A stretch of 64,000 nt of DNA from a phage. The stretch lies in the NCBI GenBank assembly GCA_036253495.1, contig GCA_036253495.1_4125.1. One strand, 5' to 3'. Within the stretch, counting starts at the first letter, position 1, and each line of letters begins with the position of its first letter. The notes beneath the pieces are model-generated. The model saw only the letters and a program-made list of their open reading frames with translations, was not told the origin of the DNA and ran no database searches. The position numbers and the translations under genes are program-made. Shown here piece by piece: positions 1 to 64,000 of this stretch.

Positions 1-20
1 ACCATATAAGGGTAACAGTT

Positions 21-110
21 ATGCACATGAATCCGTTCATAGTAGTAATTGCAATCATTATGGCAGTACAGGCCGTATTAGTTTACTTAAGCAAAGCAGG
101 AGTTATCTAA
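21..110 (+). CDS. hypothetical small hydrophobic peptide (29 aa)
   Basis: ATG21..TAA110 read by eye, below track cutoff; one hydrophobic helix. Confidence 0.25.
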   Translation: MHMNPFIVVIAIIMAVQAVLVYLSKAGVI

Positions 111-111
111 A

Positions 112-285
112 ATGATCCATGTAGAATTATCAGTACTGAAAGATTTGTTTTATCGGATGGGTACTACTGGCGAATATCCGAAGGGTGATACCGCAAAACT
201 TTTTGTATCACTCGACTTATGGCAACGCGAACAATTAGTAACGTCCTGGCGTAAAGGTAAAGCCGACAAGGGGGCCGTAGCATGA
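112..285 (+). CDS. hypothetical protein (57 aa)
   Basis: ATG112..TGA285 read by eye; stop overlaps next ATG. Confidence 0.3.
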   Translation: MIHVELSVLKDLFYRMGTTGEYPKGDTAKLFVSLDLWQREQLVTSWRKGKADKGAVA

Positions 286-431
286 AAGAATACATTTTCG
301 AAGTTACGTTTTTGGGTAAAGGTATGCATCAACTGATACGGTCCAGCGGATACAGTGTTAACCAGGCGTGGAATAACTTAAAACAAATGTACCCGAACGC
401 TATCACATATCGCAACCCTCGCGAGGCATAA
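282..431 (+). CDS. hypothetical protein (49 aa)
   Basis: ATG282..TAA431 read by eye; ATGA coupling. Confidence 0.3.
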   Translation: MKEYIFEVTFLGKGMHQLIRSSGYSVNQAWNNLKQMYPNAITYRNPREA

Positions 432-440
432 AATAAATTG

Positions 441-560
441 AAAAAAGGGATTGACTCCGGTCAGTCCCTTTGCTATTATATACGCATAGAAACAAATTAG
501 CCCACCGGGTGCATAAATGTATCTATTGTTTGCTGGTGGAGGTATTATCTAGTACTGAAA
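441..560. repeat. conserved intergenic element, copy 1 of 3
   Basis: AAAGGGA..TCCCTTT hairpin containing TTGACT-N17-TATTAT, GGGTGCATAAATGTATCTA box, GCTGGTGG at 532-539; near-identical at 3745 and 6823. Confidence 0.75.
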
Positions 561-578
561 ACTATTTTTAAAAAGTAC

Positions 579-645
579 TTGCATTGTACTTAGAATCAAG
601 TATAATGTTTTACATCAGGACGGGGAATGAAACAAGTAACCCCGT
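579..645 (+). promoter_or_regulatory. sigma70-like early promoter + 5' stem-loop
   Basis: -35 TTGCAT 579-584, -10 TATAAT 601-606, A/T-rich upstream, hairpin ACGGGG..CCCCGT 620-645. Confidence 0.6.
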
Positions 646-694
646 TAAGTAGTCCAGGAGTAAGACATAAGAAAACCTCCCCTGATAAAATAGT

Positions 695-722
695 TTGACA
701 ATAGAAAGTAAACGAGTATAAT
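695..722 (+). promoter_or_regulatory. sigma70-like promoter
   Basis: TTGACA 695-700, 16-nt spacer, TATAAT 717-722. Confidence 0.55.
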
Positions 723-754
723 ACTTACATCAACCACTGATAAGGAAACATAAA

Positions 755-1030
755 ATGCGGATTCTACTGACAGCTAACGAAATCGAGCAAGTACTGACTA
801 CTAACCTGGAACAATGGAAACGTGATGCAGATATCCAGGCGGTACAATGGCTTAACGATAAGTTAACGCCAGATGACTTAAGCAAGATTGTTGACCCTCA
901 ATTCTATGAAGATATTCACGACACGGCTTTAAGCGTCGAGGATGTACTTGATAAGCACTACATTGATATTGATTTGCAGGTTTACGGTCGTAAAAACTTT
1001 ATCACTATTCACGACATTTACAATACTTAA
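755..1030 (+). CDS. hypothetical early protein
   Basis: track ORF 91 aa; promoter upstream. Confidence 0.65.
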   Translation: MRILLTANEIEQVLTTNLEQWKRDADIQAVQWLNDKLTPDDLSKIVDPQFYEDIHDTALSVEDVLDKHYIDIDLQVYGRKNFITIHDIYNT

Positions 1031-1033
1031 GTA

Positions 1034-1092
1034 TTGACAAAGTATCTTAGTACTGTATAATAGTTTACATCAAGAGGGGAATGGTTCCCCTC
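1034..1092 (+). promoter_or_regulatory. sigma70-like early promoter + 5' stem-loop
   Basis: TTGACA 1034-1039, TATAAT 1056-1061, hairpin GAGGGGAATGGTTCCCCTC 1074-1092. Confidence 0.7.
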
Positions 1093-1115
1093 CTAACAAA
1101 GAGAGAGAAATAAAA

Positions 1116-1298
1116 ATGGCTAAGTGCACTATCTGTAAGAAAGAAATCGTATTAGTTCCAAGTGCCCGTGAACGTGCCGCTCGGTTCGGTGGCAAAGCGT
1201 CAGACTATACAAAAATGTTTACTGCCCATGCAGATTGCCAGGTAGCAAAACGTTCACAAGAAAGCGTAGAATTAATGCGTAAACTTTCCAAAAAATAA
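1116..1298 (+). CDS. hypothetical small Cys-containing protein
   Basis: track ORF 60 aa; SD GAGAGAGAAA; CxxC..HxxC. Confidence 0.65.
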   Translation: MAKCTICKKEIVLVPSARERAARFGGKASDYTKMFTAHADCQVAKRSQESVELMRKLSKK

Positions 1299-1302
1299 GT
1301 AT

Positions 1303-1363
1303 TGACAAAGTATCTTAGTACTGTATAATAGTTTACATCAAGTGAGGGGAATGGTTCCCCTCC
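1303..1363 (+). promoter_or_regulatory. sigma70-like early promoter + 5' stem-loop
   Basis: TTGACA 1303-1308, TATAAT 1325-1330, hairpin 1345-1363; same cassette as 1034. Confidence 0.7.
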
Positions 1364-1385
1364 TAACTAAAAGAGAGAAATAAAA

Positions 1386-1709
1386 ATGGCTATGATCCTC
1401 ACCCAGAAAGTAGAACTGAAAATTGTAACATCCTTTGACATTAAAGTTAATCGGTGGACTGATTCACACGGCAATACTTACCACTCTTGCTACGTGTCTG
1501 CGTTAATTGGCGACCGCTGGGAGGATTTAGGACATGAAACCTTTACTTACGGTTACGGCACACAAGGCGAATACACGGGCTTGGAGATCATTAAAGAAAC
1601 GGTTATAGGTTTCAACCCGAAAGAAAAAGTTATTCATCAAATAGAAAAAGAGATCAACAAAGAAATAACAGTTCGCTACAACGATGTAAAACGTAAGAAA
1701 GACATGTAA
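1386..1709 (+). CDS. hypothetical early protein
   Basis: track ORF 107 aa; cassette promoter+SD. Confidence 0.7.
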   Translation: MAMILTQKVELKIVTSFDIKVNRWTDSHGNTYHSCYVSALIGDRWEDLGHETFTYGYGTQGEYTGLEIIKETVIGFNPKEKVIHQIEKEINKEITVRYNDVKRKKDM

Positions 1710-1731
1710 TAGAATCCATTTAAAGTACTAT

Positions 1732-1760
1732 TTGACATTGCCCAGATAGTACTTTATAAT
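1732..1760 (+). promoter_or_regulatory. sigma70-like promoter
   Basis: TTGACA 1732-1737, 17-nt spacer, TATAAT 1755-1760. Confidence 0.6.
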
Positions 1761-1795
1761 AGACTCTAGCTTGTAGTACTAACTTAACTAATAGG

Positions 1796-2200
1796 ATGTA
1801 TACCATGATTACTAAATTCTACGCTACCCGTGAAGCTGCCCGTATTGTTGCACGCGAGGAAGGAGCAGCATTTAAAGACATGGGCACGACCGCACCGAAA
1901 GGCCAACGCTGGGCCGTACAGTTCAAAGAAATCTCTGATATTGTGAATTCACCTGAACCAGTACTAACAGCAGCAGAACAGAAGAAAGCTGATGAACTGT
2001 CAGCAGTACTTAACGCTCAAGATGAATTTATCGCGGGTTCTGATATCAAAGTACAGGTAAATGCTAATGCATGGACTCACGCGGATCACCTGGCTAACCT
2101 GAAGCGTCCAAGTGAACTGGTTCGCAACCAGAAAGAGATCCGACACGACCGTAAGGGTAATCGTGTAACAGTATACAGTAAACGCCGCCAGGTTATCTAA
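1796..2200 (+). CDS. hypothetical protein
   Basis: track ORF 134 aa (alt start ATG 1805). Confidence 0.65.
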   Translation: MYTMITKFYATREAARIVAREEGAAFKDMGTTAPKGQRWAVQFKEISDIVNSPEPVLTAAEQKKADELSAVLNAQDEFIAGSDIKVQVNANAWTHADHLANLKRPSELVRNQKEIRHDRKGNRVTVYSKRRQVI

Positions 2201-2222
2201 TAACTTGCAGTACTAACAACAC

Positions 2223-2248
2223 GGCGGGATCAGTTCCCGCCTTTTTTA
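2223..2248 (+). terminator. rho-independent terminator
   Basis: GGCGGGATCAGTTCCCGCC hairpin then TTTTTT. Confidence 0.75.
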
Positions 2249-2262
2249 TAGGATAAACTAAA

Positions 2263-2517
2263 ATGATTAAGGTACAACTATCTAAAGATAATATCTTGCG
2301 GGTACACTATAAAGCCCCTCAGAGAATCATCACAAAGGCCGTACAGCTTGCTAATGAGTTTATTAATGGTAATCTATTGCCCAGGAAGTTAAGCAACGGC
2401 AAACTGCGTGTAATCGATGTAGACACTAACAACAGGATAGTAATCGAGAATACCGGAAAGATAAACCTCTATGAACACCAACAATATAATAAGAAAATAA
2501 AACTAATATCACGTTGA
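2263..2517 (+). CDS. hypothetical protein
   Basis: track ORF 84 aa. Confidence 0.55.
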   Translation: MIKVQLSKDNILRVHYKAPQRIITKAVQLANEFINGNLLPRKLSNGKLRVIDVDTNNRIVIENTGKINLYEHQQYNKKIKLISR

Positions 2518-2542
2518 CAGTACTCAATTGTTTTAGTACTAT
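2514..2542 (+). promoter_or_regulatory. sigma70-like promoter
   Basis: TTGACA 2514-2519, 17-nt spacer, TACTAT 2537-2542. Confidence 0.55.
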
Positions 2543-2570
2543 GTATCTATACCAACACGGGAGAAACAAA

Positions 2571-2789
2571 ATGAAATTATCTAAAATCGAAAAGAAAACT
2601 ATTGATGAAGCAGTTAAGCACGGTTATACCTTTCGTAATGATTCACATTTTACCAATTTTCAACAAGGGTATCGTACTATTAAAAAACTAATTGACAAAG
2701 GTTTATTAGTTAAAGTAGATAACGGTAACGGCGTGGAGTATCAGCCAACACAAGACGCATTATCTTTAAAGAAATATGCAATTATCTAA
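2571..2789 (+). CDS. hypothetical protein (72 aa)
   Basis: track ORF begins at TTG inside promoter; SD GGGAGA + ATG 2571 preferred. Confidence 0.65.
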   Translation: MKLSKIEKKTIDEAVKHGYTFRNDSHFTNFQQGYRTIKKLIDKGLLVKVDNGNGVEYQPTQDALSLKKYAII

Positions 2790-2818
2790 TTGACAGTACT
2801 CAAATGTTTTAGTACTAT
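2790..2818 (+). promoter_or_regulatory. sigma70-like promoter
   Basis: TTGACA 2790-2795, 17-nt spacer, TACTAT 2813-2818; paralogous to 2514 promoter. Confidence 0.55.
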
Positions 2819-2854
2819 ATGTACATACCAACACGGAATAACTGGAGAAACAAA

Positions 2855-3082
2855 ATGATTAATATCTTAGAACGCATCAAAGAAACTACTACGCTGGTGG
2901 ATCTACTCAATGTACTGACTTTTAAAGTAACTCGGTTTAGTACTCCTGAATTTATCAACCTCATTGATAGTAAAGGTGAATACCGCATCACTATTGAAAA
3001 TGGTCGTGCTAATGTATTCAGTACTAAATCAGGTAAAACCGCAATTCATTCTGTAATTGCAAATAAAACTGTTGCAATCTAA
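2855..3082 (+). CDS. hypothetical protein (75 aa)
   Basis: SD GGAGAAA + ATG 2855; track start 2819 lies in promoter. Confidence 0.65.
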   Translation: MINILERIKETTTLVDLLNVLTFKVTRFSTPEFINLIDSKGEYRITIENGRANVFSTKSGKTAIHSVIANKTVAI

Positions 3083-3131
3083 TTAGTACTAACATATAAT
3101 AGTCACATCAAGGCAGGGAATACCTCCCTGC
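3072..3131 (+). promoter_or_regulatory. sigma70-like promoter + 5' stem-loop
   Basis: TTGCAA 3072-3077, TATAAT 3095-3100, hairpin GCAGGGA..TCCCTGC 3113-3131. Confidence 0.6.
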
Positions 3132-3151
3132 TATCTTAAAGAGTAAATGCA

Positions 3152-3736
3152 ATGCGTAATTATACTAAATTCATCCGGGCACTGGCAGAAATGGAAACTA
3201 ACAAAGAGATCCTTACAGCTTGTCGGTTGGCTGGTCTGGAGATCATCGGGGCCGGATCATCCCGTATCGTATTCGCTTTAAATGATCGGTTAGTGATTAA
3301 GGTCGCTAATTGTGACGCTGGCGTAGAACAAAATGAAACAGAATGTAAGGTATGGAATTTTTTAGATTATGACCGCCCTCACCTTAAACAGTACTTTGCT
3401 AAGGTGCATATGCATTTAAGCGATCCTGATAATATGTTTATTGTTATGGATCGTTTGAGTACTGCAAGCAAAGGCAGTGTAAAGCACGTTAACGCTTGCA
3501 ATGAATTAAAGTACAATGTCAAACGTAACACTATTGAACGCCAACACCATTTCGCTGATGCACTACAACACGTTGATGATACCTTATCAACACTAACGAT
3601 AAGAGATATCAGAAAGCAGAACATAGGCCAAGATCGCAATGGCCTGATTAAAGTACTTGATTACGGTTTAACCCGCAATATCTGGAATCAGTACTATAAA
3701 CAACGCGACGTAAAAGCCGTAACTATAACACGATAA
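3152..3736 (+). CDS. putative protein-kinase-like protein (atypical small Ser/Thr kinase fold)
   Basis: IIGAGSSRIVF (Gly-loop), VIKV (Lys), IRDIRKQN (catalytic loop), VLDYG (DFG-like) in kinase order. Confidence 0.45.
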   Translation: MRNYTKFIRALAEMETNKEILTACRLAGLEIIGAGSSRIVFALNDRLVIKVANCDAGVEQNETECKVWNFLDYDRPHLKQYFAKVHMHLSDPDNMFIVMDRLSTASKGSVKHVNACNELKYNVKRNTIERQHHFADALQHVDDTLSTLTIRDIRKQNIGQDRNGLIKVLDYGLTRNIWNQYYKQRDVKAVTITR

Positions 3737-3744
3737 AAAAGATT

Positions 3745-3870
3745 AAAAAAGGGATTGACTCCAGTCAGTCCCTTTGCTATTATATAGTCATTGAGAGATA
3801 ACTCACTGACCCATAGGGTGCATAAGTGTATCTATAATATAAGTATTGTCAGTACTGAAAACTATTTTAA
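3745..3870. repeat. conserved intergenic element, copy 2 of 3
   Basis: same hairpin/promoter-like module and GGGTGCATAAGTGTATCTA box as 441-560; no GCTGGTGG in this copy. Confidence 0.75.
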
Positions 3871-3878
3871 AAAAGTAC

Positions 3879-3940
3879 TTGCATTGTACTTAGAATCAAG
3901 TATAATGTTTTATATCGAGAGGGGGAAACGGTTCTCCCTG
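3879..3940 (+). promoter_or_regulatory. sigma70-like early promoter + 5' stem-loop
   Basis: TTGCAT 3879-3884, TATAAT 3901-3906, hairpin ~3919-3938; identical to 579-606. Confidence 0.7.
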
Positions 3941-3958
3941 GCAATAAGGAATAAAATC

Positions 3959-4180
3959 ATGACTACAATGACTTGCATTTACGCTTCCAATCTTCTGAAT
4001 GATGCGGCCTTTAATGTTGATTCAGAATATCAATGTTATCGGGATGAAAATAAAAAAGTTTTTGTAGTTGATAATAATGGTTTCCATATTGAATTGCAAT
4101 CCGGCTTCACTGGCGTTGATGGTAAATCAGTATGGGGCGTACAGGATGATAAAGGTACATATCATTTTAAACGTAATTAA
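3959..4180 (+). CDS. hypothetical early protein (73 aa)
   Basis: SD AAGGAATAAA + ATG 3959; track start 3791 spans promoter. Confidence 0.65.
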   Translation: MTTMTCIYASNLLNDAAFNVDSEYQCYRDENKKVFVVDNNGFHIELQSGFTGVDGKSVWGVQDDKGTYHFKRN

Positions 4181-4183
4181 GTA

Positions 4184-4242
4184 TTGACAAAGTATCTTAG
4201 TACTGTATAATAGTTTACATCAAGGGGAGAATAGTTCTCCCC
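4184..4242 (+). promoter_or_regulatory. sigma70-like early promoter + 5' stem-loop
   Basis: TTGACA 4184-4189, TATAAT 4206-4211, hairpin GGGGAGAATAGTTCTCCCC 4224-4242. Confidence 0.7.
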
Positions 4243-4263
4243 GATACTAAAAGGAATAAAATC

Positions 4264-4671
4264 ATGACTACTACTAATCAAGCTCGGTCCATCGCCAACG
4301 ATAAAAATCATGCTGCAATGGTCGCTGGTTACATTGAAGCTATGCAATTCAGTACTGTACACAATGAGAACGGCGAATACCTGGAAGATTATGAATTATC
4401 AGAGCAAGCCCATCAAGCGGCAGTGATTGCATGTTCACGTTTCCTTGCTGTACATGGTGAAGATATGGAAACAGTACAAAAACACCATAATCCTGATTAT
4501 ACTTATAATCATGCAGGTCATGATCTCTTTCTTACTCGCGAAGGTCACGGTACTGGCTTTTGGGATCGTGATATCGGTCACTATGACGATGTATTCACTA
4601 AGTACTGCGAAGAAATCAACGTTTGCGATCCCTATGTAGGCGATGATAATCTAATCTATATGGGCGAATAA
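4264..4671 (+). CDS. hypothetical early protein (His/Asp-rich)
   Basis: track ORF 135 aa; cassette promoter + SD AAAAGGAATAAA. Confidence 0.7.
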   Translation: MTTTNQARSIANDKNHAAMVAGYIEAMQFSTVHNENGEYLEDYELSEQAHQAAVIACSRFLAVHGEDMETVQKHHNPDYTYNHAGHDLFLTREGHGTGFWDRDIGHYDDVFTKYCEEINVCDPYVGDDNLIYMGE

Positions 4672-4677
4672 AAGTAC

Positions 4678-4736
4678 TTGACAAAGTATATCAGTACTGT
4701 ATAATAGTTTACATCAAGGGGAGAATAGTTCTCCCC
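4678..4736 (+). promoter_or_regulatory. sigma70-like early promoter + 5' stem-loop
   Basis: TTGACA 4678-4683, TATAAT 4700-4705, hairpin 4718-4736. Confidence 0.7.
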
Positions 4737-4758
4737 ACCAATAAAAGGAAACAACATT

Positions 4759-5031
4759 ATGTCAAGCTACTCCGCTACTATGATCATTAAAGATATGAAC
4801 GGTAATCCTACTTCTGCTGGTGGATCATTTGGAAACATTAACTTAGATGGTCGGTTATCAATGGAATCAGCCATCAATGCAGCGAAAGAAGTTTTTAAGA
4901 ATGAATGTACTGTAAGCAAGCTAGATTATATGGGCTTCGCTATCGAGAAAACTAAACGTTTTGTGGACTACAAAAATCCACTAATGATTGATACTAACCT
5001 GAAAGCTAACGAAGTGGAATACTTATTATGA
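4759..5031 (+). CDS. hypothetical early protein
   Basis: track ORF 90 aa; SD AAAAGGAAAC. Confidence 0.7.
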   Translation: MSSYSATMIIKDMNGNPTSAGGSFGNINLDGRLSMESAINAAKEVFKNECTVSKLDYMGFAIEKTKRFVDYKNPLMIDTNLKANEVEYLL

Positions 5032-5219
5032 CAGTTGAAGAAGTTAAAAAAGTACTGGCAGTACTACGCTATCATAATCATTGCAAGGTGAAGAATGATC
5101 CTGATTATGTTGATTCATCCCTGGAGGAAGACACCTTAAACGCGATAAGCCATATGCAAACATTAGCAAAGCGTATGACCGAAAAGAATAGGCCGGACTA
5201 TATCGGAAATAAAATTTAA
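5028..5219 (+). CDS. hypothetical protein
   Basis: track ORF 63 aa; ATGA overlap with previous. Confidence 0.6.
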   Translation: MTVEEVKKVLAVLRYHNHCKVKNDPDYVDSSLEEDTLNAISHMQTLAKRMTEKNRPDYIGNKI

Positions 5220-5226
5220 AAAGTAC

Positions 5227-5288
5227 TTGCATTGTAGTTAGATTAAAGTATAATGTTTTATATCGAGAGGGGGAAATGGTTTCCCCTC
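5227..5288 (+). promoter_or_regulatory. sigma70-like early promoter + 5' stem-loop
   Basis: TTGCAT 5227-5232, TATAAT 5249-5254, hairpin GAGGGGGAAATGGTTTCCCCTC. Confidence 0.7.
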
Positions 5289-5306
5289 AAGTCCAGGAGA
5301 TACACC

Positions 5307-5570
5307 ATGAACACTATCGAAATCACTATTAATGCTCACGTATACGACAACGTAGTACTGCAAACTACTATGACCGCTAACGATACCAGTACTTTGCGGA
5401 ATACTGTTATAAGTGCTGTATGTGCCGCTATCGGTGATGTATCCCTGGAAAATGCAGAACACATCAACAACGGTTTCACTATGTGCAAACGTGATAACGC
5501 AAAACATATCATCGTAGAAGGTTACGGCGGTGTAGAATATAACCTTTATATGAAAAAAGTACTTGCATAG
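5307..5570 (+). CDS. hypothetical early protein (87 aa)
   Basis: SD AGGAGA + ATG 5307; track start 5253 is in promoter. Confidence 0.65.
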   Translation: MNTIEITINAHVYDNVVLQTTMTANDTSTLRNTVISAVCAAIGDVSLENAEHINNGFTMCKRDNAKHIIVEGYGGVEYNLYMKKVLA

Positions 5571-5619
5571 TAACTAAAACAAAGTATAATGTTTTGCATA
5601 GGGGGAGATATCCTCCCCC
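5563..5619 (+). promoter_or_regulatory. sigma70-like early promoter + 5' stem-loop
   Basis: TTGCAT 5563-5568, TATAAT 5585-5590, hairpin GGGGGAGATATCCTCCCCC 5601-5619. Confidence 0.7.
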
Positions 5620-5638
5620 ACTAATAAGGAGTACTACG

Positions 5639-5863
5639 ATGGCTAATCATGATGAACTGATTCGGGAAGTAGCTAACCTGGCGGCAGAAAAGAAATCATT
5701 TGATTCTATCTATAACACCGCTCACCGTGATTCAGTACTGGCATGTAATCAGGATCAAAAAGATGAACTGATCGCAACCTATCATGAAGCATGGAAGTAT
5801 TACCGTCAATGGGAGAAAGAAGAAAAAGCATCAACCATAAGAGGATTAAATAATCTAGTATAA
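5639..5863 (+). CDS. hypothetical early protein (74 aa)
   Basis: SD TAAGGAG + ATG 5639; track start 5594 is in hairpin. Confidence 0.65.
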   Translation: MANHDELIREVANLAAEKKSFDSIYNTAHRDSVLACNQDQKDELIATYHEAWKYYRQWEKEEKASTIRGLNNLV

Positions 5864-5915
5864 CAATAAAAGGGGATGATAATATCCCCTTAATAATTTC
5901 TATAATAGGTTAACA

Positions 5916-6182
5916 ATGAAAAAGAAAACAACATATCGCTATAATAAAAATTATCAATCCGTTGTATTAGATCACTCTATGCTCCCGCTCGTTGTCCCTG
6001 CCGTTGGTGTAGTCTATCAATCCATATACTGGTCAAGGAAACAACAAAAGTACTTAAAAGGCCCACTAGCACGTTATGAGGGTAACGGTGTATGGTCCGA
6101 TCCGTTACATCCAATCACTACGCGTTATATTGAATATTTTCCTTATTGTGACTACATTGAAATACATCCTAAATTTAATTGA
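5916..6182 (+). CDS. hypothetical protein, paralog of 6263-6520
   Basis: track ORF 88 aa; shared LP..P..G..Y....W......Y.....Y.GNG.W.DP..PI pattern. Confidence 0.65.
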   Translation: MKKKTTYRYNKNYQSVVLDHSMLPLVVPAVGVVYQSIYWSRKQQKYLKGPLARYEGNGVWSDPLHPITTRYIEYFPYCDYIEIHPKFN

Positions 6183-6187
6183 TAGTA

Positions 6188-6241
6188 TTGACAGTACTAA
6201 CTGATAGTGTATAATGTTTTGCATAGGGGGAATACTCCCCC
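6188..6241 (+). promoter_or_regulatory. sigma70-like early promoter + 5' stem-loop
   Basis: TTGACA 6188-6193, TATAAT 6210-6215, hairpin GGGGGAATACTCCCCC 6226-6241. Confidence 0.7.
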
Positions 6242-6262
6242 AATATTAAAAGGGGAATCATC

Positions 6263-6520
6263 ATGGAACAATTCACACAATATCGGGTAAATCCTCAAGC
6301 TATGGCCTACGTAGAAGACCATAAAACGTTACCAGTACTGCAACCAGTTAAAGGCCGTATCTATCGTGGCCTTGCATGGAATACGGCCCAGGATGGATAT
6401 AAAACCGTTGCCGTGGGGATGTATTGCGGGAATGGTGAATGGTTTGATCCTAACAATCCGATTGCACTTGACAGTACTGAAAAAATGAAATGGGCCGACT
6501 ATATCGAGGATATCTCATAA
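6263..6520 (+). CDS. hypothetical protein, paralog of 5916-6182
   Basis: track ORF 85 aa; cassette promoter. Confidence 0.7.
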   Translation: MEQFTQYRVNPQAMAYVEDHKTLPVLQPVKGRIYRGLAWNTAQDGYKTVAVGMYCGNGEWFDPNNPIALDSTEKMKWADYIEDIS

Positions 6521-6526
6521 AACTAT

Positions 6527-6588
6527 TTGACAGTACTATCATATAGTGTATAATGTTTTACATAGAGCGGGGGAATAGTTCTCCCGCC
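6527..6588 (+). promoter_or_regulatory. sigma70-like early promoter + 5' stem-loop
   Basis: TTGACA 6527-6532, TATAAT 6549-6554, hairpin ~6565-6588. Confidence 0.7.
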
Positions 6589-6609
6589 AATAGTTTGGAG
6601 TAAAACATT

Positions 6610-6810
6610 ATGTCAATCGCTATCGCCCTGGTTGAAGTACTGAAAGAAGCTAAAGCTAACCTGATCGACGTAAAGATCCAGGAACTACAATCCGGCTTAA
6701 TCGGCTGTACTTGTACCGCTGGTGGGGCGACAGATTATCGTGAATTCGAATCACTCGAATCTATGGTTCGGTATCTTACAATGATCGTGGAAGATTGGAA
6801 GATCATCTAA
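6610..6810 (+). CDS. hypothetical early protein
   Basis: track ORF 66 aa; SD TTTGGAG. Confidence 0.65.
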   Translation: MSIAIALVEVLKEAKANLIDVKIQELQSGLIGCTCTAGGATDYREFESLESMVRYLTMIVEDWKII

Positions 6811-6822
6811 CAAAAAAGAATA

Positions 6823-6960
6823 AAAAAAGGGATTGACTCCGGTCAGTCCCTTTGCTATTATATACGCATAGACAAAAACTAGCCCACAGGGTGCATAGGT
6901 GTATCTAAAATATATAGTTAATAACGGTGAGTAACTATCTGCTGGTGGAGTGAAAACTAT
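6823..6960. repeat. conserved intergenic element, copy 3 of 3
   Basis: same module as 441-560; GGGTGCATAGGTGTATCTA; GCTGGTGG at 6941-6948. Confidence 0.75.
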
Positions 6961-6973
6961 TAATAAAAAACTA

Positions 6974-7002
6974 TTGACAAAGTATAGCAGTACTGCAATA
7001 AT
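6974..7002 (+). promoter_or_regulatory. sigma70-like promoter
   Basis: TTGACA 6974-6979, 17-nt spacer, AATAAT 6997-7002 (weaker -10). Confidence 0.5.
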
Positions 7003-7055
7003 GTATCTCGTAGGGCGGCAATGGTGCGACGGTCCACAAAGTTAGGAGATTCAAA

Positions 7056-7388
7056 ATGAGTACTTCAATCGCTATCGTAAACGCTTTCATCCGTACCAAT
7101 GTTTCATCTGTATTCATTGACGGGCTGGATCGGGAAGTAGAATACTCAATCATTATCGCACAAACTGCAAACGGTGCTCGGTATATCCTCAATGATAGTG
7201 AAGCAAATCACTACTACTACACTAAAGCTACTGGCTTTAAACGCATCGATGCGGACGTAGTATACGCTAAGATGAATAAGCTGGTAGACAAGATTAACGC
7301 TAAAGGTACTATCGATTTACAGTACTGGACCGAAACCGATCCAGAATATGGATCACATCGCTACCTGAATCCAGGTATTAAAATGTAA
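7056..7388 (+). CDS. hypothetical protein
   Basis: track ORF 110 aa; SD TTAGGAGA. Confidence 0.65.
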   Translation: MSTSIAIVNAFIRTNVSSVFIDGLDREVEYSIIIAQTANGARYILNDSEANHYYYTKATGFKRIDADVVYAKMNKLVDKINAKGTIDLQYWTETDPEYGSHRYLNPGIKM

Positions 7389-7395
7389 AAAGTAC

Positions 7396-7458
7396 TTGCA
7401 TAGTACTTAGTAAAGTGTATAATGTTTTACATAGAGAGGGGGAAATGGTTCTCCCTCC
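7396..7458 (+). promoter_or_regulatory. sigma70-like early promoter + 5' stem-loop
   Basis: TTGCAT 7396-7401, TATAAT 7418-7423, hairpin GAGGGGGAAATGGTTCTCCCTC. Confidence 0.7.
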
Positions 7459-7477
7459 TAAATTAAGGAGTTTTATC

Positions 7478-7879
7478 ATGACCTTCTCAATCACTTCTTA
7501 CGCTGACGTTTTAGTACTGGCTCGGACTTTTGGTAAAGATGCACTGGAGTACGCTGTAAGTAATGGTACTATCCAACCGGAGCAGTGCCGCATCATTGGA
7601 AACTGCAAACGTTGGGCGGTATCCAATACTATTGCACTGGAAAACTTCAACGATGGCAACAATGAATATTCTGTTGATGTAGTATTCGAAGCCGTTGATC
7701 TCGGCGGTATCTATAACACTAACCTGAATGATGTGCGTATCGTTCGCACGGGGTTCGGTGCTTATGATGTATCTATTCGTGAAGCTATGAACACCGGATA
7801 CATTAGCAAGGACTTACTTGCTCACATCATGCAGCTGTGGACGGAACGTAACGAAGCACGCACTATCTTAGGACTGTAA
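7478..7879 (+). CDS. hypothetical early protein (133 aa)
   Basis: SD TAAGGAG + ATG 7478; track start 7415 is in the -10. Confidence 0.65.
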   Translation: MTFSITSYADVLVLARTFGKDALEYAVSNGTIQPEQCRIIGNCKRWAVSNTIALENFNDGNNEYSVDVVFEAVDLGGIYNTNLNDVRIVRTGFGAYDVSIREAMNTGYISKDLLAHIMQLWTERNEARTILGL

Positions 7880-7903
7880 GCATTACACATCACCAAACAT
7901 CAT

Positions 7904-7923
7904 AGGCCGCTCTCTAGCGGCCT
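7904..7923 (+). other. GC-rich stem-loop without T-tract
   Basis: AGGCCGCTCTCTAGCGGCCT perfect inverted repeat; mRNA-stability or processing site candidate. Confidence 0.4.
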
Positions 7924-7947
7924 TAACTATATCAGGAGTACACACAC

Positions 7948-8157
7948 ATGATCTATACAGTATACAGCGTTCTAGGTACTATTGCAGGCGTACACGATAA
8001 CGTCAATGATGCTATGCGTACAGTACTGCAACAGGTTCCACTAAAGCCTAAGACTATTAAGCAGATGACAGCACGACTAACCAGGGCAAAGGCTGGCGGT
8101 GAAGTCTGGCAGGACTACGCGGATACGCAGATTATCATTGCAGTAAGTAATGATTAA
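7948..8157 (+). CDS. hypothetical protein
   Basis: track ORF 69 aa; SD CAGGAG. Confidence 0.6.
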   Translation: MIYTVYSVLGTIAGVHDNVNDAMRTVLQQVPLKPKTIKQMTARLTRAKAGGEVWQDYADTQIIIAVSND

Positions 8158-8202
8158 TGAATTAAATGATTCAGTACTAAAACTATTAGTCAGAAAATAA
8201 TC

Positions 8203-8231
8203 GGTGCATTTTTAAAATGCATCGTTTTTTA
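8203..8231 (+). terminator. rho-independent terminator
   Basis: GGTGCATT..AATGCATC hairpin then GTTTTTT. Confidence 0.6.
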
Positions 8232-8339
8232 TTTTAACCAGTACACTATAACGTATGAAATAGTTTCGACCTGTTATTATAACTTAGGGCAACTAGGGGC
8301 GGGTAATTGCTTAGCTCGTGTGAAGGGGTTCATAGGGTA

Positions 8340-8369
8340 TTGACTTTTTATATGAATCGTGTATTATAT
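8340..8369 (+). promoter_or_regulatory. sigma70-like promoter of the GTNYQ-family array
   Basis: TTGACT 8340-8345, TATTAT 8362-8367. Confidence 0.5.
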
Positions 8370-8397
8370 GATTGATATTAATTTTAAGGGAGTCCCT

Positions 8398-8595
8398 ATG
8401 CGTATTTTAACACAAGAAGAGCATCACGAAAGACTTATCAATAACATGGCTATGATAATGTATAAGTCTCATAAACGTGGTAATGCCTATAAACGTGAAT
8501 TAGTTATGGAACTATTCTTAGGAACTAACTTACAAAATGAATATGTTAAACTATATGTAAAAGAGTTATGTTTAGAGATAAATGGTAAACTATGA
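8398..8595 (+). CDS. GTNYQ-family small protein
   Basis: SD AAGGGAG + ATG 8398; motif LFLGTNLQ. Confidence 0.7.
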   Translation: MRILTQEEHHERLINNMAMIMYKSHKRGNAYKRELVMELFLGTNLQNEYVKLYVKELCLEINGKL

Positions 8596-8792
8596 AAATG
8601 CGTACATTAACTCAAGATGAATATCATCATATACTACGTAAAAACACGGCAAGAATTTACCAAAGCAATGTGCACTTAGAAAGAGTTGAGTTGTACCTGT
8701 TGATTACGATGGGAACAAACTATCAGGAAGTGTGGATAACTCACTATTTGGAATCTTTGAAAGCTGACATACGAGCTAGGAGAAAACTATGA
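8592..8792 (+). CDS. GTNYQ-family small protein
   Basis: track ORF; TMGTNYQ; ATGA coupling; near-duplicate of 8789-8989. Confidence 0.75.
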   Translation: MKMRTLTQDEYHHILRKNTARIYQSNVHLERVELYLLITMGTNYQEVWITHYLESLKADIRARRKL

Positions 8793-8989
8793 AAATGCGT
8801 ACATTAACCGAAAAAGAATATCAAGCTCTACTACGTAAAAACATGGTAAGGATTTACCAAAGCGATGTGCACTTAGAAAGAGTTGAGTTGTACCTTTTGA
8901 TTACAATGGGAACCAACTATCAGGAAGCATTGATATCGAAATATTTGGAATCTTTGAAAGCTGACATACGAGCGAGGTGCAAACATTGA
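8789..8989 (+). CDS. GTNYQ-family small protein
   Basis: track ORF; TMGTNYQ; near-duplicate of 8592-8792. Confidence 0.75.
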   Translation: MKMRTLTEKEYQALLRKNMVRIYQSDVHLERVELYLLITMGTNYQEALISKYLESLKADIRARCKH

Positions 8990-9195
8990 AAATCATAACA
9001 CAGACACAAGCATTTGGTCGTATATTGAAATACCTTGATGACATGATAGATATACATAGTGACCTCCCTAAAACTGTAATCGACGCCAAAAGAGCAGAAT
9101 ATCGCATGATGGCTGTACTGAACACAAACTTTCAGGAAGAGTATGTCAATGATTGGATTGGATTTTTAATTGAAGATATAAAGAGTAAACTATGA
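8986..9195 (+). CDS. GTNYQ-family small protein
   Basis: TTG 8986 after SD GAGGTG (track uses GTG 8977); motif LNTNFQ. Confidence 0.6.
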   Translation: MKIITQTQAFGRILKYLDDMIDIHSDLPKTVIDAKRAEYRMMAVLNTNFQEEYVNDWIGFLIEDIKSKL

Positions 9196-9404
9196 TTATA
9201 TTAACACCAGAGCAATATAGGAAACGTTACAATTCTAAGCAGATTGAAATCTTGCTGATATATGCAGACAGGGATGATGTATACTTATCAAAAGTTATGG
9301 AAAAAGAATTACTTATGGGTGTCTTCTTAGGAACTGACCACCAGAAATCTTATGTCCAAGAGTATCTAATAGCTCTTGAGAAATACATCAGGAGTAAACT
9401 ATGA
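9192..9404 (+). CDS. GTNYQ-family small protein
   Basis: track ORF; FLGTDHQ; ATGA coupling. Confidence 0.7.
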   Translation: MIILTPEQYRKRYNSKQIEILLIYADRDDVYLSKVMEKELLMGVFLGTDHQKSYVQEYLIALEKYIRSKL

Positions 9405-9625
9405 ACTGCATTAATAACTTTGAATACGAGGCTCGCTCAAGGTGTGCATCTCAAAAAGAGAACCACATTTACTTCACTATGATGTACTTATCTTGGAATG
9501 AAATTGAAGAAATGGTTGCTGAAGTATGGCTGTTTGAATTCATGGGGACGCAGTATCAGAATAGGTTTGTGGGTGAGTATCTTAATGTTCTTATGAAACA
9601 TATAGAAAGAAAGGGAATGAACTAA
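9401..9625 (+). CDS. GTNYQ-family small protein
   Basis: track ORF; FMGTQYQ. Confidence 0.7.
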   Translation: MNCINNFEYEARSRCASQKENHIYFTMMYLSWNEIEEMVAEVWLFEFMGTQYQNRFVGEYLNVLMKHIERKGMN

Positions 9626-9876
9626 TGAAAGTATTATCAAGCACTGAGTATCAATCTGCCCTATTCTCTTTACTAAACACCCTTCGCAAGAACAATGAAC
9701 TTTATCCTTCCCCTGAGAATGATGTAGTTAATGGTGACGTGTTTCTACTTAAATTCGTTGGAACTAATAAACAAGATATCTTCACTGATCGTTATATCAA
9801 TGCACTAAGAAACCTTGTAGCGTATAAAACCCGCCAGGCCAAAAGAGAATGGAAGAGACAATGCGATCCAGAATAA
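9625..9876 (+). CDS. GTNYQ-family small protein
   Basis: track ORF; FVGTNKQ. Confidence 0.7.
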   Translation: MKVLSSTEYQSALFSLLNTLRKNNELYPSPENDVVNGDVFLLKFVGTNKQDIFTDRYINALRNLVAYKTRQAKREWKRQCDPE

Positions 9877-10109
9877 ATCACATCATGTACGTTAAACTAT
9901 TTCAGAAACTAATCCACAAACACTATGATACAGTATCTGATAAACTCACTAATGATATCAGCAGACTTATTCACTGTGAAGCAGAGATGCTTGTACTGAT
10001 GACGGGAGACGATACACAAACAATCTCTAAGGCAATAGAGAACTATCTGGAAGCATATCAACAACATATAAGAACGGAAGTCTGGAGACGAGAGAATGAA
10101 AATCCTTAG
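9861..10109 (+). CDS. GTNYQ-family small protein (divergent)
   Basis: ATG 9861 (track 9849); degenerate motif MTGDDTQ. Confidence 0.55.
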   Translation: MRSRINHIMYVKLFQKLIHKHYDTVSDKLTNDISRLIHCEAEMLVLMTGDDTQTISKAIENYLEAYQQHIRTEVWRRENENP

Positions 10110-10311
10110 TGGGTATGAATATTACAGGCTGTTGCGAACTATACAAGCAAAAGTTTCTAGTATTTCTTTAAACAAATCTATTGCACAAGTGGACAAATGT
10201 GTTATAATAACTGAAATGAAGCTATCTATCTTCATTGGGACAAACTATCAAAGCATCTACACTGACGCATGGTTAGCAAGTCTACGTAACAAGGTGATAT
10301 CCAGAGAATGA
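10096..10311 (+). CDS. GTNYQ-family small protein
   Basis: track ORF; FIGTNYQ. Confidence 0.7.
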   Translation: MKILSGYEYYRLLRTIQAKVSSISLNKSIAQVDKCVIITEMKLSIFIGTNYQSIYTDAWLASLRNKVISRE

Positions 10312-10526
10312 AAAAATTACAAGGTTTTGAATATATTAAGCTTCTGCAAACCTGTGAAATCCAAAGAAGAAAGATTCAAAAGGCTAAAAGAATTACCGCA
10401 GAACGAAAGTTTACACTGATAACTGAAGTCTATGTAGAGGCACTCTTAGGCACAAACTATCAACAAACGTATATAGACCTATGGATTGATGCACTCCAGA
10501 AAGAGGTTAAAAGTAAATGCAAATGA
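10308..10526 (+). CDS. GTNYQ-family small protein
   Basis: track ORF; LLGTNYQ; ATGA coupling. Confidence 0.7.
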   Translation: MKKLQGFEYIKLLQTCEIQRRKIQKAKRITAERKFTLITEVYVEALLGTNYQQTYIDLWIDALQKEVKSKCK

Positions 10527-10741
10527 TTAATTTAAGTAAAGATGAATATTATGTACGTCTTGCAAAAACTTATTCATTACGCAAGGCCATTTATGAAAGT
10601 CACATTATTGAACAATCAAATAAGTGGATTGTAGTAAATGAAATCAAGATGCTTTCAGTCTTAGGAACAAACTATCAAGCGAGTGCTGTACTGAAGGTCA
10701 TTAATGCACTTCAAAATGAGGTCCAAAGTAAATGCAAATGA
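10517..10741 (+). CDS. GTNYQ-family small protein
   Basis: track ORF; VLGTNYQ; starts MQM overlapping ..KCK stop. Confidence 0.7.
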   Translation: MQMINLSKDEYYVRLAKTYSLRKAIYESHIIEQSNKWIVVNEIKMLSVLGTNYQASAVLKVINALQNEVQSKCK

Positions 10742-10995
10742 TCAATTTAAGTCAAGATGAATATAACGAGCGACTTGCAAAAATCTCACCTAAACGTAAT
10801 GCAATCTATCACAGCCAAGAAATTCAACACAGTAAGAAGATGATTATGTTTCGTGAGTTAAAGATGGGTGTCTTCTTAGGAACAAACTATCAAGAGACAG
10901 AAGTAAATCGCGTCATAACCGAGTTACTCATGGAAATCAGAGGTAAGCTGTACTTTCATCAAATGACCCAACCACTGAGGTGTAATGAGAAATGA
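10732..10995 (+). CDS. GTNYQ-family small protein
   Basis: track ORF; FLGTNYQ. Confidence 0.7.
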   Translation: MQMINLSQDEYNERLAKISPKRNAIYHSQEIQHSKKMIMFRELKMGVFLGTNYQETEVNRVITELLMEIRGKLYFHQMTQPLRCNEK

Positions 10996-11228
10996 ATAAA
11001 ATTAATAACATCAACTTAGCAGAAAGATTTGATAGAATTGGGGAAGCTCTGAGAAGATACGATAAAGCATATGGTCATTTAAGCTTTACCATAGAAACGA
11101 GATATGCCCTTGAAGAAGAGTTTAAAATGCATAGTCTCTTAGGCACACAGTATCAAAAACAATATGTTCAAAAATGGATTGAATGTTTAATCCAAACAAT
11201 TCATGTGAGGAACATAAAATGCAAATGA
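10992..11228 (+). CDS. GTNYQ-family small protein
   Basis: track ORF; LLGTQYQ. Confidence 0.7.
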   Translation: MNKINNINLAERFDRIGEALRRYDKAYGHLSFTIETRYALEEEFKMHSLLGTQYQKQYVQKWIECLIQTIHVRNIKCK

Positions 11229-11473
11229 TATACTTAACAGACGATGAAATAAAAGAAAGAATAATTAAATCCAGAAAACATACAAATCAACTGCCAAAAG
11301 ACCCAAATCAAACCCCTGCTGAAAGGAGTGCAGAAGTATTATATCAACAACTCCTGTACTTTCTTGGAACTGATAGACAGGATTATTATGTTCGATCGAT
11401 TCTTAGATATCTTAAAATGACTATTCAGGAAAAGATACATGACCAAATATATAAAAATCTTAACAGTCAATGA
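11219..11473 (+). CDS. GTNYQ-family small protein
   Basis: ATG 11219 (MQMIYL, family-typical; track 11183); FLGTDRQ. Confidence 0.65.
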   Translation: MQMIYLTDDEIKERIIKSRKHTNQLPKDPNQTPAERSAEVLYQQLLYFLGTDRQDYYVRSILRYLKMTIQEKIHDQIYKNLNSQ

Positions 11474-11690
11474 ATATCATAAGATTATCATGAAGACTAA
11501 TATTGAGAATTCTAAAAAATCAAATACCAAGTACATTCTGGAACACACATTTGAAGAACGACAATTAGCTTTAGTTGAAGCAAAACTTCTTGCACTATTA
11601 GGGACTAACTATCAAGACGAGTACGTAAGAAAACTAATATACCTTTTAACTAAACACATCAGGAAAAGAAATGCAGCACTTGACAGATGA
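11439..11690 (+). CDS. GTNYQ-family small protein
   Basis: track ORF; LLGTNYQ. Confidence 0.65.
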   Translation: MTKYIKILTVNEYHKIIMKTNIENSKKSNTKYILEHTFEERQLALVEAKLLALLGTNYQDEYVRKLIYLLTKHIRKRNAALDR

Positions 11691-11880
11691 CGAATACGGT
11701 GTTATCATCCTTGATGTTATCAATAAAGAATACCATAGGAAACAACGATACGCTTGTTATGAAGATAAACAGCTTTCTATAGCTGAACAACAATTAGTTC
11801 ATTTATTAGGAACAAACTATCAAGAACAATGCACTGAACGTTACCTGTATCTACTGTCGAGGAAAACACAAAGATTATGA
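11671..11880 (+). CDS. GTNYQ-family small protein
   Basis: track ORF; LLGTNYQ. Confidence 0.7.
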   Translation: MQHLTDDEYGVIILDVINKEYHRKQRYACYEDKQLSIAEQQLVHLLGTNYQEQCTERYLYLLSRKTQRL

Positions 11881-12092
11881 AAATTTTAAGCGAAGGTGAT
11901 GAAGTAATATTACTTATAGAGAATTCAAGTAAATTCTTAAACATATCACTGTCTGATATAGATGAAGATGACAAAGAAGTACTGAGAGCAGATTTAAGAG
12001 TACTGTTACATCTCGGAACAAACCTACAAGAACAATTTGTTGAGGACTACATCAATGAACTTAAAGAATCAGTACTGAGAAGATGCAAATGA
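11877..12092 (+). CDS. GTNYQ-family small protein
   Basis: track ORF; HLGTNLQ; ATGA coupling. Confidence 0.7.
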   Translation: MKILSEGDEVILLIENSSKFLNISLSDIDEDDKEVLRADLRVLLHLGTNLQEQFVEDYINELKESVLRRCK

Positions 12093-12325
12093 AAATCATT
12101 TCACCTACTGAATACAACCAACTATTAAGTAGTTTAATTCCAAAGTTGCATCGTAGCTGGTCAGCAGAATTATCACAGGATGAAAAAAATATTCTAATAA
12201 GTGAAATCTATGTTCTAGCTACTATAGGAACTAACTATCAAGAACACATCATCGTGGATTATATTAATACACTTAAAAGGGTAATACAATTAAAATGCAC
12301 AGACAGCACATACACAAACCCCTAG
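12083..12325 (+). CDS. GTNYQ-family small protein
   Basis: track ORF; TIGTNYQ. Confidence 0.7.
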   Translation: MQMKIISPTEYNQLLSSLIPKLHRSWSAELSQDEKNILISEIYVLATIGTNYQEHIIVDYINTLKRVIQLKCTDSTYTNP

Positions 12326-12525
12326 GAACAGCAGAATACATTGAACTAATGGCAGCAAACTTCTCATCCTTTCAGAAACTGAGGCAAGAATCAAATAATG
12401 ATTTAGAATATCATATCAAAAGTTCAGATTTAAGATTGTTACTCACTCTAGGAACAGACAGTCAGTACAAATTCGTACAGGAGCATATTAGAGCACTTTT
12501 AAATGGCATCAGGGATAAACTATGA
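12295..12525 (+). CDS. GTNYQ-family small protein
   Basis: track ORF; TLGTDSQ; start uncertain. Confidence 0.6.
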   Translation: MHRQHIHKPLGTAEYIELMAANFSSFQKLRQESNNDLEYHIKSSDLRLLLTLGTDSQYKFVQEHIRALLNGIRDKL

Positions 12526-12737
12526 AGGAAATATCAAATCAAGAGTACTTGGCACTATTCAGAAAAAATAAGAAAGAATTTATTGTACTTGATACAAGAA
12601 CTGATATAGGGGAACTTGAAAAAAATCTTTTGCGTTCAGATATGATAGTACTGATACTCTTAGGAACACAGCATCAAGAAAGAACTGTTAATTCACACAT
12701 AGAAATACTTAAGAAGCTTATACAGGAAAAGTTATGA
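12522..12737 (+). CDS. GTNYQ-family small protein
   Basis: track ORF; LLGTQHQ; ATGA coupling. Confidence 0.7.
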   Translation: MKEISNQEYLALFRKNKKEFIVLDTRTDIGELEKNLLRSDMIVLILLGTQHQERTVNSHIEILKKLIQEKL

Positions 12738-12955
12738 GAATCATAACACAAAAAGATATGTTTAAGTTAGCAAGGGATCATGCATCTGAAATTGATGCTA
12801 TAGTATCAAAAAGTTACAATGACCCTTATACACAAGATGTACACTACAATGAATTATGGGTGTATATACTTTTAGATACAAATTATCAAGAGCAAGCAGT
12901 ACAGAGGTATTTGAGTGCTTTAAGTACTGCTACTGCTAATGGAATAGGTGTTTAA
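12734..12955 (+). CDS. GTNYQ-family small protein
   Basis: track ORF; LLDTNYQ. Confidence 0.7.
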   Translation: MRIITQKDMFKLARDHASEIDAIVSKSYNDPYTQDVHYNELWVYILLDTNYQEQAVQRYLSALSTATANGIGV

Positions 12956-12957
12956 AA

Positions 12958-13299
12958 ATGAAAACTAATATTCAACTTAAGGTTTATAAATCATTTGCAA
13001 GTACATATATCAAATGCAGTCTATGTAAAGATGTAATGGACTACAAAGGTAAGCCATTCACGATTACTTACGATTCTACAAGAGGTTTTTATATATCTTT
13101 TGCTGATTACAAATATAACATGTACGAACACATTGACATTGAAGATTTAAGTACTTTATCTGAAGAAGAATACTTTCAAGAATCATTAGTATGGGATTTA
13201 GAGTTTCCTATGCCATTGGTACATAAGATGATAGTACTAATAAAAGAAACTAAACAGGAGCCTAATAGTGCTTATGAAGAACACATTATTGAGTACTGA
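12958..13299 (+). CDS. FQxS-family protein
   Basis: track ORF; motif SEEEYFQESLVWD. Confidence 0.7.
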   Translation: MKTNIQLKVYKSFASTYIKCSLCKDVMDYKGKPFTITYDSTRGFYISFADYKYNMYEHIDIEDLSTLSEEEYFQESLVWDLEFPMPLVHKMIVLIKETKQEPNSAYEEHIIEY

Positions 13300-13302
13300 A
13301 CC

Positions 13303-13533
13303 ATGAAAAGATTATCATTCGAAGAGTACTGCAAGCTTATTAATACTTTACAACCACAAATAAAACAAATAAATTCTCTTCCTATATCCCAAGAAGAACG
13401 TGCAGTACTGAAAGATGAGTTAATTTTAAAATGCACAGTAGGTACTAACTATCAAGCTGATAGTGTTCGTTATCTAATTTGGGGTTTAATGTGCATAATA
13501 GAGAACAAAGCAGTTGACAGTACTCTAATGTAG
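13303..13533 (+). CDS. GTNYQ-family small protein
   Basis: track ORF; TVGTNYQ. Confidence 0.7.
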   Translation: MKRLSFEEYCKLINTLQPQIKQINSLPISQEERAVLKDELILKCTVGTNYQADSVRYLIWGLMCIIENKAVDSTLM

Positions 13534-13582
13534 TGCTATAGTGTCAGTACTTTTTCGAGCGTTAAAATATAGGGTACAGATT

Positions 13583-13828
13583 ATGTTAAAATTTTTAAAT
13601 TTCCTTATCGTCTTGTGTATTGTTCTTGGGATTGCACCGTTTGTATTAGCGTATCTGGATTCAGATGAAATGCACAAGATGAATTGCACAAAGACAGGAC
13701 AGAGTAGAAAAGAGACGGTTATGATGCCCGTAACGGTTATTGTGAATAACATGCCGATTACAAACATGGTCCCTACCCTAACGACAACGTACCAGTACTC
13801 TTGTGATGACGGAGAGAGGTGGAGATAA
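13583..13828 (+). CDS. hypothetical small membrane protein
   Basis: ATG 13583 within track ORF 13541; N-terminal TM helix FLIVLCIVLGIAPFVLAYL. Confidence 0.45.
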   Translation: MLKFLNFLIVLCIVLGIAPFVLAYLDSDEMHKMNCTKTGQSRKETVMMPVTVIVNNMPITNMVPTLTTTYQYSCDDGERWR

Positions 13829-13835
13829 TGCGATA

Positions 13836-14162
13836 ATGCGTAAGATCAATTGTATAAAAAGAGCGAATACATGTTTCATTGCGTTGACCAATGTACCGGG
13901 TGGGTCTGGTGTTAAGATATTTGAGTACAATAAAGTTGATAATTGTTTCTATTGGGTAGAAGGTATCAAATCATATGAAAATACGATAGCAGTACCGAAT
14001 CTAGTTGATATCTCTGAAGAAGAAGAGTTTCAGTACATGTTAGTACACGATGATTCTTTTGGGTTGACATACAAAGAGATGAAGGAAGTACAAAGGCAGA
14101 TGATATCATGTATGAATATTTCTAAGCATTTCCTTCAAAATATTCATCCAATTTACGTATAA
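13836..14162 (+). CDS. FQxS-family protein
   Basis: SD GGAGAGAGGTGGAGA + ATG 13836; motif SEEEEFQYMLVHD. Confidence 0.65.
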   Translation: MRKINCIKRANTCFIALTNVPGGSGVKIFEYNKVDNCFYWVEGIKSYENTIAVPNLVDISEEEEFQYMLVHDDSFGLTYKEMKEVQRQMISCMNISKHFLQNIHPIYV

Positions 14163-14171
14163 GAGATTAAT

Positions 14172-14507
14172 ATGAAATTCAACATTCATAGAATTAATTC
14201 CGGTTGTATATTTGCTTATACGCATGAGAATTACAAGAAGTACATGAATCATGAAGTACATTATGTTTTTGAGGACGGTAAAGAATATTTTGCTTATTTG
14301 AGTCCCAGGAGTTTAGGTAAGTACGAGTTGCTTCAGGATCTTTCTCTTATGCAGGAAGATGAATTATTTCAGTACAGTCTAATTCATGACCCTTATATGT
14401 TTGATATAGATATTATGTGCAGTTTACAGAAGAGGATGAAAGAAGTTTGGGATTCGATTAAAAGAGGTGATTGTATAGAATATGATAGTATACAAGAAGA
14501 TGCCTAA
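14172..14507 (+). CDS. FQxS-family protein
   Basis: track ORF; motif QEDELFQYSLIHD. Confidence 0.7.
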   Translation: MKFNIHRINSGCIFAYTHENYKKYMNHEVHYVFEDGKEYFAYLSPRSLGKYELLQDLSLMQEDELFQYSLIHDPYMFDIDIMCSLQKRMKEVWDSIKRGDCIEYDSIQEDA

Positions 14508-14700
14508 CGGATATGAATTGAAGTACAGACATTTTATTCGAAATGTAGATTCAGATCCTTTTAATGTTAAAATGGCAGAGTTCGATTTATTATTTTATCT
14601 AGGAACGAGAGCACAGCCACAATTCGTTGATGCATACATAAGGGCTTTACGAACAGAGATAGTATGCACACCAAAGGAGTCTAAATGTACAAAAATGTAA
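14482..14700 (+). CDS. GTNYQ-family small protein
   Basis: track ORF; FYLGTRAQ; start uncertain (alt ATG 14500). Confidence 0.6.
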   Translation: MIVYKKMPNGYELKYRHFIRNVDSDPFNVKMAEFDLLFYLGTRAQPQFVDAYIRALRTEIVCTPKESKCTKM

Positions 14701-14942
14701 ACCATCATTTGTACGCATCAAAGTACAGGGATTTTTGTTTACAAGGGGGCGATGAAGATTTTGCTTTGCGATTATCGGAATTTAATATGTTATTTTATCT
14801 TGGTACATCAGTACAAGAAGAAATGGTACAGAAATTTATCAAGCACCTTGAACGAAAAATTCATACGCAAATTTTGGTTGTTAAGTTACAGAATGAGATA
14901 AATGAATACAATGCAGAATCTAACAATAGTACAGGATCTTAG
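14685..14942 (+). CDS. GTNYQ-family small protein
   Basis: track ORF; FYLGTSVQ. Confidence 0.65.
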   Translation: MYKNVNHHLYASKYRDFCLQGGDEDFALRLSEFNMLFYLGTSVQEEMVQKFIKHLERKIHTQILVVKLQNEINEYNAESNNSTGS

Positions 14943-15303
14943 ACCAGTAATAATGATGTTAAATGCAAGACGAGATTTATGGCACGAAATGCATAACAAG
15001 AAGGATTCATTTGCACAAATCAATTTAGTCTTTCAGGAGTTAATCCAGAGTGCATTGGATGTTATTGAACCAAAATACAAAGATGGTATATTCTGTGTAA
15101 AGAATGCAGTTCGTCCTCATGCAATTCCAAGGAAAATTAAGTTAGCTAGATTAACATTTGACGAGAGGGATTTCTTCAGTTATAATCCCAGTACAGCTTT
15201 ATATTTTATTCCTGATTCAGACAAATATCATCCTATCCATTACGGATGGATTATGTCTTATATAGTAAATGAAACGGAATACCCTATTAAATGGGAAAGA
15301 TGA
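14902..15303 (+). CDS. hypothetical protein
   Basis: track ORF 133 aa. Confidence 0.55.
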   Translation: MNTMQNLTIVQDLRPVIMMLNARRDLWHEMHNKKDSFAQINLVFQELIQSALDVIEPKYKDGIFCVKNAVRPHAIPRKIKLARLTFDERDFFSYNPSTALYFIPDSDKYHPIHYGWIMSYIVNETEYPIKWER

Positions 15304-15479
15304 TGATAGATGTTAAGACATTAAATGCATTACAGGATTCATTATTAGATAGTATTAAGCTGTATTACAATATGCATTTGAGGGGTGGTATCAATGATTA
15401 CAATTATTATTTGAGTGTAATTATATTTGAGCATCTTTCAGTACAGGATAGAATTTTACACAAGTACAAACATTATTGA
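15291..15479 (+). CDS. hypothetical small protein
   Basis: track ORF 62 aa. Confidence 0.45.
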   Translation: MGKMMIDVKTLNALQDSLLDSIKLYYNMHLRGGINDYNYYLSVIIFEHLSVQDRILHKYKHY

Positions 15480-15490
15480 GGAAACAAAAT

Positions 15491-15850
15491 ATGTTCAATA
15501 AAATCATGTTCATTTTAACATTTGTGTTTTTATCATTCACAAACACCGCTCATGCAGTACATGCAGAACAGGCATCATCGGATGTACCGTTATATGAAAC
15601 ATACAAATTTGATTGCAGATTGCAGAATAATGAAATAATCAATATCTTTTTACACAATACAGAAGTACCTTATTTGCAGATTGAAGCAACGAAGTACATG
15701 TATTATGGTACGAATTCGGTACAGGAATTTTTATTCAAACACACCAATCAGGATGTAATTATATCATTGCAGTACGTTGATAGTTCATTGTCTTTAATGC
15801 ATTTCAAGAATGCAGAGGGATTAGTTACAGTGCTCAAATGCTATAGGTAA
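15491..15850 (+). CDS. hypothetical secreted protein
   Basis: SD GAGGAAA + ATG 15491; signal-peptide-like MFNKIMFILTFVFLSFTNTAHA. Confidence 0.6.
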   Translation: MFNKIMFILTFVFLSFTNTAHAVHAEQASSDVPLYETYKFDCRLQNNEIINIFLHNTEVPYLQIEATKYMYYGTNSVQEFLFKHTNQDVIISLQYVDSSLSLMHFKNAEGLVTVLKCYR

Positions 15851-15856
15851 TAATAT

Positions 15857-16372
15857 ATGAATGAAATTGAATTATTAACGCACAAGATTAGTACAATAAT
15901 GCTTATGCTCAAAAATAATCATCCTATACATAAGTACATTGATATAGATGAATTACGCATAGAAGATAGGCATGGTAAATTATCGTTTATGTTTCACAAT
16001 GCAAATAATGCAGGGAATGTTAACGTTTGTATTGCAGCATTTACCCAAGCCAATCCAGTACAAACATCTCCTGTTGTATACGAAAATAAAGAAGGGTATT
16101 TGTGGGTAAACACAAACGATTATTTCTTTTATGATTTGAAACAAGATGATGAAGTAGAAGAACGAATTGATTTAATTGATATTAGTACAGATTGTAGTGC
16201 TGAATTATTTCAGAAATCGTTATTATATAGTCCTCGTCAAATGCATTATCTAAAGTTATTCAGTTCATTGTACGCGAATCCTTTAATTAAGGGTTTTAAA
16301 TTTTATATAAAAGTTCCTGACATTCAAGCAGTTTATGATATTTTGATGCAAGGATATAGTTATGAAGTATAG
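15857..16372 (+). CDS. FQxS-family protein
   Basis: track ORF; motif SAELFQKSLLYS. Confidence 0.7.
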   Translation: MNEIELLTHKISTIMLMLKNNHPIHKYIDIDELRIEDRHGKLSFMFHNANNAGNVNVCIAAFTQANPVQTSPVVYENKEGYLWVNTNDYFFYDLKQDDEVEERIDLIDISTDCSAELFQKSLLYSPRQMHYLKLFSSLYANPLIKGFKFYIKVPDIQAVYDILMQGYSYEV

Positions 16373-16670
16373 AATGCTCTATACAAAAGATATGATTTAT
16401 GTTGAATTAGAAGGCGATGAAGACGGTTGGAATTTGATTTATTCATGTAGTTCAGGTTGGTACATGGCACATTTAAATGATAACGAAGTCACAGATTATT
16501 TTGTAGATTTCAATACATTATCCGACGAAGAATTGTTTCAACAGCAATTAGTGATTGACACAGGTGGATATGATGTGTTATTATTAAAAAAGATACAGAA
16601 AGCTGTTATGAATTTTAATGCCCAGGTATCCGAATGGGAAAGGAAATATTATGACCTCGAAGTACAATAA
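16362..16670 (+). CDS. FQxS-family protein
   Basis: track ORF; motif SDEELFQQQLVID. Confidence 0.7.
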   Translation: MKYRMLYTKDMIYVELEGDEDGWNLIYSCSSGWYMAHLNDNEVTDYFVDFNTLSDEELFQQQLVIDTGGYDVLLLKKIQKAVMNFNAQVSEWERKYYDLEVQ

Positions 16671-17019
16671 TACATTTGATATCAATAAGTTAACAGAATG
16701 GTTTTATAATATTGAAATTGAAGCTATTCCGTATCATAAGTACGAACAAAGTGATTTGCGTAGTATAGATATTCGTGAGTTGTATGCATATTATCAGAGT
16801 GCATTAGAGATGCATAAGATATTTTTGAGTACAGAATACATGACACGTTGTAAGGATGCGTTTGATGAATTCAAGAAGAATGATAATTTAGTACAGAAAT
16901 ATGTAATAGCAAAGTACATGTACCTTCAGGGAATTACAAGTACAGTGGAATTCAATACAGTTCTTGCTTTAGTTGAGATTATTTTATTATGCAAAAATGT
17001 AAAGTGGAATTTAGTTTAG
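16651..17019 (+). CDS. hypothetical protein
   Basis: SD GGAAAGGAAA + ATG 16651 (track 16618). Confidence 0.55.
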   Translation: MTSKYNNTFDINKLTEWFYNIEIEAIPYHKYEQSDLRSIDIRELYAYYQSALEMHKIFLSTEYMTRCKDAFDEFKKNDNLVQKYVIAKYMYLQGITSTVEFNTVLALVEIILLCKNVKWNLV

Positions 17020-17486
17020 AGAGTGCTGTACAGTACGTTAAGTACATTGAAGGTGTATACAATATAATGAAAGCATATGAAGGAAAAGGATATGCTTCAA
17101 TAAATCACAAATATGATTATATTAACAATCAGTTAGAAGAATCAAATTCAGGTAAAGTGCTTTTTAGTTTTTTATATTTTGCTCCTGACAATGTATATCC
17201 TGATGAAAATGATCTTCGTCTGGAAAGAGATGACCTTTGGTATATGTATCCAGGACGTGATAAGCCAATGGATGATGCTTTGTTGGAAATCAAATACAGT
17301 ACAGAACCTTTGACACCGGAGTTGTGGTTCCAGTACAGTACAATACATGAAGAAATTGATATCTTTTTCTACGCAATATATAAGATGCTTTATGAGAATG
17401 GTGTGCTTAAGAATCATGTATATTTTTATTTCCAGCAAATGAAAAATGTATATGAGTCCTTTTACCCAACCGAGCCTGTATCGTAA
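16989..17486 (+). CDS. FQxS-family protein
   Basis: track ORF; motif PELWFQYSTIHE. Confidence 0.7.
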   Translation: MQKCKVEFSLESAVQYVKYIEGVYNIMKAYEGKGYASINHKYDYINNQLEESNSGKVLFSFLYFAPDNVYPDENDLRLERDDLWYMYPGRDKPMDDALLEIKYSTEPLTPELWFQYSTIHEEIDIFFYAIYKMLYENGVLKNHVYFYFQQMKNVYESFYPTEPVS

Positions 17487-17512
17487 GATATGGGCTTTTT
17501 TACGTTTTGGTA

Positions 17513-17541
17513 TTGACACAGTACAGAATCGGTGCTAACAT
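17513..17541 (+). promoter_or_regulatory. sigma70-like promoter
   Basis: TTGACA 17513-17518, 17-nt spacer, TAACAT 17536-17541. Confidence 0.45.
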
Positions 17542-17568
17542 ACCTGAACCATTTTTAAGGAGAACCCA

Positions 17569-18111
17569 ATGCAAACATCGCAAAAATCGCAAAAATCGCA
17601 AGTACAGAAAGCAATGACATTCAATGAAATTGGTGCATTTAAAGATAAGATTATTGATTGTATTGAATACGCGATTTGTAGTAATATCAAAAGTATAGAG
17701 GTATTTAACAAGTCAAATCGCTCTTACCATATGATGTACATTGCAAACAATAATGGTATCATTCCATTTGTTTCGGATAGTACAATATGGTTCGCTTGCG
17801 ATGTGAAAAAATACACAATAGGTTCATATGTCTTCGGTAAACATGGTGATCTAATTATTCCTGAGCATTGTATGCAAGAAGAAGAATATTTTCAAAAGCA
17901 ATGTGTACATGAACCATTAGAGATGGTTGCTTTATATATGATACCTTATATCTCTAAATGTGTTCATGAGAATAAAGCTCCGTGGAATCATGAATTTGTA
18001 TCGTTGAAGTTATTGTATAATGTTTTAGTACAATATTATGATTACAGACACGAGGGTACAATCAGCGATGTATGGGATTTCGAAAATTTAAGGGTAAAAA
18101 CATATGAATAA
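17569..18111 (+). CDS. FQxS-family protein
   Basis: track ORF; SD AAGGAGAA; motif EEEYFQKQCVHE. Confidence 0.7.
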   Translation: MQTSQKSQKSQVQKAMTFNEIGAFKDKIIDCIEYAICSNIKSIEVFNKSNRSYHMMYIANNNGIIPFVSDSTIWFACDVKKYTIGSYVFGKHGDLIIPEHCMQEEEYFQKQCVHEPLEMVALYMIPYISKCVHENKAPWNHEFVSLKLLYNVLVQYYDYRHEGTISDVWDFENLRVKTYE

Positions 18112-18742
18112 TTTTCCAAGAAATGCTTCACCGTATGAGGTGATGAAGTTCATGGAGCCTCATGTTCCTTATATGTTTGAAATGCTAAAGAAGTTCAATG
18201 CTATTTTCCCTGAGAATTCAAAATTGGAGATTCCATTTGATTCCGCATCCAGATACAGTGCATCCTGTGGTAAATTAGTTTTAGTTATCGGTAGTGACAG
18301 AATTGGTTTCAGGGAAGTATTTGACACGTCATTAGCATTTGGTATATTCGATAACAACAATAACATCACATACATTGACAAGTACATTTGCGACATAGCA
18401 GGTTCATCTAAGCCGGATTCCTTTGTGGATTCAGTTGCAGATTATGGTGTTTCAAAAGATGGTAATGTAATAAGTACAAAGACGTTCATATCATTATCGT
18501 TAGACGATGACATATGTTACATTGCAGGTCAAGAGTACGAGGGTGTAGAGGAAGTGCTTTTTCAAATGTCCTTAGTACAGAAGGATATGGTGGACCCTAC
18601 CGAAATCCTGAAGTTGTGCAAATATGCAAATGAGTACAAGAAATTGATTGAACCTGGGTTTAGTTTCAGTGCACAGAGTCCGCATTTTCAGATAAAAGTA
18701 TATGAAGATTTCATTTTGAAGTTAAAAGAGATTGTGTTATAA
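18104..18742 (+). CDS. FQxS-family protein
   Basis: track ORF; motif EEVLFQMSLVQK. Confidence 0.7.
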   Translation: MNNFPRNASPYEVMKFMEPHVPYMFEMLKKFNAIFPENSKLEIPFDSASRYSASCGKLVLVIGSDRIGFREVFDTSLAFGIFDNNNNITYIDKYICDIAGSSKPDSFVDSVADYGVSKDGNVISTKTFISLSLDDDICYIAGQEYEGVEEVLFQMSLVQKDMVDPTEILKLCKYANEYKKLIEPGFSFSAQSPHFQIKVYEDFILKLKEIVL

Positions 18743-18794
18743 TACGCAATAACATGCAATAACACACAATACAACAAAGACGGGAGTGATTTAG

Positions 18795-19331
18795 ATGATC
18801 CAGCACAAACATTTTGAGTACGAGTTCGCTGACAATTTAGTAAAAATCGTACAGGCGTTTGAGGCTGGGGATTTTGACCACATCTATCCTAAGCACAAGG
18901 AAGGATGGCTTGAGCCTAAGAGCGATATTGAAAAGTATCCATCTATTGTGTATTACAGGAGAGATACGGTAATGCACGCTGTAGGTGAGAAGATGCAGTT
19001 AGAGTATTGTCTTTTGTTCAATGCTATTACATCGGCTACATCAGCATCTGAAGAGTTCGCTCCAGTGAATTGGATTCGTTATTTGGATATGAGCAAGAGA
19101 GAGGAAGAAACCTTTTTTGCTTTAACAAAGCACGTTGATATTGCAACCTTGAATCCTAACATCCTGAGTCCTGAAGAATATTTTCAGGAGTCCTTAGTAC
19201 AAGATCCTTATGTTTTACAGGTGCAGCAAGTATATAATGTATTACGTGCTAATGTGAAAACGAATTTCTTTTTAGCTTTAACGTGGTACGATAGGTTAGT
19301 AAAAGATCTCAAAGAGATTAAGGGGGAGTAA
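18795..19331 (+). CDS. FQxS-family protein
   Basis: track ORF; SD GGGAGTGA; motif PEEYFQESLVQD. Confidence 0.7.
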   Translation: MIQHKHFEYEFADNLVKIVQAFEAGDFDHIYPKHKEGWLEPKSDIEKYPSIVYYRRDTVMHAVGEKMQLEYCLLFNAITSATSASEEFAPVNWIRYLDMSKREEETFFALTKHVDIATLNPNILSPEEYFQESLVQDPYVLQVQQVYNVLRANVKTNFFLALTWYDRLVKDLKEIKGE

Positions 19332-19897
19332 TGCTGGACCTTCAGGACATAGAAAGTACATGCAAAGCGATAGAAGATGATTTAGAATACATCAAGGGGT
19401 TGTATTTAATTGTAGATAGGATTTACAAAAATCCGAATGCGTTTCAGGAAACGTACCAGCATGATAAATTTCGTCACGAACCAATCATTACGCTTATGTC
19501 GGATTTATCGATTTACGAAAGAAAATCCAACAAATCACATAGTGTATTATTTGTGAGTACAGATAGATTTTACAGTACAACATCAATTTGTTCAGATGTA
19601 TCATGTGCATGGTTCAGTTCAAATGAATATATAACAGTTAAAAATAATGGCGAAAATGAGAAATTAAAAGTAAGTGAGCTTATTGATTTGATGCCATATA
19701 GTCCTGATGTTGTGTTTCAGTACAGTACATTGCACGATTATAATTCAATACGATATCGTTATTTTGTTAAGCATTATTATGATACCTTCGGGGAGTTGAC
19801 GGAGAAGTTAACGTTGAGATTTGACCGTGATATCGATCTCGTTGCAATGCTTCAGTACATACAGTACGTGTTTGATAAGGACGCGGAAAAGGGGTAA
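19331..19897 (+). CDS. FQxS-family protein
   Basis: track ORF; motif PDVVFQYSTLHD. Confidence 0.7.
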   Translation: MLDLQDIESTCKAIEDDLEYIKGLYLIVDRIYKNPNAFQETYQHDKFRHEPIITLMSDLSIYERKSNKSHSVLFVSTDRFYSTTSICSDVSCAWFSSNEYITVKNNGENEKLKVSELIDLMPYSPDVVFQYSTLHDYNSIRYRYFVKHYYDTFGELTEKLTLRFDRDIDLVAMLQYIQYVFDKDAEKG

Positions 19898-20097
19898 TTT
19901 TAAAATGATAAATATAGGCTTGTTTTTGGGGGTCAAAAAAATTTTCGCTGAAAAACATGTTAAGGTATATGTTTAATATAAAATTTTATATTGTGTTTTT
20001 CAGAGTACAGTTCATGTTTCCTTAAACAAAAAATACCCCGCCGCCGAACGTGCTCCTTATATTGTAGTTTACCTTATTAATTATAGTAGAGGTTATT

Positions 20098-20454
20098 ATG
20101 AGCAATGATTTTGCTATTCACAGTTTTTTCTACAAAAAGGTTGAGTTCTATTGTAATCTCGTTAAGGGTGATACCAATCATTCGTTGGACCAATATATTA
20201 AGTACACCTCAAATGGATTTTCTTTTATTGATTACGGTCGAGTGGGTGGTGGTGTTAATGAACCTCTACTGGACTATACAGAAATGGATGAGGCTACACT
20301 ATTTCAGGAATCATTAGTGTTCGATAAGAAATATATTTGTACACTAGATGAAGTTATTGGTATTCAGAATATCATGAAAGAACACTCTGCGAAGTGCATG
20401 ATAGAATTAACTCAAGATAAGCACAAGACTGTTCAGTACCATTTCAATCTTTAG
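20098..20454 (+). CDS. FQxS-family protein
   Basis: track ORF; SD AGAGGT; motif EATLFQESLVFD. Confidence 0.7.
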   Translation: MSNDFAIHSFFYKKVEFYCNLVKGDTNHSLDQYIKYTSNGFSFIDYGRVGGGVNEPLLDYTEMDEATLFQESLVFDKKYICTLDEVIGIQNIMKEHSAKCMIELTQDKHKTVQYHFNL

Positions 20455-20465
20455 GGGTCTTAACT

Positions 20466-20810
20466 ATGACATACAATGAATACCGTGAAATAGATCTTCT
20501 CCAGAATACATTATATGAAATTGAAGATTTAATGCACGGATGGACAAGTCTTTCTTTCTTTAATGAAATGTTCGAAGAAATAAAAGTAGTACTACAGAAA
20601 AAACATAATGGTACTAAAATTAAAATAAAGACTTTCACTGGAGAAGTCTGGTGCGGAGAAATTGTGAAATACATTATAACTCGCAATAACGCATCATTCT
20701 GTTTGAATACTGGTCATTACAGAAATCATTTCAACAATAGCAGTACTCAAATTATTTCCGAGGAAGAATACAATGAGCACTGTAATAAACTTCTTAAGAG
20801 TAGATTCTAA
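20466..20810 (+). CDS. hypothetical protein
   Basis: track ORF 114 aa; no family motif. Confidence 0.55.
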   Translation: MTYNEYREIDLLQNTLYEIEDLMHGWTSLSFFNEMFEEIKVVLQKKHNGTKIKIKTFTGEVWCGEIVKYIITRNNASFCLNTGHYRNHFNNSSTQIISEEEYNEHCNKLLKSRF

Positions 20811-21136
20811 TGAATACTAAAATATATGTTTCTTCAAGTACAATGGGAAGTGGTTTTACTTATACGTGCTTTTTTACTACATTGAATAAAACACCTATAT
20901 TGATTATTCGTGATTTCAATGAATGTAATATAGAGTACGTATCCAAAACAGATAAGCTTCCTAATTACATCGAATGCGAATACATGGAGAACTATGAAAG
21001 TTTTATATTTCAGGAATCATTAGTATGGGATAAAGAAATCGATTTCTTTATGTACCTTGCATTACAAAAGTACTACAGAGATAACAAGGACCAAATAGTT
21101 CGTTCTTGCATTTATTCTATTAATCTGGAGTACTGA
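20810..21136 (+). CDS. FQxS-family protein
   Basis: track ORF; motif ESFIFQESLVWD. Confidence 0.7.
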   Translation: MNTKIYVSSSTMGSGFTYTCFFTTLNKTPILIIRDFNECNIEYVSKTDKLPNYIECEYMENYESFIFQESLVWDKEIDFFMYLALQKYYRDNKDQIVRSCIYSINLEY

Positions 21137-21306
21137 TGCTTAAAAAAGAACAAATGGAATCATTAATGAATGCAGTTATTCGTCGTTTTGTTAAAGACAT
21201 TAGTCATAAAAACTGTATTACAAATGACAGGTACGGTATAGAATTGTATATAGCTAATATTCACATGGCGTACAGAGAATATATTAAGACACGTCACAGG
21301 GGTTGA
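21136..21306 (+). CDS. hypothetical small protein (56 aa)
   Basis: ATG 21136..TGA 21306 read by eye; fills gap between coupled genes. Confidence 0.35.
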   Translation: MLKKEQMESLMNAVIRRFVKDISHKNCITNDRYGIELYIANIHMAYREYIKTRHRG

Positions 21307-21307
21307 A

Positions 21308-21790
21308 ATGAGTTTAGAAAGTGCATTGAAAGAAGCAAAGAAGATTCATGAGTACATGAATATGGCAAAAGAAGGTTCAGTTTACGGTATTTTCAAAGAC
21401 ACAAGTACTCAATATTATGTCTCTGATAACCTCATTGATAATGACTTCCCAGATACAGAAACGTGCGTACTAGATACCGACCCTAATGATTATGAATGTT
21501 TCATTGATATGCATAATGAGTACATGGTCTATGTTAATGATGGAGATATTACCATCTACAGTACTGTCCACGATACCGATGACATTATAATTCCGTGTGC
21601 AGTACTGGAAGGTCCGTGGGATAGTGAAGAGTATTACTTCCAACAAAGTACTGTATACAATGAAGAAGAACTTGATTGTATTGTAATTATGTGGTACTTT
21701 AAAAGTATTGGTTCTGAGAACTTCTATTTCGATTACAGATACGTAAAGAAAACTGTAGATAACGGTATTAATAAACTTCACAGGGGTTGA
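21308..21790 (+). CDS. FQxS-family protein (MSLESALKEAKK subgroup)
   Basis: track ORF; motif SEEYYFQQSTVYN; close paralog of 21792 and 22235. Confidence 0.75.
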   Translation: MSLESALKEAKKIHEYMNMAKEGSVYGIFKDTSTQYYVSDNLIDNDFPDTETCVLDTDPNDYECFIDMHNEYMVYVNDGDITIYSTVHDTDDIIIPCAVLEGPWDSEEYYFQQSTVYNEEELDCIVIMWYFKSIGSENFYFDYRYVKKTVDNGINKLHRG

Positions 21791-21791
21791 A

Positions 21792-22235
21792 ATGAGTTTA
21801 GAAAGAGCACTAGAACTAGCCAACAAAATACATCACTTCCACGATAACATAAAAAGTGGGTTCTATGGTGATAAAGTAAGTGCATTTGGTAATGAGTATT
21901 ATCTATCAGGTATAAAGACATACTCTGCTGATATTTTACTTATGGGTCATGATAAAGACAATACTATACAGTACTCTTCATGTAGTCAATATACTAGTTT
22001 TATGGTATATATTCCAGGTACTAAGATTACTTTTGACACAACAAATACACCTGTTGACTTCGGGGTACTTGATGGCCCGTGGGGTACTGAAGAGTATTAC
22101 TTCCAACAGAGTCTCATTTTTAACCAAGAAATGCTTGATTCCTTGGTTGTGTTGTGGTACTTTAAGGAATTGAATTTTGAACCATTCTTTCTTGACTGGG
22201 GAGCATGTGAATATTTAAGTACAGGGGATTTGTAA
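21792..22235 (+). CDS. FQxS-family protein (MSLESALKEAKK subgroup)
   Basis: track ORF; motif TEEYYFQQSLIFN. Confidence 0.75.
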   Translation: MSLERALELANKIHHFHDNIKSGFYGDKVSAFGNEYYLSGIKTYSADILLMGHDKDNTIQYSSCSQYTSFMVYIPGTKITFDTTNTPVDFGVLDGPWGTEEYYFQQSLIFNQEMLDSLVVLWYFKELNFEPFFLDWGACEYLSTGDL

Positions 22236-22690
22236 TGTCGTTACAAAGTGCATTGAAAGAAGCAAAGAAGATTCATGAGTACATGATTAAGGTCAAAGGT
22301 GGAGAAATTCCAGGTATCTTCAAAATGTCAGAGACAGAATATTGCACGAAGAATATTGAGGATTTTGATGGTTCTGATACATTAGTACTGCAATGTGATG
22401 ATTATGATCATGATAATTGTGGTTATAACCCTTTGTACTACTTTATCAATTACTACCCAGGGTCAGATATAACCGTATACAACCCTGATTATTATGGTAA
22501 AGATTTGACAATTCCGTTTTCAGTACTGGATGGTCCGTGGGATAGTGAAGAGTATTACTTTCAGCAAAGTACTGTATATACTGAACATGAACTCGATACT
22601 CTGGTCATTATGTGGTACTTTAAAAGTATAGATTCAACATGTTTCTATATGGATTATGAATACATAGAGACACAGAAATATAAGAGGTAA
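22235..22690 (+). CDS. FQxS-family protein (MSLESALKEAKK subgroup)
   Basis: track ORF; motif SEEYYFQQSTVYT. Confidence 0.75.
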   Translation: MSLQSALKEAKKIHEYMIKVKGGEIPGIFKMSETEYCTKNIEDFDGSDTLVLQCDDYDHDNCGYNPLYYFINYYPGSDITVYNPDYYGKDLTIPFSVLDGPWDSEEYYFQQSTVYTEHELDTLVIMWYFKSIDSTCFYMDYEYIETQKYKR

Positions 22691-22695
22691 TTGTA

Positions 22696-23142
22696 ATGTT
22701 TTTTTATTATTATGAAGTAAATGATAAGTTGGTTCAGGATATTGTACAAATAATCAAGTACTTCAATGATAATCCTAACGTATTGGGTAGTGAGCTTGAA
22801 TACGAGAAAGGTGGGTGTGTATATTTTACTTTCTGTGGTGGGTGCTCGGAAGAGCAATCATTTTTCAATTCTTATTCAAATTACATCTCCTATAATGCAC
22901 TTGCAGACGAGTTGATTGTGGTACGTGACAGTAGTGATGACCGTACAGTGTATACCAGAGAGACAATACAAAGTGTAGGTAATGAAGAAGGATACTTTCA
23001 ATTGAGTACAGTACTTAATCATGAAGAACTACATGTATTACGTTTGTTTTATCTTATTAGTACTATGAACTTGAAGCACGATCAGGTATACATTGATTTA
23101 GATTACTTTGAGTACTTACGTAAGATTAGTTCTAAAAAATAA
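22696..23142 (+). CDS. FQxS-family protein
   Basis: track ORF; motif EEGYFQLSTVLN. Confidence 0.7.
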   Translation: MFFYYYEVNDKLVQDIVQIIKYFNDNPNVLGSELEYEKGGCVYFTFCGGCSEEQSFFNSYSNYISYNALADELIVVRDSSDDRTVYTRETIQSVGNEEGYFQLSTVLNHEELHVLRLFYLISTMNLKHDQVYIDLDYFEYLRKISSKK

Positions 23143-23152
23143 GTTCATGCTA

Positions 23153-23180
23153 TTGACAAGAGCCTGTACTGTGTTACAAT
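23153..23180 (+). promoter_or_regulatory. sigma70-like promoter
   Basis: TTGACA 23153-23158, 16-nt spacer, TACAAT 23175-23180. Confidence 0.5.
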
Positions 23181-23214
23181 GCACAGTAATATTAATTCAA
23201 AAGGTGCACATTAA

Positions 23215-23748
23215 ATGATTATTGATGCTTACAATGCTGAGGAAATGCAGGAATTATCTCGTAAAATCAACATTATAGTTCCTTTGCTTAAGGATTGCAG
23301 TACTGGTTTGATTCCATCACGAGACATTATTAAAGAAGGATACTACCTACAGGCAGTCTATAAGGGTGGTACATTTCATCGTTGTCGTGTATTACGTGAT
23401 GGCCTTCCTGCACTTACACTCATTGGTATTGGTATTGCCTTATGCGGTACGAACCGTTTGTACTTGAATGAAAAAAATCAAATCATGAATTTGTTTTATA
23501 CAGGAAAAAGTACTGAATTATATTTTGGTATTCAGAACTGGTGGGATACAGTAAAGAGTAGTACTATTGAAATCCCAAAATACAATTACAACGCATTTGA
23601 AGAGCAGATGTTTCAATTGTCATGTACAGATGACATGTACATGATTCTACGTCTATATATGGAGATGCAAATGAACTTCAGAAGTAATTTATACATTGAT
23701 ACTTCAACATTTGAATTCGAAGATGTATTCGTTGATGGTATACTATGA
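23215..23748 (+). CDS. FQxS-family protein
   Basis: track ORF; motif EEQMFQLSCTDD. Confidence 0.7.
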   Translation: MIIDAYNAEEMQELSRKINIIVPLLKDCSTGLIPSRDIIKEGYYLQAVYKGGTFHRCRVLRDGLPALTLIGIGIALCGTNRLYLNEKNQIMNLFYTGKSTELYFGIQNWWDTVKSSTIEIPKYNYNAFEEQMFQLSCTDDMYMILRLYMEMQMNFRSNLYIDTSTFEFEDVFVDGIL

Positions 23749-23972
23749 AGTATATTCCAAAACACCAGTACTACAGGATGTGTTCTGACATTTACACAAA
23801 ATGGAATACATTTCATCCCCTTTTGAAGAAGAGGCGTCCATATCATGATTACAAGTTGAATCATTTTCTTGGAACTAATTATCAAGAGGTTGTGATGAAA
23901 GATTACATTTTTAACCTTCAGAAATTAATTCAGAATAAAGTTCAAGGAAAGGGGGAGTCACCGTGGGTATAA
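23745..23972 (+). CDS. GTNYQ-family small protein
   Basis: track ORF; FLGTNYQ; ATGA coupling. Confidence 0.7.
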   Translation: MKYIPKHQYYRMCSDIYTKWNTFHPLLKKRRPYHDYKLNHFLGTNYQEVVMKDYIFNLQKLIQNKVQGKGESPWV

Positions 23973-24169
23973 GACACAGAGACATGCAAGATATTCTTAA
24001 CCAATACAGTGCTCAAATGTTCACTGCAATCAGGTCTTCCAATCAAAATGACGTGTCGGAATTACAGTTACTGATGTACATAGGGACACAATACCAGGAG
24101 GCTTCAGTTGAGACGTATATTAAGTACCTATTGGGTATTATAAGGATGAAAAATGGACAATACTTTTGA
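23963..24169 (+). CDS. GTNYQ-family small protein
   Basis: track ORF; YIGTQYQ. Confidence 0.7.
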   Translation: MGIRHRDMQDILNQYSAQMFTAIRSSNQNDVSELQLLMYIGTQYQEASVETYIKYLLGIIRMKNGQYF

Positions 24170-24389
24170 ACAAGCACCAGCATCGGATTTTAGTTATGGG
24201 TTTATTATAGATATATTTTCTGGTACTGAAGAATCGGATATACCTCTCTATATCTTTGCTAATATGCGTTATATTTTTCGTATTGCAGAGGACAGTGACA
24301 AATCTGATATGTCTTTTATGATTAAAAAAATTATATACCTATCGTGCTATGAATATATGAATAAAATGAGCGAACACTATGACCTATGA
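24153..24389 (+). CDS. hypothetical protein
   Basis: track ORF 78 aa. Confidence 0.5.
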   Translation: MDNTFEQAPASDFSYGFIIDIFSGTEESDIPLYIFANMRYIFRIAEDSDKSDMSFMIKKIIYLSCYEYMNKMSEHYDL

Positions 24390-24927
24390 TGAGATAATTT
24401 CTTTTGCAAATAAGTTAAGTACACTAACCAAATTGACGGAAGTAGTACTGCAAGATGAGCGTATACTTTCTAGGAGTGAGCTAATTGTTTCACAACACGA
24501 TTACATGACGTATATGTCTTTCAGATCGTCAGGCCGAACAATTATTAAGTTCGGTTCTGTTCCTGAAACAAATGGAAAATTATCTATGTGCACCCATAAC
24601 AATGGGGAATTGTATGGATTAGTGTACAGAAAAGATTCGACAGTACTGAATACTTTTAATGCAGGTGCGAGTGCAGTTGATGTTACATCATTAAGCGATG
24701 TTGACAAACACATAGATTTACCACACCTTGAAATTAATGAAGAAAGTGTTTTTCAGTTAAGTACAGTGTACAATGATATTGAAGTGTTTGGTATTTCTTT
24801 GTGGAATATCCTTCGTTTAAGGGATGATGCTCCTGTATTTGTATATGCAAATTATGAAGACATTGATACTTGTATTGATGAAATGGAGAAATACATTGAT
24901 CAATTTAAACAAAACTTCCACATTTGA
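24379..24927 (+). CDS. FQxS-family protein
   Basis: track ORF; motif NEESVFQLSTVYN. Confidence 0.7.
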   Translation: MTYDEIISFANKLSTLTKLTEVVLQDERILSRSELIVSQHDYMTYMSFRSSGRTIIKFGSVPETNGKLSMCTHNNGELYGLVYRKDSTVLNTFNAGASAVDVTSLSDVDKHIDLPHLEINEESVFQLSTVYNDIEVFGISLWNILRLRDDAPVFVYANYEDIDTCIDEMEKYIDQFKQNFHI

Positions 24928-25474
24928 TATTCACGAGAAAGCTAAGCTACTCATCAGTACTGCTGAATATTATTACGATACAGTACTGAGTCAATCACCT
25001 TCTACATTTCGTGATTTAGTTAAATCATTTAATAAAACACAAAAAGAATGTGAGCTTTCATATAATGGTGTGAACTTTATGTATATTAAACCATATATGT
25101 CAAAGCGTGATTTGATTAAATGCAATGATGATTTCAAGATTGATCGTGATTTAAATCGTTTCTTCTACGATGTAAGAAGCAATCTGTATCAACTTACATT
25201 AAATTCCAGTACTTCTTTCATTATTGGATTGGGTAAGAATTTAGGCACAGGTACTTCATTTTATAATAAAGGTGCAGTACAAGATGTGGATCTCAATCCA
25301 AGTACTGATGTTGCATTCCAACAGGATTTGATTATGAATGTGGATTCAGCATCAGTATACAGTTCTAATGTTCTGTGTAAGGAATTTCAGAATTCCAAAA
25401 TTCTTGAGTTATTGTACATTGCGGATTGCAATATACTGTACAAATTTTGTACTCATCTGAAGGAGATTTTATGA
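24896..25474 (+). CDS. FQxS-family protein (divergent)
   Basis: TTG 24896 after SD GGAGA (track 24824); motif TDVAFQQDLIMN. Confidence 0.55.
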   Translation: MINLNKTSTFDIHEKAKLLISTAEYYYDTVLSQSPSTFRDLVKSFNKTQKECELSYNGVNFMYIKPYMSKRDLIKCNDDFKIDRDLNRFFYDVRSNLYQLTLNSSTSFIIGLGKNLGTGTSFYNKGAVQDVDLNPSTDVAFQQDLIMNVDSASVYSSNVLCKEFQNSKILELLYIADCNILYKFCTHLKEIL

Positions 25475-25839
25475 AAAAAGAAATTAGAATCCAATTCGGT
25501 ATGAGGAAAAAAGAGGTCATTTGTACACTGAATCATGAGGTCGTGGAAAGGTTTGATGCATTACAAAAATTCTCCCATTTTGTTCTTGTACTATATGAAA
25601 ATGGGTCTTTTAAAATCTTCACATATGATGATTCAAAAAATTATCGTAATGATTTTGTAAATCTTACAGTACTGTCAGAAGAGGAATTCTTTCAGGAAAG
25701 TACAGTTTGGGATTTACCAGGAGCACCAATTGAATACGTCCGTGCTACACAGGTAGAGATGATCAAAGCAATGCAGAACTATCCAGAAGATCATATGACT
25801 AAGTTTCCTGAATCTATTCATGTAGAGGTTGAGTACTGA
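25471..25839 (+). CDS. FQxS-family protein
   Basis: SD AAGGAGA + ATG 25471 (ATGA with previous); motif SEEEFFQESTVWD. Confidence 0.7.
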   Translation: MKKEIRIQFGMRKKEVICTLNHEVVERFDALQKFSHFVLVLYENGSFKIFTYDDSKNYRNDFVNLTVLSEEEFFQESTVWDLPGAPIEYVRATQVEMIKAMQNYPEDHMTKFPESIHVEVEY

Positions 25840-26177
25840 TGGATTTAGTAAAAGTTACTATAGCCAAACATCAGTACTATGTAATGATTGAGTTAGGTTA
25901 TAACCACAAGAAAGAACATTTTTATTATCTTACATATGAAAAGAATATGTTCAAGATAATCACTAATAATTTAGCACGAGATGTATATCATATTTTTGAT
26001 TACAGTGATTATAGTGAAGAAGAGTTATTTCAGGAATCATTAGTATGGGAGTACAATAGAATTGTAGATATTGAAAAGTTAATTAAGTATCAACAACTAA
26101 TGAAAGATATAATGAATAACTATCCATGTAAACTACAAAGAGAACTGGAATTTATTGTCCAATACAAAGAGGTTTAA
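25839..26177 (+). CDS. FQxS-family protein
   Basis: track ORF; motif SEEELFQESLVWE. Confidence 0.7.
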   Translation: MDLVKVTIAKHQYYVMIELGYNHKKEHFYYLTYEKNMFKIITNNLARDVYHIFDYSDYSEEELFQESLVWEYNRIVDIEKLIKYQQLMKDIMNNYPCKLQRELEFIVQYKEV

Positions 26178-26179
26178 TT

Positions 26180-26716
26180 ATGTTAGATTATGACAGAATA
26201 GAGAAAGATGATTGGGACGGTACTCACCATTTAAAGGTTGACACTTTTGAACACGCTCGCAGTACTGCTCAAGATCTTATGCAAATCCATGAGTTCATTT
26301 GTAATAACAGAGAGACTTCTATTTGGACAAAATCTGACAGATTTATTGATTCAAGTTATGATTACTTCAGTATTCGTTCAAATCATCTAGATGATGACGG
26401 GTACAGTGTTGATATGTTCAATATCAACAAATTTAATGACCCTGAATATGATCCAAAATACAGCGGTGGATTTTTAAGTTATTCCCCTAACTATGACAGA
26501 ATAAAGTTCTTTTACGTAGATACTGACATTGTTCTTCCATTTATCGAAGAAGAACTTACAGAAGAACTGTTCTTTCAGATGAGTACTGTTGACGACCCGT
26601 ACATAGTTGGTGTACAATTCATGTTCTCTTGGCTTAAACAGAATAACTTCCCTCCTTTTTATGTTGACCTTACTTTTTACGATCTAATTTGGAATTTTGT
26701 TCGTAATCCATCTTGA
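26180..26716 (+). CDS. FQxS-family protein
   Basis: track ORF; motif TEELFFQMSTVDD. Confidence 0.7.
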   Translation: MLDYDRIEKDDWDGTHHLKVDTFEHARSTAQDLMQIHEFICNNRETSIWTKSDRFIDSSYDYFSIRSNHLDDDGYSVDMFNINKFNDPEYDPKYSGGFLSYSPNYDRIKFFYVDTDIVLPFIEEELTEELFFQMSTVDDPYIVGVQFMFSWLKQNNFPPFYVDLTFYDLIWNFVRNPS

Positions 26717-26741
26717 CACCTCCTTCTGTGCATGATATAAT
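26713..26741 (+). promoter_or_regulatory. sigma70-like promoter
   Basis: TTGACA 26713-26718, 17-nt spacer, TATAAT 26736-26741. Confidence 0.65.
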
Positions 26742-26772
26742 CTTTTTCATCTAATACGAAAAGGATCATATC

Positions 26773-27279
26773 ATGCAATTCAATCCTGAACTCTCATACA
26801 GTAATGCTATAACTTTTGCAGACAATTTAATTCGCATTCATAACTTTTTAAGAGATGTTGAAACTAATTTTGACGTTACATATGTGGACCCCAAAAGTGG
26901 TGAAATGTTTACCGATACAGTACAGGTATCCAGTATCCTGTCATTTCGTATGCATATGTTATACAGCAAAGTTGAAGCACATAATAATGTCAGAATTCTT
27001 GGTTCGTCATTCTTTGGATTCAATGCGAAAGCGAAAGGTACTCTTCGTTTTTATAAAGAATTTTTGGAGTACGAAGATATAGAATATATAGATCTCATTG
27101 ATATCAATGATGAGTGTGAATACTTTCAGTACTGCACAATCTATTCAGAAGATGTGGTTTTTGCATTAACTGCAATATCTGAATTGCATAAAAAATTACC
27201 ACCAGATGCCCAATTTTACTTTGACCTTAGTGATTATGATATCATGTTGGATCATATTAATCGTGTAGGAGAATTGTAA
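26773..27279 (+). CDS. FQxS-family protein
   Basis: track ORF; SD AAAGGA; motif ECEYFQYCTIYS. Confidence 0.7.
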   Translation: MQFNPELSYSNAITFADNLIRIHNFLRDVETNFDVTYVDPKSGEMFTDTVQVSSILSFRMHMLYSKVEAHNNVRILGSSFFGFNAKAKGTLRFYKEFLEYEDIEYIDLIDINDECEYFQYCTIYSEDVVFALTAISELHKKLPPDAQFYFDLSDYDIMLDHINRVGEL

Positions 27280-27782
27280 TGCCTGATATTAGTAAACTTA
27301 ATTACGATGAGATTGAACAGTACGCAAAAGATATCTACGAAATCTATGATGAATTCAAGAACAATACTACAGCATTTGGTTCAATGTATTCTCGAAAAAA
27401 GAGTCTTAACAGGGATAGGAAAAGTTGTTTAACATATACACAGAAATCGGGCGAAATGATGGAAATCTTCTGTGAATCATTTGATGATAGTGAATATAGT
27501 GTAGGCATGAATTACCTATCTTACTCAAAAAAAGGTGAAGTTGTAGTAGATTTACGTCTTGAAAATGGTCGTAATAGAAAGAGTAGTATCAATGAAGAAG
27601 ATGTAAAACTAATTTCTGAAGAAGATTACTTTCAGTTAAGTACTACTATGAATATGTTGGTATTGAGTGTCATAACACTCTACGGTTTCCTTCGATATAA
27701 GCATGAAATTGAAACTGACTTCTATTTTGATTTGAATGATTTTGAAGTATGCAAGGGATATCTAAATGGGAAAAGTAGTTGA
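27279..27782 (+). CDS. FQxS-family protein
   Basis: track ORF; motif SEEDYFQLSTTMN. Confidence 0.7.
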   Translation: MPDISKLNYDEIEQYAKDIYEIYDEFKNNTTAFGSMYSRKKSLNRDRKSCLTYTQKSGEMMEIFCESFDDSEYSVGMNYLSYSKKGEVVVDLRLENGRNRKSSINEEDVKLISEEDYFQLSTTMNMLVLSVITLYGFLRYKHEIETDFYFDLNDFEVCKGYLNGKSS

Positions 27783-28104
27783 TATTGAGTACATGCACGA
27801 TGGTGATGAAATTTTCATTGTCCAAAAAGAATGCAAGGCTGGACATTGGGTTATCTTCTCTGTAGAAGAGGATGAATCCATTGTATCTTTTATTTCTACT
27901 AAACACAAAGATACGAATTTAGAACTTCTTTACAATTTAAGTGAAGAAGAACTATTTCAAATGAGCACTGCATTTGAATATGATGTATACGAATTATTAG
28001 ATGTACAGAATATTTTGTTGGAGTCTCTTCAGAAACTAAAACACAAAGATTTATTTCTGGTTAAATCATTTATGATGCACAAATATACACTTGAGGTGGA
28101 TTAA
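27766..28104 (+). CDS. FQxS-family protein
   Basis: track ORF; motif SEEELFQMSTAFE. Confidence 0.7.
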   Translation: MGKVVDIEYMHDGDEIFIVQKECKAGHWVIFSVEEDESIVSFISTKHKDTNLELLYNLSEEELFQMSTAFEYDVYELLDVQNILLESLQKLKHKDLFLVKSFMMHKYTLEVD

Positions 28105-28535
28105 TGTATTTTGAAATTATAAAAGTTAAATCAAAGGCGTTACTTAATACAAGATTTCAAACGTATGGTTGCACTCATAGTGTAATGCTGGATGATAATA
28201 ACGAATTGTATTATTCTAAAGTAACACAACCAGTACCGGAGAATAAATTCTATATCTATTCTCACAAAGATAACTCACAATATGACATTGAGAATCTCGC
28301 TGTAATGCCACCTGACGAGCTATTTCAGTACAGCTTAGTATGTCCTTACCGTGGTGATATTGACCTTCTCAAGAAGATTCAGGAGGGTTTAATGGACTTT
28401 GTGCCTAAGTCTAGCCCTGAATATTTTTCAACTAATGTAGAGTTTTTAAAGATCGAAAGAGAAATTCCTGATTATATGCTTAGTGATGATGAGTTCTACG
28501 ATAAGCATTTCCCAGGAAAAAAATGGAGAGATTAA
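28104..28535 (+). CDS. FQxS-family protein
   Basis: track ORF; motif PDELFQYSLVCP. Confidence 0.7.
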   Translation: MYFEIIKVKSKALLNTRFQTYGCTHSVMLDDNNELYYSKVTQPVPENKFYIYSHKDNSQYDIENLAVMPPDELFQYSLVCPYRGDIDLLKKIQEGLMDFVPKSSPEYFSTNVEFLKIEREIPDYMLSDDEFYDKHFPGKKWRD

Positions 28536-29005
28536 TGACATTCCAGGAAGATATTGATTTTGCAAAAAAGATTTACAAAATTCATCTTATAATGGAAAGT
28601 ACTGAGTTCCAAAAGCGTTCATATGTCGATAAGATTAAAAGCTGTGATAAAAGTTCATTTGTCATAAAACTACCAACATTCAAATCCAAAAGAGAGGCCA
28701 TCTACGCTACGATTTATGATGATTCAGAATACAATCTAATGGATTTGTACATGACCTTTACCCCAGGGAATACACTTGTATGTTACTTCCAATGGGAGGA
28801 AGAGACAATTGTACTTGATAATATAAGTTCTTATAAGCCCACTGAAGAGACGCACTTTCAGTTATCTTTGATCTATACAGAAGAAACGGTTCGTGCTATA
28901 ATGTTGTATTCATATCTCAATAGTGTAAATGCCAGTGCTTTCTATCTGGATTTAGTACATCTTGAACTTATTGAGGAATTACTTGCAGAGGAACTTTCTC
29001 TATGA
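28535..29005 (+). CDS. FQxS-family protein
   Basis: SD GGAGAG + ATG 28535 (track 28523); motif EETHFQLSLIYT. Confidence 0.7.
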   Translation: MTFQEDIDFAKKIYKIHLIMESTEFQKRSYVDKIKSCDKSSFVIKLPTFKSKREAIYATIYDDSEYNLMDLYMTFTPGNTLVCYFQWEEETIVLDNISSYKPTEETHFQLSLIYTEETVRAIMLYSYLNSVNASAFYLDLVHLELIEELLAEELSL

Positions 29006-29472
29006 TAGAATCCGACGAGTTAGTACTGGATGGTCACGTTATCCGATACGATTCATTTGCGGCGTGTATTGATTTTGCAAAGATTTTGATGAAGATTTAT
29101 CATGCTGGTAATAATGGTAAATTTGACAAAGTGTTTGAAAAATCATTTACTCATAATGCATGGTATTACGCTGGTACTGAAGTTTTAAACATAGGGGAAT
29201 CAGTGTGTGATAATGAATCATTCATGAGCTTTGATTACTATTATATTCAGTACCATTCATACCTTGATAAAATTTGTGTTCATGACAGTGATTTTAAAGT
29301 ATTACCTTCATATATTGAAATATGTAATGAAGAGATGTACTTTCAAAACTCATTATTATATACAAGTAATATACTTTTACTATCTGTGATTGTAACATAC
29401 TTAAGAAGCGAAGGACTTAATTCCTTTTATATTGATTTGGATTTCTTTAATACATTTTTGGAACATTTATAA
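29002..29472 (+). CDS. FQxS-family protein
   Basis: track ORF; motif NEEMYFQNSLLYT. Confidence 0.7.
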   Translation: MIESDELVLDGHVIRYDSFAACIDFAKILMKIYHAGNNGKFDKVFEKSFTHNAWYYAGTEVLNIGESVCDNESFMSFDYYYIQYHSYLDKICVHDSDFKVLPSYIEICNEEMYFQNSLLYTSNILLLSVIVTYLRSEGLNSFYIDLDFFNTFLEHL

Positions 29473-29481
29473 AGGTGCTAT

Positions 29482-29988
29482 ATGTCGAGGAAACTATCAG
29501 AACTAATAAAGTTCGCAAAGGATTGTCTTGATACAATAACTTATTTGTACGTTAATGAAGTTAATTTGCATAGATATTTCGCTATCCATCACAGTACTGA
29601 ATCGTCTTTCAATATTCGTCACGGTGCTCATAGTATATATTTTCATACTAAAGCTGAAGATCGTCTGGCTCATTCTATGTTTGAGAAAGGTAAAACGGAC
29701 TATATTCTATTTCGTTCAGATGGTTCTGATATAAAATATATTTCACACCAAAGAGGAAAAGCCCAATTTATTAATCATATACTTCCGTACATTACGGATT
29801 TAACGGATGAAAATTATTTCCAAAATTCATTAATTTACAATGACTCTGAACTTAAAGCTATGTTTATTCTATCGTACTTTAAAAAATATAGTGAGTTTCA
29901 GAGAATTAGTTTTGAATTTGCTTCAATGAAGCACTTTATTAAACAGGTAAGGATTTTAAAAAATGCTGACAAACGAAACAATAGATAA
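29482..29988 (+). CDS. FQxS-family protein
   Basis: track ORF; SD AAAGGTG; motif TDENYFQNSLIYN. Confidence 0.7.
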   Translation: MSRKLSELIKFAKDCLDTITYLYVNEVNLHRYFAIHHSTESSFNIRHGAHSIYFHTKAEDRLAHSMFEKGKTDYILFRSDGSDIKYISHQRGKAQFINHILPYITDLTDENYFQNSLIYNDSELKAMFILSYFKKYSEFQRISFEFASMKHFIKQVRILKNADKRNNR

Positions 29989-30574
29989 AATTAGTCAGAT
30001 AAGTTTAGAACTAATTCGTATTCATGAATTTGCATGGCGTCTAACAAATCGTGTTATTTCATTTCATACCAGTACTGACCAAAATTCTACATACAAATTT
30101 GACCGTGGTGACAAATGGTTTGATTTAATGGATGAAAATGATAAATGTATCATCTGCGTAAGAACTGAATTGACCGACCGCAACAGTGCAAGAGATTTAG
30201 ATATATATATGCCCAGTTCTTATATTTGTATCTCAAGAAGCGATGGTATTTTTATTAGTTCATCTGGACTTAATTATCTTAATAAAGTCTACATTGATAT
30301 GGATGAAGAAGAATACTATGTCACAACACATGAACCTGAATTTCTGGATATTCCAGATGATGATGTACTCGACGAAACATTGTTTCAGTACTCATTAATT
30401 CACAACGCCTGTGTTATTGATGCTATTAAATTTTGTAAAAATCTATCCCCTAAATTACCATTAACAAAGTATATCAAATTAGAACCTGAAATATTCAAAG
30501 AACAGGACTGGGATGGGTTATTACTTAAATTAAAAAGTATTACTGAAGAAAACATATGTACAATTGAGGATTAA
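29963..30574 (+). CDS. FQxS-family protein
   Basis: track ORF; motif DETLFQYSLIHN. Confidence 0.7.
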   Translation: MLTNETIDKISQISLELIRIHEFAWRLTNRVISFHTSTDQNSTYKFDRGDKWFDLMDENDKCIICVRTELTDRNSARDLDIYMPSSYICISRSDGIFISSSGLNYLNKVYIDMDEEEYYVTTHEPEFLDIPDDDVLDETLFQYSLIHNACVIDAIKFCKNLSPKLPLTKYIKLEPEIFKEQDWDGLLLKLKSITEENICTIED

Positions 30575-30578
30575 TTGA

Positions 30579-31211
30579 ATGAGTACAAAAAGAAAACCAA
30601 TTTCAAAGTACGTTTTTCATCGCCTAGAATATAAGCACTGCATTGCGTATGCACGAGCCTTAACGGACATATTACCACGTCTGAAAGATGATAAGTTCCT
30701 TGAATGTTATGACATGCGTTTTCATAACAATGTTCTTGAGTACATAGAATCAGATGATAGTGAGTTGAATGAAGTATGGCTTGATTTCAGTCCTAGTGGT
30801 TTAGATAAAAATAGAGTTGGGAACTTGGGTCTATTTTATACGCACTGCTTGAACTTCGATTTGTCAGATAAAACATTAGTACTGGATAGTAATGAGGTAC
30901 TTAGATTGAACCTCAATGTTATGGATTATTCAGAAGAATCATTCTTTCAAAATAGTTTAATATATGAACCGAATGATTTATTATATACTATTGTTTTCCC
31001 ATATCTACATGAGCACCTTAAAGGTACTACAGTTCAAAGAGCAGACATTACCTTTAGTTTAGTAAATTTATTCAAGTACAGTGACGTATTCAAAGAAATA
31101 TGTATTGAAGGCGGTTACTTCGATGACCTTGCTGATTTGAATAACATGGCGTTTGAAAATGATAATTATTTTAACGATACCTATATAGGCGGTTCAAGGA
31201 TAATGAAATGA
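30579..31211 (+). CDS. FQxS-family protein
   Basis: track ORF; motif SEESFFQNSLIYE. Confidence 0.7.
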   Translation: MSTKRKPISKYVFHRLEYKHCIAYARALTDILPRLKDDKFLECYDMRFHNNVLEYIESDDSELNEVWLDFSPSGLDKNRVGNLGLFYTHCLNFDLSDKTLVLDSNEVLRLNLNVMDYSEESFFQNSLIYEPNDLLYTIVFPYLHEHLKGTTVQRADITFSLVNLFKYSDVFKEICIEGGYFDDLADLNNMAFENDNYFNDTYIGGSRIMK

Positions 31212-31759
31212 GTTTACCATTAACAATAAACCCAGTACTAAAAGATCTATCTAAAGTTATTATGAACTTTTTTCCTATTGTACTACAAGATATAAAACCT
31301 ATATCAAATCTTGGTTCATGTTATATTCGACACAGTAATAATAAAAACGGTACTATAGGTACTTTGTACATTAGTGATAGTTCATTGTTTCTTTTGCACC
31401 CTGAGTTATCAGATGAAGAAATTGCAGATGGTTGTTCGGAGGCACAGAATCGTGTACTCACCCGTTATCCATATGTGTACATAAGCAGCATTAAACATAA
31501 AAATCTTGCTAATAACTTTTGCCAATGCAATCACGGTGATAACTTAATAGATTTAAATGTTGACGATGGGGTGCTTTTCCAGTACAGTACTCTATATGAT
31601 CAGTTAACAATGGATATCATTGAGTTGGATAAGTTAGTGCGTGATTACATCCCTGATGGTTTCTATCTTACAATGGATCTTAATGTACTGAATTCCGTAA
31701 TGGAACAAGGCACTCTACCAAACATTCTGAGAGACTTACGAGCATTTAAAAGACCCTGA
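31208..31759 (+). CDS. FQxS-family protein
   Basis: track ORF; motif DGVLFQYSTLYD. Confidence 0.7.
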   Translation: MSLPLTINPVLKDLSKVIMNFFPIVLQDIKPISNLGSCYIRHSNNKNGTIGTLYISDSSLFLLHPELSDEEIADGCSEAQNRVLTRYPYVYISSIKHKNLANNFCQCNHGDNLIDLNVDDGVLFQYSTLYDQLTMDIIELDKLVRDYIPDGFYLTMDLNVLNSVMEQGTLPNILRDLRAFKRP

Positions 31760-31772
31760 TGGGTCTTTTTTC
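31751..31772 (+). terminator. rho-independent terminator
   Basis: AGACCCTGATGGGTCT hairpin (contains stop codon) then TTTTTT. Confidence 0.7.
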
Positions 31773-31781
31773 GTTTATAGG

Positions 31782-31810
31782 TTGACATTAGTAATGTAGA
31801 GTGTTAGAAT
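31782..31810 (+). promoter_or_regulatory. sigma70-like promoter of the MCP-like operon
   Basis: TTGACA 31782-31787, 17-nt spacer, TAGAAT 31805-31810. Confidence 0.6.
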
Positions 31811-31841
31811 ATTGTAACCTATTTAAAAGAGAGCGTATTTT

Positions 31842-32390
31842 ATGGATAGCATTGTAAATATTATTGAATGCATGATTTATATTTTTAAAAACAGTCCTGA
31901 TAATAAGACTGTTAATTTTGAGTTAGGTGAATTAAATATCAACCCAAAAGAATCTCCATCAGTATATTCTAATATTACATTGTTCATTAGTGGTTTAGGT
32001 TATGTCGTAAAGATCATTAATGCGACACAACGTAGACAAGAATACAAGATGGAAATTCTACGCGGAGATAGTGAAATTCGTCTATATAATGTATCACGCT
32101 ACACTAAGATACTGGTAAAACATTCTTATGAAGATGACGAGAAGTTAGCTGTAGCTAAAATTGATTCAAACACTTTCAAAGAACAAATGTTCATGGCTGC
32201 TATGTCATATGATCAATTAACTTATAATAAGCTAGAAATGGGTTATAAATTACTTAGGTTATTAGAAGATCATTATGAAATTACAATTATGGACAAATTG
32301 CTTACCAAAAGCCAAGAGGAACTAGAGAAAATGCATTTGTTATTAAAAAAATATATTGATGATAATTTAAATTATGGAGAAGTACGTTGA
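31842..32390 (+). CDS. hypothetical protein, degenerate FQxS-family member
   Basis: track ORF; SD AAAAGAGAG; degenerate motif [13 protein letters not shown]; first gene of operon. Confidence 0.65.
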
Positions 32391-33799
32391 AAAGTAATTT
32401 AGAAAATATACGCAAAAAAGCCGATAATTTAGTACTATGTTGTATAGGGGCTTTATTCGCTGTTACTTTAGTTTCCGGTGTTGTTCATGGTAGTTTTATT
32501 ATTGCACTAATCGGTGCAGTTTTATTATTAGTAATGCTAACTCCTTTACTATTTGTTGAAAGTAATGCGTTCACTCGAACGTTGTTAAGTATAAATGTGA
32601 TGTGCTGGAGTGCGTTACTAATACATCTTGGCTTAGGGATGGTGGAATGGCACTTTACAGTTTTTGTCTTTTTAAGTTTATTGATTGTATGGCGTGACTG
32701 GCGTTGTGTATTAGCAGGTTCAGTACTGATTGCTATACATCATTTATTATTTGGATTGTTACAGGGTGCTGGAATTCCAATATTATTCGTGTTTTCTTTT
32801 CACCATATTTCGTTATGGCACATTATAGAGCACGCAATATATGTAGTAGTACAGGCAATAGTTCTGATGTACGTAGCGTACATTATGGAGAAAGATGCAA
32901 ATGAAGCAGATGAAATTCAACGAATTGCAAGATCAGTGAATTCTGAAGACGGCAATATTACTTTAGAAATACAAAATAATCATTTCAACTCCGAATTTGC
33001 ACAGACTTTTAGTAAAACAATATCAGCTATGCGTGAGGCAATTGAACAAGTACAAATTACAGTTCAGTCAATGAAAAGCAACTCCTATCATCTCGAAAGT
33101 AAAAGTAATGATTTAGCTTTCAGAACTGAAACACAAGGACAGGCACTTACTCAAATCGCTGCTGCTATGGAAGAATTAAGTGCTACATCTGCAAATACAT
33201 CTGATAACTCCAATACTGCAAAAAGTATGGTTAAAACTACAAAAGAATCCAGTACTAATGCAATTGAAAGTATCAATAATTGCAAAGAGCAGATGGATAG
33301 AATTAAAGAAGATTCTAATGCTATAGTTGCTATACTCAAAAATATAGAAACTATTGCTTTCCAGACTAATATTCTTTCTTTAAATGCCAGTATTGAAGCT
33401 GCTAAAGCTGGTGAACATGGACGTGGATTCTCTGTTGTTGCACAGGAAGTTCGTAACTTAGCAATGAAATGTGATGCATGTAGTAAAGAAATTAAAGAAA
33501 TCGTTGATAACTCCGTAAAAAACAACAACCAAGGAATAGAACAAATCAACGAAACTGCAAGTGATATTGATTCTATTGTAAAAAATGTTGATTCACTCTT
33601 GCAGTTCATTGATGATTTAGCTATAATGGCTGAACAACAAAGCATTGCAATCCTTCAGGTTACTGAGAGTGTTAATATGATGGACCGTTCAGTACAGCAA
33701 AATGCGGAGCATGTAAAGGACACAATGATGATGGTAGACAATCAACAGTCTGAAGTACATGCTTTACAAAAAGCCACTTCGATTTTTAACGTGAAATAA
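32387..33799 (+). CDS. methyl-accepting chemotaxis protein-like transducer (multi-TM N-terminus + MCP signalling domain)
   Basis: SD GGAGA + TTG 32387 (alt ATG 32534); 5-6 hydrophobic helices; canonical MCP core [32 protein letters not shown]. Confidence 0.85.
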
Positions 33800-33806
33800 T
33801 TTTAAA

Positions 33807-33833
33807 GCCAGGGTATTGACTCTGGCTTTTTTC
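33807..33833 (+). terminator. rho-independent terminator
   Basis: GCCAGGGTATTGACTCTGGC hairpin then TTTTTT. Confidence 0.75.
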
Positions 33834-33872
33834 TTTGCTATTATTTTAATATTATTTAACCGAGGATATCAT

Positions 33873-34427
33873 ATGGACAATTACCTATTAATCTTACAAA
33901 TTTACAACGAACTGGGAAAACTTCTTGAAACGTGTAATTCACAGGGACGTAAATTAAGAATCGGTTTCGATTATGAAATTGAATACACAGGAGAGGGTAT
34001 TGCAACGCAGCAGATGTTCACAGAAGAAAATAAAACTATTCTGTGCGTTTACCCACATGAAGGTGATGAGGAAGACTGTGTTGTTGATTTTTCATATGAC
34101 AGTTCTTGGGCTTTTATTTCACGTAATCCTCGAATGAAAGAGGCAGTGGATTACAAAGAACCATCATATGATCCTATTGCGTTGTTCAGTACTGAGAATT
34201 TAGAAGAACAAAATTTCCAGAGTTCTGTAACTCACGATAAATTAATCACTGATGCACTTACGATTGAAGCTTTAGCACGTAACTATAAATTTGATTTCAA
34301 TCTCAATAATTATTATATGTCATATAGTGCAACAGCATCATTACTCACTGATGATCAATTAGTAGTATTACTCAAGGACTTGAAAAACTACGCACAAACG
34401 AGAAAAGAACATGAAAACACTAATTGA
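33873..34427 (+). CDS. FQxS-family protein
   Basis: SD GAGGA + ATG 33873 (track start 33816 lies in terminator); motif EEQNFQSSVTHD. Confidence 0.7.
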   Translation: MDNYLLILQIYNELGKLLETCNSQGRKLRIGFDYEIEYTGEGIATQQMFTEENKTILCVYPHEGDEEDCVVDFSYDSSWAFISRNPRMKEAVDYKEPSYDPIALFSTENLEEQNFQSSVTHDKLITDALTIEALARNYKFDFNLNNYYMSYSATASLLTDDQLVVLLKDLKNYAQTRKEHENTN

Positions 34428-34983
34428 TATTTTTAAAGTACTAGAAGAACTTACTCATAAGTTAGATGAACAAAAAAGAACTGAGAATATTTTTCATTAC
34501 TTCAACAATCCAATGTACCGATTAGTTTTTGATTGCAGTACTTTGTATCGTTATGCTAATATCCAAATACAACACTGCATTCAACATAAAACCAAAAATA
34601 TATGGTCAGTTGATGCTTCTTATGTGGCATCAGGCAGAGAGAGTAAATTTTTGGGTTCAGTTTCTGATTGTAGTCTTACTGTGAATAAACTCAAAGAAAC
34701 TAACGAATTAATCGTCAGAAATTTGTACGATGATTATTATGATGATGAAGAATATCTTCATATTGCACCTGAGCTACAAAATCCAGAAGAGCGAGAAGCA
34801 TATCTTTTCCAGTTGTCGTTGCTCCCAGGTTATGATATGATAGCTAAAGCTGATTTTGTATATCAACTATCAATGCAACTTGGTAGTGGGGAGTGTTCTG
34901 CTTTCAATAATCTATACAATGAAAGTACTGAAACACAAGAAGAATTATTGGAGGAATTAAATGCATTTCTCAAATCTTTATAA
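34411..34983 (+). CDS. FQxS-family protein
   Basis: track ORF; motif EAYLFQLSLLPG. Confidence 0.7.
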   Translation: MKTLIDIFKVLEELTHKLDEQKRTENIFHYFNNPMYRLVFDCSTLYRYANIQIQHCIQHKTKNIWSVDASYVASGRESKFLGSVSDCSLTVNKLKETNELIVRNLYDDYYDDEEYLHIAPELQNPEEREAYLFQLSLLPGYDMIAKADFVYQLSMQLGSGECSAFNNLYNESTETQEELLEELNAFLKSL

Positions 34984-34987
34984 TTAC

Positions 34988-35539
34988 ATGTCCGAAGAGT
35001 ATCAATATTACACTAAGATGGTTTTGAAAGTGAATGCTATTCTTAATAGTGATTTATGTAAAACTAAAAAGACATTTAATCTCCCATATATGCGTTTGGC
35101 GATTACTAAAGACCAGGAAGGTATGTATGATCATGCAGTAGTTTCGATGAATGATCTACGTGTCTTTCTGATAATTAAGTACAATAAAGAAGATTTAACC
35201 AACAACGATGGGTACATTAACTACGATTATATTATTGGAGGAAATGCTGAAGTTCCAGGGACAAGTGAATTTGCAGGGATTGTTATTTCAGGTAAAAAAA
35301 TTCCAAAGATTAATCTTAACAGTAGTACTATAGAAGAAGAACTATTCCAGTTAAGTACTATGTACAGTACTAACGAATTGGATTTATTACTTTTCAGTAC
35401 AATCGTCAATCATGAACTGGATAAGAAAGACAAATACTGTCCATTGCAACAAATTGTTCATCGTTTCAAACGTAGTGAATTTAAAAGAATTCATGAAGGT
35501 CTGGACAGTCTTATTAACAATACTGGGGATTTCTCATGA
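34988..35539 (+). CDS. FQxS-family protein
   Basis: ATG 34988 just after previous stop (track 34961); motif EEELFQLSTMYS. Confidence 0.65.
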   Translation: MSEEYQYYTKMVLKVNAILNSDLCKTKKTFNLPYMRLAITKDQEGMYDHAVVSMNDLRVFLIIKYNKEDLTNNDGYINYDYIIGGNAEVPGTSEFAGIVISGKKIPKINLNSSTIEEELFQLSTMYSTNELDLLLFSTIVNHELDKKDKYCPLQQIVHRFKRSEFKRIHEGLDSLINNTGDFS

Positions 35540-36096
35540 AATATAGTCTTTACTATAGAGGGAAGTTCCTTGAGAAGTTTATTGAAGATTGTGTAGCTGC
35601 ACTGAGTTTAATTCGTGAAGGTGAATACATTAAAGTCAATCACACTGTACTAAGAGATCTTAATTTTTTTCTGAGTGGTGATTTGAATAATGATATGCAC
35701 TTCACAATAACGTACAACCACAAAGATATCATTGAAATCAATACACAACAACGACACATAAAAGAATACACCCGATTACGCAATACCAAGACAAAGCGTG
35801 TAGTAATTAAAAAAGGTGATGTAGAGTTGATGTGTAAAGATAGTACTGCAATAGATATCAGTACTTACTTCGATAATGAAGAAGATATGGATTGTGATTG
35901 CTTCCAGAAGAGTTTAATTATTGATGATCCGTATGTACTGTACGGTGCAGTACTGGCTCCGTTCTGTCAGAAGAACTTACCAGATGGATGTACGGTTGAA
36001 TTGAACTTGACAGAACTCATGAATGATGATATATTTGAGTACATGAGTACTAACTCCAAGGCAATGATTGAACATATTAAGGCAATCCAATGTTAA
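35536..36096 (+). CDS. FQxS-family protein
   Basis: track ORF; ATGA coupling; motif DCDCFQKSLIID. Confidence 0.7.
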   Translation: MKYSLYYRGKFLEKFIEDCVAALSLIREGEYIKVNHTVLRDLNFFLSGDLNNDMHFTITYNHKDIIEINTQQRHIKEYTRLRNTKTKRVVIKKGDVELMCKDSTAIDISTYFDNEEDMDCDCFQKSLIIDDPYVLYGAVLAPFCQKNLPDGCTVELNLTELMNDDIFEYMSTNSKAMIEHIKAIQC

Positions 36097-36575
36097 ATCC
36101 AGCAGACGTTATTAAATTTTGTAAAATTCTTGAGAAGTATTCTCATAAATTTGTGCACGAAGTACAGATAATGATTGATGGCATTCCCTTTAACTTCGTG
36201 AAAAACAACGACATTATCGCTGTGTTCTGTGGCTCATGGACATTTTGTGAACTCAACTGTCAAGAATCTCAAAATGTTATTGTGAAACGAAACATGATCC
36301 TATCAAGGGAAAGTTCAGTATTCATTGAACCAAGTGGTGAAATCATATACGAGAAAAAGAACGGCGACAGAACTTTAGATGATTTTATGGCTGAATTGAG
36401 CCTTGATAATGAGTTTCATAGAAATGCAGTACTGATACATAGTGCTATGGTGCATGAAACTAATTTAAATTCTATATCAATTAATTTCGGTGTTTATTCT
36501 TATTACAAATTTACATTTGATATGATATTTCAAACACTTAACAAACATCCTATATTCTGGAAATGCAATGAATAA
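36090..36575 (+). CDS. hypothetical protein, degenerate FQxS-family member
   Basis: track ORF; weak motif. Confidence 0.6.
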   Translation: MLNPADVIKFCKILEKYSHKFVHEVQIMIDGIPFNFVKNNDIIAVFCGSWTFCELNCQESQNVIVKRNMILSRESSVFIEPSGEIIYEKKNGDRTLDDFMAELSLDNEFHRNAVLIHSAMVHETNLNSISINFGVYSYYKFTFDMIFQTLNKHPIFWKCNE

Positions 36576-37026
36576 AGACGATTACGAATTACTGAAAAAG
36601 TTAATCCAGTACTGCCTCAATGAACTGGATAATGGTAAAGCTCGAAAATCAGGTTCATGGTTTGATGTAAGCTATCCATCAGACGGCGATGATATGATGA
36701 CATTATGGTCAAATGAAAGATACATTGATTATAGTGTAATGGATAATACTACTATAGATTATGTCAATGACAATGTATGGTATTTCAATACACAGTTAAT
36801 CATTGATATTAAAAGTATAGATTTAAGTACTGAGATTGATGAAGCAACCATATTTCAATTAAGTACTTTGTATTCTGATGAAGTGATATATCCGTTATTA
36901 CTTCTCCTACAGTTGCGAGCCATTGCAGCAGAACGTGGTTTCACATCCATATCATTTGCTCATGACATTGATGTACGAAGAGCTGAAATTACAAAATTAG
37001 TTGAGGGATATGATGGAACACTTTAG
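36568..37026 (+). CDS. FQxS-family protein
   Basis: track ORF; motif EATIFQLSTLYS. Confidence 0.7.
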   Translation: MNKDDYELLKKLIQYCLNELDNGKARKSGSWFDVSYPSDGDDMMTLWSNERYIDYSVMDNTTIDYVNDNVWYFNTQLIIDIKSIDLSTEIDEATIFQLSTLYSDEVIYPLLLLLQLRAIAAERGFTSISFAHDIDVRRAEITKLVEGYDGTL

Positions 37027-37504
37027 TACTAAAGACTTTGTGGAATTGCATAAAATTCTTGAAGAAAAATATATCAATGAACAATATGGTCGATTCGAAC
37101 TGGCTCCAGATATTATTCTTAAAATACAAAAAGATGGTATGATCCGAGTTGTATTTGAGCAGAAAAGAGGTTTAGACCATGACATTTTCATGCTCTTTGA
37201 TAGCAATAGTCCTATCTATGATGCACCAAGTTTCGATACAAGCACCATTGGTTCACAATCCGCAGTCTTTCATCCAGGAACTACTGTTGTAAAAATCGAT
37301 GGTGTAGATTGCAACATGCGACCTGTATCATTGGATGAAATTGATGAAGTTGAATTTCAGAACAGTACTGTGAATAATTATAGTGCAATGTTCACCTACA
37401 TGTGCTATCTTAACAGTACTTGTTGCAAATTTCTTATGTACACATCGTATGTAAATGAAGATGAAGTACTACACTATGTATTGAAAAAACTAAGAGAATT
37501 ATGA
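37013..37504 (+). CDS. FQxS-family protein
   Basis: ATG 37010/37013 (track TTG 37001); motif DEVEFQNSTVNN. Confidence 0.65.
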   Translation: MEHFSTKDFVELHKILEEKYINEQYGRFELAPDIILKIQKDGMIRVVFEQKRGLDHDIFMLFDSNSPIYDAPSFDTSTIGSQSAVFHPGTTVVKIDGVDCNMRPVSLDEIDEVEFQNSTVNNYSAMFTYMCYLNSTCCKFLMYTSYVNEDEVLHYVLKKLREL

Positions 37505-37505
37505 T

Positions 37506-38108
37506 ATGATCATTGACATGCCTATTCTTAATAAAATGCTTAACCCTGTCATTACGTTAGCTAAAAGTATTTCTAATAATGAAAAGTTGCATCTCCCATA
37601 CTCTATGTTAACGTATGCAACTGATTTTTACAGGATTGAAATCTCGGCATGTGAACAACGAATTACACTAGCATTCAAACGCCTTGGTGCTGGACTTGCA
37701 AATGATTTTGATATTTCACTGATACTTCATGGTGAATTAGAAGATAGTAAAATTCTGTCCTATGAAAGAATTCTTCGCAGTACAAATGAAATAAAATTAT
37801 TCAAAACATTTTCACATTATAATGGTTCTGATGTTTCATATTATTTTGATAAGGATTCATTTAAGAATATCAAAAGTGTTGAAGTGAAAGATTTCAGCGA
37901 AGAATGGTATTTTCAAAATACATTAATTCATTCTTTACCTTCATATGAAGAAATGAAGATGAACATTGATCTTTATGAAAAATTAAAATCAGAACTGAAA
38001 TGTAATTTTCTATTATCAATGAACTACAAAAAGATCAGTACTGATGTGGTATTGGAAGATGAACTAATGAAACGAATTTGGTCTGCTATACCAGTTATTA
38101 AGGAATAA
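37506..38108 (+). CDS. FQxS-family protein
   Basis: track ORF; motif SEEWYFQNTLIHS. Confidence 0.7.
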   Translation: MIIDMPILNKMLNPVITLAKSISNNEKLHLPYSMLTYATDFYRIEISACEQRITLAFKRLGAGLANDFDISLILHGELEDSKILSYERILRSTNEIKLFKTFSHYNGSDVSYYFDKDSFKNIKSVEVKDFSEEWYFQNTLIHSLPSYEEMKMNIDLYEKLKSELKCNFLLSMNYKKISTDVVLEDELMKRIWSAIPVIKE

Positions 38109-38110
38109 TA

Positions 38111-38650
38111 ATGCACATTGCAACATTATCAAATACTAAAGAATTTGAGCTATGGCCTGAGAAAGTTAACAGCTTAAGACAGCGTTATGTGAATTTCTGC
38201 CGTGGTATCAGGAAAGCCAGTAGAATGTCACATTCACTAAGCATGTCAATTGATGGTTGTGTTATGAATGCAGATAAGAACCGTTTGTACGTTGAATCAT
38301 ACAGTTCGCAAGCTCTGTACATTATGCTTCATGCTGGTACACAAATCCCACAGAATTCGATTGGTTGTTATTCAATTACATGGTCTGGACGAAAGTCTAC
38401 TAAATTATATCCGTGCAAAAGAAACGACCAATCGTTCAGTGTTGATATTAATTACTGTGAGTACACTGAAGAAGAACACTTTCAGCACAGTACTCTTCAT
38501 GATATCATTGAGTACAATGAATGCATCAATGTACTGGATAAATGTTATGATTTAGAACATAATACTGGTATCGTTGTAGTTAATAATTGCTTTTTTGATA
38601 GTGATGTACTTGATACATTAGATTATTTTTTAGAGGGTTACAATGACTAA
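38111..38650 (+). CDS. FQxS-family protein
   Basis: track ORF; motif TEEEHFQHSTLHD. Confidence 0.7.
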   Translation: MHIATLSNTKEFELWPEKVNSLRQRYVNFCRGIRKASRMSHSLSMSIDGCVMNADKNRLYVESYSSQALYIMLHAGTQIPQNSIGCYSITWSGRKSTKLYPCKRNDQSFSVDINYCEYTEEEHFQHSTLHDIIEYNECINVLDKCYDLEHNTGIVVVNNCFFDSDVLDTLDYFLEGYND

Positions 38651-39260
38651 CATTAGAACAGAGTATGTTAAGTACGAGAAAGCACTACGTGATTTACTAA
38701 ACATTGCACCGGATTTAATTAGAGCTAAACAAACACTATTTGACAAGTACGGTCCGAAAAGTGAACTCAAGCTATCAAAAAAGGGAAAACCCACACAATA
38801 TACAACGCTGTATAATAGATATAGCGTTGGGATTTGTAATATCTATACAGATGAATTAGTACTGGAATTAACCCAAGACGATGATGAAGAAGCACATGAT
38901 TTATTTCCTGAATTTGAAGAGTGCATGTTTAGTCCAGGTAATCCAGTGTTTTTAACCTTAAATGATGGAAGAAAAACGCTAAAAGAATCGTTCATCACAT
39001 ATGATGCCAAAACTAAAACACTAATGGATATTGAATCTGGGTATAAGACTGATCTGAAATCACTTGAAGATTGTAAGGGTGCATTGTTTCAGATGGGTGT
39101 AATCACAGAGGTTACCACTACACCAGAAGAATTATGGCTTATGGTTTCAGTACTGAATGATTGGTACAAAGTGAAGAGTCTACGAAATATGTTCATTTAT
39201 ATCAAGCCTGATTGCATCAAGAAAGAAACACTAATTAACAATATGGTAATACCTGAATGA
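38643..39260 (+). CDS. FQxS-family protein (divergent)
   Basis: track ORF; motif KGALFQMGVITE. Confidence 0.65.
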   Translation: MTNIRTEYVKYEKALRDLLNIAPDLIRAKQTLFDKYGPKSELKLSKKGKPTQYTTLYNRYSVGICNIYTDELVLELTQDDDEEAHDLFPEFEECMFSPGNPVFLTLNDGRKTLKESFITYDAKTKTLMDIESGYKTDLKSLEDCKGALFQMGVITEVTTTPEELWLMVSVLNDWYKVKSLRNMFIYIKPDCIKKETLINNMVIPE

Positions 39261-39856
39261 AAAAAGATCCAAATGAAGACTTAATCAATTCTTTAAGTAC
39301 TATCAAAGATTTGTGGTTACGATATCGTGGATTGTATAGTGTTAAAGATACAGAAAATAACATACTCCAAAGTCTTAAAATCACGATTCGAATGCAATTC
39401 AAAAATGGAATGGCAGTTGATGTTGAGATGAACAAAACTGGAGTTTATGTATATGATGGTTCTCGAACTGCAATCTTTATGGCAGAATTCATAGATGAAG
39501 ACTGTAATCTATATTGTTCATACGACATTGAAAGTGGTGATATCGAAATGTTCGCTAATGAACCTATCCTGCTCCGTTTCACTAAATCATGGAATGAAGA
39601 TTACATTATATATCAAAATGGAGGCTTCTTAAATTCCGATGAGGAACCCATCGATAACATAGAAGAAATGGCATTCCAGAGTAGTACTGTTAATGATGAT
39701 GCATTATCTTATCAAGAAATCCTTGACACAGTGAATGGTTATGATAAGATACAGGCTGCAATGAAAGAGAACGGTATCTGTTACCTTACAGTACTGGACA
39801 AACTCTTCTACGATGAACTGTGTTCGTACCTGAACTGTATTCTCACTGAGGATTGA
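39257..39856 (+). CDS. FQxS-family protein
   Basis: track ORF; ATGA coupling; motif EEMAFQSSTVND. Confidence 0.7.
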   Translation: MKKDPNEDLINSLSTIKDLWLRYRGLYSVKDTENNILQSLKITIRMQFKNGMAVDVEMNKTGVYVYDGSRTAIFMAEFIDEDCNLYCSYDIESGDIEMFANEPILLRFTKSWNEDYIIYQNGGFLNSDEEPIDNIEEMAFQSSTVNDDALSYQEILDTVNGYDKIQAAMKENGICYLTVLDKLFYDELCSYLNCILTED

Positions 39857-40272
39857 TGATGATTCTATACCATGCAAGTACTGTTAAAATTGACAACTTC
39901 TACATTCCTTATGGTGGTTTACATATGGGAGGGAAGCATAGTGCTCTTGAGGCTGCGTTACGCAAGCTGAGAAGCCCACTGAACGTTGTTGATGCTGACA
40001 CGGTGTACTTGCATACCTTAGAAGTTGACGTTGATAACGTGCTTCTGTGTGAGGATATGGGTAGTGATGACGAATGGCGATCACTTATTGAGTATTGTGA
40101 TACTGAAGGTTACGATGCAGTTCAGTACAAGAATGAATACGAGCCGGACAATGTTCCTAGTTATATGATTTGGGATACATCTAAAGTTCGTATTGTTGAA
40201 GTTGATGCTATGCATATGGATGAAGCTGAAATGATTATCGAAGATTTTCTTGATGAATATGAAGGTGTATAA
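39853..40272 (+). CDS. hypothetical protein (locally more GC-rich)
   Basis: track ORF 139 aa; no family motif; composition differs from neighbours. Confidence 0.6.
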   Translation: MMMILYHASTVKIDNFYIPYGGLHMGGKHSALEAALRKLRSPLNVVDADTVYLHTLEVDVDNVLLCEDMGSDDEWRSLIEYCDTEGYDAVQYKNEYEPDNVPSYMIWDTSKVRIVEVDAMHMDEAEMIIEDFLDEYEGV

Positions 40273-40796
40273 TGACTGATTCAATGACAGTACTGGTACG
40301 TACTAAGTTACTATTGAAGATTGGTGAGATTTTCACAGATCTTATGCACAATCAAATTGATATTACAGAACTAGATATTAAGCAACCGTGGGAAATTACA
40401 AGGTTCTCGGCGTTCCACCGATTGTCATATAAAGGTGAAACTGTTCTTGATTTTAATCACAAAGCAAAATTCATGGATTATGCCGCGTTGTACCGAAATA
40501 ATTATTCAGGTTGTATAACCAATAACTTCAAAGGAATAAAAGTACAGATTGAATCAATTGAATTTAACGAATTACTATATCCAGAATTTAAGTTAACTGA
40601 AGAATCTATGTTTCAGTACTCACTAATTCTAAAAGATCTAGAAACTCTAGAGTACTACAGAGAGTTAGTAGATATTTTTATGAATGTTCGTCTTTCAAAA
40701 GATATTGTGATATTCTGGTATACAGAGCGTATTACAGAGGAAGTACTTGAAGAATTTCTCGTAAATATGACAGCTATTAAGGAGAATTTATGTTAG
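40272..40796 (+). CDS. FQxS-family protein
   Basis: track ORF; motif EESMFQYSLILK. Confidence 0.7.
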   Translation: MTDSMTVLVRTKLLLKIGEIFTDLMHNQIDITELDIKQPWEITRFSAFHRLSYKGETVLDFNHKAKFMDYAALYRNNYSGCITNNFKGIKVQIESIEFNELLYPEFKLTEESMFQYSLILKDLETLEYYRELVDIFMNVRLSKDIVIFWYTERITEEVLEEFLVNMTAIKENLC

Positions 40797-41254
40797 ACAT
40801 TTTAGGAAACATTGATACGGTAAACTTTTTTATTCAAGACGCAATTATCAATATCACATCAAAGCCAATCCAAGTTAGAAGTAACTTTTATAGTGGGGAT
40901 GGTTATATGGTTGATATTGTTGAAGTTAAGAAAAATGTTTTCCAAATCAATATTCTCACACAAACGAGAACACAGATTTCTCGTATCATCATCAATAAAG
41001 ATGAAGCCGTCATTCGTTATAATTCAAAATTCATGATGTTCTTTAAAAAGAAAACTGGTATGTTCAGTACTAATCTCTTTGATGAATCATTTTATTCAAC
41101 CGATGTGGAATCTACCTTCTTCACACAAAGTACATTTATCAAATTTGATAGTATTGAGTTCGATTCAAATATCATGTCAGAAACATTACAATGCCTAAAG
41201 GTATTACATAATGAATTTACCAACTTTATCGATAGCCGAAACAAGATTAACTAA
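40790..41254 (+). CDS. FQxS-family protein (divergent)
   Basis: track ORF; motif STFFTQSTFIK. Confidence 0.6.
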   Translation: MLDILGNIDTVNFFIQDAIINITSKPIQVRSNFYSGDGYMVDIVEVKKNVFQINILTQTRTQISRIIINKDEAVIRYNSKFMMFFKKKTGMFSTNLFDESFYSTDVESTFFTQSTFIKFDSIEFDSNIMSETLQCLKVLHNEFTNFIDSRNKIN

Positions 41255-41669
41255 TATAAATGAATTAGTTAATGCTATCTTATCATGCAAATTAAAAATT
41301 GATACCAAATGTAAGTACAATGGTATTAATTTATACAAATTAAAATATTCACGAATACATAATTCAGTAAAATACATTTACGGTACTAGTCAAATCATCT
41401 TTGAAACGGTTACAGTGAACAGTAAATTACTTATTGATGTTTATATCAGTAATAAGATTAAAAATTCACAAAAAGTGTTGACAGTTTCTTCTGATAATGT
41501 TACTATGTTTGATACCAACAATAAGAAGTTAGATATTGATTTAGATGTTATTCTTGATGGTGACTTATTCCAGTACGAGTGTATTGGTCTAAATAATCCA
41601 TTTGATAAATCAGTACTAGTCAATTTAATCAAACATATTAAGGGTATTTTAGATGAAACTAACAACTGA
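41211..41669 (+). CDS. FQxS-family protein (divergent)
   Basis: track ORF; motif DGDLFQYECIGL. Confidence 0.6.
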   Translation: MNLPTLSIAETRLTNINELVNAILSCKLKIDTKCKYNGINLYKLKYSRIHNSVKYIYGTSQIIFETVTVNSKLLIDVYISNKIKNSQKVLTVSSDNVTMFDTNNKKLDIDLDVILDGDLFQYECIGLNNPFDKSVLVNLIKHIKGILDETNN

Positions 41670-42153
41670 TATGAAACTTTGCATTTCTTTGATTATGCGT
41701 TCATTCGATGACAAAAGGACAAGTAAAGTTACTATCACCAATGACCATTTACAATGCAGTACACTCAATAGTACTGTAGTTTTCGGATTACATAGCCTCC
41801 GTTTGACGATAGTAAATAATATTGACAATACGGCGATGTGTATTACCCCCTGCCACGTTCAGGATGAACATGGTGTTTATCTTCACCACATGGGGACTTC
41901 GTATTTCATTTTCAATGAAGAAAAGGGAGTACAAAAAGACTTTAACACGTTGTGCGTAGACGGCGGTGAATTGTTCCAGATGGGAACTTTATATCAGTGT
42001 GATTTTACTGATACATCTGAAGTACTTCCATTATTTCTTGATCTCATTAAGAATTTAGGTTCATTTACTGGTCGCTATAACAAATCATTAAAGGCACAGG
42101 CAATTCAAAATATCTCGGAAGCAATAGAATATTACGAAAACGCTGTGTCGTAA
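41653..42153 (+). CDS. FQxS-family protein (divergent)
   Basis: track ORF; motif GGELFQMGTLYQ. Confidence 0.65.
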   Translation: MKLTTDMKLCISLIMRSFDDKRTSKVTITNDHLQCSTLNSTVVFGLHSLRLTIVNNIDNTAMCITPCHVQDEHGVYLHHMGTSYFIFNEEKGVQKDFNTLCVDGGELFQMGTLYQCDFTDTSEVLPLFLDLIKNLGSFTGRYNKSLKAQAIQNISEAIEYYENAVS

Positions 42154-42193
42154 CACCAGCACATGGATGTGCGATGACGATCAAGGATAGATC

Positions 42194-42667
42194 ATGGAGA
42201 TTAAAACTGTTGAAAACGGAAAGATTGATGACATTTTAGAGTTGGACGCTTTCAAAGTGCATGATATAATGTTTAACGTAAGAGACATTATCCAATGCCT
42301 TTTCTTGTGCAGCAAGTCAATGTATGAACATTTCCATTGCCCACGTACTAATATTTTTATACTAACTATCAGTACTGAAAACTCATTTATAATGGGTATA
42401 CCAATGAATACGAATGAAGAATATATTGATTGTGTTGTTCGTAATGATCCTTCTATCACACCACAGAGTGAAGTGCATAAGAAGAAAAATACATATACTA
42501 TTAAAGACGATAAAATTATGATGTGCGTTACCAAGGGTTTTCTACTTGACAACTTCATAATCAAAGATAGTTATCATGACTTTAAAGTATCTGAGAAGCA
42601 AGTCAACGTAGTTCTATATGCAAGTGATATCGAGAGCCTTACAGTGAAAGATCCAGACCTGGAGTAA
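42194..42667 (+). CDS. hypothetical protein
   Basis: track ORF 157 aa; no family motif. Confidence 0.6.
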   Translation: MEIKTVENGKIDDILELDAFKVHDIMFNVRDIIQCLFLCSKSMYEHFHCPRTNIFILTISTENSFIMGIPMNTNEEYIDCVVRNDPSITPQSEVHKKKNTYTIKDDKIMMCVTKGFLLDNFIIKDSYHDFKVSEKQVNVVLYASDIESLTVKDPDLE

Positions 42668-42669
42668 TT

Positions 42670-42807
42670 ATGGCTAAGAAATCTAAAGTAAACAACTTTG
42701 TTGCAAAGCACTGTAATGAGTTTAATAAGGCTCAAGTGCACGTGGACCGCAAGAAAGCTGCAAAAAATGGAAAAATTAAACACCAGTCGAGATTTTATCT
42801 CGACTAA
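42670..42807 (+). CDS. hypothetical small basic protein (45 aa)
   Basis: SD GGAG + ATG 42670..TAA 42807 read by eye; Lys-rich. Confidence 0.4.
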   Translation: MAKKSKVNNFVAKHCNEFNKAQVHVDRKKAAKNGKIKHQSRFYLD

Positions 42808-42813
42808 TTTTTT
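42786..42813 (+). terminator. putative terminator overlapping the end of the small basic ORF
   Basis: GTCGAGATTTTATCTCGAC hairpin then TAATTTTTT. Confidence 0.5.
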
Positions 42814-42829
42814 GTCCGAGGAAATGTAA

Positions 42830-43666
42830 ATGTTCTTAAACTTCAAAGAGTATTCAGTACTTGATCATATCAAGATTCTATCTGAGAATCCTGAAACATT
42901 TGGTGCAGTAAAAACAGCAAATGGAGAATCTTATGATGTTTATAACATTACAGGACATACTGTTTCTGTAAAAAACAATATCCGTCCTTCGACACTAGAT
43001 ATTAATATTCGTAATAATGAAACTTATGAAACTTCACTATCATACGAATATGATTCAGATCTTAAGTCTGAAATATTCAACACACCATCAGTCCATTATT
43101 ACAAGTCAGAAGATACAATTCGTTACCGAGATACCACGATTAATGATATAGTTTTTAATCGTAGAATTAATGCCAGTGGTATAGTTTCAGTTCGTAGTAC
43201 TGATAGATTTGCAAAATATACTGTCGAAAATAATGTACGATCATTTGAAACAACTTTCCGTCTAACACAAGGTACAGAAGAAAGCAACATCACACTCCAA
43301 GAACGTTTGTCATCAGACGGGATTATTATGCGTAGTGTTGCTTTTTTCAGATATAACACCGAAGATGGGCGTCCAGTGATGTGTGATTTGGATATCACTC
43401 GTACAGGTGATAAAACAATTGCCACTATAACCTCTGGATACCGACATTCGTTTACATTAGAACTGGATGTACCTGATGCATCATTACTTGGTATTTTTGA
43501 TCCGCTGGCAGCATTTCAAGCAGAGTTAGTACTGAACCCTAAGCAGTACGAGATTCTTGATATCTTACGTAAAGGCATAGTTAATAAGTTGAAAACTTAC
43601 CAACAGTTAGGTGGTAAGATGAGTATAGTTAATACTATTCTCGAAAATATTGAAAGAGTAAGTTAA
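42830..43666 (+). CDS. hypothetical protein (278 aa) with weak FQxxL motif
   Basis: track ORF; SD GAGGAAA; motif LAAFQAELVLN near C-terminus. Confidence 0.65.
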   Translation: MFLNFKEYSVLDHIKILSENPETFGAVKTANGESYDVYNITGHTVSVKNNIRPSTLDINIRNNETYETSLSYEYDSDLKSEIFNTPSVHYYKSEDTIRYRDTTINDIVFNRRINASGIVSVRSTDRFAKYTVENNVRSFETTFRLTQGTEESNITLQERLSSDGIIMRSVAFFRYNTEDGRPVMCDLDITRTGDKTIATITSGYRHSFTLELDVPDASLLGIFDPLAAFQAELVLNPKQYEILDILRKGIVNKLKTYQQLGGKMSIVNTILENIERVS

Positions 43667-43686
43667 TACATGGAGATAGATTTAGT

Positions 43687-43989
43687 ATGGATACTAAATT
43701 TGAAATTAAATTCTTGACACAACCATATACTCCTAATACTGGGAAACGTTTTATTCCTGAAGGAGCAGTAGAGGTTGTTCACCCTGATGGTACTAAATTG
43801 TATTTGAATCCATGTTCATATGAGCGTGCTGTTGAAATGCTTATCATGAACTGTAAGCACAATACAAAGACAGAGGACAGTAAGTACATCAGTTATCTAT
43901 ATAGCGAGCACATCCTCGACTTCCAAGACGAGAATATGTTCATCCTTGCAATTCAAGACTTTGAAAATTGGATTGAAAATATTGTCTAA
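43687..43989 (+). CDS. hypothetical protein
   Basis: track ORF 100 aa; SD TGGAGA. Confidence 0.65.
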   Translation: MDTKFEIKFLTQPYTPNTGKRFIPEGAVEVVHPDGTKLYLNPCSYERAVEMLIMNCKHNTKTEDSKYISYLYSEHILDFQDENMFILAIQDFENWIENIV

Positions 43990-44055
43990 AATCATCTGGA
44001 CATATGACAATTCAATGATATAATGTTCGCATCTTTTTGATAAACGGAGATAAAG

Positions 44056-44442
44056 ATGAATACAAGTTCTATTCTAAAAGCAATTGGTGGTGTACTTCTC
44101 ATCGAGGTACAAGGTGAACCAAAACTATGTTGTTTAGAAGATATGAAACAAACTAAATTCTTTGGTACTGGTCAGATTTTCAATGCAATTCGTGTTTTGA
44201 ATGATAAAACAGTAGGTGACTACGGTCGTGCATGGCCTAACTATCGCAATGACGAAGGTGAAATCAGTACTGACTGGAAAACAATTGAAGCTGTTCGTCA
44301 GAATTGTGATTCAGATTGGGATTTCATTGTTGAAGTGTGTAATCAACTTCAAGAAGAAGTACCAGAGATTGTTGAACGTAAAGAAGTACTATCACAGCTA
44401 GAGAAGTTCCGTCACGGAACACTACAATACGAAGTACTGTAA
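44056..44442 (+). CDS. hypothetical protein
   Basis: track ORF 128 aa; SD ACGGAGA. Confidence 0.65.
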   Translation: MNTSSILKAIGGVLLIEVQGEPKLCCLEDMKQTKFFGTGQIFNAIRVLNDKTVGDYGRAWPNYRNDEGEISTDWKTIEAVRQNCDSDWDFIVEVCNQLQEEVPEIVERKEVLSQLEKFRHGTLQYEVL

Positions 44443-44496
44443 TATCTCCGATTATTAAAACAAACTAATTAAACATTATATAAAAAGGAATTTAAA

Positions 44497-44805
44497 ATGG
44501 AAGACAACGGAATGAAATTTGATATGTTTGAAGGTGTACCAGAGTTTGATTTCAACAAGCTTGAAAATGGCGAAGAAGCAGAACTCGTAAGTGTTACCTT
44601 AAAATCGGATACTAAGAAGAAATACTCTTCAGCAGTTCGTGCTCGTTCACAAGAAGAATATGAAACGTTCATTGAAAGTATTCATTATGAAACAATGACT
44701 CGTGCAGATGGAAGTACTTATGAAGTTCGCGTTACAGTACTGAAACCTGAAGTTAATCCTCTTGAGAATTTGAAACCAGTCTACTGCTGGGGAACCTCAA
44801 ACTAA
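44497..44805 (+). CDS. hypothetical protein
   Basis: track ORF 102 aa; SD AAAAGGAA. Confidence 0.65.
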   Translation: MEDNGMKFDMFEGVPEFDFNKLENGEEAELVSVTLKSDTKKKYSSAVRARSQEEYETFIESIHYETMTRADGSTYEVRVTVLKPEVNPLENLKPVYCWGTSN

Positions 44806-44820
44806 TACATAATAAAAAAA

Positions 44821-44846
44821 GGTCGGGAATATTCTCGGCCTTTTTG
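44821..44846 (+). terminator. rho-independent terminator
   Basis: GGTCGGGAATATTCTCGGCC hairpin then TTTTT. Confidence 0.75.
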
Positions 44847-44859
44847 TCTATGAGGCACT

Positions 44860-45699
44860 ATGAAATTAAATTTTATTATCAACTTTAATGTTAAAGAAAC
44901 CGATCATTACGCATCAGAAGATGACCGTGTTGCACCAGCTTCGTCTGAATACATCAGAAATGAAAATGTCCATATGCATGAAAATTATTTCGACTTTGGT
45001 AATTTTATTATCTACCGTGGATTTAAGGATGTTGTATTCCGTTCCAGATATGAAGACTTTGAACATGCACTCATTGATGTACCAGATGAATTAGTATTCC
45101 AGTTCATGTTACTTGGTATTAAAGATTATGACTTTATAGTTTATAACCATTATACTAAGCGTATTATGATTGGTAATGATTCATATGATCTTACTTATTA
45201 TTCCAGTACTGATGAAGATTTAGAAAATATTAAACGCCGTTCTGGTGGTATACGTAATTGTTCATCTTCAAACTCCAGTAGAATGAGTGAAAGGTTTTTT
45301 GATTTCAAAAATAGCAATAATAACGACTGTGAAGACGCGGACAATACTGAACATGTAATGTTTGAAATTGACCACAATAATGGATATAATGACTTCCTTA
45401 ATGTTCTGAAGCCTTATATCAATCATAAATTCATCAAAGATGTAAATCTGGTAGCTCGTGACTTACAGTACAGTGATCGTACTGGTGGTATGCCTGTACC
45501 AATGGATCGTGTATGTACGAACAATACAGTGTTTAATGTACCACGAGAAGATGTTGCATTTGTATTTCTGGCATTTTTGAATTCAGATGCACTATGGGAC
45601 GATAATGAAAGACAATTTAGTTCAAGACATATTGAAATAATTCGTCAAAATACATTACTACTGTGGAAGAAATTTACTGAAAATACCCAGGACAAATAA
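44860..45699 (+). CDS. hypothetical protein (279 aa), FQxS-like motif
   Basis: track ORF; motif DELVFQFMLLGI. Confidence 0.65.
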   Translation: MKLNFIINFNVKETDHYASEDDRVAPASSEYIRNENVHMHENYFDFGNFIIYRGFKDVVFRSRYEDFEHALIDVPDELVFQFMLLGIKDYDFIVYNHYTKRIMIGNDSYDLTYYSSTDEDLENIKRRSGGIRNCSSSNSSRMSERFFDFKNSNNNDCEDADNTEHVMFEIDHNNGYNDFLNVLKPYINHKFIKDVNLVARDLQYSDRTGGMPVPMDRVCTNNTVFNVPREDVAFVFLAFLNSDALWDDNERQFSSRHIEIIRQNTLLLWKKFTENTQDK

Positions 45700-45719
45700 A
45701 TTCTTGGTGATATAATGAT

Positions 45720-45752
45720 GAGTGGCAATATATCTTTGTCACTCTTTTTTTT
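45720..45752 (+). terminator. rho-independent terminator
   Basis: GAGTGGCAA..TTGTCACTC hairpin (one G-U) then TTTTTTTT. Confidence 0.7.
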
Positions 45753-46391
45753 AATCCTGAAAGGTTCCATATGGAAATGATTAAGAGCCTAATCCACTCG
45801 AAAATGTAGAGGGTAGATGAGTAGTCCTTTCAGTACGAACAGCAGATGAAACCCGTCAGATGTGGGCATATTATGAACCCCTCACGGCAATGCGGCTGTA
45901 TAAAGAACTCCGATAAGCACACAGAGAGTTCCTAGATAGACATATAAGGATCGCACCTTACCAGATTTGCTAAGGGAGATTTCATTAGAAATTGCGGTCA
46001 ACTATTTGTACAAGATAGTTGCGTCCAAAATTTGGTGAAATCAAATACCAGTACTGTTCATATGGTACTCGTATTATGTGTCGGGATGTTTAAGACCGAC
46101 GACCGTTGCTACAAGAACCGCGATAGAGAGAAACAGAGCAACCCGCTTTCGCCTCGTTAAGAGAATTCGTGATATGAAATATGTGAAGACCACCAGCGTC
46201 AAATTTTAATTCTTTCCCCCAGTGGGGGGATGAAATATGCTCTTCCAAACCTCGTCAATATTAATTAAAACCATTTAGTACTATTAGAATTATTCAGAGC
46301 GTAGCGATGAATTAATTCTACTGATGTTGATTGAGTGCTAACGAAATCAATATCGAGTACATTATTTGATGTTTCCTAAAAAGGAATAATA
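45753..46391. other. ORF-free, GC-enriched intergenic island; candidate structured RNA or degraded insert
   Basis: no ORF >=60 aa in any frame over ~640 bp in an otherwise gene-dense window; visibly more G+C; hairpin CCCCCAGTGGGGGG at ~46216-46229. Confidence 0.3.
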
Positions 46392-46934
46392 ATGCCTGTA
46401 TTTTCAAAGAACAAAACAACAGAGATCATTTATAAATCAAAAGAATTTGAAGTACTAGAAGAATTTGATAGAGATTCATTTGATGGATATAAAATAGTAA
46501 AAGAAAAAGGAACTATCAATCATATTGTTGAGTACATGGGAGGTGTAGAACTAGCAAAAATCACTTGTAGACCTACAAAAAACCCAGTAATTTTTTCTGT
46601 TCGCTATGGACATTACGGAGAAGAGCGATATAATTCTAATACAGTATCAAGGAAATTCCATGTTGTAGATGGGAAATTAGAAGGGGAATCCAGACAATAT
46701 AGTGTTCTTGGACTTCCTTTGTCAGTGAAGTACTTCCATCAAGGACATGATGTTACTATTGAAATTATGGATTTTATTGGGTTCAATGGTACAGTAGATG
46801 ACTTCAACTTCTATGTATTAGCAGAAGATGAAGCATTCAATATAATGATGAAGTACGGTTCTAGATTTAAATTTTTATATGAGTACAACCTGGACAGTAA
46901 ACTGTTCGATAATATCTTACAGAACTGTCTATAA
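46392..46934 (+). CDS. hypothetical protein
   Basis: track ORF 180 aa; SD AAAAGGAA. Confidence 0.65.
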   Translation: MPVFSKNKTTEIIYKSKEFEVLEEFDRDSFDGYKIVKEKGTINHIVEYMGGVELAKITCRPTKNPVIFSVRYGHYGEERYNSNTVSRKFHVVDGKLEGESRQYSVLGLPLSVKYFHQGHDVTIEIMDFIGFNGTVDDFNFYVLAEDEAFNIMMKYGSRFKFLYEYNLDSKLFDNILQNCL

Positions 46935-46951
46935 TTAAAGGACTTAATGAT

Positions 46952-47479
46952 ATGGGGAAAAAGGATAATCCCACAAAAAACAAACATTCGGTACACTTCA
47001 GTACTGGAAAAGATAACTGGACTACTCCAAAGGAATTCTTTGAAGATTTGGATGAAGTCTGGGGATTTACACTTGATGCAGCATGTGTTAAAGAAACTGC
47101 ATTATGTGACAAGTTTTTTACACCGGAAGATGATAGTCTTTCACAGGATTGGGGAAACAATATCGTCTTTCTTAACCCACCATACAGCGACCTGAAACCT
47201 TGGCTATCTAAGGCAGTTGATGCTTATAATAATGGTGCAACAGTACTGATACTTGTTCCATCACGTACTGATACAATTGCATTTCAGGAATATGCATCTA
47301 AGCTTTGTGACTGTATTTGTTTTATTAAAGGACGTTTAAAATTTGGCATCCCTGAAGAACCAGATAAAAAGACTGATAGTGCTCCATTCCCTAGCTGTTT
47401 AATAGTACTGGATAAGTACTTAACACCAGCTAAAATCAACCATCTTAAATCTATCGGTCAGGTGATGAAGAATATATGA
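46952..47479 (+). CDS. phage Dam-family DNA N6-adenine methyltransferase
   Basis: track ORF; NPPYS catalytic motif, FTLDAA, WTTPKEFFEDL N-terminal block. Confidence 0.8.
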   Translation: MGKKDNPTKNKHSVHFSTGKDNWTTPKEFFEDLDEVWGFTLDAACVKETALCDKFFTPEDDSLSQDWGNNIVFLNPPYSDLKPWLSKAVDAYNNGATVLILVPSRTDTIAFQEYASKLCDCICFIKGRLKFGIPEEPDKKTDSAPFPSCLIVLDKYLTPAKINHLKSIGQVMKNI

Positions 47480-48015
47480 AAGACACTTGTATAGTAACGT
47501 ATGGACGTATAAATCCAGTGCATTTGGGACATGGGTTAATTTTTGATAAAGCCGTATCGATGAAAGAACAATACAATGCTGATTTAAAAATATACCTTAG
47601 TACTACACAAGATTGTATTAAGAATCCATTACCACCTGAATTGAAAATGTATTACACTGAGGGTTTCTATCCAAGAATTCAACACAACATCAGTACTGAA
47701 GATAATCTTTTTGATATTATGCAGGAATTGAATGGTAAGTACAGTGATGTTCTTTTCATATGTGGTTCAGACAGGATAGAAAACTTTCAAAATGTACTTG
47801 ACAGATACAATGGAAACTTGTATAATTTTCGTAATATAAAAGCAATCCAAGCTGGTATAGACCGAACCGTTAGCAAGTACAGTTCAACTGAAATGCGTTC
47901 TTTTGCTAAGCGTGATGATTTTGAAAGCTTCAGTTCTTATCTACCAGGTGATGATAATGACTTGAAAATAAAACTTTTTAAAGATGTAATAAAATACATG
48001 AGGAAAGAACCATGA
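47476..48015 (+). CDS. HxGH-motif nucleotidyltransferase (NMN/NaMN adenylyltransferase-like)
   Basis: YGRINPVHLGHG (GxFxPxHxGH-type) near N-terminus and SSTEMR (ISSTxIR-like) near C-terminus; ATGA coupling to methyltransferase. Confidence 0.6.
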   Translation: MKDTCIVTYGRINPVHLGHGLIFDKAVSMKEQYNADLKIYLSTTQDCIKNPLPPELKMYYTEGFYPRIQHNISTEDNLFDIMQELNGKYSDVLFICGSDRIENFQNVLDRYNGNLYNFRNIKAIQAGIDRTVSKYSSTEMRSFAKRDDFESFSSYLPGDDNDLKIKLFKDVIKYMRKEP

Positions 48016-48305
48016 CAGTACTCTTCAAAACTAACCCAGTACTATGGGAACAAAATGAAAGTTCAGGATATCGTAATATCCAAGTAGAATACAAAGGTAA
48101 CACTATTGTATCGGTTGTTGCGAACAAAACCCTAGGTGAATGGACATGTCAAGTGGTTCCAATGGGTTATTCATATCGTCTGGATGAAGTTGAATTTCTC
48201 GCTAATCTTTATTCACAAATGCAGTTCATTATGAACTTCCTTTGTACTGATACTGAACTTACACACGATGATGTAATCAACTTACTGGACAATTTACATG
48301 TCTGA
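48012..48305 (+). CDS. hypothetical protein
   Basis: track ORF 97 aa; ATGA coupling. Confidence 0.6.
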   Translation: MTVLFKTNPVLWEQNESSGYRNIQVEYKGNTIVSVVANKTLGEWTCQVVPMGYSYRLDEVEFLANLYSQMQFIMNFLCTDTELTHDDVINLLDNLHV

Positions 48306-48588
48306 AATAAATGATATCACTTCTATCATATTGGATGAGTGTATTTTAGGATCATACGAAACATTTTCAGTACTAGACGGTATAGAACTATGGCACATTA
48401 AATGCCGTGGTATCAATGGCTTCAGTACTGAATGCAAAAAACTCTTGACTTCGTGCAGTACTGAAGGTAAACTGTGTACAGTGAGGTCATCACCGAGTCT
48501 TTCATATACTGGATATATAATTTATCTTGGAAGTGATCATTTATTCTATCTCACCAAGGAGAACTATTTTGACAAATACAAACAGTAA
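48298..48588 (+). CDS. hypothetical Cys-rich protein
   Basis: track ORF 96 aa. Confidence 0.6.
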   Translation: MSEINDITSIILDECILGSYETFSVLDGIELWHIKCRGINGFSTECKKLLTSCSTEGKLCTVRSSPSLSYTGYIIYLGSDHLFYLTKENYFDKYKQ

Positions 48589-49186
48589 TACATATTTTCG
48601 TTACCTACGCCTTGGGCTATCACTTCGTCCAATTCGAGGTAAATGTGATTCTCTTGCTGATTTAGATTATGCATATTCCATTTATGATGATGGTGTACAG
48701 TATGTTCTGGGTGACTTCGGTGAGTTTGAAGAAACCAATGACAGTACTGGTATTATGGACGGCATTGAGAATCTAGATTGCATCGTAAACAGTTCAAGAC
48801 ATGATGTAATCAAAGAAATTCATAAATTTATTGAAACTAACACAGCAAAAACTACATGGTGTTTAGTAGGTACAGATCCACAAATGGCAATTGCTTTTGG
48901 TAATGAAGATGGATATGTAGCACAACTTATCATGGATTTTGCATCTAAAGAGAAATTTGAAGAATTCAAAGCAAAGATGGTTCAATCACTTCTTCAGATG
49001 GGTATCCCTGAAGATAAGATGCCAGAGATTCAAGATATTGAAGAATTTGTCTTAATTCCTTCAGATGAAAAATATGACGTATTATTCAGTACTCTGAACA
49101 TTCCAGGTGTTATCGTTGAAAGCTTTGATGACGATGATGGTGAAATCTACATCGAACTGGATGATGATGACGACGACGATGAATAA
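48569..49186 (+). CDS. hypothetical protein with poly-Asp C-terminal tail
   Basis: SD AAGGAGA + TTG 48569 (track ATG 48527); tail DDDDGEIYIELDDDDDDDE. Confidence 0.6.
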   Translation: MTNTNSNTYFRYLRLGLSLRPIRGKCDSLADLDYAYSIYDDGVQYVLGDFGEFEETNDSTGIMDGIENLDCIVNSSRHDVIKEIHKFIETNTAKTTWCLVGTDPQMAIAFGNEDGYVAQLIMDFASKEKFEEFKAKMVQSLLQMGIPEDKMPEIQDIEEFVLIPSDEKYDVLFSTLNIPGVIVESFDDDDGEIYIELDDDDDDDE

Positions 49187-49191
49187 TAATT

Positions 49192-49220
49192 ATGCCCGAC
49201 TTTGTTCGGGCATCTTTTTA
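49192..49220 (+). terminator. rho-independent terminator
   Basis: ATGCCCGACTTTGTTCGGGCAT hairpin then CTTTTT. Confidence 0.75.
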
Positions 49221-49231
49221 AGGAAAAGTAA

Positions 49232-49504
49232 ATGGACTATCGAGTACTGAATAGAACATATAAAGCTTTATACAAAACATATATTGAAAGTAAAGTACAT
49301 AATCCTATCATTTATAAAAATCCAGTTTATATTATATGGAATGAATATTTTACAATGATTCAAAATTACTTTTACTCTAACGAAATCTTTATAGATGGTG
49401 AAATGCGTAAGCTAACACGCGTTGATAGTATAGGTGGTGAAATTGTGTTATTCTATACTGATTCTATTATTGGACAACAATCTATAAATTTAGAGATATT
49501 ATAA
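49232..49504 (+). CDS. KYIGK-family small protein
   Basis: track ORF; MDYRVLNRTYK N-terminus; VDSIGGEI block. Confidence 0.65.
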   Translation: MDYRVLNRTYKALYKTYIESKVHNPIIYKNPVYIIWNEYFTMIQNYFYSNEIFIDGEMRKLTRVDSIGGEIVLFYTDSIIGQQSINLEIL

Positions 49505-49770
49505 TGAATTATAAGGATTTACATTTCACCTATAAACTAACATTTTATATGTATCGTTATGCTGATAACAACTTCATGGATAATGCATTTTATCATCGTT
49601 TGTGGAGTGATTATATAAATTCTTTACGTGAACATTTTATAGGTACTATAATTCAATACGAAGGTAAAACAGTAAAAATATTTCAAGTTGATAGTTACAA
49701 CGGGGATCTATGCTTCAAGGGTAGAGATTCTAGTGATGGATTACATGAGATTTATATCTATGAATTATAA
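49504..49770 (+). CDS. KYIGK-family small protein
   Basis: track ORF; MNYKDLHFTYK; HFIGT..VDSYNGDL. Confidence 0.7.
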   Translation: MNYKDLHFTYKLTFYMYRYADNNFMDNAFYHRLWSDYINSLREHFIGTIIQYEGKTVKIFQVDSYNGDLCFKGRDSSDGLHEIYIYEL

Positions 49771-50035
49771 GGATTTACAATTCACGTACAAAATTCTTCA
49801 TGAACAATATGAACGTGGTGAAGGAATATTAACTTACGATGAACGAGATTTTTTTCTTACATTGTGGTGTGAATATTTGGCAATGATTAACGAGATTTTT
49901 GTTGATAAAGAATATATGATTGACGACATGACTGTACGTATTATCAGAATTAAAAGTTATAATGGAAGTCTTGTTGGAATTTACTATAACAATGAAAAGG
50001 CGAAAAGCGGATTTGTTGATTTGGAGTATCTATGA
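49760..50035 (+). CDS. KYIGK-family small protein
   Basis: ATG 49760 (MNYKDLQFTYK; track 49688). Confidence 0.65.
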   Translation: MNYKDLQFTYKILHEQYERGEGILTYDERDFFLTLWCEYLAMINEIFVDKEYMIDDMTVRIIRIKSYNGSLVGIYYNNEKAKSGFVDLEYL

Positions 50036-50295
50036 ACTATAATGATTTACAATTCACGTATCAACTTTTATATGATGATATGAATAACGAATTAGGTTTC
50101 TACTATGAAGTACGTAATAAAATATGGTCAAATTATCTATCTGAGATACAACATCATTTTATAGGACTTCCAATACGTAGAAATAATAAAAACTATCGTT
50201 GTACTGATGTAGTAAGTCATAGAGGTAGGTTGCGTTTAGAATTCTACCGCAGAGACGGGGACTTCATTGGTATAAATTTACTGGATTTTAAATGA
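50032..50295 (+). CDS. KYIGK-family small protein
   Basis: track ORF; MNYNDLQFTYQ; HFIGL..CTDVVSHRG. Confidence 0.7.
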   Translation: MNYNDLQFTYQLLYDDMNNELGFYYEVRNKIWSNYLSEIQHHFIGLPIRRNNKNYRCTDVVSHRGRLRLEFYRRDGDFIGINLLDFK

Positions 50296-50580
50296 TGAAA
50301 AACAACTTAAAGGAAATACAAGTATTTTATAGATTCTTATACTTGTCATATGTAACAGATGAGTACTATGAAAGTGTGTATTATTTTTTTATGGCAACAT
50401 TACCGTACTATAGTAAGAGATTTATATATAGGAAAATCTATCATATCCAATGGTGAAAAATGTACCTGTACAGATGTTGTTAGTTTTAATGGTTCTTTAA
50501 CACTGTGTTTCAGATGCGATAATAATAGTGGGTCATTTTCATTAAACGTATATCAGTTAGAAGGAATAAATTTTGAATAA
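50295..50580 (+). pseudogene. KYIGK-family paralog split by a +1 frameshift
   Basis: N-terminal half (ATG 50295, 56 aa, family-like) in one frame; C-terminal half (YIGKS..CTDVVSFNG) in the +1 frame as track ORF 50359-50580. Confidence 0.45.
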
Positions 50581-50773
50581 GTGTCCATATTGTAACAGTA
50601 CTCAATTAGCTCGTTTCCGCTTAGATTCAGACTGGGCCACTGGTGCTGGGGATTTCTTTCCCATCAATGATGATGCGGAATACACTGAAGAACAGCACAA
50701 AGATTTTGATAAATCATGGCGACCTGACATTGAGTGCATTTATTGCCTTAATTGTGAGCGTGTACATGACTAA
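50573..50773 (+). CDS. small zinc-ribbon protein
   Basis: track ORF 66 aa; CPYC..CIYCLNC. Confidence 0.6.
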   Translation: MNKCPYCNSTQLARFRLDSDWATGAGDFFPINDDAEYTEEQHKDFDKSWRPDIECIYCLNCERVHD

Positions 50774-51029
50774 AGCTGAACTAATAGTTCATACATATAA
50801 AATGATATACAGTACTGAGTTATCCTGTGGTGCAGATAATCCAGTACTGGACTATTTTATAGAATCTTTGAAAGAACATTATATTGGTAAATCACTGATT
50901 CTTAATAATATTAATTTCACTGTAAAGGATGTAGCACCTGGAAAAAACGTACTAATAGTATGTGTTACTTCATCTGATAACCCAGTATACCCAATAACAA
51001 TAATTTTTGAGGTATTAGGTGATTTATGA
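50766..51029 (+). CDS. KYIGK-family small protein
   Basis: ATG 50766 (track 50643); EHYIGKSLIL. Confidence 0.65.
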   Translation: MTKAELIVHTYKMIYSTELSCGADNPVLDYFIESLKEHYIGKSLILNNINFTVKDVAPGKNVLIVCVTSSDNPVYPITIIFEVLGDL

Positions 51030-51316
51030 ATATCATTTTAATACAGAAAACATATGCTATATTGGTGAAAGATTATTCCATTACATTCGATTCACAAGAA
51101 AGTGCTCTACATAACCTATACAAAAACGTAACACAAGAATACAGAAATATGTTTTCTGACTTAGTAGTAGGAAGATATTTCAGTACTAGAAAATATCCAA
51201 AACTTCAAGCAGAGGATGTTTCTTTTTATTTCAATGGTCATATTACTATTCATAGTTTAGACCAAAATTCACCAACGTACTTAAACTTTTCATTCGATGA
51301 GGTAACCTTTTTATGA
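51026..51316 (+). CDS. hypothetical small protein (KYIGK-family-like N-terminus)
   Basis: track ORF 96 aa. Confidence 0.6.
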   Translation: MNIILIQKTYAILVKDYSITFDSQESALHNLYKNVTQEYRNMFSDLVVGRYFSTRKYPKLQAEDVSFYFNGHITIHSLDQNSPTYLNFSFDEVTFL

Positions 51317-51495
51317 GAACATTATTTTTTATCTGGAGTCTTTTTTCTCTTGCAGTACTGACAGTTGCAGGTGCTTATTCATTTTTAACAATGAATACAT
51401 GGTATATCAATTTACTATTTCCAATTGTCGGTGTAGGTTTAGGATTTACTTTACATAGTGTATGTAAGGATTTCAATGACAAATCAAACAAATGA
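51313..51495 (+). CDS. small membrane protein (two TM helices)
   Basis: track ORF 60 aa; ATGA coupling. Confidence 0.55.
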   Translation: MRTLFFIWSLFSLAVLTVAGAYSFLTMNTWYINLLFPIVGVGLGFTLHSVCKDFNDKSNK

Positions 51496-51760
51496 AGTAC
51501 TTATTGCTGAAACAATGAAGATGATTTATAGTATTACTACAGCACAGAATATGCCCTATCCCATTAAGTCTTTATTGAGGACCGTGTATCTTGTGACTGT
51601 GCAGGAATACTATAAATCCAAGCACAAAAGCATTATTAGTGTTTATCGTGATTATGAAAGGATTCGTATTTTGTACTGGAACAAGAACCGAGTACGTTCT
51701 GAATGTGACCTTGCGGACTTCAAATTAGAGAATCTTTATTGTTATAAAGCGGGACAGTAG
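51476..51760 (+). CDS. hypothetical small protein
   Basis: SD TAAGGA + ATG 51476 (track 51458). Confidence 0.6.
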   Translation: MTNQTNEVLIAETMKMIYSITTAQNMPYPIKSLLRTVYLVTVQEYYKSKHKSIISVYRDYERIRILYWNKNRVRSECDLADFKLENLYCYKAGQ

Positions 51761-51818
51761 TATAAGTAGTGATATAATTGTTGGTATGGAATAATAACTA
51801 ACACAAGGAGCGTGTAGA

Positions 51819-52547
51819 GTGATTGACCGTATCAGATTTGCCAGCGAGTTAGCAAACCAATTAAACATTGCAAATTTCCAAATGCTAACATCCGTAATGG
51901 CAGAACATGCAACTGCATATTCAGTAAGTGGTGTCCAATGCGGACAAGAGAATTTACTAGCTGATGTATACAGTGAAGTGCAAGGTAAACAATATTCAGT
52001 CAAAACATACAAGGATAAGTTTGTTAGTCTGTATATGAACGGCGATATTGAAGAAGAACGTAAGTTTACCGATTTTATTATTGAACGTCGTGTATCAGGT
52101 GTGTCAAACCCGAATGCTGCAAGTGATGTAGTATTTGATGAAGTACTGAAAGATATATACGAAAATGAAGCGAAAAGTAAGAATCATTACAATGTACGTG
52201 AAACTAACACAGTGCTCTTGGGATATGATGAAGACGAATTTTTCTATTATTTCCGTATAACTGAAGTACCTTTTGATTATAAAAAACCACATACCACATG
52301 TGCTCGTGAATTTACTGAAAAGAGTAAAAACTACAAAAAGCACGAAGGCAATCGTTGTAGTGTAAATGGTTATGATGAGAATGGTGTACACATTTATGAA
52401 TGGGTACATCCGAACTGTCAGACTTACACACGTTGCCTTAAAAAGAGATATAATTTAGAAGAACATGAGTCTTTCTACTTCAAAGTTAAGAAGCAAGATT
52501 ATAACAGACCAGACGATTCTGAATTACTTGGTATGATTTACTTCTAA
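51819..52547 (+). CDS. hypothetical protein (242 aa)
   Basis: track ORF; SD AAGGAG + GTG 51819. Confidence 0.65.
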   Translation: MIDRIRFASELANQLNIANFQMLTSVMAEHATAYSVSGVQCGQENLLADVYSEVQGKQYSVKTYKDKFVSLYMNGDIEEERKFTDFIIERRVSGVSNPNAASDVVFDEVLKDIYENEAKSKNHYNVRETNTVLLGYDEDEFFYYFRITEVPFDYKKPHTTCAREFTEKSKNYKKHEGNRCSVNGYDENGVHIYEWVHPNCQTYTRCLKKRYNLEEHESFYFKVKKQDYNRPDDSELLGMIYF

Positions 52548-52555
52548 GGTAAGTT

Positions 52556-52834
52556 ATGAATTTACAAAGAGATGTGTGGACATATGAATATCTTTTAGAA
52601 CTTTATGGTGATATGTATATTAAAAATAAACCATACATAGACGATATAAGGGCTATGATAGATGATTTTTCTTCTGAGTTTATTCCACTTTATACTAATA
52701 AAGAAGTTACACATAAATCAATGAATAAATCAGGTATCATTGATGAAATTGATTTTGATACACATGGTGTGTATTTTTATATTATTTTCTCCAATGATAC
52801 TGTTGGTATATACACGTATAAAGAATTAAAATAA
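52556..52834 (+). CDS. hypothetical protein
   Basis: track ORF 92 aa. Confidence 0.6.
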   Translation: MNLQRDVWTYEYLLELYGDMYIKNKPYIDDIRAMIDDFSSEFIPLYTNKEVTHKSMNKSGIIDEIDFDTHGVYFYIIFSNDTVGIYTYKELK

Positions 52835-52841
52835 GTACAGG

Positions 52842-52867
52842 CCAGCATGGATTGCTGGTCTTTTTTG
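52842..52867 (+). terminator. rho-independent terminator
   Basis: CCAGCATGGATTGCTGG hairpin then TCTTTTTT. Confidence 0.75.
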
Positions 52868-52877
52868 TAGGTACATT

Positions 52878-53177
52878 ATGGACAAAATACAATTAGTTAG
52901 TAGTACTATAACAATGCTTGCTGATGTTGCCAGATGGAGCAGTGGTGGTTCCGTTAGTACTATGCTCGGTATACTCACGCAATACACCTATACATGCAAT
53001 GGAATGTTATATGGTAAGGAGGTTGAAATTGATGATCCCTATGGAATTCCCATATCATATGACCGAGGTGTAATAAAAAGGGTTACTCTGAGACTAACAT
53101 ATCATCCATATTTTGTAGTAGAACTTCCAGATGGAAAATTAAGAGAATATGTTGCTAAAAGGTTAAAACTAAAATGA
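52878..53177 (+). CDS. hypothetical protein
   Basis: track ORF 99 aa. Confidence 0.6.
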   Translation: MDKIQLVSSTITMLADVARWSSGGSVSTMLGILTQYTYTCNGMLYGKEVEIDDPYGIPISYDRGVIKRVTLRLTYHPYFVVELPDGKLREYVAKRLKLK

Positions 53178-53752
53178 ATATTGTAGAATTAAGTACTAAG
53201 CTGATTACTATGCGTAACGAGTGGTACAATTGGTATTATAACGGTACTGACATGGATTTTTCAAAATATCCATTTATGGAATCAGGATGTGATTCAAGAT
53301 ACCGCTGGTTGAGTAAAGATGATTCTGGTTTACATATTCGAGTTGATGATAGTGGTCAGGGAATTATAAAAGATTTACTTCAAGTTGAAGAACTCGTCCA
53401 TGATGAGTGGTGTGATAATGATCCATACCTAGGAAATATAATTTATGTAACTGAAGATGATTGTATATTCGTCATTCAGCGTCATGGTGATTCTATGTTT
53501 TATATAGCAGACAGCAGTACACCTGAAGGTGCAGCATCAGATGGTCTTATTCCTAAGATTAATATATTAGATTTTGGCTTACCTGAGCACTTCCAGATGA
53601 GTACTCTATTCGATATTCCACCGTTTGAGTTCTTTGACGAATTTAAATTGTACTACAGTGATCTTCAGAAATTGAGTACAGAGAGTCGTATTGAAATAAC
53701 TGTCAGGTACATGGACGGGGCAAAATTAACCGACACGGGGATAGAATTTTGA
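53174..53752 (+). CDS. FQxS-family protein (outlier copy)
   Basis: track ORF; motif PEHFQMSTLFD. Confidence 0.65.
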   Translation: MNIVELSTKLITMRNEWYNWYYNGTDMDFSKYPFMESGCDSRYRWLSKDDSGLHIRVDDSGQGIIKDLLQVEELVHDEWCDNDPYLGNIIYVTEDDCIFVIQRHGDSMFYIADSSTPEGAASDGLIPKINILDFGLPEHFQMSTLFDIPPFEFFDEFKLYYSDLQKLSTESRIEITVRYMDGAKLTDTGIEF

Positions 53753-54438
53753 TTAAAGATTTAGATAGAATTTTATATGTACTAAGGGGTGTAATTACTT
53801 TACAACCACAGATTAACCGCATGGAGAGAGCCTTTGAATTAAAATCAAGAGAAACTCCATATTCACATATATCAAATGTAGTTGGCTCATTCTGCTCTGA
53901 AGACTCTGCATATGATATATATGTGTGTGAAGTACAGCCCAGTAATGATCTTGGTTTTGCAATCTTCGATAAAAATCAAGTACTGGTCAGTATGTTTCAG
54001 TGCAATAATCCTTTCTGGAAAACATGCCTGTACCCTGATTGGGCTATGCTTGACCCTACGAAGAGTAAGATTAAAGTATATGACTCTAAGAATGAAGAAG
54101 TTGTTATTGATTTGGATGAATCAATGACAGAGGAAGAACACTTCCAGCTTATGATGATGCGTGCGATGCCAGACTATGAAGCAATGATTAACACAGTACA
54201 ATACATTAAGGATACGATGAGATCATTGTGTAATCATGAGTTTTGTCATCCAGTATCTTATGAACATTTGGATTTAGATTTCAGTACTATCAAGTTTAAA
54301 GATAGTGTTATTGAATATATCCAAGAGAACACTAAATTTGATTTTATTAGTACAATGACAAATAATCCAAATACTAATTTCAGGCATCAGTACAATGAAT
54401 CTTTGTCTAATGGTCGAGATACCAGTTGGTGGAAATAA
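53749..54438 (+). CDS. FQxS-family protein (outlier copy)
   Basis: track ORF; motif EEEHFQLMMMRA. Confidence 0.65.
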   Translation: MIKDLDRILYVLRGVITLQPQINRMERAFELKSRETPYSHISNVVGSFCSEDSAYDIYVCEVQPSNDLGFAIFDKNQVLVSMFQCNNPFWKTCLYPDWAMLDPTKSKIKVYDSKNEEVVIDLDESMTEEEHFQLMMMRAMPDYEAMINTVQYIKDTMRSLCNHEFCHPVSYEHLDLDFSTIKFKDSVIEYIQENTKFDFISTMTNNPNTNFRHQYNESLSNGRDTSWWK

Positions 54439-54439
54439 T

Positions 54440-54703
54440 ATGAATATCCAAGATAGATTGCAATTGTTGCACACACTTGAAGAAGCTGCTTTTGAACTTG
54501 TTAATAAAATTGCACAAGAACTCCCAAAAGGAACCAACATTCGTGTTCGTGAAATGGATTATTTAACGGGAGAAATTGAAGAAAAAGTTCTAACAGTGAT
54601 CAAAGTAACATACTATGAATCAGAGTTATCAATTCAATGTAAGTCAGATAATGGTTACGTTTCCTACTATGGCACAGATGTAGATATAGAGGTAATTAGA
54701 TGA
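54440..54703 (+). CDS. hypothetical small protein
   Basis: ATG 54440 (track 54395). Confidence 0.55.
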   Translation: MNIQDRLQLLHTLEEAAFELVNKIAQELPKGTNIRVREMDYLTGEIEEKVLTVIKVTYYESELSIQCKSDNGYVSYYGTDVDIEVIR

Positions 54704-55845
54704 GTAATTTACGAGAAATATACAATGATTTAATGGAACTATGTGAATCTAATGATGCATTTTTCTATATAGATCACACAAGCCCTGGTGGTGGTTTATA
54801 CCGTGTATTCACCTATCGTCTGGCATCTTATACCGATTTCACAAATAAAAATGCACTAGAAACTCGTGGTTCTATGTGGGAAATTGATTCCAACGGAATT
54901 ATGATTCGTTGTGCAGCACGTACAATGAAAAAGTTCTTCAATGCATATGAAAACCCGTACACAATGTTCAGTACTGATACTACCTGTGATGATATTGCGG
55001 TTGTAATGCCTAAGCTAGATGGATCTATCATCAGCACATTCCGTGATAATGATGGTGAAATCCGTTGCAAATCACACACTTCGTTATCTTCTGACCATGC
55101 TATTAACAGTACTCGACTTTTGAACGAGAACCAAAATCTCTATCAATACATTGATGAAGCAGACCGTTTGGGCTATACTGTGAATCTGGAATACACAAGC
55201 CCAGAGTATCGAATTGTGTTACCATATCAGGTGGAACAGTTATTTGTTCTTAACGTTCGTCATCGTATTAGTGGTGAGTTGTTATGCGGTAAAGCACTAC
55301 GTGATAAGTTTCCATGCCTTTCACAGTACAGTACTAATATGACAGGTAATGACATTCATCATACATTCCCGATTATGCCTACATTTAAAGAGTCAATCGA
55401 TAAAGTACGTTCTATGATTGACATTGAAGGTTTTGTGTGTATAATGAAAGATGGTACAATGTGCAAAATCAAAACTGACTGGTATTGCTCTTTGCATTTA
55501 ACAAAAGATTCCATTCTTATTGATTCCCATTTATATGAAGCTGTACTGACTGGTGCAAGTGATGACTTAAAACAATTGTTCAGTACTGATACATATGCTA
55601 TGGATAAGATATTAAGAATGGAACAATTGGTATTTTCGTGCTATAATGCTTTACAAGATGAGGTAGAAAGCTTCGTCCATGCATACAAGCACTTAGAGCG
55701 AAAGGAATTCGCACAAAAGGTTCAGCAAGATTTACCGAATGTATTGAACCGACAAGGCTTGGCCTTTGCGTTGTACAATGGCAAAAGTGTCGATTATAAA
55801 GAGACTTTACTAAAGTACTACAAAGATGTACTAAAGGATTTTTAG
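54700..55845 (+). CDS. rnlA: RNA ligase 1 (T4 RnlA-like)
   Basis: 381 aa; collinear with T4 RnlA as I recall it: YNDLMELC N-terminus, ligase lysine motif PKLDGS, MKDG..KIK..DWY, GASDDLK. Confidence 0.85.
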   Translation: MSNLREIYNDLMELCESNDAFFYIDHTSPGGGLYRVFTYRLASYTDFTNKNALETRGSMWEIDSNGIMIRCAARTMKKFFNAYENPYTMFSTDTTCDDIAVVMPKLDGSIISTFRDNDGEIRCKSHTSLSSDHAINSTRLLNENQNLYQYIDEADRLGYTVNLEYTSPEYRIVLPYQVEQLFVLNVRHRISGELLCGKALRDKFPCLSQYSTNMTGNDIHHTFPIMPTFKESIDKVRSMIDIEGFVCIMKDGTMCKIKTDWYCSLHLTKDSILIDSHLYEAVLTGASDDLKQLFSTDTYAMDKILRMEQLVFSCYNALQDEVESFVHAYKHLERKEFAQKVQQDLPNVLNRQGLAFALYNGKSVDYKETLLKYYKDVLKDF

Positions 55846-55874
55846 TACTAACTAGCCCAGCACAAGGAGAAGTG

Positions 55875-56129
55875 ATGGCTAAACCTAAGTATAAAAATGA
55901 TGGTTCCCTTTCTCCTACTGAGTTCAGGAAAATACAACAAGAAATCGATGATTTACAGCACAAACGCTCAATGAAAGGTGTGAAGATTAGTAAGAAGCGA
56001 ATCGAGAATACTTTTGGGTGTAGTAGTACTGAATATAAGAAGAAAAGGAAACCAAAGGATGTTAAGCCGAGAATACATGATGTAACTCGCTATACATCAA
56101 AACGTGAAAATAAATTCGATCCACTATAA
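55875..56129 (+). CDS. hypothetical basic protein
   Basis: SD AAGGAGA + ATG 55875 (track GTG 55872); Lys/Arg-rich. Confidence 0.6.
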   Translation: MAKPKYKNDGSLSPTEFRKIQQEIDDLQHKRSMKGVKISKKRIENTFGCSSTEYKKKRKPKDVKPRIHDVTRYTSKRENKFDPL

Positions 56130-56138
56130 GGAGTTCAT

Positions 56139-56375
56139 ATGAAAGTTGAAGTTCAGCATAGTATTGTTCAGGATATGTCAGTGGTTAAGTTTCTTTCTCT
56201 GAAAGATTACTTCAGATGTATCAAGTTCCTTGAAGAATCTCAATTACAGTGGACCCCCTTAAAGTACAGTTCATCCAATGACACTGCTAGTATTCGTTGT
56301 GATGAAGCTGTACTTGTAAAAATCTCCAAGCGATTTGGAGTTGGGAAATACAATGAAAAACAATCATTCAAGTGA
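56139..56375 (+). CDS. hypothetical protein
   Basis: track ORF 78 aa. Confidence 0.6.
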   Translation: MKVEVQHSIVQDMSVVKFLSLKDYFRCIKFLEESQLQWTPLKYSSSNDTASIRCDEAVLVKISKRFGVGKYNEKQSFK

Positions 56376-56607
56376 TTTGTTATATTATAAAGTACTATCA
56401 GAATGTTTGACAGATGTATTGTACCGTGAGAGTAATACTCTACGTGCAAAATATATTAACAAAAGAGTACGTTATAAATCATCTTATGATGGGATGAATG
56501 TTTATGGTAAAATCACTAATGTATATGTAGATGATGATTTTACATTGAATATCACTGTCGATAATTGTATTGGTATCTCAATTGATGATATTATTGAGGT
56601 AATCTAA
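56353..56607 (+). CDS. KYIGK-family small protein
   Basis: ATG 56353 (track 56335); AKYINKRV. Confidence 0.6.
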   Translation: MKNNHSSDLLYYKVLSECLTDVLYRESNTLRAKYINKRVRYKSSYDGMNVYGKITNVYVDDDFTLNITVDNCIGISIDDIIEVI

Positions 56608-56918
56608 TGAATAAAGCATTAAAAGAACTTCATAATTTAATGAATGCAGAAATTGAATTAACTAATACTATTTCTGAAATTGTTCATGATATGATTACAC
56701 AATACAAGAAATCACTCATTGGTAAGAAAGTTGAATGCTGGGATTACAACACTAAAACATGGTTCGAAACTATCATTAGTGATGTTAATGTTAAATTTCA
56801 TGTAGTTACTCATCACATTTCTGACGAGTGCTATGTAGAAGTAACTATAGGACACAACACGCGACATGAACGTTTTTCGTGGTACAATCTAAAGAATGTG
56901 AAATTTATTGAGGATTAA
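56607..56918 (+). CDS. KYIGK-family small protein
   Basis: track ORF; SLIGKKV. Confidence 0.65.
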   Translation: MNKALKELHNLMNAEIELTNTISEIVHDMITQYKKSLIGKKVECWDYNTKTWFETIISDVNVKFHVVTHHISDECYVEVTIGHNTRHERFSWYNLKNVKFIED

Positions 56919-57851
56919 ATGCCAACTATTACACTAACAGTTGGATTGCCAGGATGTGGTAAAACCACGTGGGCAGTGCAAGAAATTAAAAAAGCAAAGT
57001 CCAAGACTATCAACATCAACCGTGATGATATTCGAGAGTCTATGGCTGGGTCACATGATGCTTATAAATTCACTGATGCGAACGAGAAGTACGTAACTAA
57101 TCAACAGTTCAGTGCAGCAAACGCCGCAGCAGCGAATGGATGGAACATTATTGTGTCCGATACGAACCTGAAACAAGGTTTTCGTGATGAATGGAAACGT
57201 TGGGCTAAAGATAATGGCTACGACTACAAAGAAAAGAACTTCTACGAAGATTTTGTACCGAATGAAGACCGTGGTGCAGATGTTCATGAATTCTTTAAGA
57301 TTAAGGAATTCGTGAAGCTCTGTAAGAAACGCAACCTTCTTCGTGAGCGTTCAGTACAAGATGAAATCATTGACACTATGGCAGATACGTACTATTATAG
57401 TAAGGCGATGCACATTGGTTACTATGGTAATGCACGTGAAGCTGCTATCATTGTTGATATCGACGGTACTCTTGCTCATAAGTGGGGACGTAACCCGTTT
57501 GATGAAAGTACTGTCCTTCAGGATACACCAGATGAAGAAGTAATTCTGTCTGTCATTGCTGAGGCTGTTTTCCATAAGCGTAAGGTAATCGTCATGAGTG
57601 GGCGTACTGAAGGGTGTCGTGCTGATACTGAACAGTGGCTTAAGAATTGGGGCATTCCCTACGATGTATTGTTAATGCGAGCTATCGATGATAAACGTCC
57701 TGATGATGTTGTCAAATTCGAGTTGTATATGAATAACGTTGTTAATCATTACGATGTTAAGAAAGTATTTGATGACAGGGCCGCCGTTGTATTCATGTGG
57801 CGTAAGCTACTAGGCTTGAAAGTATTTCAGGTGGAACCTGGACTATTTTGA
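56919..57851 (+). CDS. pnk: polynucleotide 5'-kinase / 3'-phosphatase (T4 Pnk/PseT-like)
   Basis: 310 aa; kinase P-loop GLPGCGKTT, phosphatase DIDGTL, C-terminal RKDDV..K-like block; collinear with T4 Pnk as I recall it. Confidence 0.85.
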   Translation: MPTITLTVGLPGCGKTTWAVQEIKKAKSKTININRDDIRESMAGSHDAYKFTDANEKYVTNQQFSAANAAAANGWNIIVSDTNLKQGFRDEWKRWAKDNGYDYKEKNFYEDFVPNEDRGADVHEFFKIKEFVKLCKKRNLLRERSVQDEIIDTMADTYYYSKAMHIGYYGNAREAAIIVDIDGTLAHKWGRNPFDESTVLQDTPDEEVILSVIAEAVFHKRKVIVMSGRTEGCRADTEQWLKNWGIPYDVLLMRAIDDKRPDDVVKFELYMNNVVNHYDVKKVFDDRAAVVFMWRKLLGLKVFQVEPGLF

Positions 57852-57861
57852 TTATTACAAA

Positions 57862-57889
57862 GGGATCAGTACTGATCCCTTTTCTTTTA
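57862..57889 (+). terminator. rho-independent terminator
   Basis: GGGATCAGTACTGATCCC hairpin then TTTTCTTTT. Confidence 0.75.
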
Positions 57890-57903
57890 ATTTAGGTGAT
57901 ATA

Positions 57904-58164
57904 ATGGATAATAGTTATGATGTACATTTCAAACAATGCCAGTTGGTTTTACACTCCCTAATGGAAGAGTTGCGAATCAAGTACATAGGCAAAATTGCTA
58001 CATGTTTATCAACTGGAAGACGTGGGCAAATTGTAGAGATTTATTATTCTCCACTTAGTGATGAAATTAAAATAAAAGCTAAAATATTCCTAACTGGATC
58101 TAACAATTTCTTGGGTGAACATATGGTAAAAATTATCTCTGAATTATCGATAACGGATGAATAA
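57904..58164 (+). CDS. KYIGK-family small protein
   Basis: track ORF; IKYIGKIA. Confidence 0.7.
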   Translation: MDNSYDVHFKQCQLVLHSLMEELRIKYIGKIATCLSTGRRGQIVEIYYSPLSDEIKIKAKIFLTGSNNFLGEHMVKIISELSITDE

Positions 58165-58166
58165 AC

Positions 58167-58433
58167 ATGGATATTAATAAAGATTTTAGATTTATCAATT
58201 CGCATATACAAGTACTGAAAACATTAGTAAAACAAGTATCAGAAAAATACACAGGAACTTATGTTAGATGTGCTTTTGATGCAAATGACTGGCAACGAAT
58301 TATAAAAATAGATTCAGTTTATCTTGATACAAATAATAGTATTACAGTTTCAGGTATTGATATGTATGGTCATCGATATCAATTTACTACAAGAGCCACA
58401 ATAACTACAGTGGATGGATATGAATACGAATGA
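58167..58433 (+). CDS. KYIGK-family small protein
   Basis: track ORF; EKYTGTYV. Confidence 0.7.
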   Translation: MDINKDFRFINSHIQVLKTLVKQVSEKYTGTYVRCAFDANDWQRIIKIDSVYLDTNNSITVSGIDMYGHRYQFTTRATITTVDGYEYE

Positions 58434-58719
58434 ATTCCAAGCATTATTGAAAACATTATATCTTCTTAAAGAAGAATCTCTTGCAATGTATAATGAAAAA
58501 CAATACAAGTTTGAAGAACAACTCATTCATTTTCATGATGAATATCTTGACTTTTTGAATAAAAAATACTCAAATGTTCAGTGCAAATATCGAGGTAGTG
58601 ATGTTATTATTACCGAAATCGAATCCAGTACTTACGGATATCCATACCTTTGTTGCAAATATATCCCAAGTAATATAACATTTCGCTCAAGAATGTATTC
58701 GAGGTTTATTTTTTCATGA
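58414..58719 (+). CDS. hypothetical small protein (KYIGK-family-like)
   Basis: track ORF 101 aa. Confidence 0.55.
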   Translation: MDMNTNEFQALLKTLYLLKEESLAMYNEKQYKFEEQLIHFHDEYLDFLNKKYSNVQCKYRGSDVIITEIESSTYGYPYLCCKYIPSNITFRSRMYSRFIFS

Positions 58720-58997
58720 ATAATGATTCATTGAAGTTTTTTTATTATCATTATCGTATTTTACGTAGTTTATATTTTTCAGAATCCGATGAAAGATTAC
58801 TAACATCATTATCAGTACTGATGGATAATTACGAGAACGAATTATCAAAAGTGGTTTTTGGTGTCAATGTTCTAGATGATACCGATTTAACATGGACAAT
58901 TATTGAAGTGGCGACCTGGAATGGTAATATTTTGTACAGGTGCGAACGAGCAGGTTTTTTATGGGATGCAACATATGACGAGATTAGAATTGTATGA
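58716..58997 (+). CDS. hypothetical small protein (KYIGK-family-like)
   Basis: track ORF 93 aa; ATGA coupling. Confidence 0.55.
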   Translation: MNNDSLKFFYYHYRILRSLYFSESDERLLTSLSVLMDNYENELSKVVFGVNVLDDTDLTWTIIEVATWNGNILYRCERAGFLWDATYDEIRIV

Positions 58998-59274
58998 CAG
59001 GCAAGTGAAATTGATAAGAGATACTCGTCGTTTCTTTCATACTCAATTAGTAGACCCATGTTATGATATTTCCGATTTCCTTGAAACCTATCTCCTTGAT
59101 CTAACTACACCACTGCTTAAAAAATACGTAGGAACAAAAGCTATATATCTTGGAAGAGAAGTTGAAATTACCAACATATCATATTCTTATGGGGCATACA
59201 TGTATACGGCAAAATCTGATAATGGACAAAGATATTATGCAATACGATCAAGAGAACTTACTATTATTGGATAG
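58975..59274 (+). CDS. KYIGK-family small protein
   Basis: ATG 58966/58975 (track 58903); KKYVGTKA. Confidence 0.55.
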   Translation: MTRLELYDRQVKLIRDTRRFFHTQLVDPCYDISDFLETYLLDLTTPLLKKYVGTKAIYLGREVEITNISYSYGAYMYTAKSDNGQRYYAIRSRELTIIG

Positions 59275-59302
59275 GCATCTTGCTATTCTTATCGACCTTG
59301 TG

Positions 59303-59566
59303 ATGGAAAGTGATGTAAAAATTTTTGAAAGTAGATTTCTTGAGGATTATAAAACTGAATTGCAAGAACTGTACAAAGGTAAAAAAGTATTACTTAGTAC
59401 TGGTGACTATGGTAAAATTGAGTACGTGTATTATGAATGGAAAAAGGTTATATATTTTATAAAAACCAAAATAAAATACCAAAATAAAACAAGAACCTAT
59501 AAAGCATATTACGATTCAAATGAGATAGAGATTATATATGACCAACACGTTAATAACAAAAAGTGA
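59303..59566 (+). CDS. KYIGK-family small protein
   Basis: ATG 59303 (track 59150; alt 59222); ELYKGKKV. Confidence 0.5.
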   Translation: MESDVKIFESRFLEDYKTELQELYKGKKVLLSTGDYGKIEYVYYEWKKVIYFIKTKIKYQNKTRTYKAYYDSNEIEIIYDQHVNNKK

Positions 59567-59861
59567 ATTAGATTATTTGAATTATATAAACAGATACTTT
59601 CTGATTCTATATAATATACTTCTTGAAGAACAATGCACTAAATCAAACCATCAGTTATATAACTATATTAACTGTATAATTAGTGAAATATATGAATCAT
59701 TGGAAAAGAGATTTAAGTACAGAACTATTAAGTGCGAAGATGATATTGTATATATTCATGGTGTTTTTGGTACAGGATATGGAATATTCGTTGATTATAA
59801 AATACACCCATTTGATCCGTACATAGAAAATAGTATGTACATAGAAGAGATTGAACTATGA
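59538..59861 (+). CDS. hypothetical small protein, paralog of 59858-60175
   Basis: track ORF; VFGTGYGIFVDY. Confidence 0.6.
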   Translation: MTNTLITKSELDYLNYINRYFLILYNILLEEQCTKSNHQLYNYINCIISEIYESLEKRFKYRTIKCEDDIVYIHGVFGTGYGIFVDYKIHPFDPYIENSMYIEEIEL

Positions 59862-60175
59862 CACAAGAAGAATATAATAAATTAATAATGTACGAGAATC
59901 ATTTTAATTATTGTCTGAAATGGTTATTGTACATTGATAACGTTGAGATGGATATGTACAGAAAAGAGGTGAATAAACGTGTTAAAGATTTCTATTACGA
60001 ATTGACTGATCTTTTTTATAATAATGTAGTATATGAAGCAAATACCAGTCGTGATTATGACCTTTATATCAAGCAAATATGGGGTACTGACTACGGTCTG
60101 ATGATTGATTGCAGTACTGATGTTAATACAGACAGACCCAGTACTACATTGTATCTGGATGAGATTTTCATATGA
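59858..60175 (+). CDS. hypothetical small protein, paralog of 59538-59861
   Basis: track ORF; IWGTDYGLMIDC; ATGA coupling. Confidence 0.6.
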   Translation: MTQEEYNKLIMYENHFNYCLKWLLYIDNVEMDMYRKEVNKRVKDFYYELTDLFYNNVVYEANTSRDYDLYIKQIWGTDYGLMIDCSTDVNTDRPSTTLYLDEIFI

Positions 60176-60474
60176 ATGAACTATTACTTTGTCATAAAAC
60201 ATACATTATGCTATTCAGAACGTGCCATGATATGCGAATTGAGGGGATACTAGACTACCCAACTATGATGATTAACTTCAGGGTGTTAATGGATTCATAT
60301 TCACAATCTGTTATTGATGCATTTGAAGGTAGAGAAATAAAGTTCAAAAATGCCAGGACAAATAATGAGCTATGTGATACAATTAAATCAGTGGGGATTT
60401 CGGTTCCAAATGTGTACGTAATCCCATTGATGTACGGAAAAGTAGTATCCACTAACGAAATTATTAGTATATGA
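60172..60474 (+). CDS. hypothetical small protein
   Basis: track ORF 100 aa; ATGA coupling. Confidence 0.6.
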   Translation: MNELLLCHKTYIMLFRTCHDMRIEGILDYPTMMINFRVLMDSYSQSVIDAFEGREIKFKNARTNNELCDTIKSVGISVPNVYVIPLMYGKVVSTNEIISI

Positions 60475-60770
60475 TTAAAACATTATATGAAGCAGAAGAA
60501 ACATATAAACTTCTGTGGGAAACTTTTATTTTTGACAAATACTATAATAGAACTGAATGGTTAGAGGTAAGTAAAATATATCTTCAAATTTTAAATGATT
60601 ATTTTTGTCCGTTCGTTGCTGAATGTAAAAATAATCCAATTGAAGAAATTAATATAATCGAAATAGTAGATGGGTTTGGTGCGTGGTTGATATACCAAGA
60701 CAACTATCACTTTTCTAATTATATCGAAGATATCGGTAAAATAATTGTAATTAAAGGAGTCATACTATGA
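60471..60770 (+). CDS. hypothetical small protein
   Basis: track ORF 99 aa; ATGA coupling. Confidence 0.6.
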   Translation: MIKTLYEAEETYKLLWETFIFDKYYNRTEWLEVSKIYLQILNDYFCPFVAECKNNPIEEINIIEIVDGFGAWLIYQDNYHFSNYIEDIGKIIVIKGVIL

Positions 60771-61384
60771 TTTATGCACTATACGTACTATACGTACTTG
60801 GTCTGGTTATTGGTTGGTTTTTGGCAAAATCTTACAACCGTAATGCACTGGCATACACAGTATTTGGTATTATTTTTACGCCAGTACTAGAACTAGGTTT
60901 ACTAATTATTATGGGTCGCCGTGACATGACACCAGTCATTGACGATAATCGTGATAAAGCAGTACATGATGTACCAGTTTTTGAAGGATATACGCCAACT
61001 TTAACTGTTGATGACGTTTACATTGATGGTGCTGCTGAAGAAGTTAAATCAGTTCAGGAAGAAGTTGAAGAAGTTCCAGTAAAAGAAGAACCACAACCAA
61101 AAGCATCAACAACTAAAACAAAAGCAAAAACTTCTAAGAAAACAAAAGGTCGCAAGACTAGCACTAAAAATACCAAAAAAACCAGTACAACTCGCAAAAG
61201 CACTAAAACTGATAAGGAAGCATCTTCCAGTACTACCAGTACTGATGATGGTACAAGCACTGTTCTACTGACAGCAGCAACAACTGCCGCAATTATCAGT
61301 ACTTCATCCTATAGCGACTCATCTTCCTCTTATGACAGTGGCTCTTGTGATAGTTCAAGCTCAAGTTCAGGAAGCTGTGATTAA
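60767..61384 (+). CDS. membrane protein with Ser/Thr/Lys-rich low-complexity tail
   Basis: track ORF 205 aa; two N-terminal TM helices; tail KTKAKTSKKTKGRKTSTKNTKKTSTTRKSTK..SSSSSSGSCD. Confidence 0.65.
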   Translation: MIYALYVLYVLGLVIGWFLAKSYNRNALAYTVFGIIFTPVLELGLLIIMGRRDMTPVIDDNRDKAVHDVPVFEGYTPTLTVDDVYIDGAAEEVKSVQEEVEEVPVKEEPQPKASTTKTKAKTSKKTKGRKTSTKNTKKTSTTRKSTKTDKEASSSTTSTDDGTSTVLLTAATTAAIISTSSYSDSSSSYDSGSCDSSSSSSGSCD

Positions 61385-61728
61385 TGGTTCCGTTATCATC
61401 TGAACTAAGGTACTTCGAATCTCTCCTTGATCTTCAATCAGAATTCGTTAGTACCTTAAAAAATAAATTAATAGGCAAAAAAGTAAAATTCACTCAAGAG
61501 TATATTGACCACATCAATAAGGCTAAGGAGGATGAAGTAGATTCTGACTGGATTTATTGTGATGATGAAGCTTCTCATATCAACGAAAATACAGTTATGT
61601 TTATTACTTTGTTGCGAGTAAAGAATTCATCAATCTATGTTGATGTTGAATATGAAAATCCAAAAAGTTCTGAATGGTACGGATTCACTTACCGTTTAGA
61701 TCGTTTAGAACTAATAGAAGAGGAATAA
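61384..61728 (+). CDS. KYIGK-family small protein
   Basis: track ORF; NKLIGKKV. Confidence 0.65.
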   Translation: MVPLSSELRYFESLLDLQSEFVSTLKNKLIGKKVKFTQEYIDHINKAKEDEVDSDWIYCDDEASHINENTVMFITLLRVKNSSIYVDVEYENPKSSEWYGFTYRLDRLELIEEE

Positions 61729-61971
61729 ATGATTTTATTTTTTGCTTTGTATGGTGTAGGAGTACTGAGTACATTTATCAGTACTTTTCTTATCATCAAT
61801 TGGGGTTCTTTTAAAGATACCCCTACCACAATGATTAATATTAGTACCTGCTCTATGTTATCAGTACTGTGGCCTGTGTCGTTGGTGTATCTTTTCATTT
61901 CAATCTGTAAAGATTTTTACGATACACTAACAAAATTCAAGAAGAAGAAACATGACAAAGACGGAAATTGA
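61729..61971 (+). CDS. small membrane protein (two TM helices)
   Basis: track ORF 80 aa. Confidence 0.55.
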   Translation: MILFFALYGVGVLSTFISTFLIINWGSFKDTPTTMINISTCSMLSVLWPVSLVYLFISICKDFYDTLTKFKKKKHDKDGN

Positions 61972-62206
61972 ACAGTTAAAGATGTTACAATCGTTATCTG
62001 ATGATTTTGTCCAACGTGCTAAGCACAAATATATTGGTCAAGAAATTCTTCTTAAACACTCCAGAGGTTGGCAAAAAATATGCATAAGAGATATGGGAAC
62101 ATATTATGGTGATGTGCGATATTACGTAGATTGCTATGTTAATGACCAAATTGCCAATACTCAAGTTGTCACCTATGATAAAATTATATGGATTAAAGAA
62201 CAATGA
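61952..62206 (+). CDS. KYIGK-family small protein
   Basis: track ORF; HKYIGQEI. Confidence 0.65.
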   Translation: MTKTEIEQLKMLQSLSDDFVQRAKHKYIGQEILLKHSRGWQKICIRDMGTYYGDVRYYVDCYVNDQIANTQVVTYDKIIWIKEQ

Positions 62207-62946
62207 AACATTTCTTAGAAGTAACAGTTCCTGATGAAAAAGATTTGTATATAGTAGGAGACATTCACGGTAATGCAAAACTATGGGAACATACCAAGAA
62301 AGAATTTGGTATTACTCCTGAAGATTATGTATTCAGTTTAGGCGATTTAATTGACAGAGGTGAGCAAAGTGCTCACCTTTTGTTTGAGTTTTTATTCGCT
62401 GAGAATCGATATATGATCATGGGCAATCATGAATCGATGTGTATTGATTCTGCAACTCATCGTGACTGGTATCATTGCTGGACACAGAATGGGGGCGATA
62501 AGTTCCTGGAAGAAGTTGGTGTATCAGGAGTGGAATTCTTCCGTCAGTACTTGAACCAGCTACCTATGATTATCCAAATCAATCACAGAGGACTCAAGAT
62601 TGGCCTCGTACATGCAAGTGTAGACCTTAAGCACACTGACTGGAATAAGTTCATTACTGGGACAAAATCAATGTCCAGTGATACAATTGAGTCATGCCTA
62701 TGGGACAGAAAGACATTTGATTTCTGTAAAGCTAACAACGTCTTTAATGCACCACGTATTGCTAACGTCGATTACGTTCTTAGTGGTCATACCGCTGTGT
62801 TTGATCCCCTAATTTATGGAAACCGTATCTGGATTGACAGTCAGTTCCTTACTGGTGATTTGACTATTGCTACCCCACAAGGTGGTAAGATGCGTTATTT
62901 GCGTAAAGAAAAAGACGAATATTCATTCAGTCGATTCAAAAGGTAA
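62203..62946 (+). CDS. PPP-family Ser/Thr protein phosphatase (lambda-phosphatase-like metallophosphoesterase)
   Basis: GDIHGN, GDLIDRG, GNHE motifs in canonical order; ATGA coupling. Confidence 0.85.
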   Translation: MKHFLEVTVPDEKDLYIVGDIHGNAKLWEHTKKEFGITPEDYVFSLGDLIDRGEQSAHLLFEFLFAENRYMIMGNHESMCIDSATHRDWYHCWTQNGGDKFLEEVGVSGVEFFRQYLNQLPMIIQINHRGLKIGLVHASVDLKHTDWNKFITGTKSMSSDTIESCLWDRKTFDFCKANNVFNAPRIANVDYVLSGHTAVFDPLIYGNRIWIDSQFLTGDLTIATPQGGKMRYLRKEKDEYSFSRFKR

Positions 62947-62951
62947 TTATT

Positions 62952-63230
62952 ATGCATGACATGATTGATAGTGCATTAACCGAATTTAACTTTTTTAAAA
63001 AATCACTCGATACAATAATCAATGATACCAACCAACAAATGAAAGACCATTTAAGTGATAAATTGGTTGGTCGTTGGGTTGAGCTACCATATATAGATGG
63101 AACTACTGTTGGTGTGATTCATAGAATTGTAACAATTCATGAAGTGAAGGTGTATGTTGAAATTTTGGTTGACAATGAAACTAACAAATGTTTTGTACAA
63201 TTAAGCACTGAAGATTTAACTTTTTTATAA
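62952..63230 (+). CDS. KYIGK-family small protein
   Basis: track ORF; DKLVGRWV. Confidence 0.65.
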   Translation: MHDMIDSALTEFNFFKKSLDTIINDTNQQMKDHLSDKLVGRWVELPYIDGTTVGVIHRIVTIHEVKVYVEILVDNETNKCFVQLSTEDLTFL

Positions 63231-63239
63231 GGATATAAA

Positions 63240-63467
63240 ATGAAAGTAATTTATGTTCAGGTTGAAAAATATCAAACTGAAGATGGTCGCATTTTTGATT
63301 CAGCTAAACAAGCTGAGCATCATGAACGTATTATTTCTGGTGTTCGTCGCATTTGTCCTAAATGTAACGGAACACAACAAGTTCCCGATGAAGAATTTCG
63401 TCGCTATTATGCATGTCCAGATTGTGATGGTAAAGGATATGTAGAAAAACAAGAGGTATGGAAGTGA
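63240..63467 (+). CDS. small CxxCxGxG zinc-finger protein
   Basis: track ORF 75 aa; CPKCNGTQ and CPDCDGKG. Confidence 0.65.
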   Translation: MKVIYVQVEKYQTEDGRIFDSAKQAEHHERIISGVRRICPKCNGTQQVPDEEFRRYYACPDCDGKGYVEKQEVWK

Positions 63468-63877
63468 AACTATATTGCTTAACAAACATGTACTGTCAGG
63501 GTGTTCAGGCTGGCATTCAGGCATTTCATGCTGGTATTAAACTCGTCAAAGATTATGAAGGTTCAGTATTCAGTACTCTAATCGATGAATGGTATAATGA
63601 GCACGAAACTATTGTAATTCTCAATGCTGGCAACCAAGATAAATTAACCACTCATTACGAGAATCTATCCAAACAGGGCAAGGTTCCATTTGCTAAATTC
63701 AATGAACCAGGTTTGAACGATACCCTCACTAGTGTAGCAGTACTATGCACTGAAGAAATGATTGATGACATGGCACTGATGCGTACTAACGACCCAATGA
63801 CTGATTTACAGCTATGTCACAAATACGGTCATATGTACGAAACACTAAAAGCTATGAGTACAATGAGGACTATTTGA
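63458..63877 (+). CDS. hypothetical protein
   Basis: track ORF 139 aa. Confidence 0.6.
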   Translation: MEVKLYCLTNMYCQGVQAGIQAFHAGIKLVKDYEGSVFSTLIDEWYNEHETIVILNAGNQDKLTTHYENLSKQGKVPFAKFNEPGLNDTLTSVAVLCTEEMIDDMALMRTNDPMTDLQLCHKYGHMYETLKAMSTMRTI

Positions 63878-64000
63878 TGAATTTTCCTGAAAAGATTTTC
63901 GTCGCAAGACGTTTTGTTAGTGGGGATCAGGTTGACGGATATATTATCGACGCAACTAAAATGCACACTAAAGCATTTGAAACTAAGAAAGAACGTGTTG
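63877..64000 (+). CDS. hypothetical protein, 3'-truncated by window edge
   Basis: ATG 63877 overlapping previous stop; open to end of window. Confidence 0.45.
   Translation, partial: MNFPEKIFVARRFVSGDQVDGYIIDATKMHTKAFETKKERV

Follow-up and report, generated by a model that had tools for sequence, protein, structure and literature searches.

The question raised by this locus is whether a phage protein of only 194 amino acids (aa) can be a protein kinase and, if so, on what it acts. A first-pass annotation of the window, by which we mean the whole 64,000-nucleotide stretch of phage DNA that was analysed, had described the open reading frame (ORF) as a minimal protein-kinase-like early gene with four kinase motifs in the correct order. 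It further proposed a circuit with a Ser/Thr phosphatase at the other end of the window. Here, the gene, its family, its predicted fold, and its relationship to known kinase-fold enzymes are described, and the possible functions of the protein are weighed.

The kinase gene and its genomic setting

The ORF lies on the + strand, begins with an ATG at 3152, has a stop codon ending at 3736, and encodes 194 aa. Its coordinates and the four motifs quoted in the first-pass annotation were confirmed exactly. Specifically, IIGAGSSRIVF (residues 31–41), VIKV (48–51), IRDIRKQN (150–157), and VLDYG (168–172) follow each other in kinase order, an arrangement that exceeds chance. The elements in and around the gene are as follows.

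3072..3100, + strand: putative sigma-70-like promoter upstream of the kinase gene, TTGCAA-17 nt-TATAAT, 10/12 matches (recognized by its consensus match)
3113..3131, + strand: 7-bp leader hairpin, GCAGGGA / TCCCTGC (read directly from the sequence)
3138..3143, + strand: ribosome-binding site AAAGAG, 8 nt before the kinase ATG (read directly from the sequence)
3152..3736, + strand: coding sequence of the minimal protein-kinase-like domain, PHROG 4301 (ORF call, predicted model, dN/dS)
3748..3775, + strand: 12-bp hairpin just 3' of the kinase stop codon (candidate terminator and promoter element)

The hairpin behind the stop codon encloses a TTGACT -35 element, is followed downstream by a TATTAT -10 element, and is one of three copies of this arrangement in the window. 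The neighbours of the kinase gene are small ORFs of no assigned function, and no biosynthetic or modification genes are evident alongside it. The kinase domain was also searched for elsewhere in the window, and no further copy was found. The window has a G+C content of 34%, and nearly all of its sizeable ORFs are on the + strand.

The DNA around the ORF is 88–95% identical to that of Escherichia jumbo phages of the genus Asteriusvirus, with matches to A4, PBECO4, 121Q, G17, phAPEC6, and Sharanji (genomes of 348–386 kb). The orthologue in vB_Ec-M-J, at 16,690–17,274, is located within an annotated direct terminal repeat of 21,525 bp, and the orthologues in the RaK2-like phages Muenster and fENko-Kae01 are likewise annotated in the terminal repeat. 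The first 7 kb of the window contain eight sigma-70 promoters with a perfect 12/12 consensus, all on the + strand. Given the position in the terminal repeat and the density of sigma-70 promoters, it is therefore reasonable to expect that the kinase gene is expressed early and by the host RNA polymerase, and this timing is considered plausible on the basis of these sequence features.

The identification as a kinase is already known from public annotations and one paper, a point missing from the first-pass annotation. In GenBank, the gene is labelled “protein kinase domain-containing protein” in ph0011, “serine/threonine-protein kinase PknA” in Turkey3, “serine/threonine-protein kinase” in Turkey5, and “serine/threonine-protein kinase PRP4” in fEgEco12, while the labels in Munch, SE_PL, Muenster, and K64-1 are “putative protein kinase” or “protein kinase”. 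The PBECO4 entry in UniProt (L7TKF0) is named “Protein kinase domain-containing protein”. The 585-nt Sharanji orthologue (WNN14351.1) was mentioned in the genome paper of that phage as “another protein kinase... which function is unknown” (PMC11895373). A literature search found no experimental work on any member of the family and, within the literature on minimal or atypical bacteriophage kinases, no description of a PHROG 4301-type family. The paper on the phAPEC6 virion proteome does not mention the family either.

Catalytic positions and predicted fold

As a single sequence, the protein matches the Pfam models Pkinase and PK_Tyr_Ser-Thr with E=0.001 each, both under the gathering thresholds (for PF00069 Pkinase, 18.9 bits against a cut-off of 31.7 bits). 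The match to PHROG 4301 is strong (E=2e-41), with the label “unknown function”, and an NCBIfam scan of the ORF gave nothing informative. The best 60 sequence matches in the PDB are protein kinases in all but one case. When aligned with PKC-theta, D152, N157, and D170 fall on the catalytic loop and the DFG motif, and K50 is matched to the IK of the stretch IKALKKD, whose IK lysine we take to be the ATP-binding lysine of PKC-theta. The single-sequence signal for a kinase is weak but specific.

The family is much larger than a word-indexed search suggests, which yielded only 13 clusters down to 40% identity. An exhaustive profile search recovered 2,067 representatives at E<=1e-3, of which 242 reached E<=1e-10. 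Most representatives are single-domain proteins of 180–260 aa. Among phages, 58 records in all carry the kinase. The Asteriusvirus orthologues share 92–96% aa identity. Those of RaK2, K64-1, Munch, SE_PL, Muenster, two Erwinia phages, and Xanthomonas phage XbC2 are 36–40% identical, and that of Yersinia phage fHe-Yen9-04 is 27% identical. A distant member is encoded within the replication module (RNR, DnaB, RecA, PolA) of a 117-kb phage-like contig. Family profiles run against the PDB matched almost only protein kinases (MKK4, MKK7, BTK, PAK) with E-values of approximately 1e-4, from the Gly loop through the DFG. A scan of 51 members found no curated Pfam family that covers them, and the weak matches were to Pkinase (9/51, best E 5.7e-6) and ABC1 (5/51, best E 6e-4).

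Conservation was assessed by column statistics in a family alignment of 120 sequences. The following elements of the catalytic machinery were assigned.

3248..3265, + strand: Gly-rich loop G33-A-G35-S-S-R38, between beta1 and beta2 (120-sequence column statistics; strands 30–34 and 38–42 in the model)
3299..3301, + strand: K50, the beta3 (VAIK-type) lysine, 120/120 (column statistics)
3329..3343, + strand: Q60-N61-x-x-E64 on helix C (column statistics; helix 55–74 in the model)
3605..3622, + strand: catalytic loop D152-I-R-K-Q-N157 (column statistics; aligned to the RD...N loop of PKC-theta, MKK4, and MKK7)
3659..3667, + strand: D170-Y-G172, the DFG equivalent (aligned to the DFG of PKC-theta, MKK4, MKK7, and BTK)

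R38, K50, G57, Q60, and E64 are conserved in 120/120 sequences, D170, G172, and G159 in 119/120, D152 and N61 in 116/120, G35 and S36 in 113/120, and G33 in 107/120. Position 157, which is Asn in the 194-aa protein, is N, H, S, or Q in 117/120, and the middle residue of D-Y-G is Y in 95/120 and F in 17/120. On this alignment, all canonical catalytic positions of kinases appear among the best-conserved columns of the family. The Arg that precedes the catalytic Asp (R151) is not conserved, with Gly in its place in 60/120 members, and there is no Lys at the D+2 position. Other invariants are specific to the family: R38 occupies the third Gly position of GxGxxG, and G57-x-x-Q60-N61 lies where helix C begins. 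The resulting family signature is G-x-G-S-S-R ... K-x-A-x-N-x-x-G-x-x-Q-N-x-x-E ... D ... D-Y-G.

A model built from an alignment of 14 sequences was unusable (pLDDT 52) and was replaced by one based on the 120-sequence alignment, which reached a pLDDT of 95.3 and a pTM of 0.91, with no segment below 70. Two N-terminal helices (4–12 and 17–26) precede an N-lobe made of beta1 (30–34), the Gly loop, beta2 (38–42), beta3 with K50 (47–52), and helix C with E64 (55–74). Beta5 (96–100) leads through a hinge to helix D (108–120) and helix E (130–145). They are followed by the catalytic loop with D152 and N157, two short strands (158–160 and 166–168), D170-Y-G, a short helix (175–182), and the C-terminus. 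The model thus has the features of a bilobal protein-kinase-like (PKL) fold: an N-lobe sheet with helix C, a hinge, helices D and E, a catalytic loop, and the DFG strand pair. At the level of secondary-structure placement, the catalytic residues are where a kinase would have them: K50 on beta3, E64 on helix C, D152 and N157 in the catalytic loop, and D170 at the DFG position. E64 is presumed to be the salt-bridge partner of K50. A non-kinase fold would have spoken against the reading of a minimal protein-kinase-like gene; the confident kinase-like model obtained instead, together with Lys, Glu, Asp, Asn, and Asp as the most conserved columns, bears that reading out.

Structural comparison with solved proteins, in which just 100–137 residues were aligned in each case, gave scores of 9.6 for SAICAR synthetase, 9.1 for APH(2'')-Id, 8.7 for STK17A, 8.4 for FAK, and 8.3 for PknB; Rio2 (7.3), ArkI (6.9), Bud32 (6.8), and Rio1 (6.6) scored lower. 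Foldseek searches of the PDB returned Lpg2603, MEK1, APH(2''), p38, PknB, IRAK4, and PRPK with TMq values of 0.33–0.48. In BFVD, the closest named neighbours are T7K-type kinases of the phages Pantoea SK1, Yersinia fPS-53, and Ralstonia RSB1 (TMq 0.54–0.56, E 3e-6 to 5e-5), which match better than any solved kinase.

After G172, only 22 residues remain to the C-terminus (24 after D170), and the activation segment, the P+1/APE element, and helices F–I (subdomains VIII–XI) are absent. A truncated or fragmentary gene was considered and is ruled out by two observations. First, in some metagenomic relatives, a single ORF strings together two to four full copies of the approximately 200-aa unit in tandem, and a four-copy example on a JGI contig is an uninterrupted ORF. 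Second, dN/dS among four Asteriusvirus orthologues is 0.03–0.09, indicating purifying selection. Because the relatives also have the same length, the 194-aa protein is a native and complete minimal domain of the kinase fold. It belongs to a large, uncurated family of phage proteins.

Comparison with T7K and other kinase-fold enzymes

The closest known system is the T7 kinase (T7K; gp0.7, PF27024) with its relatives, among them JSS1_004 and T7K homologues of jumbo phages. T7K has been described as a dual-specificity protein kinase that is hyper-promiscuous, recognizes no motif, and disarms defence systems (Nature 2026, PMC13645617). It was shown experimentally to be constitutively active without a recognition motif and to disarm the defences of the host (PMC13645617; PMC12345140), and it has a D-P-V motif in place of DFG (PMC13645617). 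The 194-aa protein resembles T7K in several respects. Both are products of phage genes that are early or, for the 194-aa protein, probably early, and both have a compact kinase-like domain with an N-terminal helical extension and a Gly-rich loop. The beta3 Lys of each sits within V-I-K-V, and the catalytic loop follows the pattern D-x4-N. The kinase domain of each ends approximately 10–25 residues past the DFG equivalent and lacks an activation segment and helices F–I.

There are also clear differences. The 194-aa protein has D-Y-G rather than D-P-V, has its own invariants (R38, G57, Q60, and N61), and lacks the C-terminal shutoff/DNA-binding domain; in T7K, DPV (213–215) is followed by a linker and a basic shutoff region. 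Unlike T7K, it obtains a Pfam Pkinase match, at the E-value of 0.001 given above. Profile similarity is not significant against T7K alone (hhalign probability 2%). Against a seven-sequence T7K-family alignment, hhalign gave a probability of 16% and E 0.0016, confined to the N-lobe. That T7K profile is shallow because every homologue among the 120 matches listed was a close relative (at least 69% identity).

Divergent homologues of T7K have been reported in jumbo phages, including Munch and G17 (PMC13645617). We considered whether the 194-aa gene is that homologue and rejected this assignment, as the T7K homologue of Asteriusvirus is a separate gene, represented by Sharanji gp144 (WNN14432.1, 224 aa). 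This protein contains “ITDPLS”, matches T7K with a BLASTP E-value of 4e-8, and ends 18 residues after DPL; for gp144 and the kinase domain of T7K alike, the distance from the DFG-like motif to the end is approximately 10–20 residues. A T7K-like gene was looked for in the window and is absent from it. T7K is nevertheless the best functional analogue, on account of the shared truncated architecture and its place among the closest named BFVD neighbours, but the 194-aa protein lies outside the T7K family.

Other kinase-fold systems are more distant. Compared to Hanks-type Ser/Thr/Tyr kinases (PF00069, PF07714), the protein scores under the gathering thresholds and lacks subdomains VIII–XI; in its family, an invariant Arg replaces the third Gly of GxGxxG, conservation of the HRD Arg is lost, and the D+2 Lys is missing. 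Neither the 194-aa protein nor the family members match Pfam RIO1 or Kdo/Bud32-type models, and the structural match to RIO and Bud32 proteins is not closer than to other kinases, so that both lines of evidence place it outside the RIO/Bud32 group. Bud32/PRPK, RIO1/RIO2, and ArkI retain more of the C-lobe and, rather than being early phage proteins, carry out housekeeping tasks in cells together with defined partners (KEOPS, pre-40S ribosomes, and tRNA). No sequence-profile similarity to the APH(2'') or SAICAR synthetase (PurC) families was found. Those enzymes have 237–300 aa, in contrast to 194 aa here, and carry substrate-binding domains that this protein lacks, whereas its K/E/D/N/D pattern aligns with the motifs of protein kinases. 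Membership of the SAICAR synthetase family was rejected, since the match is one of fold only, with no match to Pfam SAICAR_synt.

Probable function and the proposed phosphorylation circuit

The ORF, its fold, the conservation of its motifs, purifying selection, and its genomic position are established here, and on this basis the protein is very probably an active kinase-fold phosphotransferase. Going further, we infer catalysis, timing, substrates, and biological role, and favour, with some reservation, an early, constitutively active protein kinase that acts on host proteins.

For this favoured protein kinase, the following mechanism can be proposed. The gene would be transcribed early from a host-RNA-polymerase promoter in the terminal-repeat region. 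In the N-lobe, beta1–3 would carry the G33-x-G35-S-S-R38 loop, K50 would be paired with E64 on helix C, and beta5 would lead to the hinge. The remnant of the C-lobe would contribute helices D and E, with D152 as the catalytic base and N157 and D170 as metal ligands. ATP would be held between the normal N-lobe and the C-lobe remnant, under the G-x-G-S-S-R loop, and anchored by the K50–E64 pair. The enzyme could not be switched by phosphorylation of an activation loop, and constitutive activity is expected because there is neither an activation segment nor a conserved RD arginine. Since a helix F–G platform is missing, there is no canonical peptide groove, which favours either the phosphorylation of proteins with low selectivity, as in T7K, or a non-protein acceptor bound at R38, Q60, and N61. 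R38, G57, Q60, and N61 may lie around the site of the gamma-phosphate and the substrate, where they would probably substitute for the missing elements. The most likely reaction would be Ser/Thr phosphorylation of host (perhaps also phage) proteins with low sequence selectivity. The outcome may be to help in taking over the host or to disarm its defences, as the similarly truncated T7 kinase does.

The strongest competing explanation, although a distinctly less likely one, is a phosphotransferase or ATP-dependent ligase of the kinase fold that acts on a non-protein substrate such as a small molecule, a nucleotide-derived immune signal, a lipid or sugar, or RNA. Models for such an enzyme are aminoglycoside/choline-type kinases, the archaeal tRNA kinase ArkI, and SAICAR-synthase-like enzymes, with R38, Q60, and N61 as the acceptor pocket. 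The loss of the peptide-binding lobe and the presence of SAICAR synthetase, APH(2''), and ArkI among the best structural matches are consistent with it. However, the differences in Z between the top structural matches are small, and the profiles match protein kinases, not APH, choline kinase, RIO, Kdo, or SAICAR_synt. T7K, which has the same truncation, shows that protein-kinase activity is possible in such a domain, and the lack of evident biosynthetic or modification genes beside the kinase gene also argues against a non-protein substrate. A more specific form, in which this family of approximately 200-aa phage proteins comprises early phosphotransferases that inactivate a non-protein host molecule (a nucleotide-based immune signal, tRNA, or an envelope precursor), is improbable. 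If true, it would represent a new class of phage counter-defence enzyme, in which the R38/Q60/N61 pocket replaces the peptide-binding lobe.

Less probable still is a pseudokinase, or a protein that binds or hydrolyses ATP without phosphotransfer to a substrate, as has been proposed for UbiB/ABC1-type proteins; it would act by binding and sequestering a host factor. The missing substrate-binding lobe and the weak ABC1 matches would fit such a protein, and G57-x-x-Q60-N61 loosely recalls the KxGQ element, which occludes the cleft of UbiB proteins. The ABC1 matches are, however, far below threshold. Moreover, pseudokinases usually lose at least one of the catalytic residues, whereas K50, E64, D152, N157, and D170 are all kept here and are among the most conserved columns.

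The circuit proposed in the first-pass annotation involves a second enzyme, the gene of which is located at the other end of the window.

62203..62946, + strand: lambda-type (PPP, NinI-like) Ser/Thr phosphatase (GDIHGN, GDLIDRG, GNHE)

This assignment was upheld by the motifs, by Pfam Metallophos (3e-14, 54.2 bits against a cut-off of 21.5), by PHROG 246 (NinI-like, 1.5e-65), and by a full-length match (residues 4–228) to lambda phosphatase 1G5B with E=4.8e-16. NCBIfam models of the PrpA/PrpB type gave 5e-18 and 1e-15, below their equivalog cut-offs. The enzyme shares the metal-binding motifs GDxHG, GDxxDRG, and GNHE with lambda NinI (1G5B), but its ORF is approximately 25 residues longer than that of lambdoid NinI and only about 25% identical.

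According to the proposal, the kinase would be acidophilic and phosphorylate the Ser of L-S-E-E-E in the FQxS proteins, and the phosphatase would reverse this modification, so that the paralogues would form a phage-controlled switch. The FQxS proteins are a strikingly expanded set of approximately 40 paralogues (PHROGs 13866, 9317, 22855, and 12674) with no Pfam match. In favour of a circuit, the genes for the two enzymes occur together in this genome and also in RaK2-like phages, and half of the paralogues have S or T right before the conserved E-E. However, the phosphatase family spans 1,317 phage records (T5-like, lambdoid, Vibrio, and others), compared to 58 for the kinase, and most of the 1,317 lack the kinase; because of this disparity, its presence requires no kinase partner and appears to be independent of the kinase. 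The two genes lie approximately 59 kb apart. The second, T7K-like kinase of the phage could equally be the counterpart of the phosphatase.

The substrate side of the proposal is no firmer. The statement that many FQxS proteins carry L-S-E-E-E was too strong, as exact LSEEE is present in 3 ORFs and SEEE in 6 of the approximately 40 paralogues. An alignment of 40 paralogues revealed E-E-x-x-F-Q-x-S-[L/T] as the conserved element. The residue in front of E-E is S/T in 20/40 and otherwise N, D, I, L, V, or G, and a row count found [S/T]-[E/D]-[E/D] in 16/40. In this alignment, the variability of the S/T column, next to a conserved E-E-x-x-F-Q-x-S, seems unlike that of a conserved phospho-acceptor. 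Furthermore, no feature of the kinase predicts acidophilic specificity, and the whole peptide-binding lobe is missing. The circuit is therefore very doubtful and must be regarded as unsupported speculation.

Finally, a chance resemblance of the motifs in an unrelated small phage protein, to which single-sequence E-values of just ~1e-3 to 1e-2, below the Pfam threshold, might have pointed, has a negligible probability and is effectively refuted by the confident kinase-like model and by the invariance of the catalytic positions in 120 diverse relatives.

The favoured protein-kinase reading places the gene in a wider context. Recent work has established the phage kinases T7K and JSS1_004 as weapons with a broad action against defences. 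The 194-aa gene stands for a second lineage of kinases, just as stripped-down but distinct in sequence. This lineage is conserved across RaK2/121Q-type jumbo phages, has approximately 2,000 representative relatives in metagenomes, and has no Pfam family. If the protein is active, Asteriusviruses would use two distinct minimal kinases, and the family would show, by an example from nature, how small a part of the kinase fold suffices for catalysis.

Predicted promoters and repeated elements of the presumed early region

The first 7 kb of the window holds what is, judged by consensus, a strikingly dense array of predicted ideal host promoters. Eight perfect (12/12) sigma-70 matches, each composed of TTGACA, a 16-17 nt spacer, and TATAAT, all lie in intergenic positions. 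Two further kinds of element recur in this region.

695, 1034, 1302, 1732, 4184, 4678, 6188, 6527 (+): sigma-70 consensus promoters
444-471, 3748-3775, 6826-6853: three copies of a 28-nt hairpin, AAAGGGATTGACTCC(A/G)GTCAGTCCCTTT, then GCTATTATAT
approximately 3890-3930 and 5253-5290: recurring leader, translation MFYIERGK(R/W)F

Because a TTGACT -35 element lies within the stem of the hairpin and a TATTAT -10 element follows the stem, the repeat looks like a combined terminator/promoter unit between presumed early genes. The leader precedes at least two small genes, and a similar sequence, MYYIERR..., begins the called N-terminal extension of the relative P0011. Rather than coding sequence, the recurring stretch is probably a conserved promoter region or untranslated leader.

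Expansion of the FQxS paralogues

The FQxS paralogues, which the first-pass annotation raised speculatively as possible kinase substrates, represent a very large lineage-specific gene expansion that takes up approximately 28 kb.

12958-40796 and 53174-53752: approximately 40 FQxS ORFs in tandem, 108-216 aa

The motif E-E-x-x-F-Q-x-S-[L/T] is common to these approximately 40 proteins. A Pfam search of the paralogues returned no match, and the several PHROGs that cover them are all labelled 'unknown function'.

Conservation of the kinase and the phosphatase

The two genes at the ends of the window differ in their conservation.

3152-3736 (+): minimal protein-kinase-like ORF, 194 aa
62203-62946 (+): lambda-type phosphatase ORF

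Kinase identity is 92-96% across the genus Asteriusvirus, whereas the phosphatase is 97.6% identical only to that of phage A4; a further 48 records fall in a 60-80% identity band, among them another Asteriusvirus, JP4 (75.7%), and RaK2 (64%). The phosphatase end of the window therefore appears to be mosaic or fast-evolving.

One kinase orthologue (P0004, 90% identical) carries the database name 'hypothetical protein QPL51_04540 [Escherichia coli]'; the contig that encodes it, 347,166 bp long, is evidently a whole jumbo-phage genome deposited inside a bacterial assembly.

Tandem kinase-like domains and a second kinase

In some metagenomic proteins, such as P0023 and also P0021, P0027, P0030, and P0032, a single ORF contains the complete kinase-like domain (approximately 200 aa) 2-4 times in tandem; these may be either fused arrays of genes or genuine multi-kinase proteins. 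Asteriusviruses also have another minimal kinase gene, outside the window, whose 224-aa product is a homologue of the T7 protein kinase gp0.7.

L005 204-2975: tandem-domain ORF P0023
L004 28183-28857: gp144 of the Asteriusvirus Sharanji (WNN14432.1)

Sharanji gp144 matches T7 gp0.7 by BLASTP (E=4e-8) and has the DPL motif; these phages therefore carry two unrelated truncated kinases.

Follow-up and report, generated by a model that had tools for sequence, protein, structure and literature searches.

The MGF110, MGF360 and MGF505 families of ASFV and the terminal host-range families of poxviruses are terminal tandem paralogs that vary between strains; they are non-structural and early, and act in host range and immune evasion. 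The phage gene array described here resembles them in having tandem paralogs next to a terminal repeat, with copy number and content that vary between close strains, and probably also in being non-structural and early. However, their proteins are 100-500 aa long, in comparison with ~70 aa in the array, no homology was found, and the array appears as a polycistronic operon of overlapping genes in a bacterial virus. T7 gene 0.3/Ocr, the T5 pre-early genes in the terminal repeat and the SPO1 host-takeover module are early anti-defence or host-takeover genes at the leading end of a phage genome. They share with the array small homolog-less proteins encoded at or next to a terminal repeat, strong host-type promoters and, probably, synthesis as the first products of infection; however, they are unrelated single genes, whereas the array is one family of 21-31 paralogs, and no sequence or fold similarity to these early proteins was found. 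Polymorphic-toxin immunity arrays and the four-helix colicin immunity proteins are small, diversified, mostly helical binders built on a common scaffold. The array has the same tandem layout of small diversified helical proteins on a common scaffold, but it lies in what appears to be a phage early operon, has no toxin domains in the selected neighbours that were scanned and shows no detectable fold match to them. Bacillus phage G carries a ~35-copy zinc-ribbon family, for which a role as specific factors has been proposed (Iyer et al. 2021, PMC7824862). As in the array, a single jumbo phage genome holds one small domain in dozens of copies; the array proteins are nevertheless helical, lack a metal-binding Cys/His pattern and belong to another phage group. 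The array family is not mentioned in that jumbo-phage survey (PMC7824862).

The analysed stretch of DNA (the window, 64,000 nucleotides) is from a jumbo phage of E. coli that is of the Asteriusvirus type and shares 96.5% identity with phage A4. A profile HMM made from 19 evident copies retrieved 25 members at E <= 2e-8 and the gene at 9849-10109 at E = 0.01. With an improved HMM the latter reached E = 8e-12, giving a family total of 26 in the window. Twenty-one of these genes are contiguous (8398-12955), and further members start at 13303, 14482, 14685, 23745 and 23963. The positions of these further members are exactly those given in a sequence-only reading of the window, which had counted ~26 paralogs, at least 21 of them consecutive. 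The proteins are 64-87 aa long; none of the 26 reading frames is broken, and core and capping residues are conserved.

All copies lie on the + strand (HMM E-values in brackets). Copy 1 (8398..8595, 65 aa, E=2.4e-16) has the SD sequence GGGAG upstream. Copy 2 (8592..8792, 66 aa, E=1.7e-19) is a recent duplicate of copy 3 (8789..8989, 66 aa, E=1.4e-19), with a TRF period of 197; copy 3 has no reciprocal ortholog in phage A4. Copy 4 (8977..9195, 72 aa, E=3e-20) has a GTG start and an NTNFQ variant of the family motif LGTNYQ. It is followed by copies 5 (9192..9404, 70 aa, E=6.8e-20), 6 (9401..9625, 74 aa, E=2.2e-21) and 7 (9625..9876, 83 aa, E=7.7e-17). Copy 8 (9849..10109, 82-86 aa, E=7.9e-12 with the improved HMM) is degenerate, TGDDTQT replacing LGTNYQ. 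Next come copies 9 (10096..10311, 71 aa, E=2.6e-21), 10 (10308..10526, 72 aa, E=4.2e-22; the copy modelled below), 11 (10517..10741, 74 aa, E=1.9e-22), 12 (10732..10995, 87 aa, E=1.9e-24) and 13 (10992..11228, 78 aa, E=1.6e-19). Copy 14 (11219..11473, E=3.9e-19) has 84 aa from an MQM start, its ORF opening at 11183. Copies 15 (11439..11690, 83 aa, E=4.3e-18) and 16 (11671..11880, 69 aa, E=5.7e-19) precede copy 17 (11877..12092, 71 aa, E=4.2e-22), the most acidic one (pI 4.5). The run continues with copies 18 (12083..12325, 80 aa, E=4.7e-25), 19 (12295..12525, 76 aa, E=2.4e-18) and 20 (12522..12737, 71 aa, E=1.6e-20), and ends uninterrupted at copy 21 (12734..12955, 73 aa, E=3.5e-19), a DTNYQ variant. 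Copy 22 (13303..13533, 76 aa, E=4.4e-20) lies beyond a non-member gene (12958-13299), which belongs to another family, phrog_13866. Copies 23 (14482..14700, 72 aa, E=4.4e-15) and 24 (14685..14942, 85 aa, E=1.1e-13) have divergent N-termini, and copies 25 (23745..23972, 75 aa, E=5.1e-20) and 26 (23963..24169, 68 aa, E=9.5e-15) form an outlying pair.

Stop and start codons had been said to overlap through the array, and all 20 junctions of the 21-gene core do so: nine by ATGA, four by ATGCAAATGA, one by TAATG and six by 13-35 nt. SD-like purine-rich runs are present 6-12 nt 5′ of most array starts, within the preceding gene. Overlapping genes are frequent across the whole phage genome; thus, such coupling does not set the array apart. 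No terminator-like site was found when the + strand was scanned from 8224 to 15233. With its overlaps and internal SDs and without internal terminator-like sites, the 21-copy array looks, by its anatomy, like a translationally coupled polycistronic operon. The genome arm that bears the array is rich in paralogs (50 of its 160 ORFs fall in families), and the counter-defence genes Rnl1 and Pnk are located on the same arm.

The profile search and structure prediction proposed earlier were performed. All eight copies tested matched the phrog_4148 profile HMM over its full 74 positions (E = 1e-5 to 3e-27; individual values 1.7e-19, 2.8e-27, 1.4e-18, 9.4e-22, 4.3e-12, 3.9e-16, 1.1e-5 and 1.5e-11, with copy 6 at 9e-22, copy 12 at 2.8e-27 and copy 24 at 1e-5), as did RaK2 copies and extended members. 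The array copies belong to this family of PHROGs v4, where it is a sequence cluster alone, with no description of function, fold, array organisation, copy number or evolution. tblastn matches were confined to Escherichia/Salmonella Asteriusvirus and Klebsiella RaK2-like phages, and the family accounted for 98 cluster representatives among 1.84 billion. The array is ancient, and the Klebsiella RaK2-like phages have it too. Tandem paralogs, variable copy number and content, and restricted taxonomy are the marks of a viral lineage-specific multigene family, and all were found here. The array and its outliers are a genuine lineage-specific multigene family of ~70-aa four-helix proteins.

AlphaFold modelled copy 10 confidently as four helices with a beta-bridge (pLDDT 97.3, pTM 0.82). 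The divergent copy 8 gave the same helix order in AF2 (pLDDT 87.5), the beta-bridge being absent. Over 172 copies from 7 genomes, the LGTNYQ-type organisation noted from the window was confirmed: within GTNYQ, T and Q are each conserved at 98% and G at 91%, and a downstream L at 94%. Hydrophobic or capping residues occupy the conserved columns. They look structural, making up a hydrophobic core and two helix N-capping boxes (T5-x-x-E8, and T-x-x-Q within GTNYQ). Exposed positions, the helix-2 segment and net charge vary from copy to copy, with pI ranging from 4.5 to 9.7 and charge from -7 to +8. A conserved E/D in column 39 and K/R in column 69 might form a shared functional site, in which case the target would be common rather than diversified. 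No structural or sequence relatives outside the family were found. The PDB fold search gave no significant match (T4 Vs.4/Acb2 at E = 4.6, probability 0.18), and the BFVD structure search returned family members only. These fold searches and the sequence comparisons showed no homology to characterised anti-defence inhibitors (anti-CRISPR, Ocr, Acb2/Vs.4, Tad and others), nor any similarity to known host-takeover proteins.

The first alternative to weigh is that the copies are small nucleic-acid-binding regulators that would reprogram host or phage expression as transcription or anti-sigma factors, the L-G-T-N-Y-Q turn and long helix being HTH-like. There is a superficial likeness to an HTH turn in the sequence, the median pI is 8.5 with 16 of 26 copies basic, and single members gave isolated weak Pfam winged-helix matches (DUF2087, E=0.018; Bac_RepA_C, E=0.088). 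Structure and profile comparison, on the other hand, did not reveal the tri-helical helix-turn-helix fold with its recognition helix. We regard this explanation as unlikely.

A terminator-like hairpin (8202..8224, + strand; 10-bp stem and T-run) follows the upstream gene (7948-8157), and its stem is conserved in fEgEco12. A sigma-70-type promoter-like site (TTGACT-16-TATTAT; 8340..8367, + strand) precedes the array. Its -35 and -10 elements and the RBS are kept in fEgEco12, WPEC5, 121Q and JNE01, the remaining spacer having diverged; in phage A4 the site is replaced by an insertion bearing TTGACA-17-TATGAT. A single coupled transcript from a promoter at 8340-8369, as had been suggested, is consistent with this anatomy: upstream hairpin, kept promoter and RBS, overlapping genes and no internal terminator-like sites. 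The direct terminal repeat of fEgEco12 is 20,993 bp long, as experimentally confirmed (PMC13070987); in that genome g056 ends at 20,841 and the array opens with g057, which begins at 21,091. By alignment with fEgEco12, that is, by homology with another phage, the left repeat would end at the conserved GGGCGGGTAA (8297..8310), with a boundary at ~8309. We infer that the array starts ~90 bp past this boundary, as the first transcription unit. The region equivalent to the terminal repeat contains 48 sigma-70 sites, versus 29.3 +/- 4.5 expected, eight of them perfect (12/12). In virion MS of phAPEC6, no protein was detected from gp348-gp548, the range to which the array maps. Because the array would be the first unit after the left terminal repeat and has a host-type promoter in front, it is most likely transcribed by the host RNA polymerase early in infection, its products being absent from the virion.

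Copy number in relatives, another check that had been proposed, was 21, 25, 25, 26, 31 and 31 in six Asteriusvirus genomes and 13, dispersed, in RaK2. Each relative genome has 5-9 copies without an ortholog in the window. JNE01 carries a largely different copy set, yet its flanks are still 87% identical. Truncated copies of 48-53 aa are present in 121Q, PBECO4 and RaK2. These findings indicate that the array gains, loses and swaps members fast.

Such turnover bears on the possibility that the copies are subunits of one hetero-oligomer, either an early intracellular scaffold or fibre adaptors/chaperones, with stoichiometry fixed by translational coupling. A common scaffold, a single operon with overlap at every junction, and the unusually complex fibre sets of this phage group (PMC7247149) would suit it. 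However, a fixed complex sits badly with the variable copy number and the wholesale replacement in JNE01, the proteins are absent from the virion proteome, the array lies in an early-type arm distant from the structural genes, and the AF2 monomer is well packed. This makes a fixed complex quite improbable. An immunity- or antitoxin-like panel, in which the copies would each inactivate a toxin (host abortive-infection/TA, or rival-phage effectors), is a special case of the binder panel discussed below, and the tandem small diversified helical proteins, rapid turnover and early position agree with it. Nevertheless, no cognate toxin genes were evident, selected neighbours that were scanned had no toxin domains, no fold match to colicin/CDI immunity proteins or known antitoxins was found, and the sole CcdA match was that of one member at E=0.065. 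We give this version little credence.

Pairwise identity between paralogs averages 28.6% (median 28.2%). Recent duplication is confined to two pairs of adjacent genes (79% and 53% identity), and a DNA tandem repeat was detectable for one pair only, 8592/8789 (87% DNA and 79% aa identity). When orthologs were defined as collinear reciprocal best matches in related phages, dN/dS was 0.37-0.44, with ~20 independent pairs compared for each of three genomes. Forty-five columns differ in >80% of paralog pairs versus 35% of ortholog pairs. Thus, purifying selection maintains every copy as an ortholog of its own. Ortholog identity is 66-68% in the array versus 82-88% in neighbouring genes. The dN/dS values are below 1 and do not demonstrate positive selection. 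The faster divergence could stem from weak constraint and not from an arms race.

The array might also be a functionless by-product, neutral filler ORFs arising from tandem duplication or recombination in a permissive non-essential arm; the paralog richness of the arm, the truncated copies and the fast evolution relative to neighbouring genes are in its favour. The dN/dS values, the 26 intact frames with their core and capping residues, the maintained start/RBS architecture and the retention of the family across two phage genera make this highly improbable. The idea, raised earlier, that one small regulator was amplified for dosage (a genomic accordion giving more of the same protein) has the head-to-tail layout and the pair 8592/8789, missing from phage A4, on its side, but is hardly credible, being largely refuted by the low identity, the paralog-specific residues conserved among orthologs, the charge range and the great age of the array, with no series of near-identical recent tandem copies found. 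The paralogs are old and divergent, and for that reason the array is not an assembly artefact either. Nor is it due to chance: 36 phage records, sequenced independently, show it in collinear form.

The other suggestion of the sequence-only reading, a diversified set of binders, agrees with these data: the scaffold is conserved, the surface is variable, pI spans 4.5-9.7, paralog-specific residues are kept among orthologs and turnover is fast. That the members are binders remains putative. The explanation we favour, tentatively, is that the array encodes a panel of small, diversified binders that are expressed early, stay out of the virion and are probably directed against variable host proteins. 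With one scaffold and many surfaces, the array would co-express a panel of small binding proteins, and each member would dock on a different host (or competitor) macromolecule in takeover. The targets would most plausibly be variable host proteins such as components of anti-phage defence systems. A bolder form of the binder panel, which we consider rather doubtful, is a phage repertoire: a new four-helix scaffold in 21-31 co-expressed variants, each neutralising a separate target among the immune or housekeeping proteins of the host, the whole being reshuffled between strains as it tracks host diversity. If that were true, the array would be the first description from a bacteriophage of a large, diversified multigene family with an anti-defence role, and a prokaryotic-virus counterpart of the terminal multigene families of ASFV and poxviruses.

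Open reading frames (ORFs) of 64-87 aa follow one another in an unbroken series on the + strand between 8398 and 12955. A first profile HMM was built from 19 clear copies; searching all 350 six-frame ORFs with a length of 40 aa or more, it returned 25 members at E <= 2e-8; the ORF at 9849-10109 scored E = 0.01 and all others at least 0.2. With an improved HMM, built from the window copies and database representatives, 9849-10109 rose to E = 8e-12. The GTNYQ family (~70-aa paralogs with an LGTNYQ motif) thus has 26 members, all on the + strand: 21 contiguous genes at 8398-12955 (the core array), followed by genes at 13303, 14482, 14685, 23745, and 23963. The sequence-only reading had put about 26 such paralogs at exactly these positions. 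It had also drawn the array as extending over 8398-13533; the 21 contiguous genes bear this out, but the range is interrupted at 12958-13299 by a member of a different small family (phrog_13866). The proposed overlap of stop and start codons was found at 20 of 20 core junctions (9 ATGA, 4 ATGCAAATGA, 1 TAATG, and 6 overlaps of 13-35 nt). Shine-Dalgarno-like purine-rich runs sit within the 3′ end of the preceding gene. Part of the C-terminal conservation (SKL-stop or SKCK-stop) arises because the start of the next gene overlaps there.

Megablast of the array segment (8300-13600) matched 36 of 50,697 phage records. All belong to the PBECO4/121Q group (genus Asteriusvirus), jumbo phages of ~350 kb that infect E. 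coli or Salmonella. The nearest relative was Escherichia phage A4 (96.5% identity); the remaining records showed 80-90% identity. The only DNA-level repeat detected in the array by Tandem Repeats Finder lay at 8587-8993 (period 197, 2.1 copies, 87% match). An assembly artefact, named beforehand as a finding that would refute the array, is ruled out by the lack of any DNA-level repeat beyond this pair and by collinearity in the 36 records from independent genomes.

A scan upstream of the first array gene revealed a strong terminator-like hairpin at 8202-8224 (10-bp stem and T-run). It also revealed TTGACT-16-TATTAT at 8340-8367, a promoter-like site in agreement with the promoter predicted earlier at 8340-8369. 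Alignment with fEgEco12 showed that both promoter hexamers (-35 and -10) and the ribosome-binding site are fully or nearly fully kept, whereas the remaining spacer has diverged; the same picture was obtained with WPEC5, 121Q, and JNE01. The scan found no terminator-like site on the + strand between 8224 and 15233. Two strong internal promoter-like sites at 11680-11708 and 13514-13542, kept only in the near-identical A4, are probably chance occurrences in coding sequence. In phage A4, a 942-bp insertion (A4 12039-12979) stands in place of the window promoter segment 8339-8393. Its ORF A4_316 (272 aa, Cys-rich) matches phrog_681 'endonuclease' (E = 3e-10), and it brings its own promoter-like TTGACA-17-TATGAT before the first array gene. 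Judged by sequence, it looks like a free-standing, homing-endonuclease-type insertion.

The fEgEco12 record begins at physical termini that were confirmed by experiment; its direct terminal repeat (DTR) measures 20,993 bp (PMC13070987). In fEgEco12, the last gene upstream of the array reaches to 20,841, and the array genes begin at 21,091. By homology to fEgEco12, the repeat boundary maps to about window position 8309, which would put the array first among the transcription units of the unique region. A conserved GGGCGGGTAA motif at 8297-8306 aligns with the fEgEco12 DTR end (20,993) and may be linked to terminus recognition.

The counterpart of the terminal repeat, window 1-8400, contained 48 promoter-like sites (29.3 ± 4.5 in shuffles) and 13 terminator-like sites (5.4 ± 2.5 expected). 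Eight perfect 12/12 sigma-70 promoters, TTGACA-16/17-TATAAT, were found on its + strand (695, 1034, 1302, 1732, 4184, 4678, 6188, and 6527); all are intergenic, each before a small gene. This 'one gene, one promoter' layout contrasts with the packed array. This promoter excess favours, without proving it, that host RNA polymerase transcribes the arm early. A 28-nt perfect hairpin, AAAGGGATTGACTCC(G/A)GTCAGTCCCTTT, followed by GCTATTATAT, occurs three times (444-481, 3748-3785, and 6826-6863). TTGACT lies within its stem and TATTAT after it; these are the hexamers of the array promoter at 8340-8367. Such an element could combine terminator and promoter, or could be a promoter under regulation.

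Alignment of the 26 family sequences gave a mean column identity of 28%; the T of GTNYQ was invariant, and the Q and a downstream L were near-invariant. AlphaFold2, run on copy 10308-10526 with the paralogs as alignment, produced a model (pLDDT 97.3, pTM 0.82) with helices at residues 6-15, 17-25, 31-45, and 52-71 and a beta-bridge between residue 2 and T49. Helix order was unchanged in the model of the most divergent copy (pLDDT 87.5). Among 172 copies from seven genomes, conserved columns were of two kinds: hydrophobic positions with i, i+3/4, i+7 spacing, and two T/S-x-x-E/Q motifs that coincide exactly with the start of helix 1 (T5..E8) and of helix 4 (T49..Q52). T/S-x-x-E/Q at helix N-termini forms helix 'capping boxes'. 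Because these motifs fall at helix N-termini in the model, we infer that GTNYQ is structural rather than catalytic. In the 172 copies, one helix-3 position was acidic (E/D) in 93% and one C-terminal position was K/R in 78%. Isoelectric points of the copies spanned 4.5-9.7, and net charges -7 to +8.

Pfam searches, with 10 proteins and then with all 26 members singly, revealed no family common to more than one member, and PADLOC gave isolated noise matches only. The best E value was 1.6 for the family profile against PDB sequences and 2.4 for Foldseek of the model against PDB. Foldseek against BFVD (viral predicted structures) returned only same-family members, from 121Q, UB, slurp01, and PBECO4. 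The PHROGs match, phrog_4148, is of 'unknown function', and the family proteins are already public as 'hypothetical protein'. [quoted passage not shown]

A word-indexed search returned 82 proteins, all from contigs typical of Asteriusvirus/RaK2-type phages. Exhaustive HMMER of 1.84 billion cluster representatives returned only 98 at E <= 1e-3, nearly all of 52-96 aa. P0125 (2178 aa, 9 matched stretches) was rejected as a spurious match to a eukaryote-like repeat protein, and P0159 (269 aa; EC.P1, UB) as a read-through of a family copy and a neighbouring 200-aa gene. P0159 has RaK2 homologs for its C-terminal part only, and neither part has a Pfam domain. Matches in tblastn, with concatenated divergent representatives and RaK2 copies as queries, were confined to Escherichia/Salmonella Asteriusvirus and Klebsiella RaK2-like phages. 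HMM counts in syntenic stretches of ~30 kb were 26 copies in the window, 25 in A4, 25 in 121Q, 31 in PBECO4, 31 in WPEC5, and 21 in JNE01. RaK2 has 13 copies, in twos or threes dispersed across 18 kb; two of them (RaK2 15170-15535 and 18814-19161) have a common C-terminal extension of ~50 aa with no recognisable domain. In PBECO4 (NC_027364), 19 RefSeq features lie under the match at 12004-20103 versus 31 family ORFs by HMM; thus, about a dozen copies lack annotation.

Mean identity among the window paralogs was 28.6% (median 28.2%). Of the adjacent pairs, just two (79% and 53%) are recent, and neighbouring copies resembled one another only slightly more than distant ones did. At 8592-8989, two copies (79% aa, 87% DNA) correspond to one in A4 (13178-13378); a copy was gained or lost between near-identical genomes. 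Reciprocal best hits with the window were collinear in A4, 121Q, PBECO4, and WPEC5, each of which has 5-9 copies without a window ortholog. Median ortholog identity was 66-68% for the family and 82-88% for non-family neighbours at the same loci; dN/dS was 0.37-0.44 and 0.23-0.28, respectively (Mann-Whitney p = 0.003-0.02). The copies are thus genuine coding genes subject to purifying constraint, though of a relaxed or faster-moving kind. In JNE01 the set was effectively exchanged, since flanking genes remain 87% identical while best family matches fall to 38%. At 45 columns, residues differed between paralogs in >80% of pairs, compared with only 35% of pairs between orthologs; several positions in helix 3 were almost fully paralog-specific and 82-92% conserved across orthologs. 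This site pattern is the signature of sub-functionalised paralogs, not redundant dosage copies.

The + strand carries nearly every ORF of the 64-kb window (G+C 29-41%), and 50 of its 160 ORFs of at least 50 aa belong to paralog families (BLASTP 1e-4). A second small family (phrog_13866/15629; 102-143 aa, motif EEE[FY]FQxSLxxD) is interleaved with the last GTNYQ copies, at 12958-13299, 13803-14162, 14172-14507, 16362-16670, 20098-20454, 25426-26177, and 28104-28535. Further families comprise at least nine members of 147-210 aa (18795-31211; phrog_28680/9317/12674/22855), five of 73-115 aa (49232-50580; phrog_32291), and one pair (5916-6520). A 470-aa ORF at 32387-33799 has a methyl-accepting chemotaxis protein signalling domain (PF00015, E = 7e-37), unexpected for a phage.

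None of the 62 phAPEC6 virion proteins came from gp348-gp548, the range of the array, and none was of 7.5-10.5 kDa; the array products are evidently non-structural. We consider it highly probable that the array is a genuine, ancient multigene family with rapid turnover and a compact helical scaffold bearing diversified surfaces, encoded in a coupled operon behind a conserved host-type promoter, just inside the terminal repeat, and absent from virions. The array would be expressed early, and its copies would act as a panel of small binders, every one having a separate target. The most plausible targets would be variable host proteins, e.g., defence components, because the array lies at the leading end, turns over from strain to strain, and shares its arm with classical counter-defence genes. 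A T4 Rnl1-type RNA ligase is encoded at 54700-55845 (PF09511 and PF20819) and a T4 Pnk-type polynucleotide kinase/phosphatase at 56919-57851 (PF25109 and AAA_33); Rnl1 and Pnk are the classical tRNA-repair pair countering anticodon nucleases. With this binder-panel mechanism added, the full statement has slightly less than an even chance of being correct.

Its rivals are nucleic-acid-binding regulators (an HTH reading of LGTNYQ was itself ruled out by the fold and by the position of T-x-x-Q at a helix N-terminus), assembly of the copies into a hetero-oligomer, a panel resembling immunity proteins or antitoxins, and neutral filler. Dosage amplification of a small regulator, suggested by the sequence-only reading, is essentially refuted by the low paralog identity and by the paralog-specific residues kept in orthologs.

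In large eukaryotic DNA viruses, lineage-specific multigene families adjoin the genome ends. Other jumbo phages, too, are known to have expanded single domains (PMC7824862); the present array stands out by its size (21-31 copies, making up 4-5% of the genes in an Asteriusvirus genome), orphan fold, and position. Jumbo-phage genes are mostly still unexplained, and public records annotate this locus incompletely. Should the copies act individually as inhibitors or binders of host proteins, they would provide 20-30 small, stable, single-domain proteins as a ready-made library. They would likewise give direct access to host range and to the evasion of defences in phages that are being put forward as therapy against E. 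coli, Salmonella, and Klebsiella. Whatever its function, the array is a clean natural example of phage gene birth, divergence, and turnover.

Follow-up and report, generated by a model that had tools for sequence, protein, structure and literature searches.

Two adjacent genes in the small-gene array of a jumbo coliphage occupy a slot that holds a single gene in every relative examined, and they very probably represent a real copy-number variant that was produced by unequal recombination and carries allelic mosaicism between its copies. Judged from their affinities base by base, the two genes, referred to here as copies a and b, are most likely two allelic forms of one array slot that have come to lie in tandem, and are neither an old pair nor a fresh self-copy.

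The window (the whole 64,000-nt stretch of DNA that was analysed) derives from an Asteriusvirus jumbo coliphage whose nearest relative is Escherichia phage A4. A 5.6-kb query over the region matched 36 phage records, all of them Escherichia or Salmonella Asteriusvirus jumbo phages of the PBECO4, 121Q and slurp01 types; A4 aligned with 96.1% identity at 99% coverage, the other phage records with 80-84% identity. We designate as X the allele that the closest relatives (A4 and the contigs L004 and L011-L015) carry at the slot of interest, and as Y the allele of the L005/L006 lineage. The slot lies in an array of same-strand genes encoding proteins of 65-87 aa, which share a conserved L-G-T-N-Y-Q motif in the family alignment and are mostly joined by overlapping stop and start codons; a family HMM matched 22 contiguous ORFs in the window. 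The array and those of its genes that are relevant to the pair are the following:

8398-13533, + strand: array of 22 paralogous small genes (ORF list, alignment, identity matrix and HMM)
8398-8595, + strand: gene A, the first array gene, 100% conserved among close relatives
8592-8792, + strand: copy a, 66 aa, the resident X allele (ORF and allele comparison)
8789-8989, + strand: copy b, 66 aa, a mosaic allele (ORF and allele comparison)
8986-9195, + strand: array gene D, downstream of b, with a TTG start overlapping the b stop
12958-13299, + strand: unrelated 113-aa ORF ahead of the last array member (ORF list)

Gene D is present as an allele with a 99% amino acid match to A4 and L014 and of only 65-88% in other close relatives. 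Four more ORFs, at 14479-14939 and 23736-24166, give weak matches to the profile of the array family (E = 1e-7 to 2e-9) and may be distant family members outside the main array. An unrelated pair of neighbouring paralogs is situated upstream of the array (5916-6182 and 6263-6520; 37% aa, E = 3e-19); the ORFs at 12958-13299 and 13803-14162 were considered as another such pair and rejected, as BLASTP gives no alignment between them. No tRNA genes were found in the window (1-64000), GC skew is positive in all of its 2-kb bins, and its + strand holds all array genes as well as the long ORFs upstream of the array.

Both copies belong to phrog_4148, an ORFan family of Asteriusvirus-like phages that is annotated as 'unknown function'. 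The profile is matched by copy a with E = 3.9e-16 and by copy b with E = 8.8e-16 (positions 1-71/72 of 74) and likewise by every other array member tested, four of them with E = 1e-10 to 1e-23. When 1.84 billion representative proteins were searched with the family profile, only 86 clusters were recovered, whose lengths range from 52 to 121 aa except for one of 269 aa. The family alignment has an invariant T42 and a conservation of at least 90% at Q45 and L56, and a and b keep all three; isoelectric points across the family extend from 4.5 to 9.7. An AlphaFold2 model based on the family alignment predicts a small helical single domain (mean pLDDT 94.6) with helices at residues 8-17, 19-23, 28-38 and 45-64 and the GTNYQ turn between the last two. 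Searches for related domains gave no Pfam match above threshold and none in NCBIfam; a sequence profile search of the PDB yielded only a ParB nuclease at E = 0.09, Foldseek found nothing with E < 1 in the PDB, and among viral models it retrieved only family members from Asteriusvirus phages.

A sequence-only reading of the window had singled out the two genes as nearly identical neighbours within a far more diverged array. Their coordinates, their translations as 66-aa proteins and their overlap by 4 nt (ATGA) are confirmed, and the similarity is indeed exceptional within the array: the next most similar pair (10517/10732) is 51% identical in amino acids and 72% in nucleotides, and the median of all pairs is 24% aa, so that the resemblance of a and b is far beyond chance and the two are not as diverged as other members. 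'Nearly identical' is nevertheless too strong a description of copies that agree at 174 of 201 nt (86.6%, or 13.4% different) and at 52 of 66 aa (79%; 52/65 by BLASTP, E = 2e-37). A repeat search carried out independently of the ORF comparison recovers the pair as a head-to-tail repeat with a 197-nt period, and segment divergences single out one stretch without any difference:

8587-8783 and 8784-8980, + strand: two 197-nt direct repeat units, offset by ~5 nt from the gene boundaries (87% identity)
8942-8973, + strand: b nt 154-185, 32 nt identical to a nt 154-185 (window 8745-8776)

The 27 nucleotide differences between the copies change the amino acid in 14 codons and are silent only in six, with an overall Nei-Gojobori omega of 0.51. 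They cluster at nt 21-84, 140-153 and 186-198 and sit on columns that are variable in the family (Mann-Whitney p = 0.017), all conserved family residues being kept in both copies. Near-identical copies with randomly scattered differences, as expected of a recent duplication in place, were not seen. Over nt 154-185 a and b differ at 0/32 positions, whereas either copy differs from L006 or 121Q at 12/32; descent from an X allele would explain this stretch equally well as gene conversion between the copies.

The relatives uniformly carry one copy. In 33/33 phage genomes that matched the pair, both halves of the 398-nt query fell on one span of ~210 bp, and the annotated regions of A4, slurp01 and 121Q show one gene of 195-201 nt at the slot. 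The a-like protein cluster has nine members, and each of the metagenomic contigs that we fetched with an a-like protein (L004, L011-L015) contains one copy, as does each of six contigs from another lineage (L005-L010). Some of these single-copy relatives are contigs whose flanks are ~0.5% diverged from the window. The comparison of copy number among isolates that the sequence-only reading had proposed thus gives two copies in the window against one in every relative examined, and among ~45 genomes and contigs the pair is private to the window genome. Database searches concur: none of 5.8 billion protein clusters is >80% identical to b and only four are related to it, neither IMG/VR nor the JGI metagenome contigs contain patterns specific to the a/b junction or to b DNA, a search of IMG/VR at the protein level for other pair-bearing or b-like genomes found nothing, and exact look-ups of proteins a and b returned no record. 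Among phage genomes, the best blastn match to the centre of b is A4 with 90%.

The additional DNA amounts to one repeat unit. Aligned to the window at 8393-8993 with the gap in its best position, L012 shows one 197-nt gap and two mismatches (8412 and 8654), and L014, L013 and A4 likewise align with exactly one gap of 197 nt. One placement of this gap and the junction between the copies are as follows:

8745-8941, + strand: extra 197 nt relative to single-copy relatives (alignments with L012, L014, L013 and A4)
8777-8803, + strand: a/b junction, GCTAGGAGAAAACT/ATGAAAATGCGTA (boundary comparison and site tables)

The placement is one of several equivalent ones because a nt 154-185 equals b nt 154-185; the extra sequence runs from a nt 154-186 to b nt 153-185. 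Almost all positions that separate the window from its X relatives lie inside it, namely in the last 13 nt of a and in b nt 21-153. The right side of the junction is the same as that of the boundary upstream of a (GGTAAACT/ATGAAAATGCGTA at 8592), so that in condensed form the a/b boundary reads AGAAAACT/ATGAAAATGCGT and the one upstream of a GGTAAACT/ATGAAAATGCGT. The boundary after b reads TGCAAACA/TTGAAAATCATA, its counterpart in L011 TGCAAACT/ATGAAAATCATA, and a perfect AAACTATGAAAAT is common to both unit boundaries in L011. The left side of the junction is a gene 3′ end with three bases that are private to a (T186, A190 and A192) and that also make a predicted AGGAG ribosome-binding site for b. 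The junction re-creates the stop/start overlap motif AAACTATGAAAATG of the outer boundary of the unit, and versions of this boundary motif, aaactATGA, recur at five array boundaries. From this match it follows that the duplicated unit begins and ends in a motif that comprises a gene end (..K-L-stop) and a gene start (M-K-..), and a junction placed at a motif common to the boundaries fits the signature of out-of-register (unequal) recombination.

The two copies differ in their relation to the alleles of other phages. Over nt 1-185, copy a differs from the single gene of L012 at 1/185 nt (nt 63), and it shares T21 and A126 with L012, L014 and L015, not with A4, L004, L013 and L011. Its 3′ end, with Arg64 and Lys-Leu-stop, is private to the window genome, and the Arg64 codon AGA is closer to the AGG/AGC of the outgroups than to the TGC (Cys) of all X alleles. 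Conversion of the N-terminus of a from the upstream paralog A (both read TQ-E/D-E-H/Y-H) is not claimed, the nucleotide match being only partial. In copy b the 3′ part (nt 154-201) equals X alleles of the A4/L012 type, and the downstream flank too is that of the single-copy relatives, while site affinities assign two upstream segments to the other lineage:

8810-8872, + strand: Y-type (L006-like) tract, b nt 22-84 (site affinities)
8928-8939, + strand: second, short Y-type patch, b nt 140-151, codons 47-51 (site affinities)

Over nt 7-84, b is identical to L006 at 76/78 positions (97.4%); in the same comparison with L006, six neighbouring genes reach 82-91%, a nt 7-84 84.6% and b nt 85-201 only 76%. 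Scored against A4 (X) and L006 (Y), the affinity of b changes repeatedly along the gene, from X at nt 14 to Y at 22-84, X at 91-102 and Y at 108 in the first half, and from X at nt 118-138 to Y at 140-151 and X at 157-198 in the second, and this switching is non-random (maximum chi-square permutation test, p <= 0.0005; runs test, p <= 0.005). At 17/22 of its differences from a in nt 1-185, b has a base that occurs in at least one allele of another lineage (L006, L005, 121Q or slurp01), and of the five b bases found in neither X nor L006, four are those of 121Q or slurp01. The X-like parts of b resemble alleles of subgroup 2 (C21, C126) and not a, and the single genes of the outgroups are closer to b than to a. 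With the two Y tracts and the junction set aside, 3 of ~107 nt distinguish a from b. Since b is a mosaic of bases from other lineages, most of the difference between the copies would be pre-existing allelic variation and not mutation since the duplication.

Changes of this type extend beyond the pair: the array gains and loses units, both at the level of the genus and among close relatives. Among the fetched loci, the window has 22 family members in a row and slurp01 has 32, these being the two ends of the range. Gene A is absent from the L005/L006 lineage, where the promoter leader runs straight into the ATGCGTA of the following gene (L006 4001-4195), and in L011 (1410-1634) the same leader is followed by a fusion of A with an a-type gene (MRTLTQEEYHH...); each of these two changes, the L011 fusion and the loss of A in L005/L006, shortened the head of the array by one unit independently of the other. 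L012 contains an extra gene between D and E, while L015 lacks K and has an additional N-like gene. Adjacent members in the window are more similar than random pairs even with b left out (permutation p = 0.002), as would be expected of an array that has grown through local duplication. The adjacent pair that ranks second in similarity (10517-10741 and 10732-10995; 51% aa, with a 198-nt repeat of 72% nt identity) is an older local duplication, as both genes are found in most close relatives (L015 being without K). Furthermore, genes D (8986-9195), E (9192-9404), J (10308-10526) and M (10992-11228) occur as alternative alleles of 65-88% aa identity among relatives that are otherwise 97-100% identical, in sharply bounded blocks with 20-30 differences per 150 nt beside blocks with none. 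Such alleles indicate that diverged versions circulate and are frequently exchanged between lineages.

How the pair came about can be pictured in the following way. An ancestor resembling L012/L014, with a single X-type gene, would have gained a unit by unequal (out-of-register) recombination between occurrences of AAAC(T/A)(A/T)TGAAAAT, a short motif in which one array gene ends and the following one begins. In the course of this event or shortly afterwards, the second copy would have acquired sequence belonging to a diverged version of that gene, by heteroduplex or patch conversion or by outright capture of the allele, and the donor would have been a co-infecting relative; both the direction (gain here, not loss elsewhere) and co-infection as the source of the allele are what we infer. 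A recent gain in the window phage seems to us to have an even chance. It is favoured by the position of a, whose nesting among the single-copy alleles depends on 2-3 sites, by the single copy in all relatives including L011 with its basal X allele, and by the tract of b from another lineage, given that diverged alleles are commonly exchanged at neighbouring slots. Counting against it, no single-copy phage with a b-like allele was found among the sampled phages, clusters and metagenomes, and the three private bases within 7 nt at the 3′ end of a are unexpected of a recent X allele and fit an older pair better. The proposal of the sequence-only reading, a recent duplication by unequal crossover, therefore holds in part: the one-unit tandem duplication with its junction in the boundary motif stands, while recency cannot be derived from similarity in copies that are 13.4% apart, of which b is a cross-lineage mosaic and a lies 1/185 from L012.

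The opposite direction of change, which corresponds to the 'contraction' half of what the sequence-only reading had envisaged, is possible and in our judgement has clearly less than an even chance. The duplication would have taken place in the common ancestor with the X relatives, the copies would have diverged in place and the relatives would have lost a unit, one crossover within nt 154-185 having popped out 197 nt to leave the chimeric single gene of A4 and L004-L015; of the genomes sampled, only that of the window would have retained the pair. The composition of the single-copy gene agrees with this, as it equals a(1-153) + b(154-201), just what one pop-out crossover in those 32 nt gives: wherever the copies differ in nt 22-153 it has the base of a, and at nt 186-198 it has that of b. 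The 3′ end of a keeps an ancestral-like Arg64 codon where b and all X alleles have the derived Cys64, outgroup genes resemble b more than a, and a relative-rate test assigns 17-18 changed sites to a and 3-5 to b (p = 0.001-0.017), as in asymmetric divergence after duplication. However, a is nested in the single-copy diversity (1 nt from L012, with T21 and A126 shared with one subgroup), so that a single old deletion would have to be followed by homologous exchange, or several deletions would have to fall within the same 32 nt. The identity of a with L006 in nt 7-84 (84.6%) is moreover ordinary for the lineages and it is the 97.4% of b that is anomalous; no burst of change in a is thus needed, and b still calls for lateral exchange. 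Nor are 0/32 differences in nt 154-185 expected of a pair that is 13% diverged overall, and the pair is present in only 1 of ~45 sampled genomes and contigs. Gain and loss are each argued from no more than a few (2-3) sites.

Taken literally, the sequence-only reading would have the pair arise by very recent self-duplication followed by point mutation, possibly sped by positive selection. In its favour, no other pair comes near the similarity of these two neighbouring genes, which also have the same length, and the variable patches show an excess of amino acid-changing differences (non-synonymous in 14 codons, synonymous only in 6; omega 0.51 overall). Yet 27/201 nt differ where the flanks are ~0.5% diverged from single-copy relatives, the X-like parts of b resemble subgroup 2 (C21, C126) and not a, and most of the distinctive bases of b are those of other-lineage alleles, which independent mutation would not reproduce; we hold this history to be highly unlikely because the matches to other lineages extend to silent sites. 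Fainter still is the prospect that an assembler strung together two alleles from a mixed phage population. That the pair occurs in one sequence only, and that the copies look like two alleles of one gene, would suit such an artefact. The bases T186, A190 and A192 of a, however, are found in no other allele and could not be built from the reads of two single-copy alleles, and it is this feature of the junction that makes an artefact barely credible. The longest identical stretch between a and b is 32 nt, below normal assembly k-mer sizes, and both reading frames, the ATGA overlap and the ribosome-binding site are intact.

Signals for expression are situated directly ahead of the array:

8202-8224, + strand: terminator-like hairpin with T-run, between an upstream 69-aa gene and the array (scan)
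8340-8367, + strand: sigma-70-like promoter candidate TTGACT-16-TATTAT before the array (consensus scan, in which the promoter-like total is not above shuffled expectation)

Two near-consensus sigma-70-like sites, each after TG, lie inside the array at 11680-11708 (TTGACA-17-TATCAT) and at its end at 13514-13542 (TTGACA-17-TATAGT), and their sequence suggests internal promoters. In phage vB_Ec-M-J (L016, 1-21525) a distance of 99 nt separates the annotated end of the left direct terminal repeat from the first array gene. By homology this end corresponds to window ~8250-8400, so the first 8.3 kb of the window may be terminal-repeat sequence and the array may be the first block of unique DNA beside the left terminal repeat. 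Between the 69-aa gene and the array, A4 (A4_316, L001 1899-2717), L004 (1526-2347) and L013 (987-1805) contain an ORF of 272-273 aa, and L014 (977-1399) has a 140-aa ORF inserted ahead of the first array gene; the inserted ORF is absent from the window (8157-8398), L012, slurp01 and 121Q, and its position is where the left terminal repeat of vB_Ec-M-J ends. The idea that the 273-aa ORF of A4 and L004 is a homing endonuclease driving exchange was dropped, as it has no Pfam match. From the position of the array, the promoter-like site and the analogy with the early region of phage CBB, the array proteins are plausibly early-expressed, surface-variable small helical binders with a part in host takeover or counter-defence. 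Such a role would explain why extra or variant copies are tolerated or favoured.

The locus is an ordinary copy-number variant, an event of a familiar kind. The poxvirus 'genomic accordions' that Elde et al. reportedly described in 2012 involve amplification of the counter-defence gene K3L under host pressure. They consist of near-identical copies in a row, the number of which changes within one population in laboratory time. In the phage as in the poxviruses, copy number changes by recombination between tandem units and extra copies are raw material for variants; however, the phage has only two copies, 13.4% apart and thus not a run of near-identical copies, and its genes would have a counter-defence role by inference only. 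Mosaic exchange of alleles among co-circulating virulent phages is also a feature of the hyperplastic regions of T4-type phages and of the pre-early region of T5. The array resembles these regions in its small genes, its presence/absence variation and its sharply bounded divergent blocks in near-identical genomes; the difference is that exchange in the window phage has produced or maintained two alleles of one slot in tandem.

As to literature on the array itself, our searches turned up nothing beyond a general reference to paralogs in phage CBB, a Rak2-like jumbo phage in which 22 ORFs are reported to have arisen by duplication (PMC5259590). CBB also has RpoD-like promoters and mostly short hypothetical ORFs near its terminal repeat, which are suspected to be early host-takeover genes (PMC5259590). 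It belongs to the same phage group, and the window array starts ~100 nt past the position of the vB_Ec-M-J repeat end and after a sigma-70-like site. The CBB paper lists paralogs only, and describes no copy-number difference between isolates, no junction and no allelic mosaic (PMC5259590). The offset between repeat unit and reading frame has a parallel in a bacterial cluster of tandem paralogs, where the evolutionary unit is likewise offset from the ORF and consists of the 3′ end of one gene, the boundary and the 5′ part of the next (PMC2568036). That cluster is chromosomal and has longer genes with intergenic spacers, whereas the phage genes overlap by 4 nt (PMC2568036). The exchange partners of the phage array are probably co-infecting phages.

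The pair offers a single-base view of the gain and loss of a unit in a tandem phage gene family, in which the substrates of recombination are the short stop/start overlap motif and homologous gene bodies, and diverged relatives supply the differences between copies. Because alleles move between lineages, the similarity of neighbouring paralogs in a phage is no measure of how old a duplication is. A more general process that we might call 'allele stacking', in which unequal recombination between co-infecting relatives brings diverged alleles of one slot next to each other, is an idea that we regard as rather unlikely. If it were true, one genome could collect surface-variant small binders from the population and would hold a recombination-driven store of counter-defence specificities, unlike one built by duplication and subsequent divergence. 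Should the family prove to counter host defences, its variable patches at residues 8-20 and 47-51, together with the phages that have one or two copies, would provide a natural experimental contrast.
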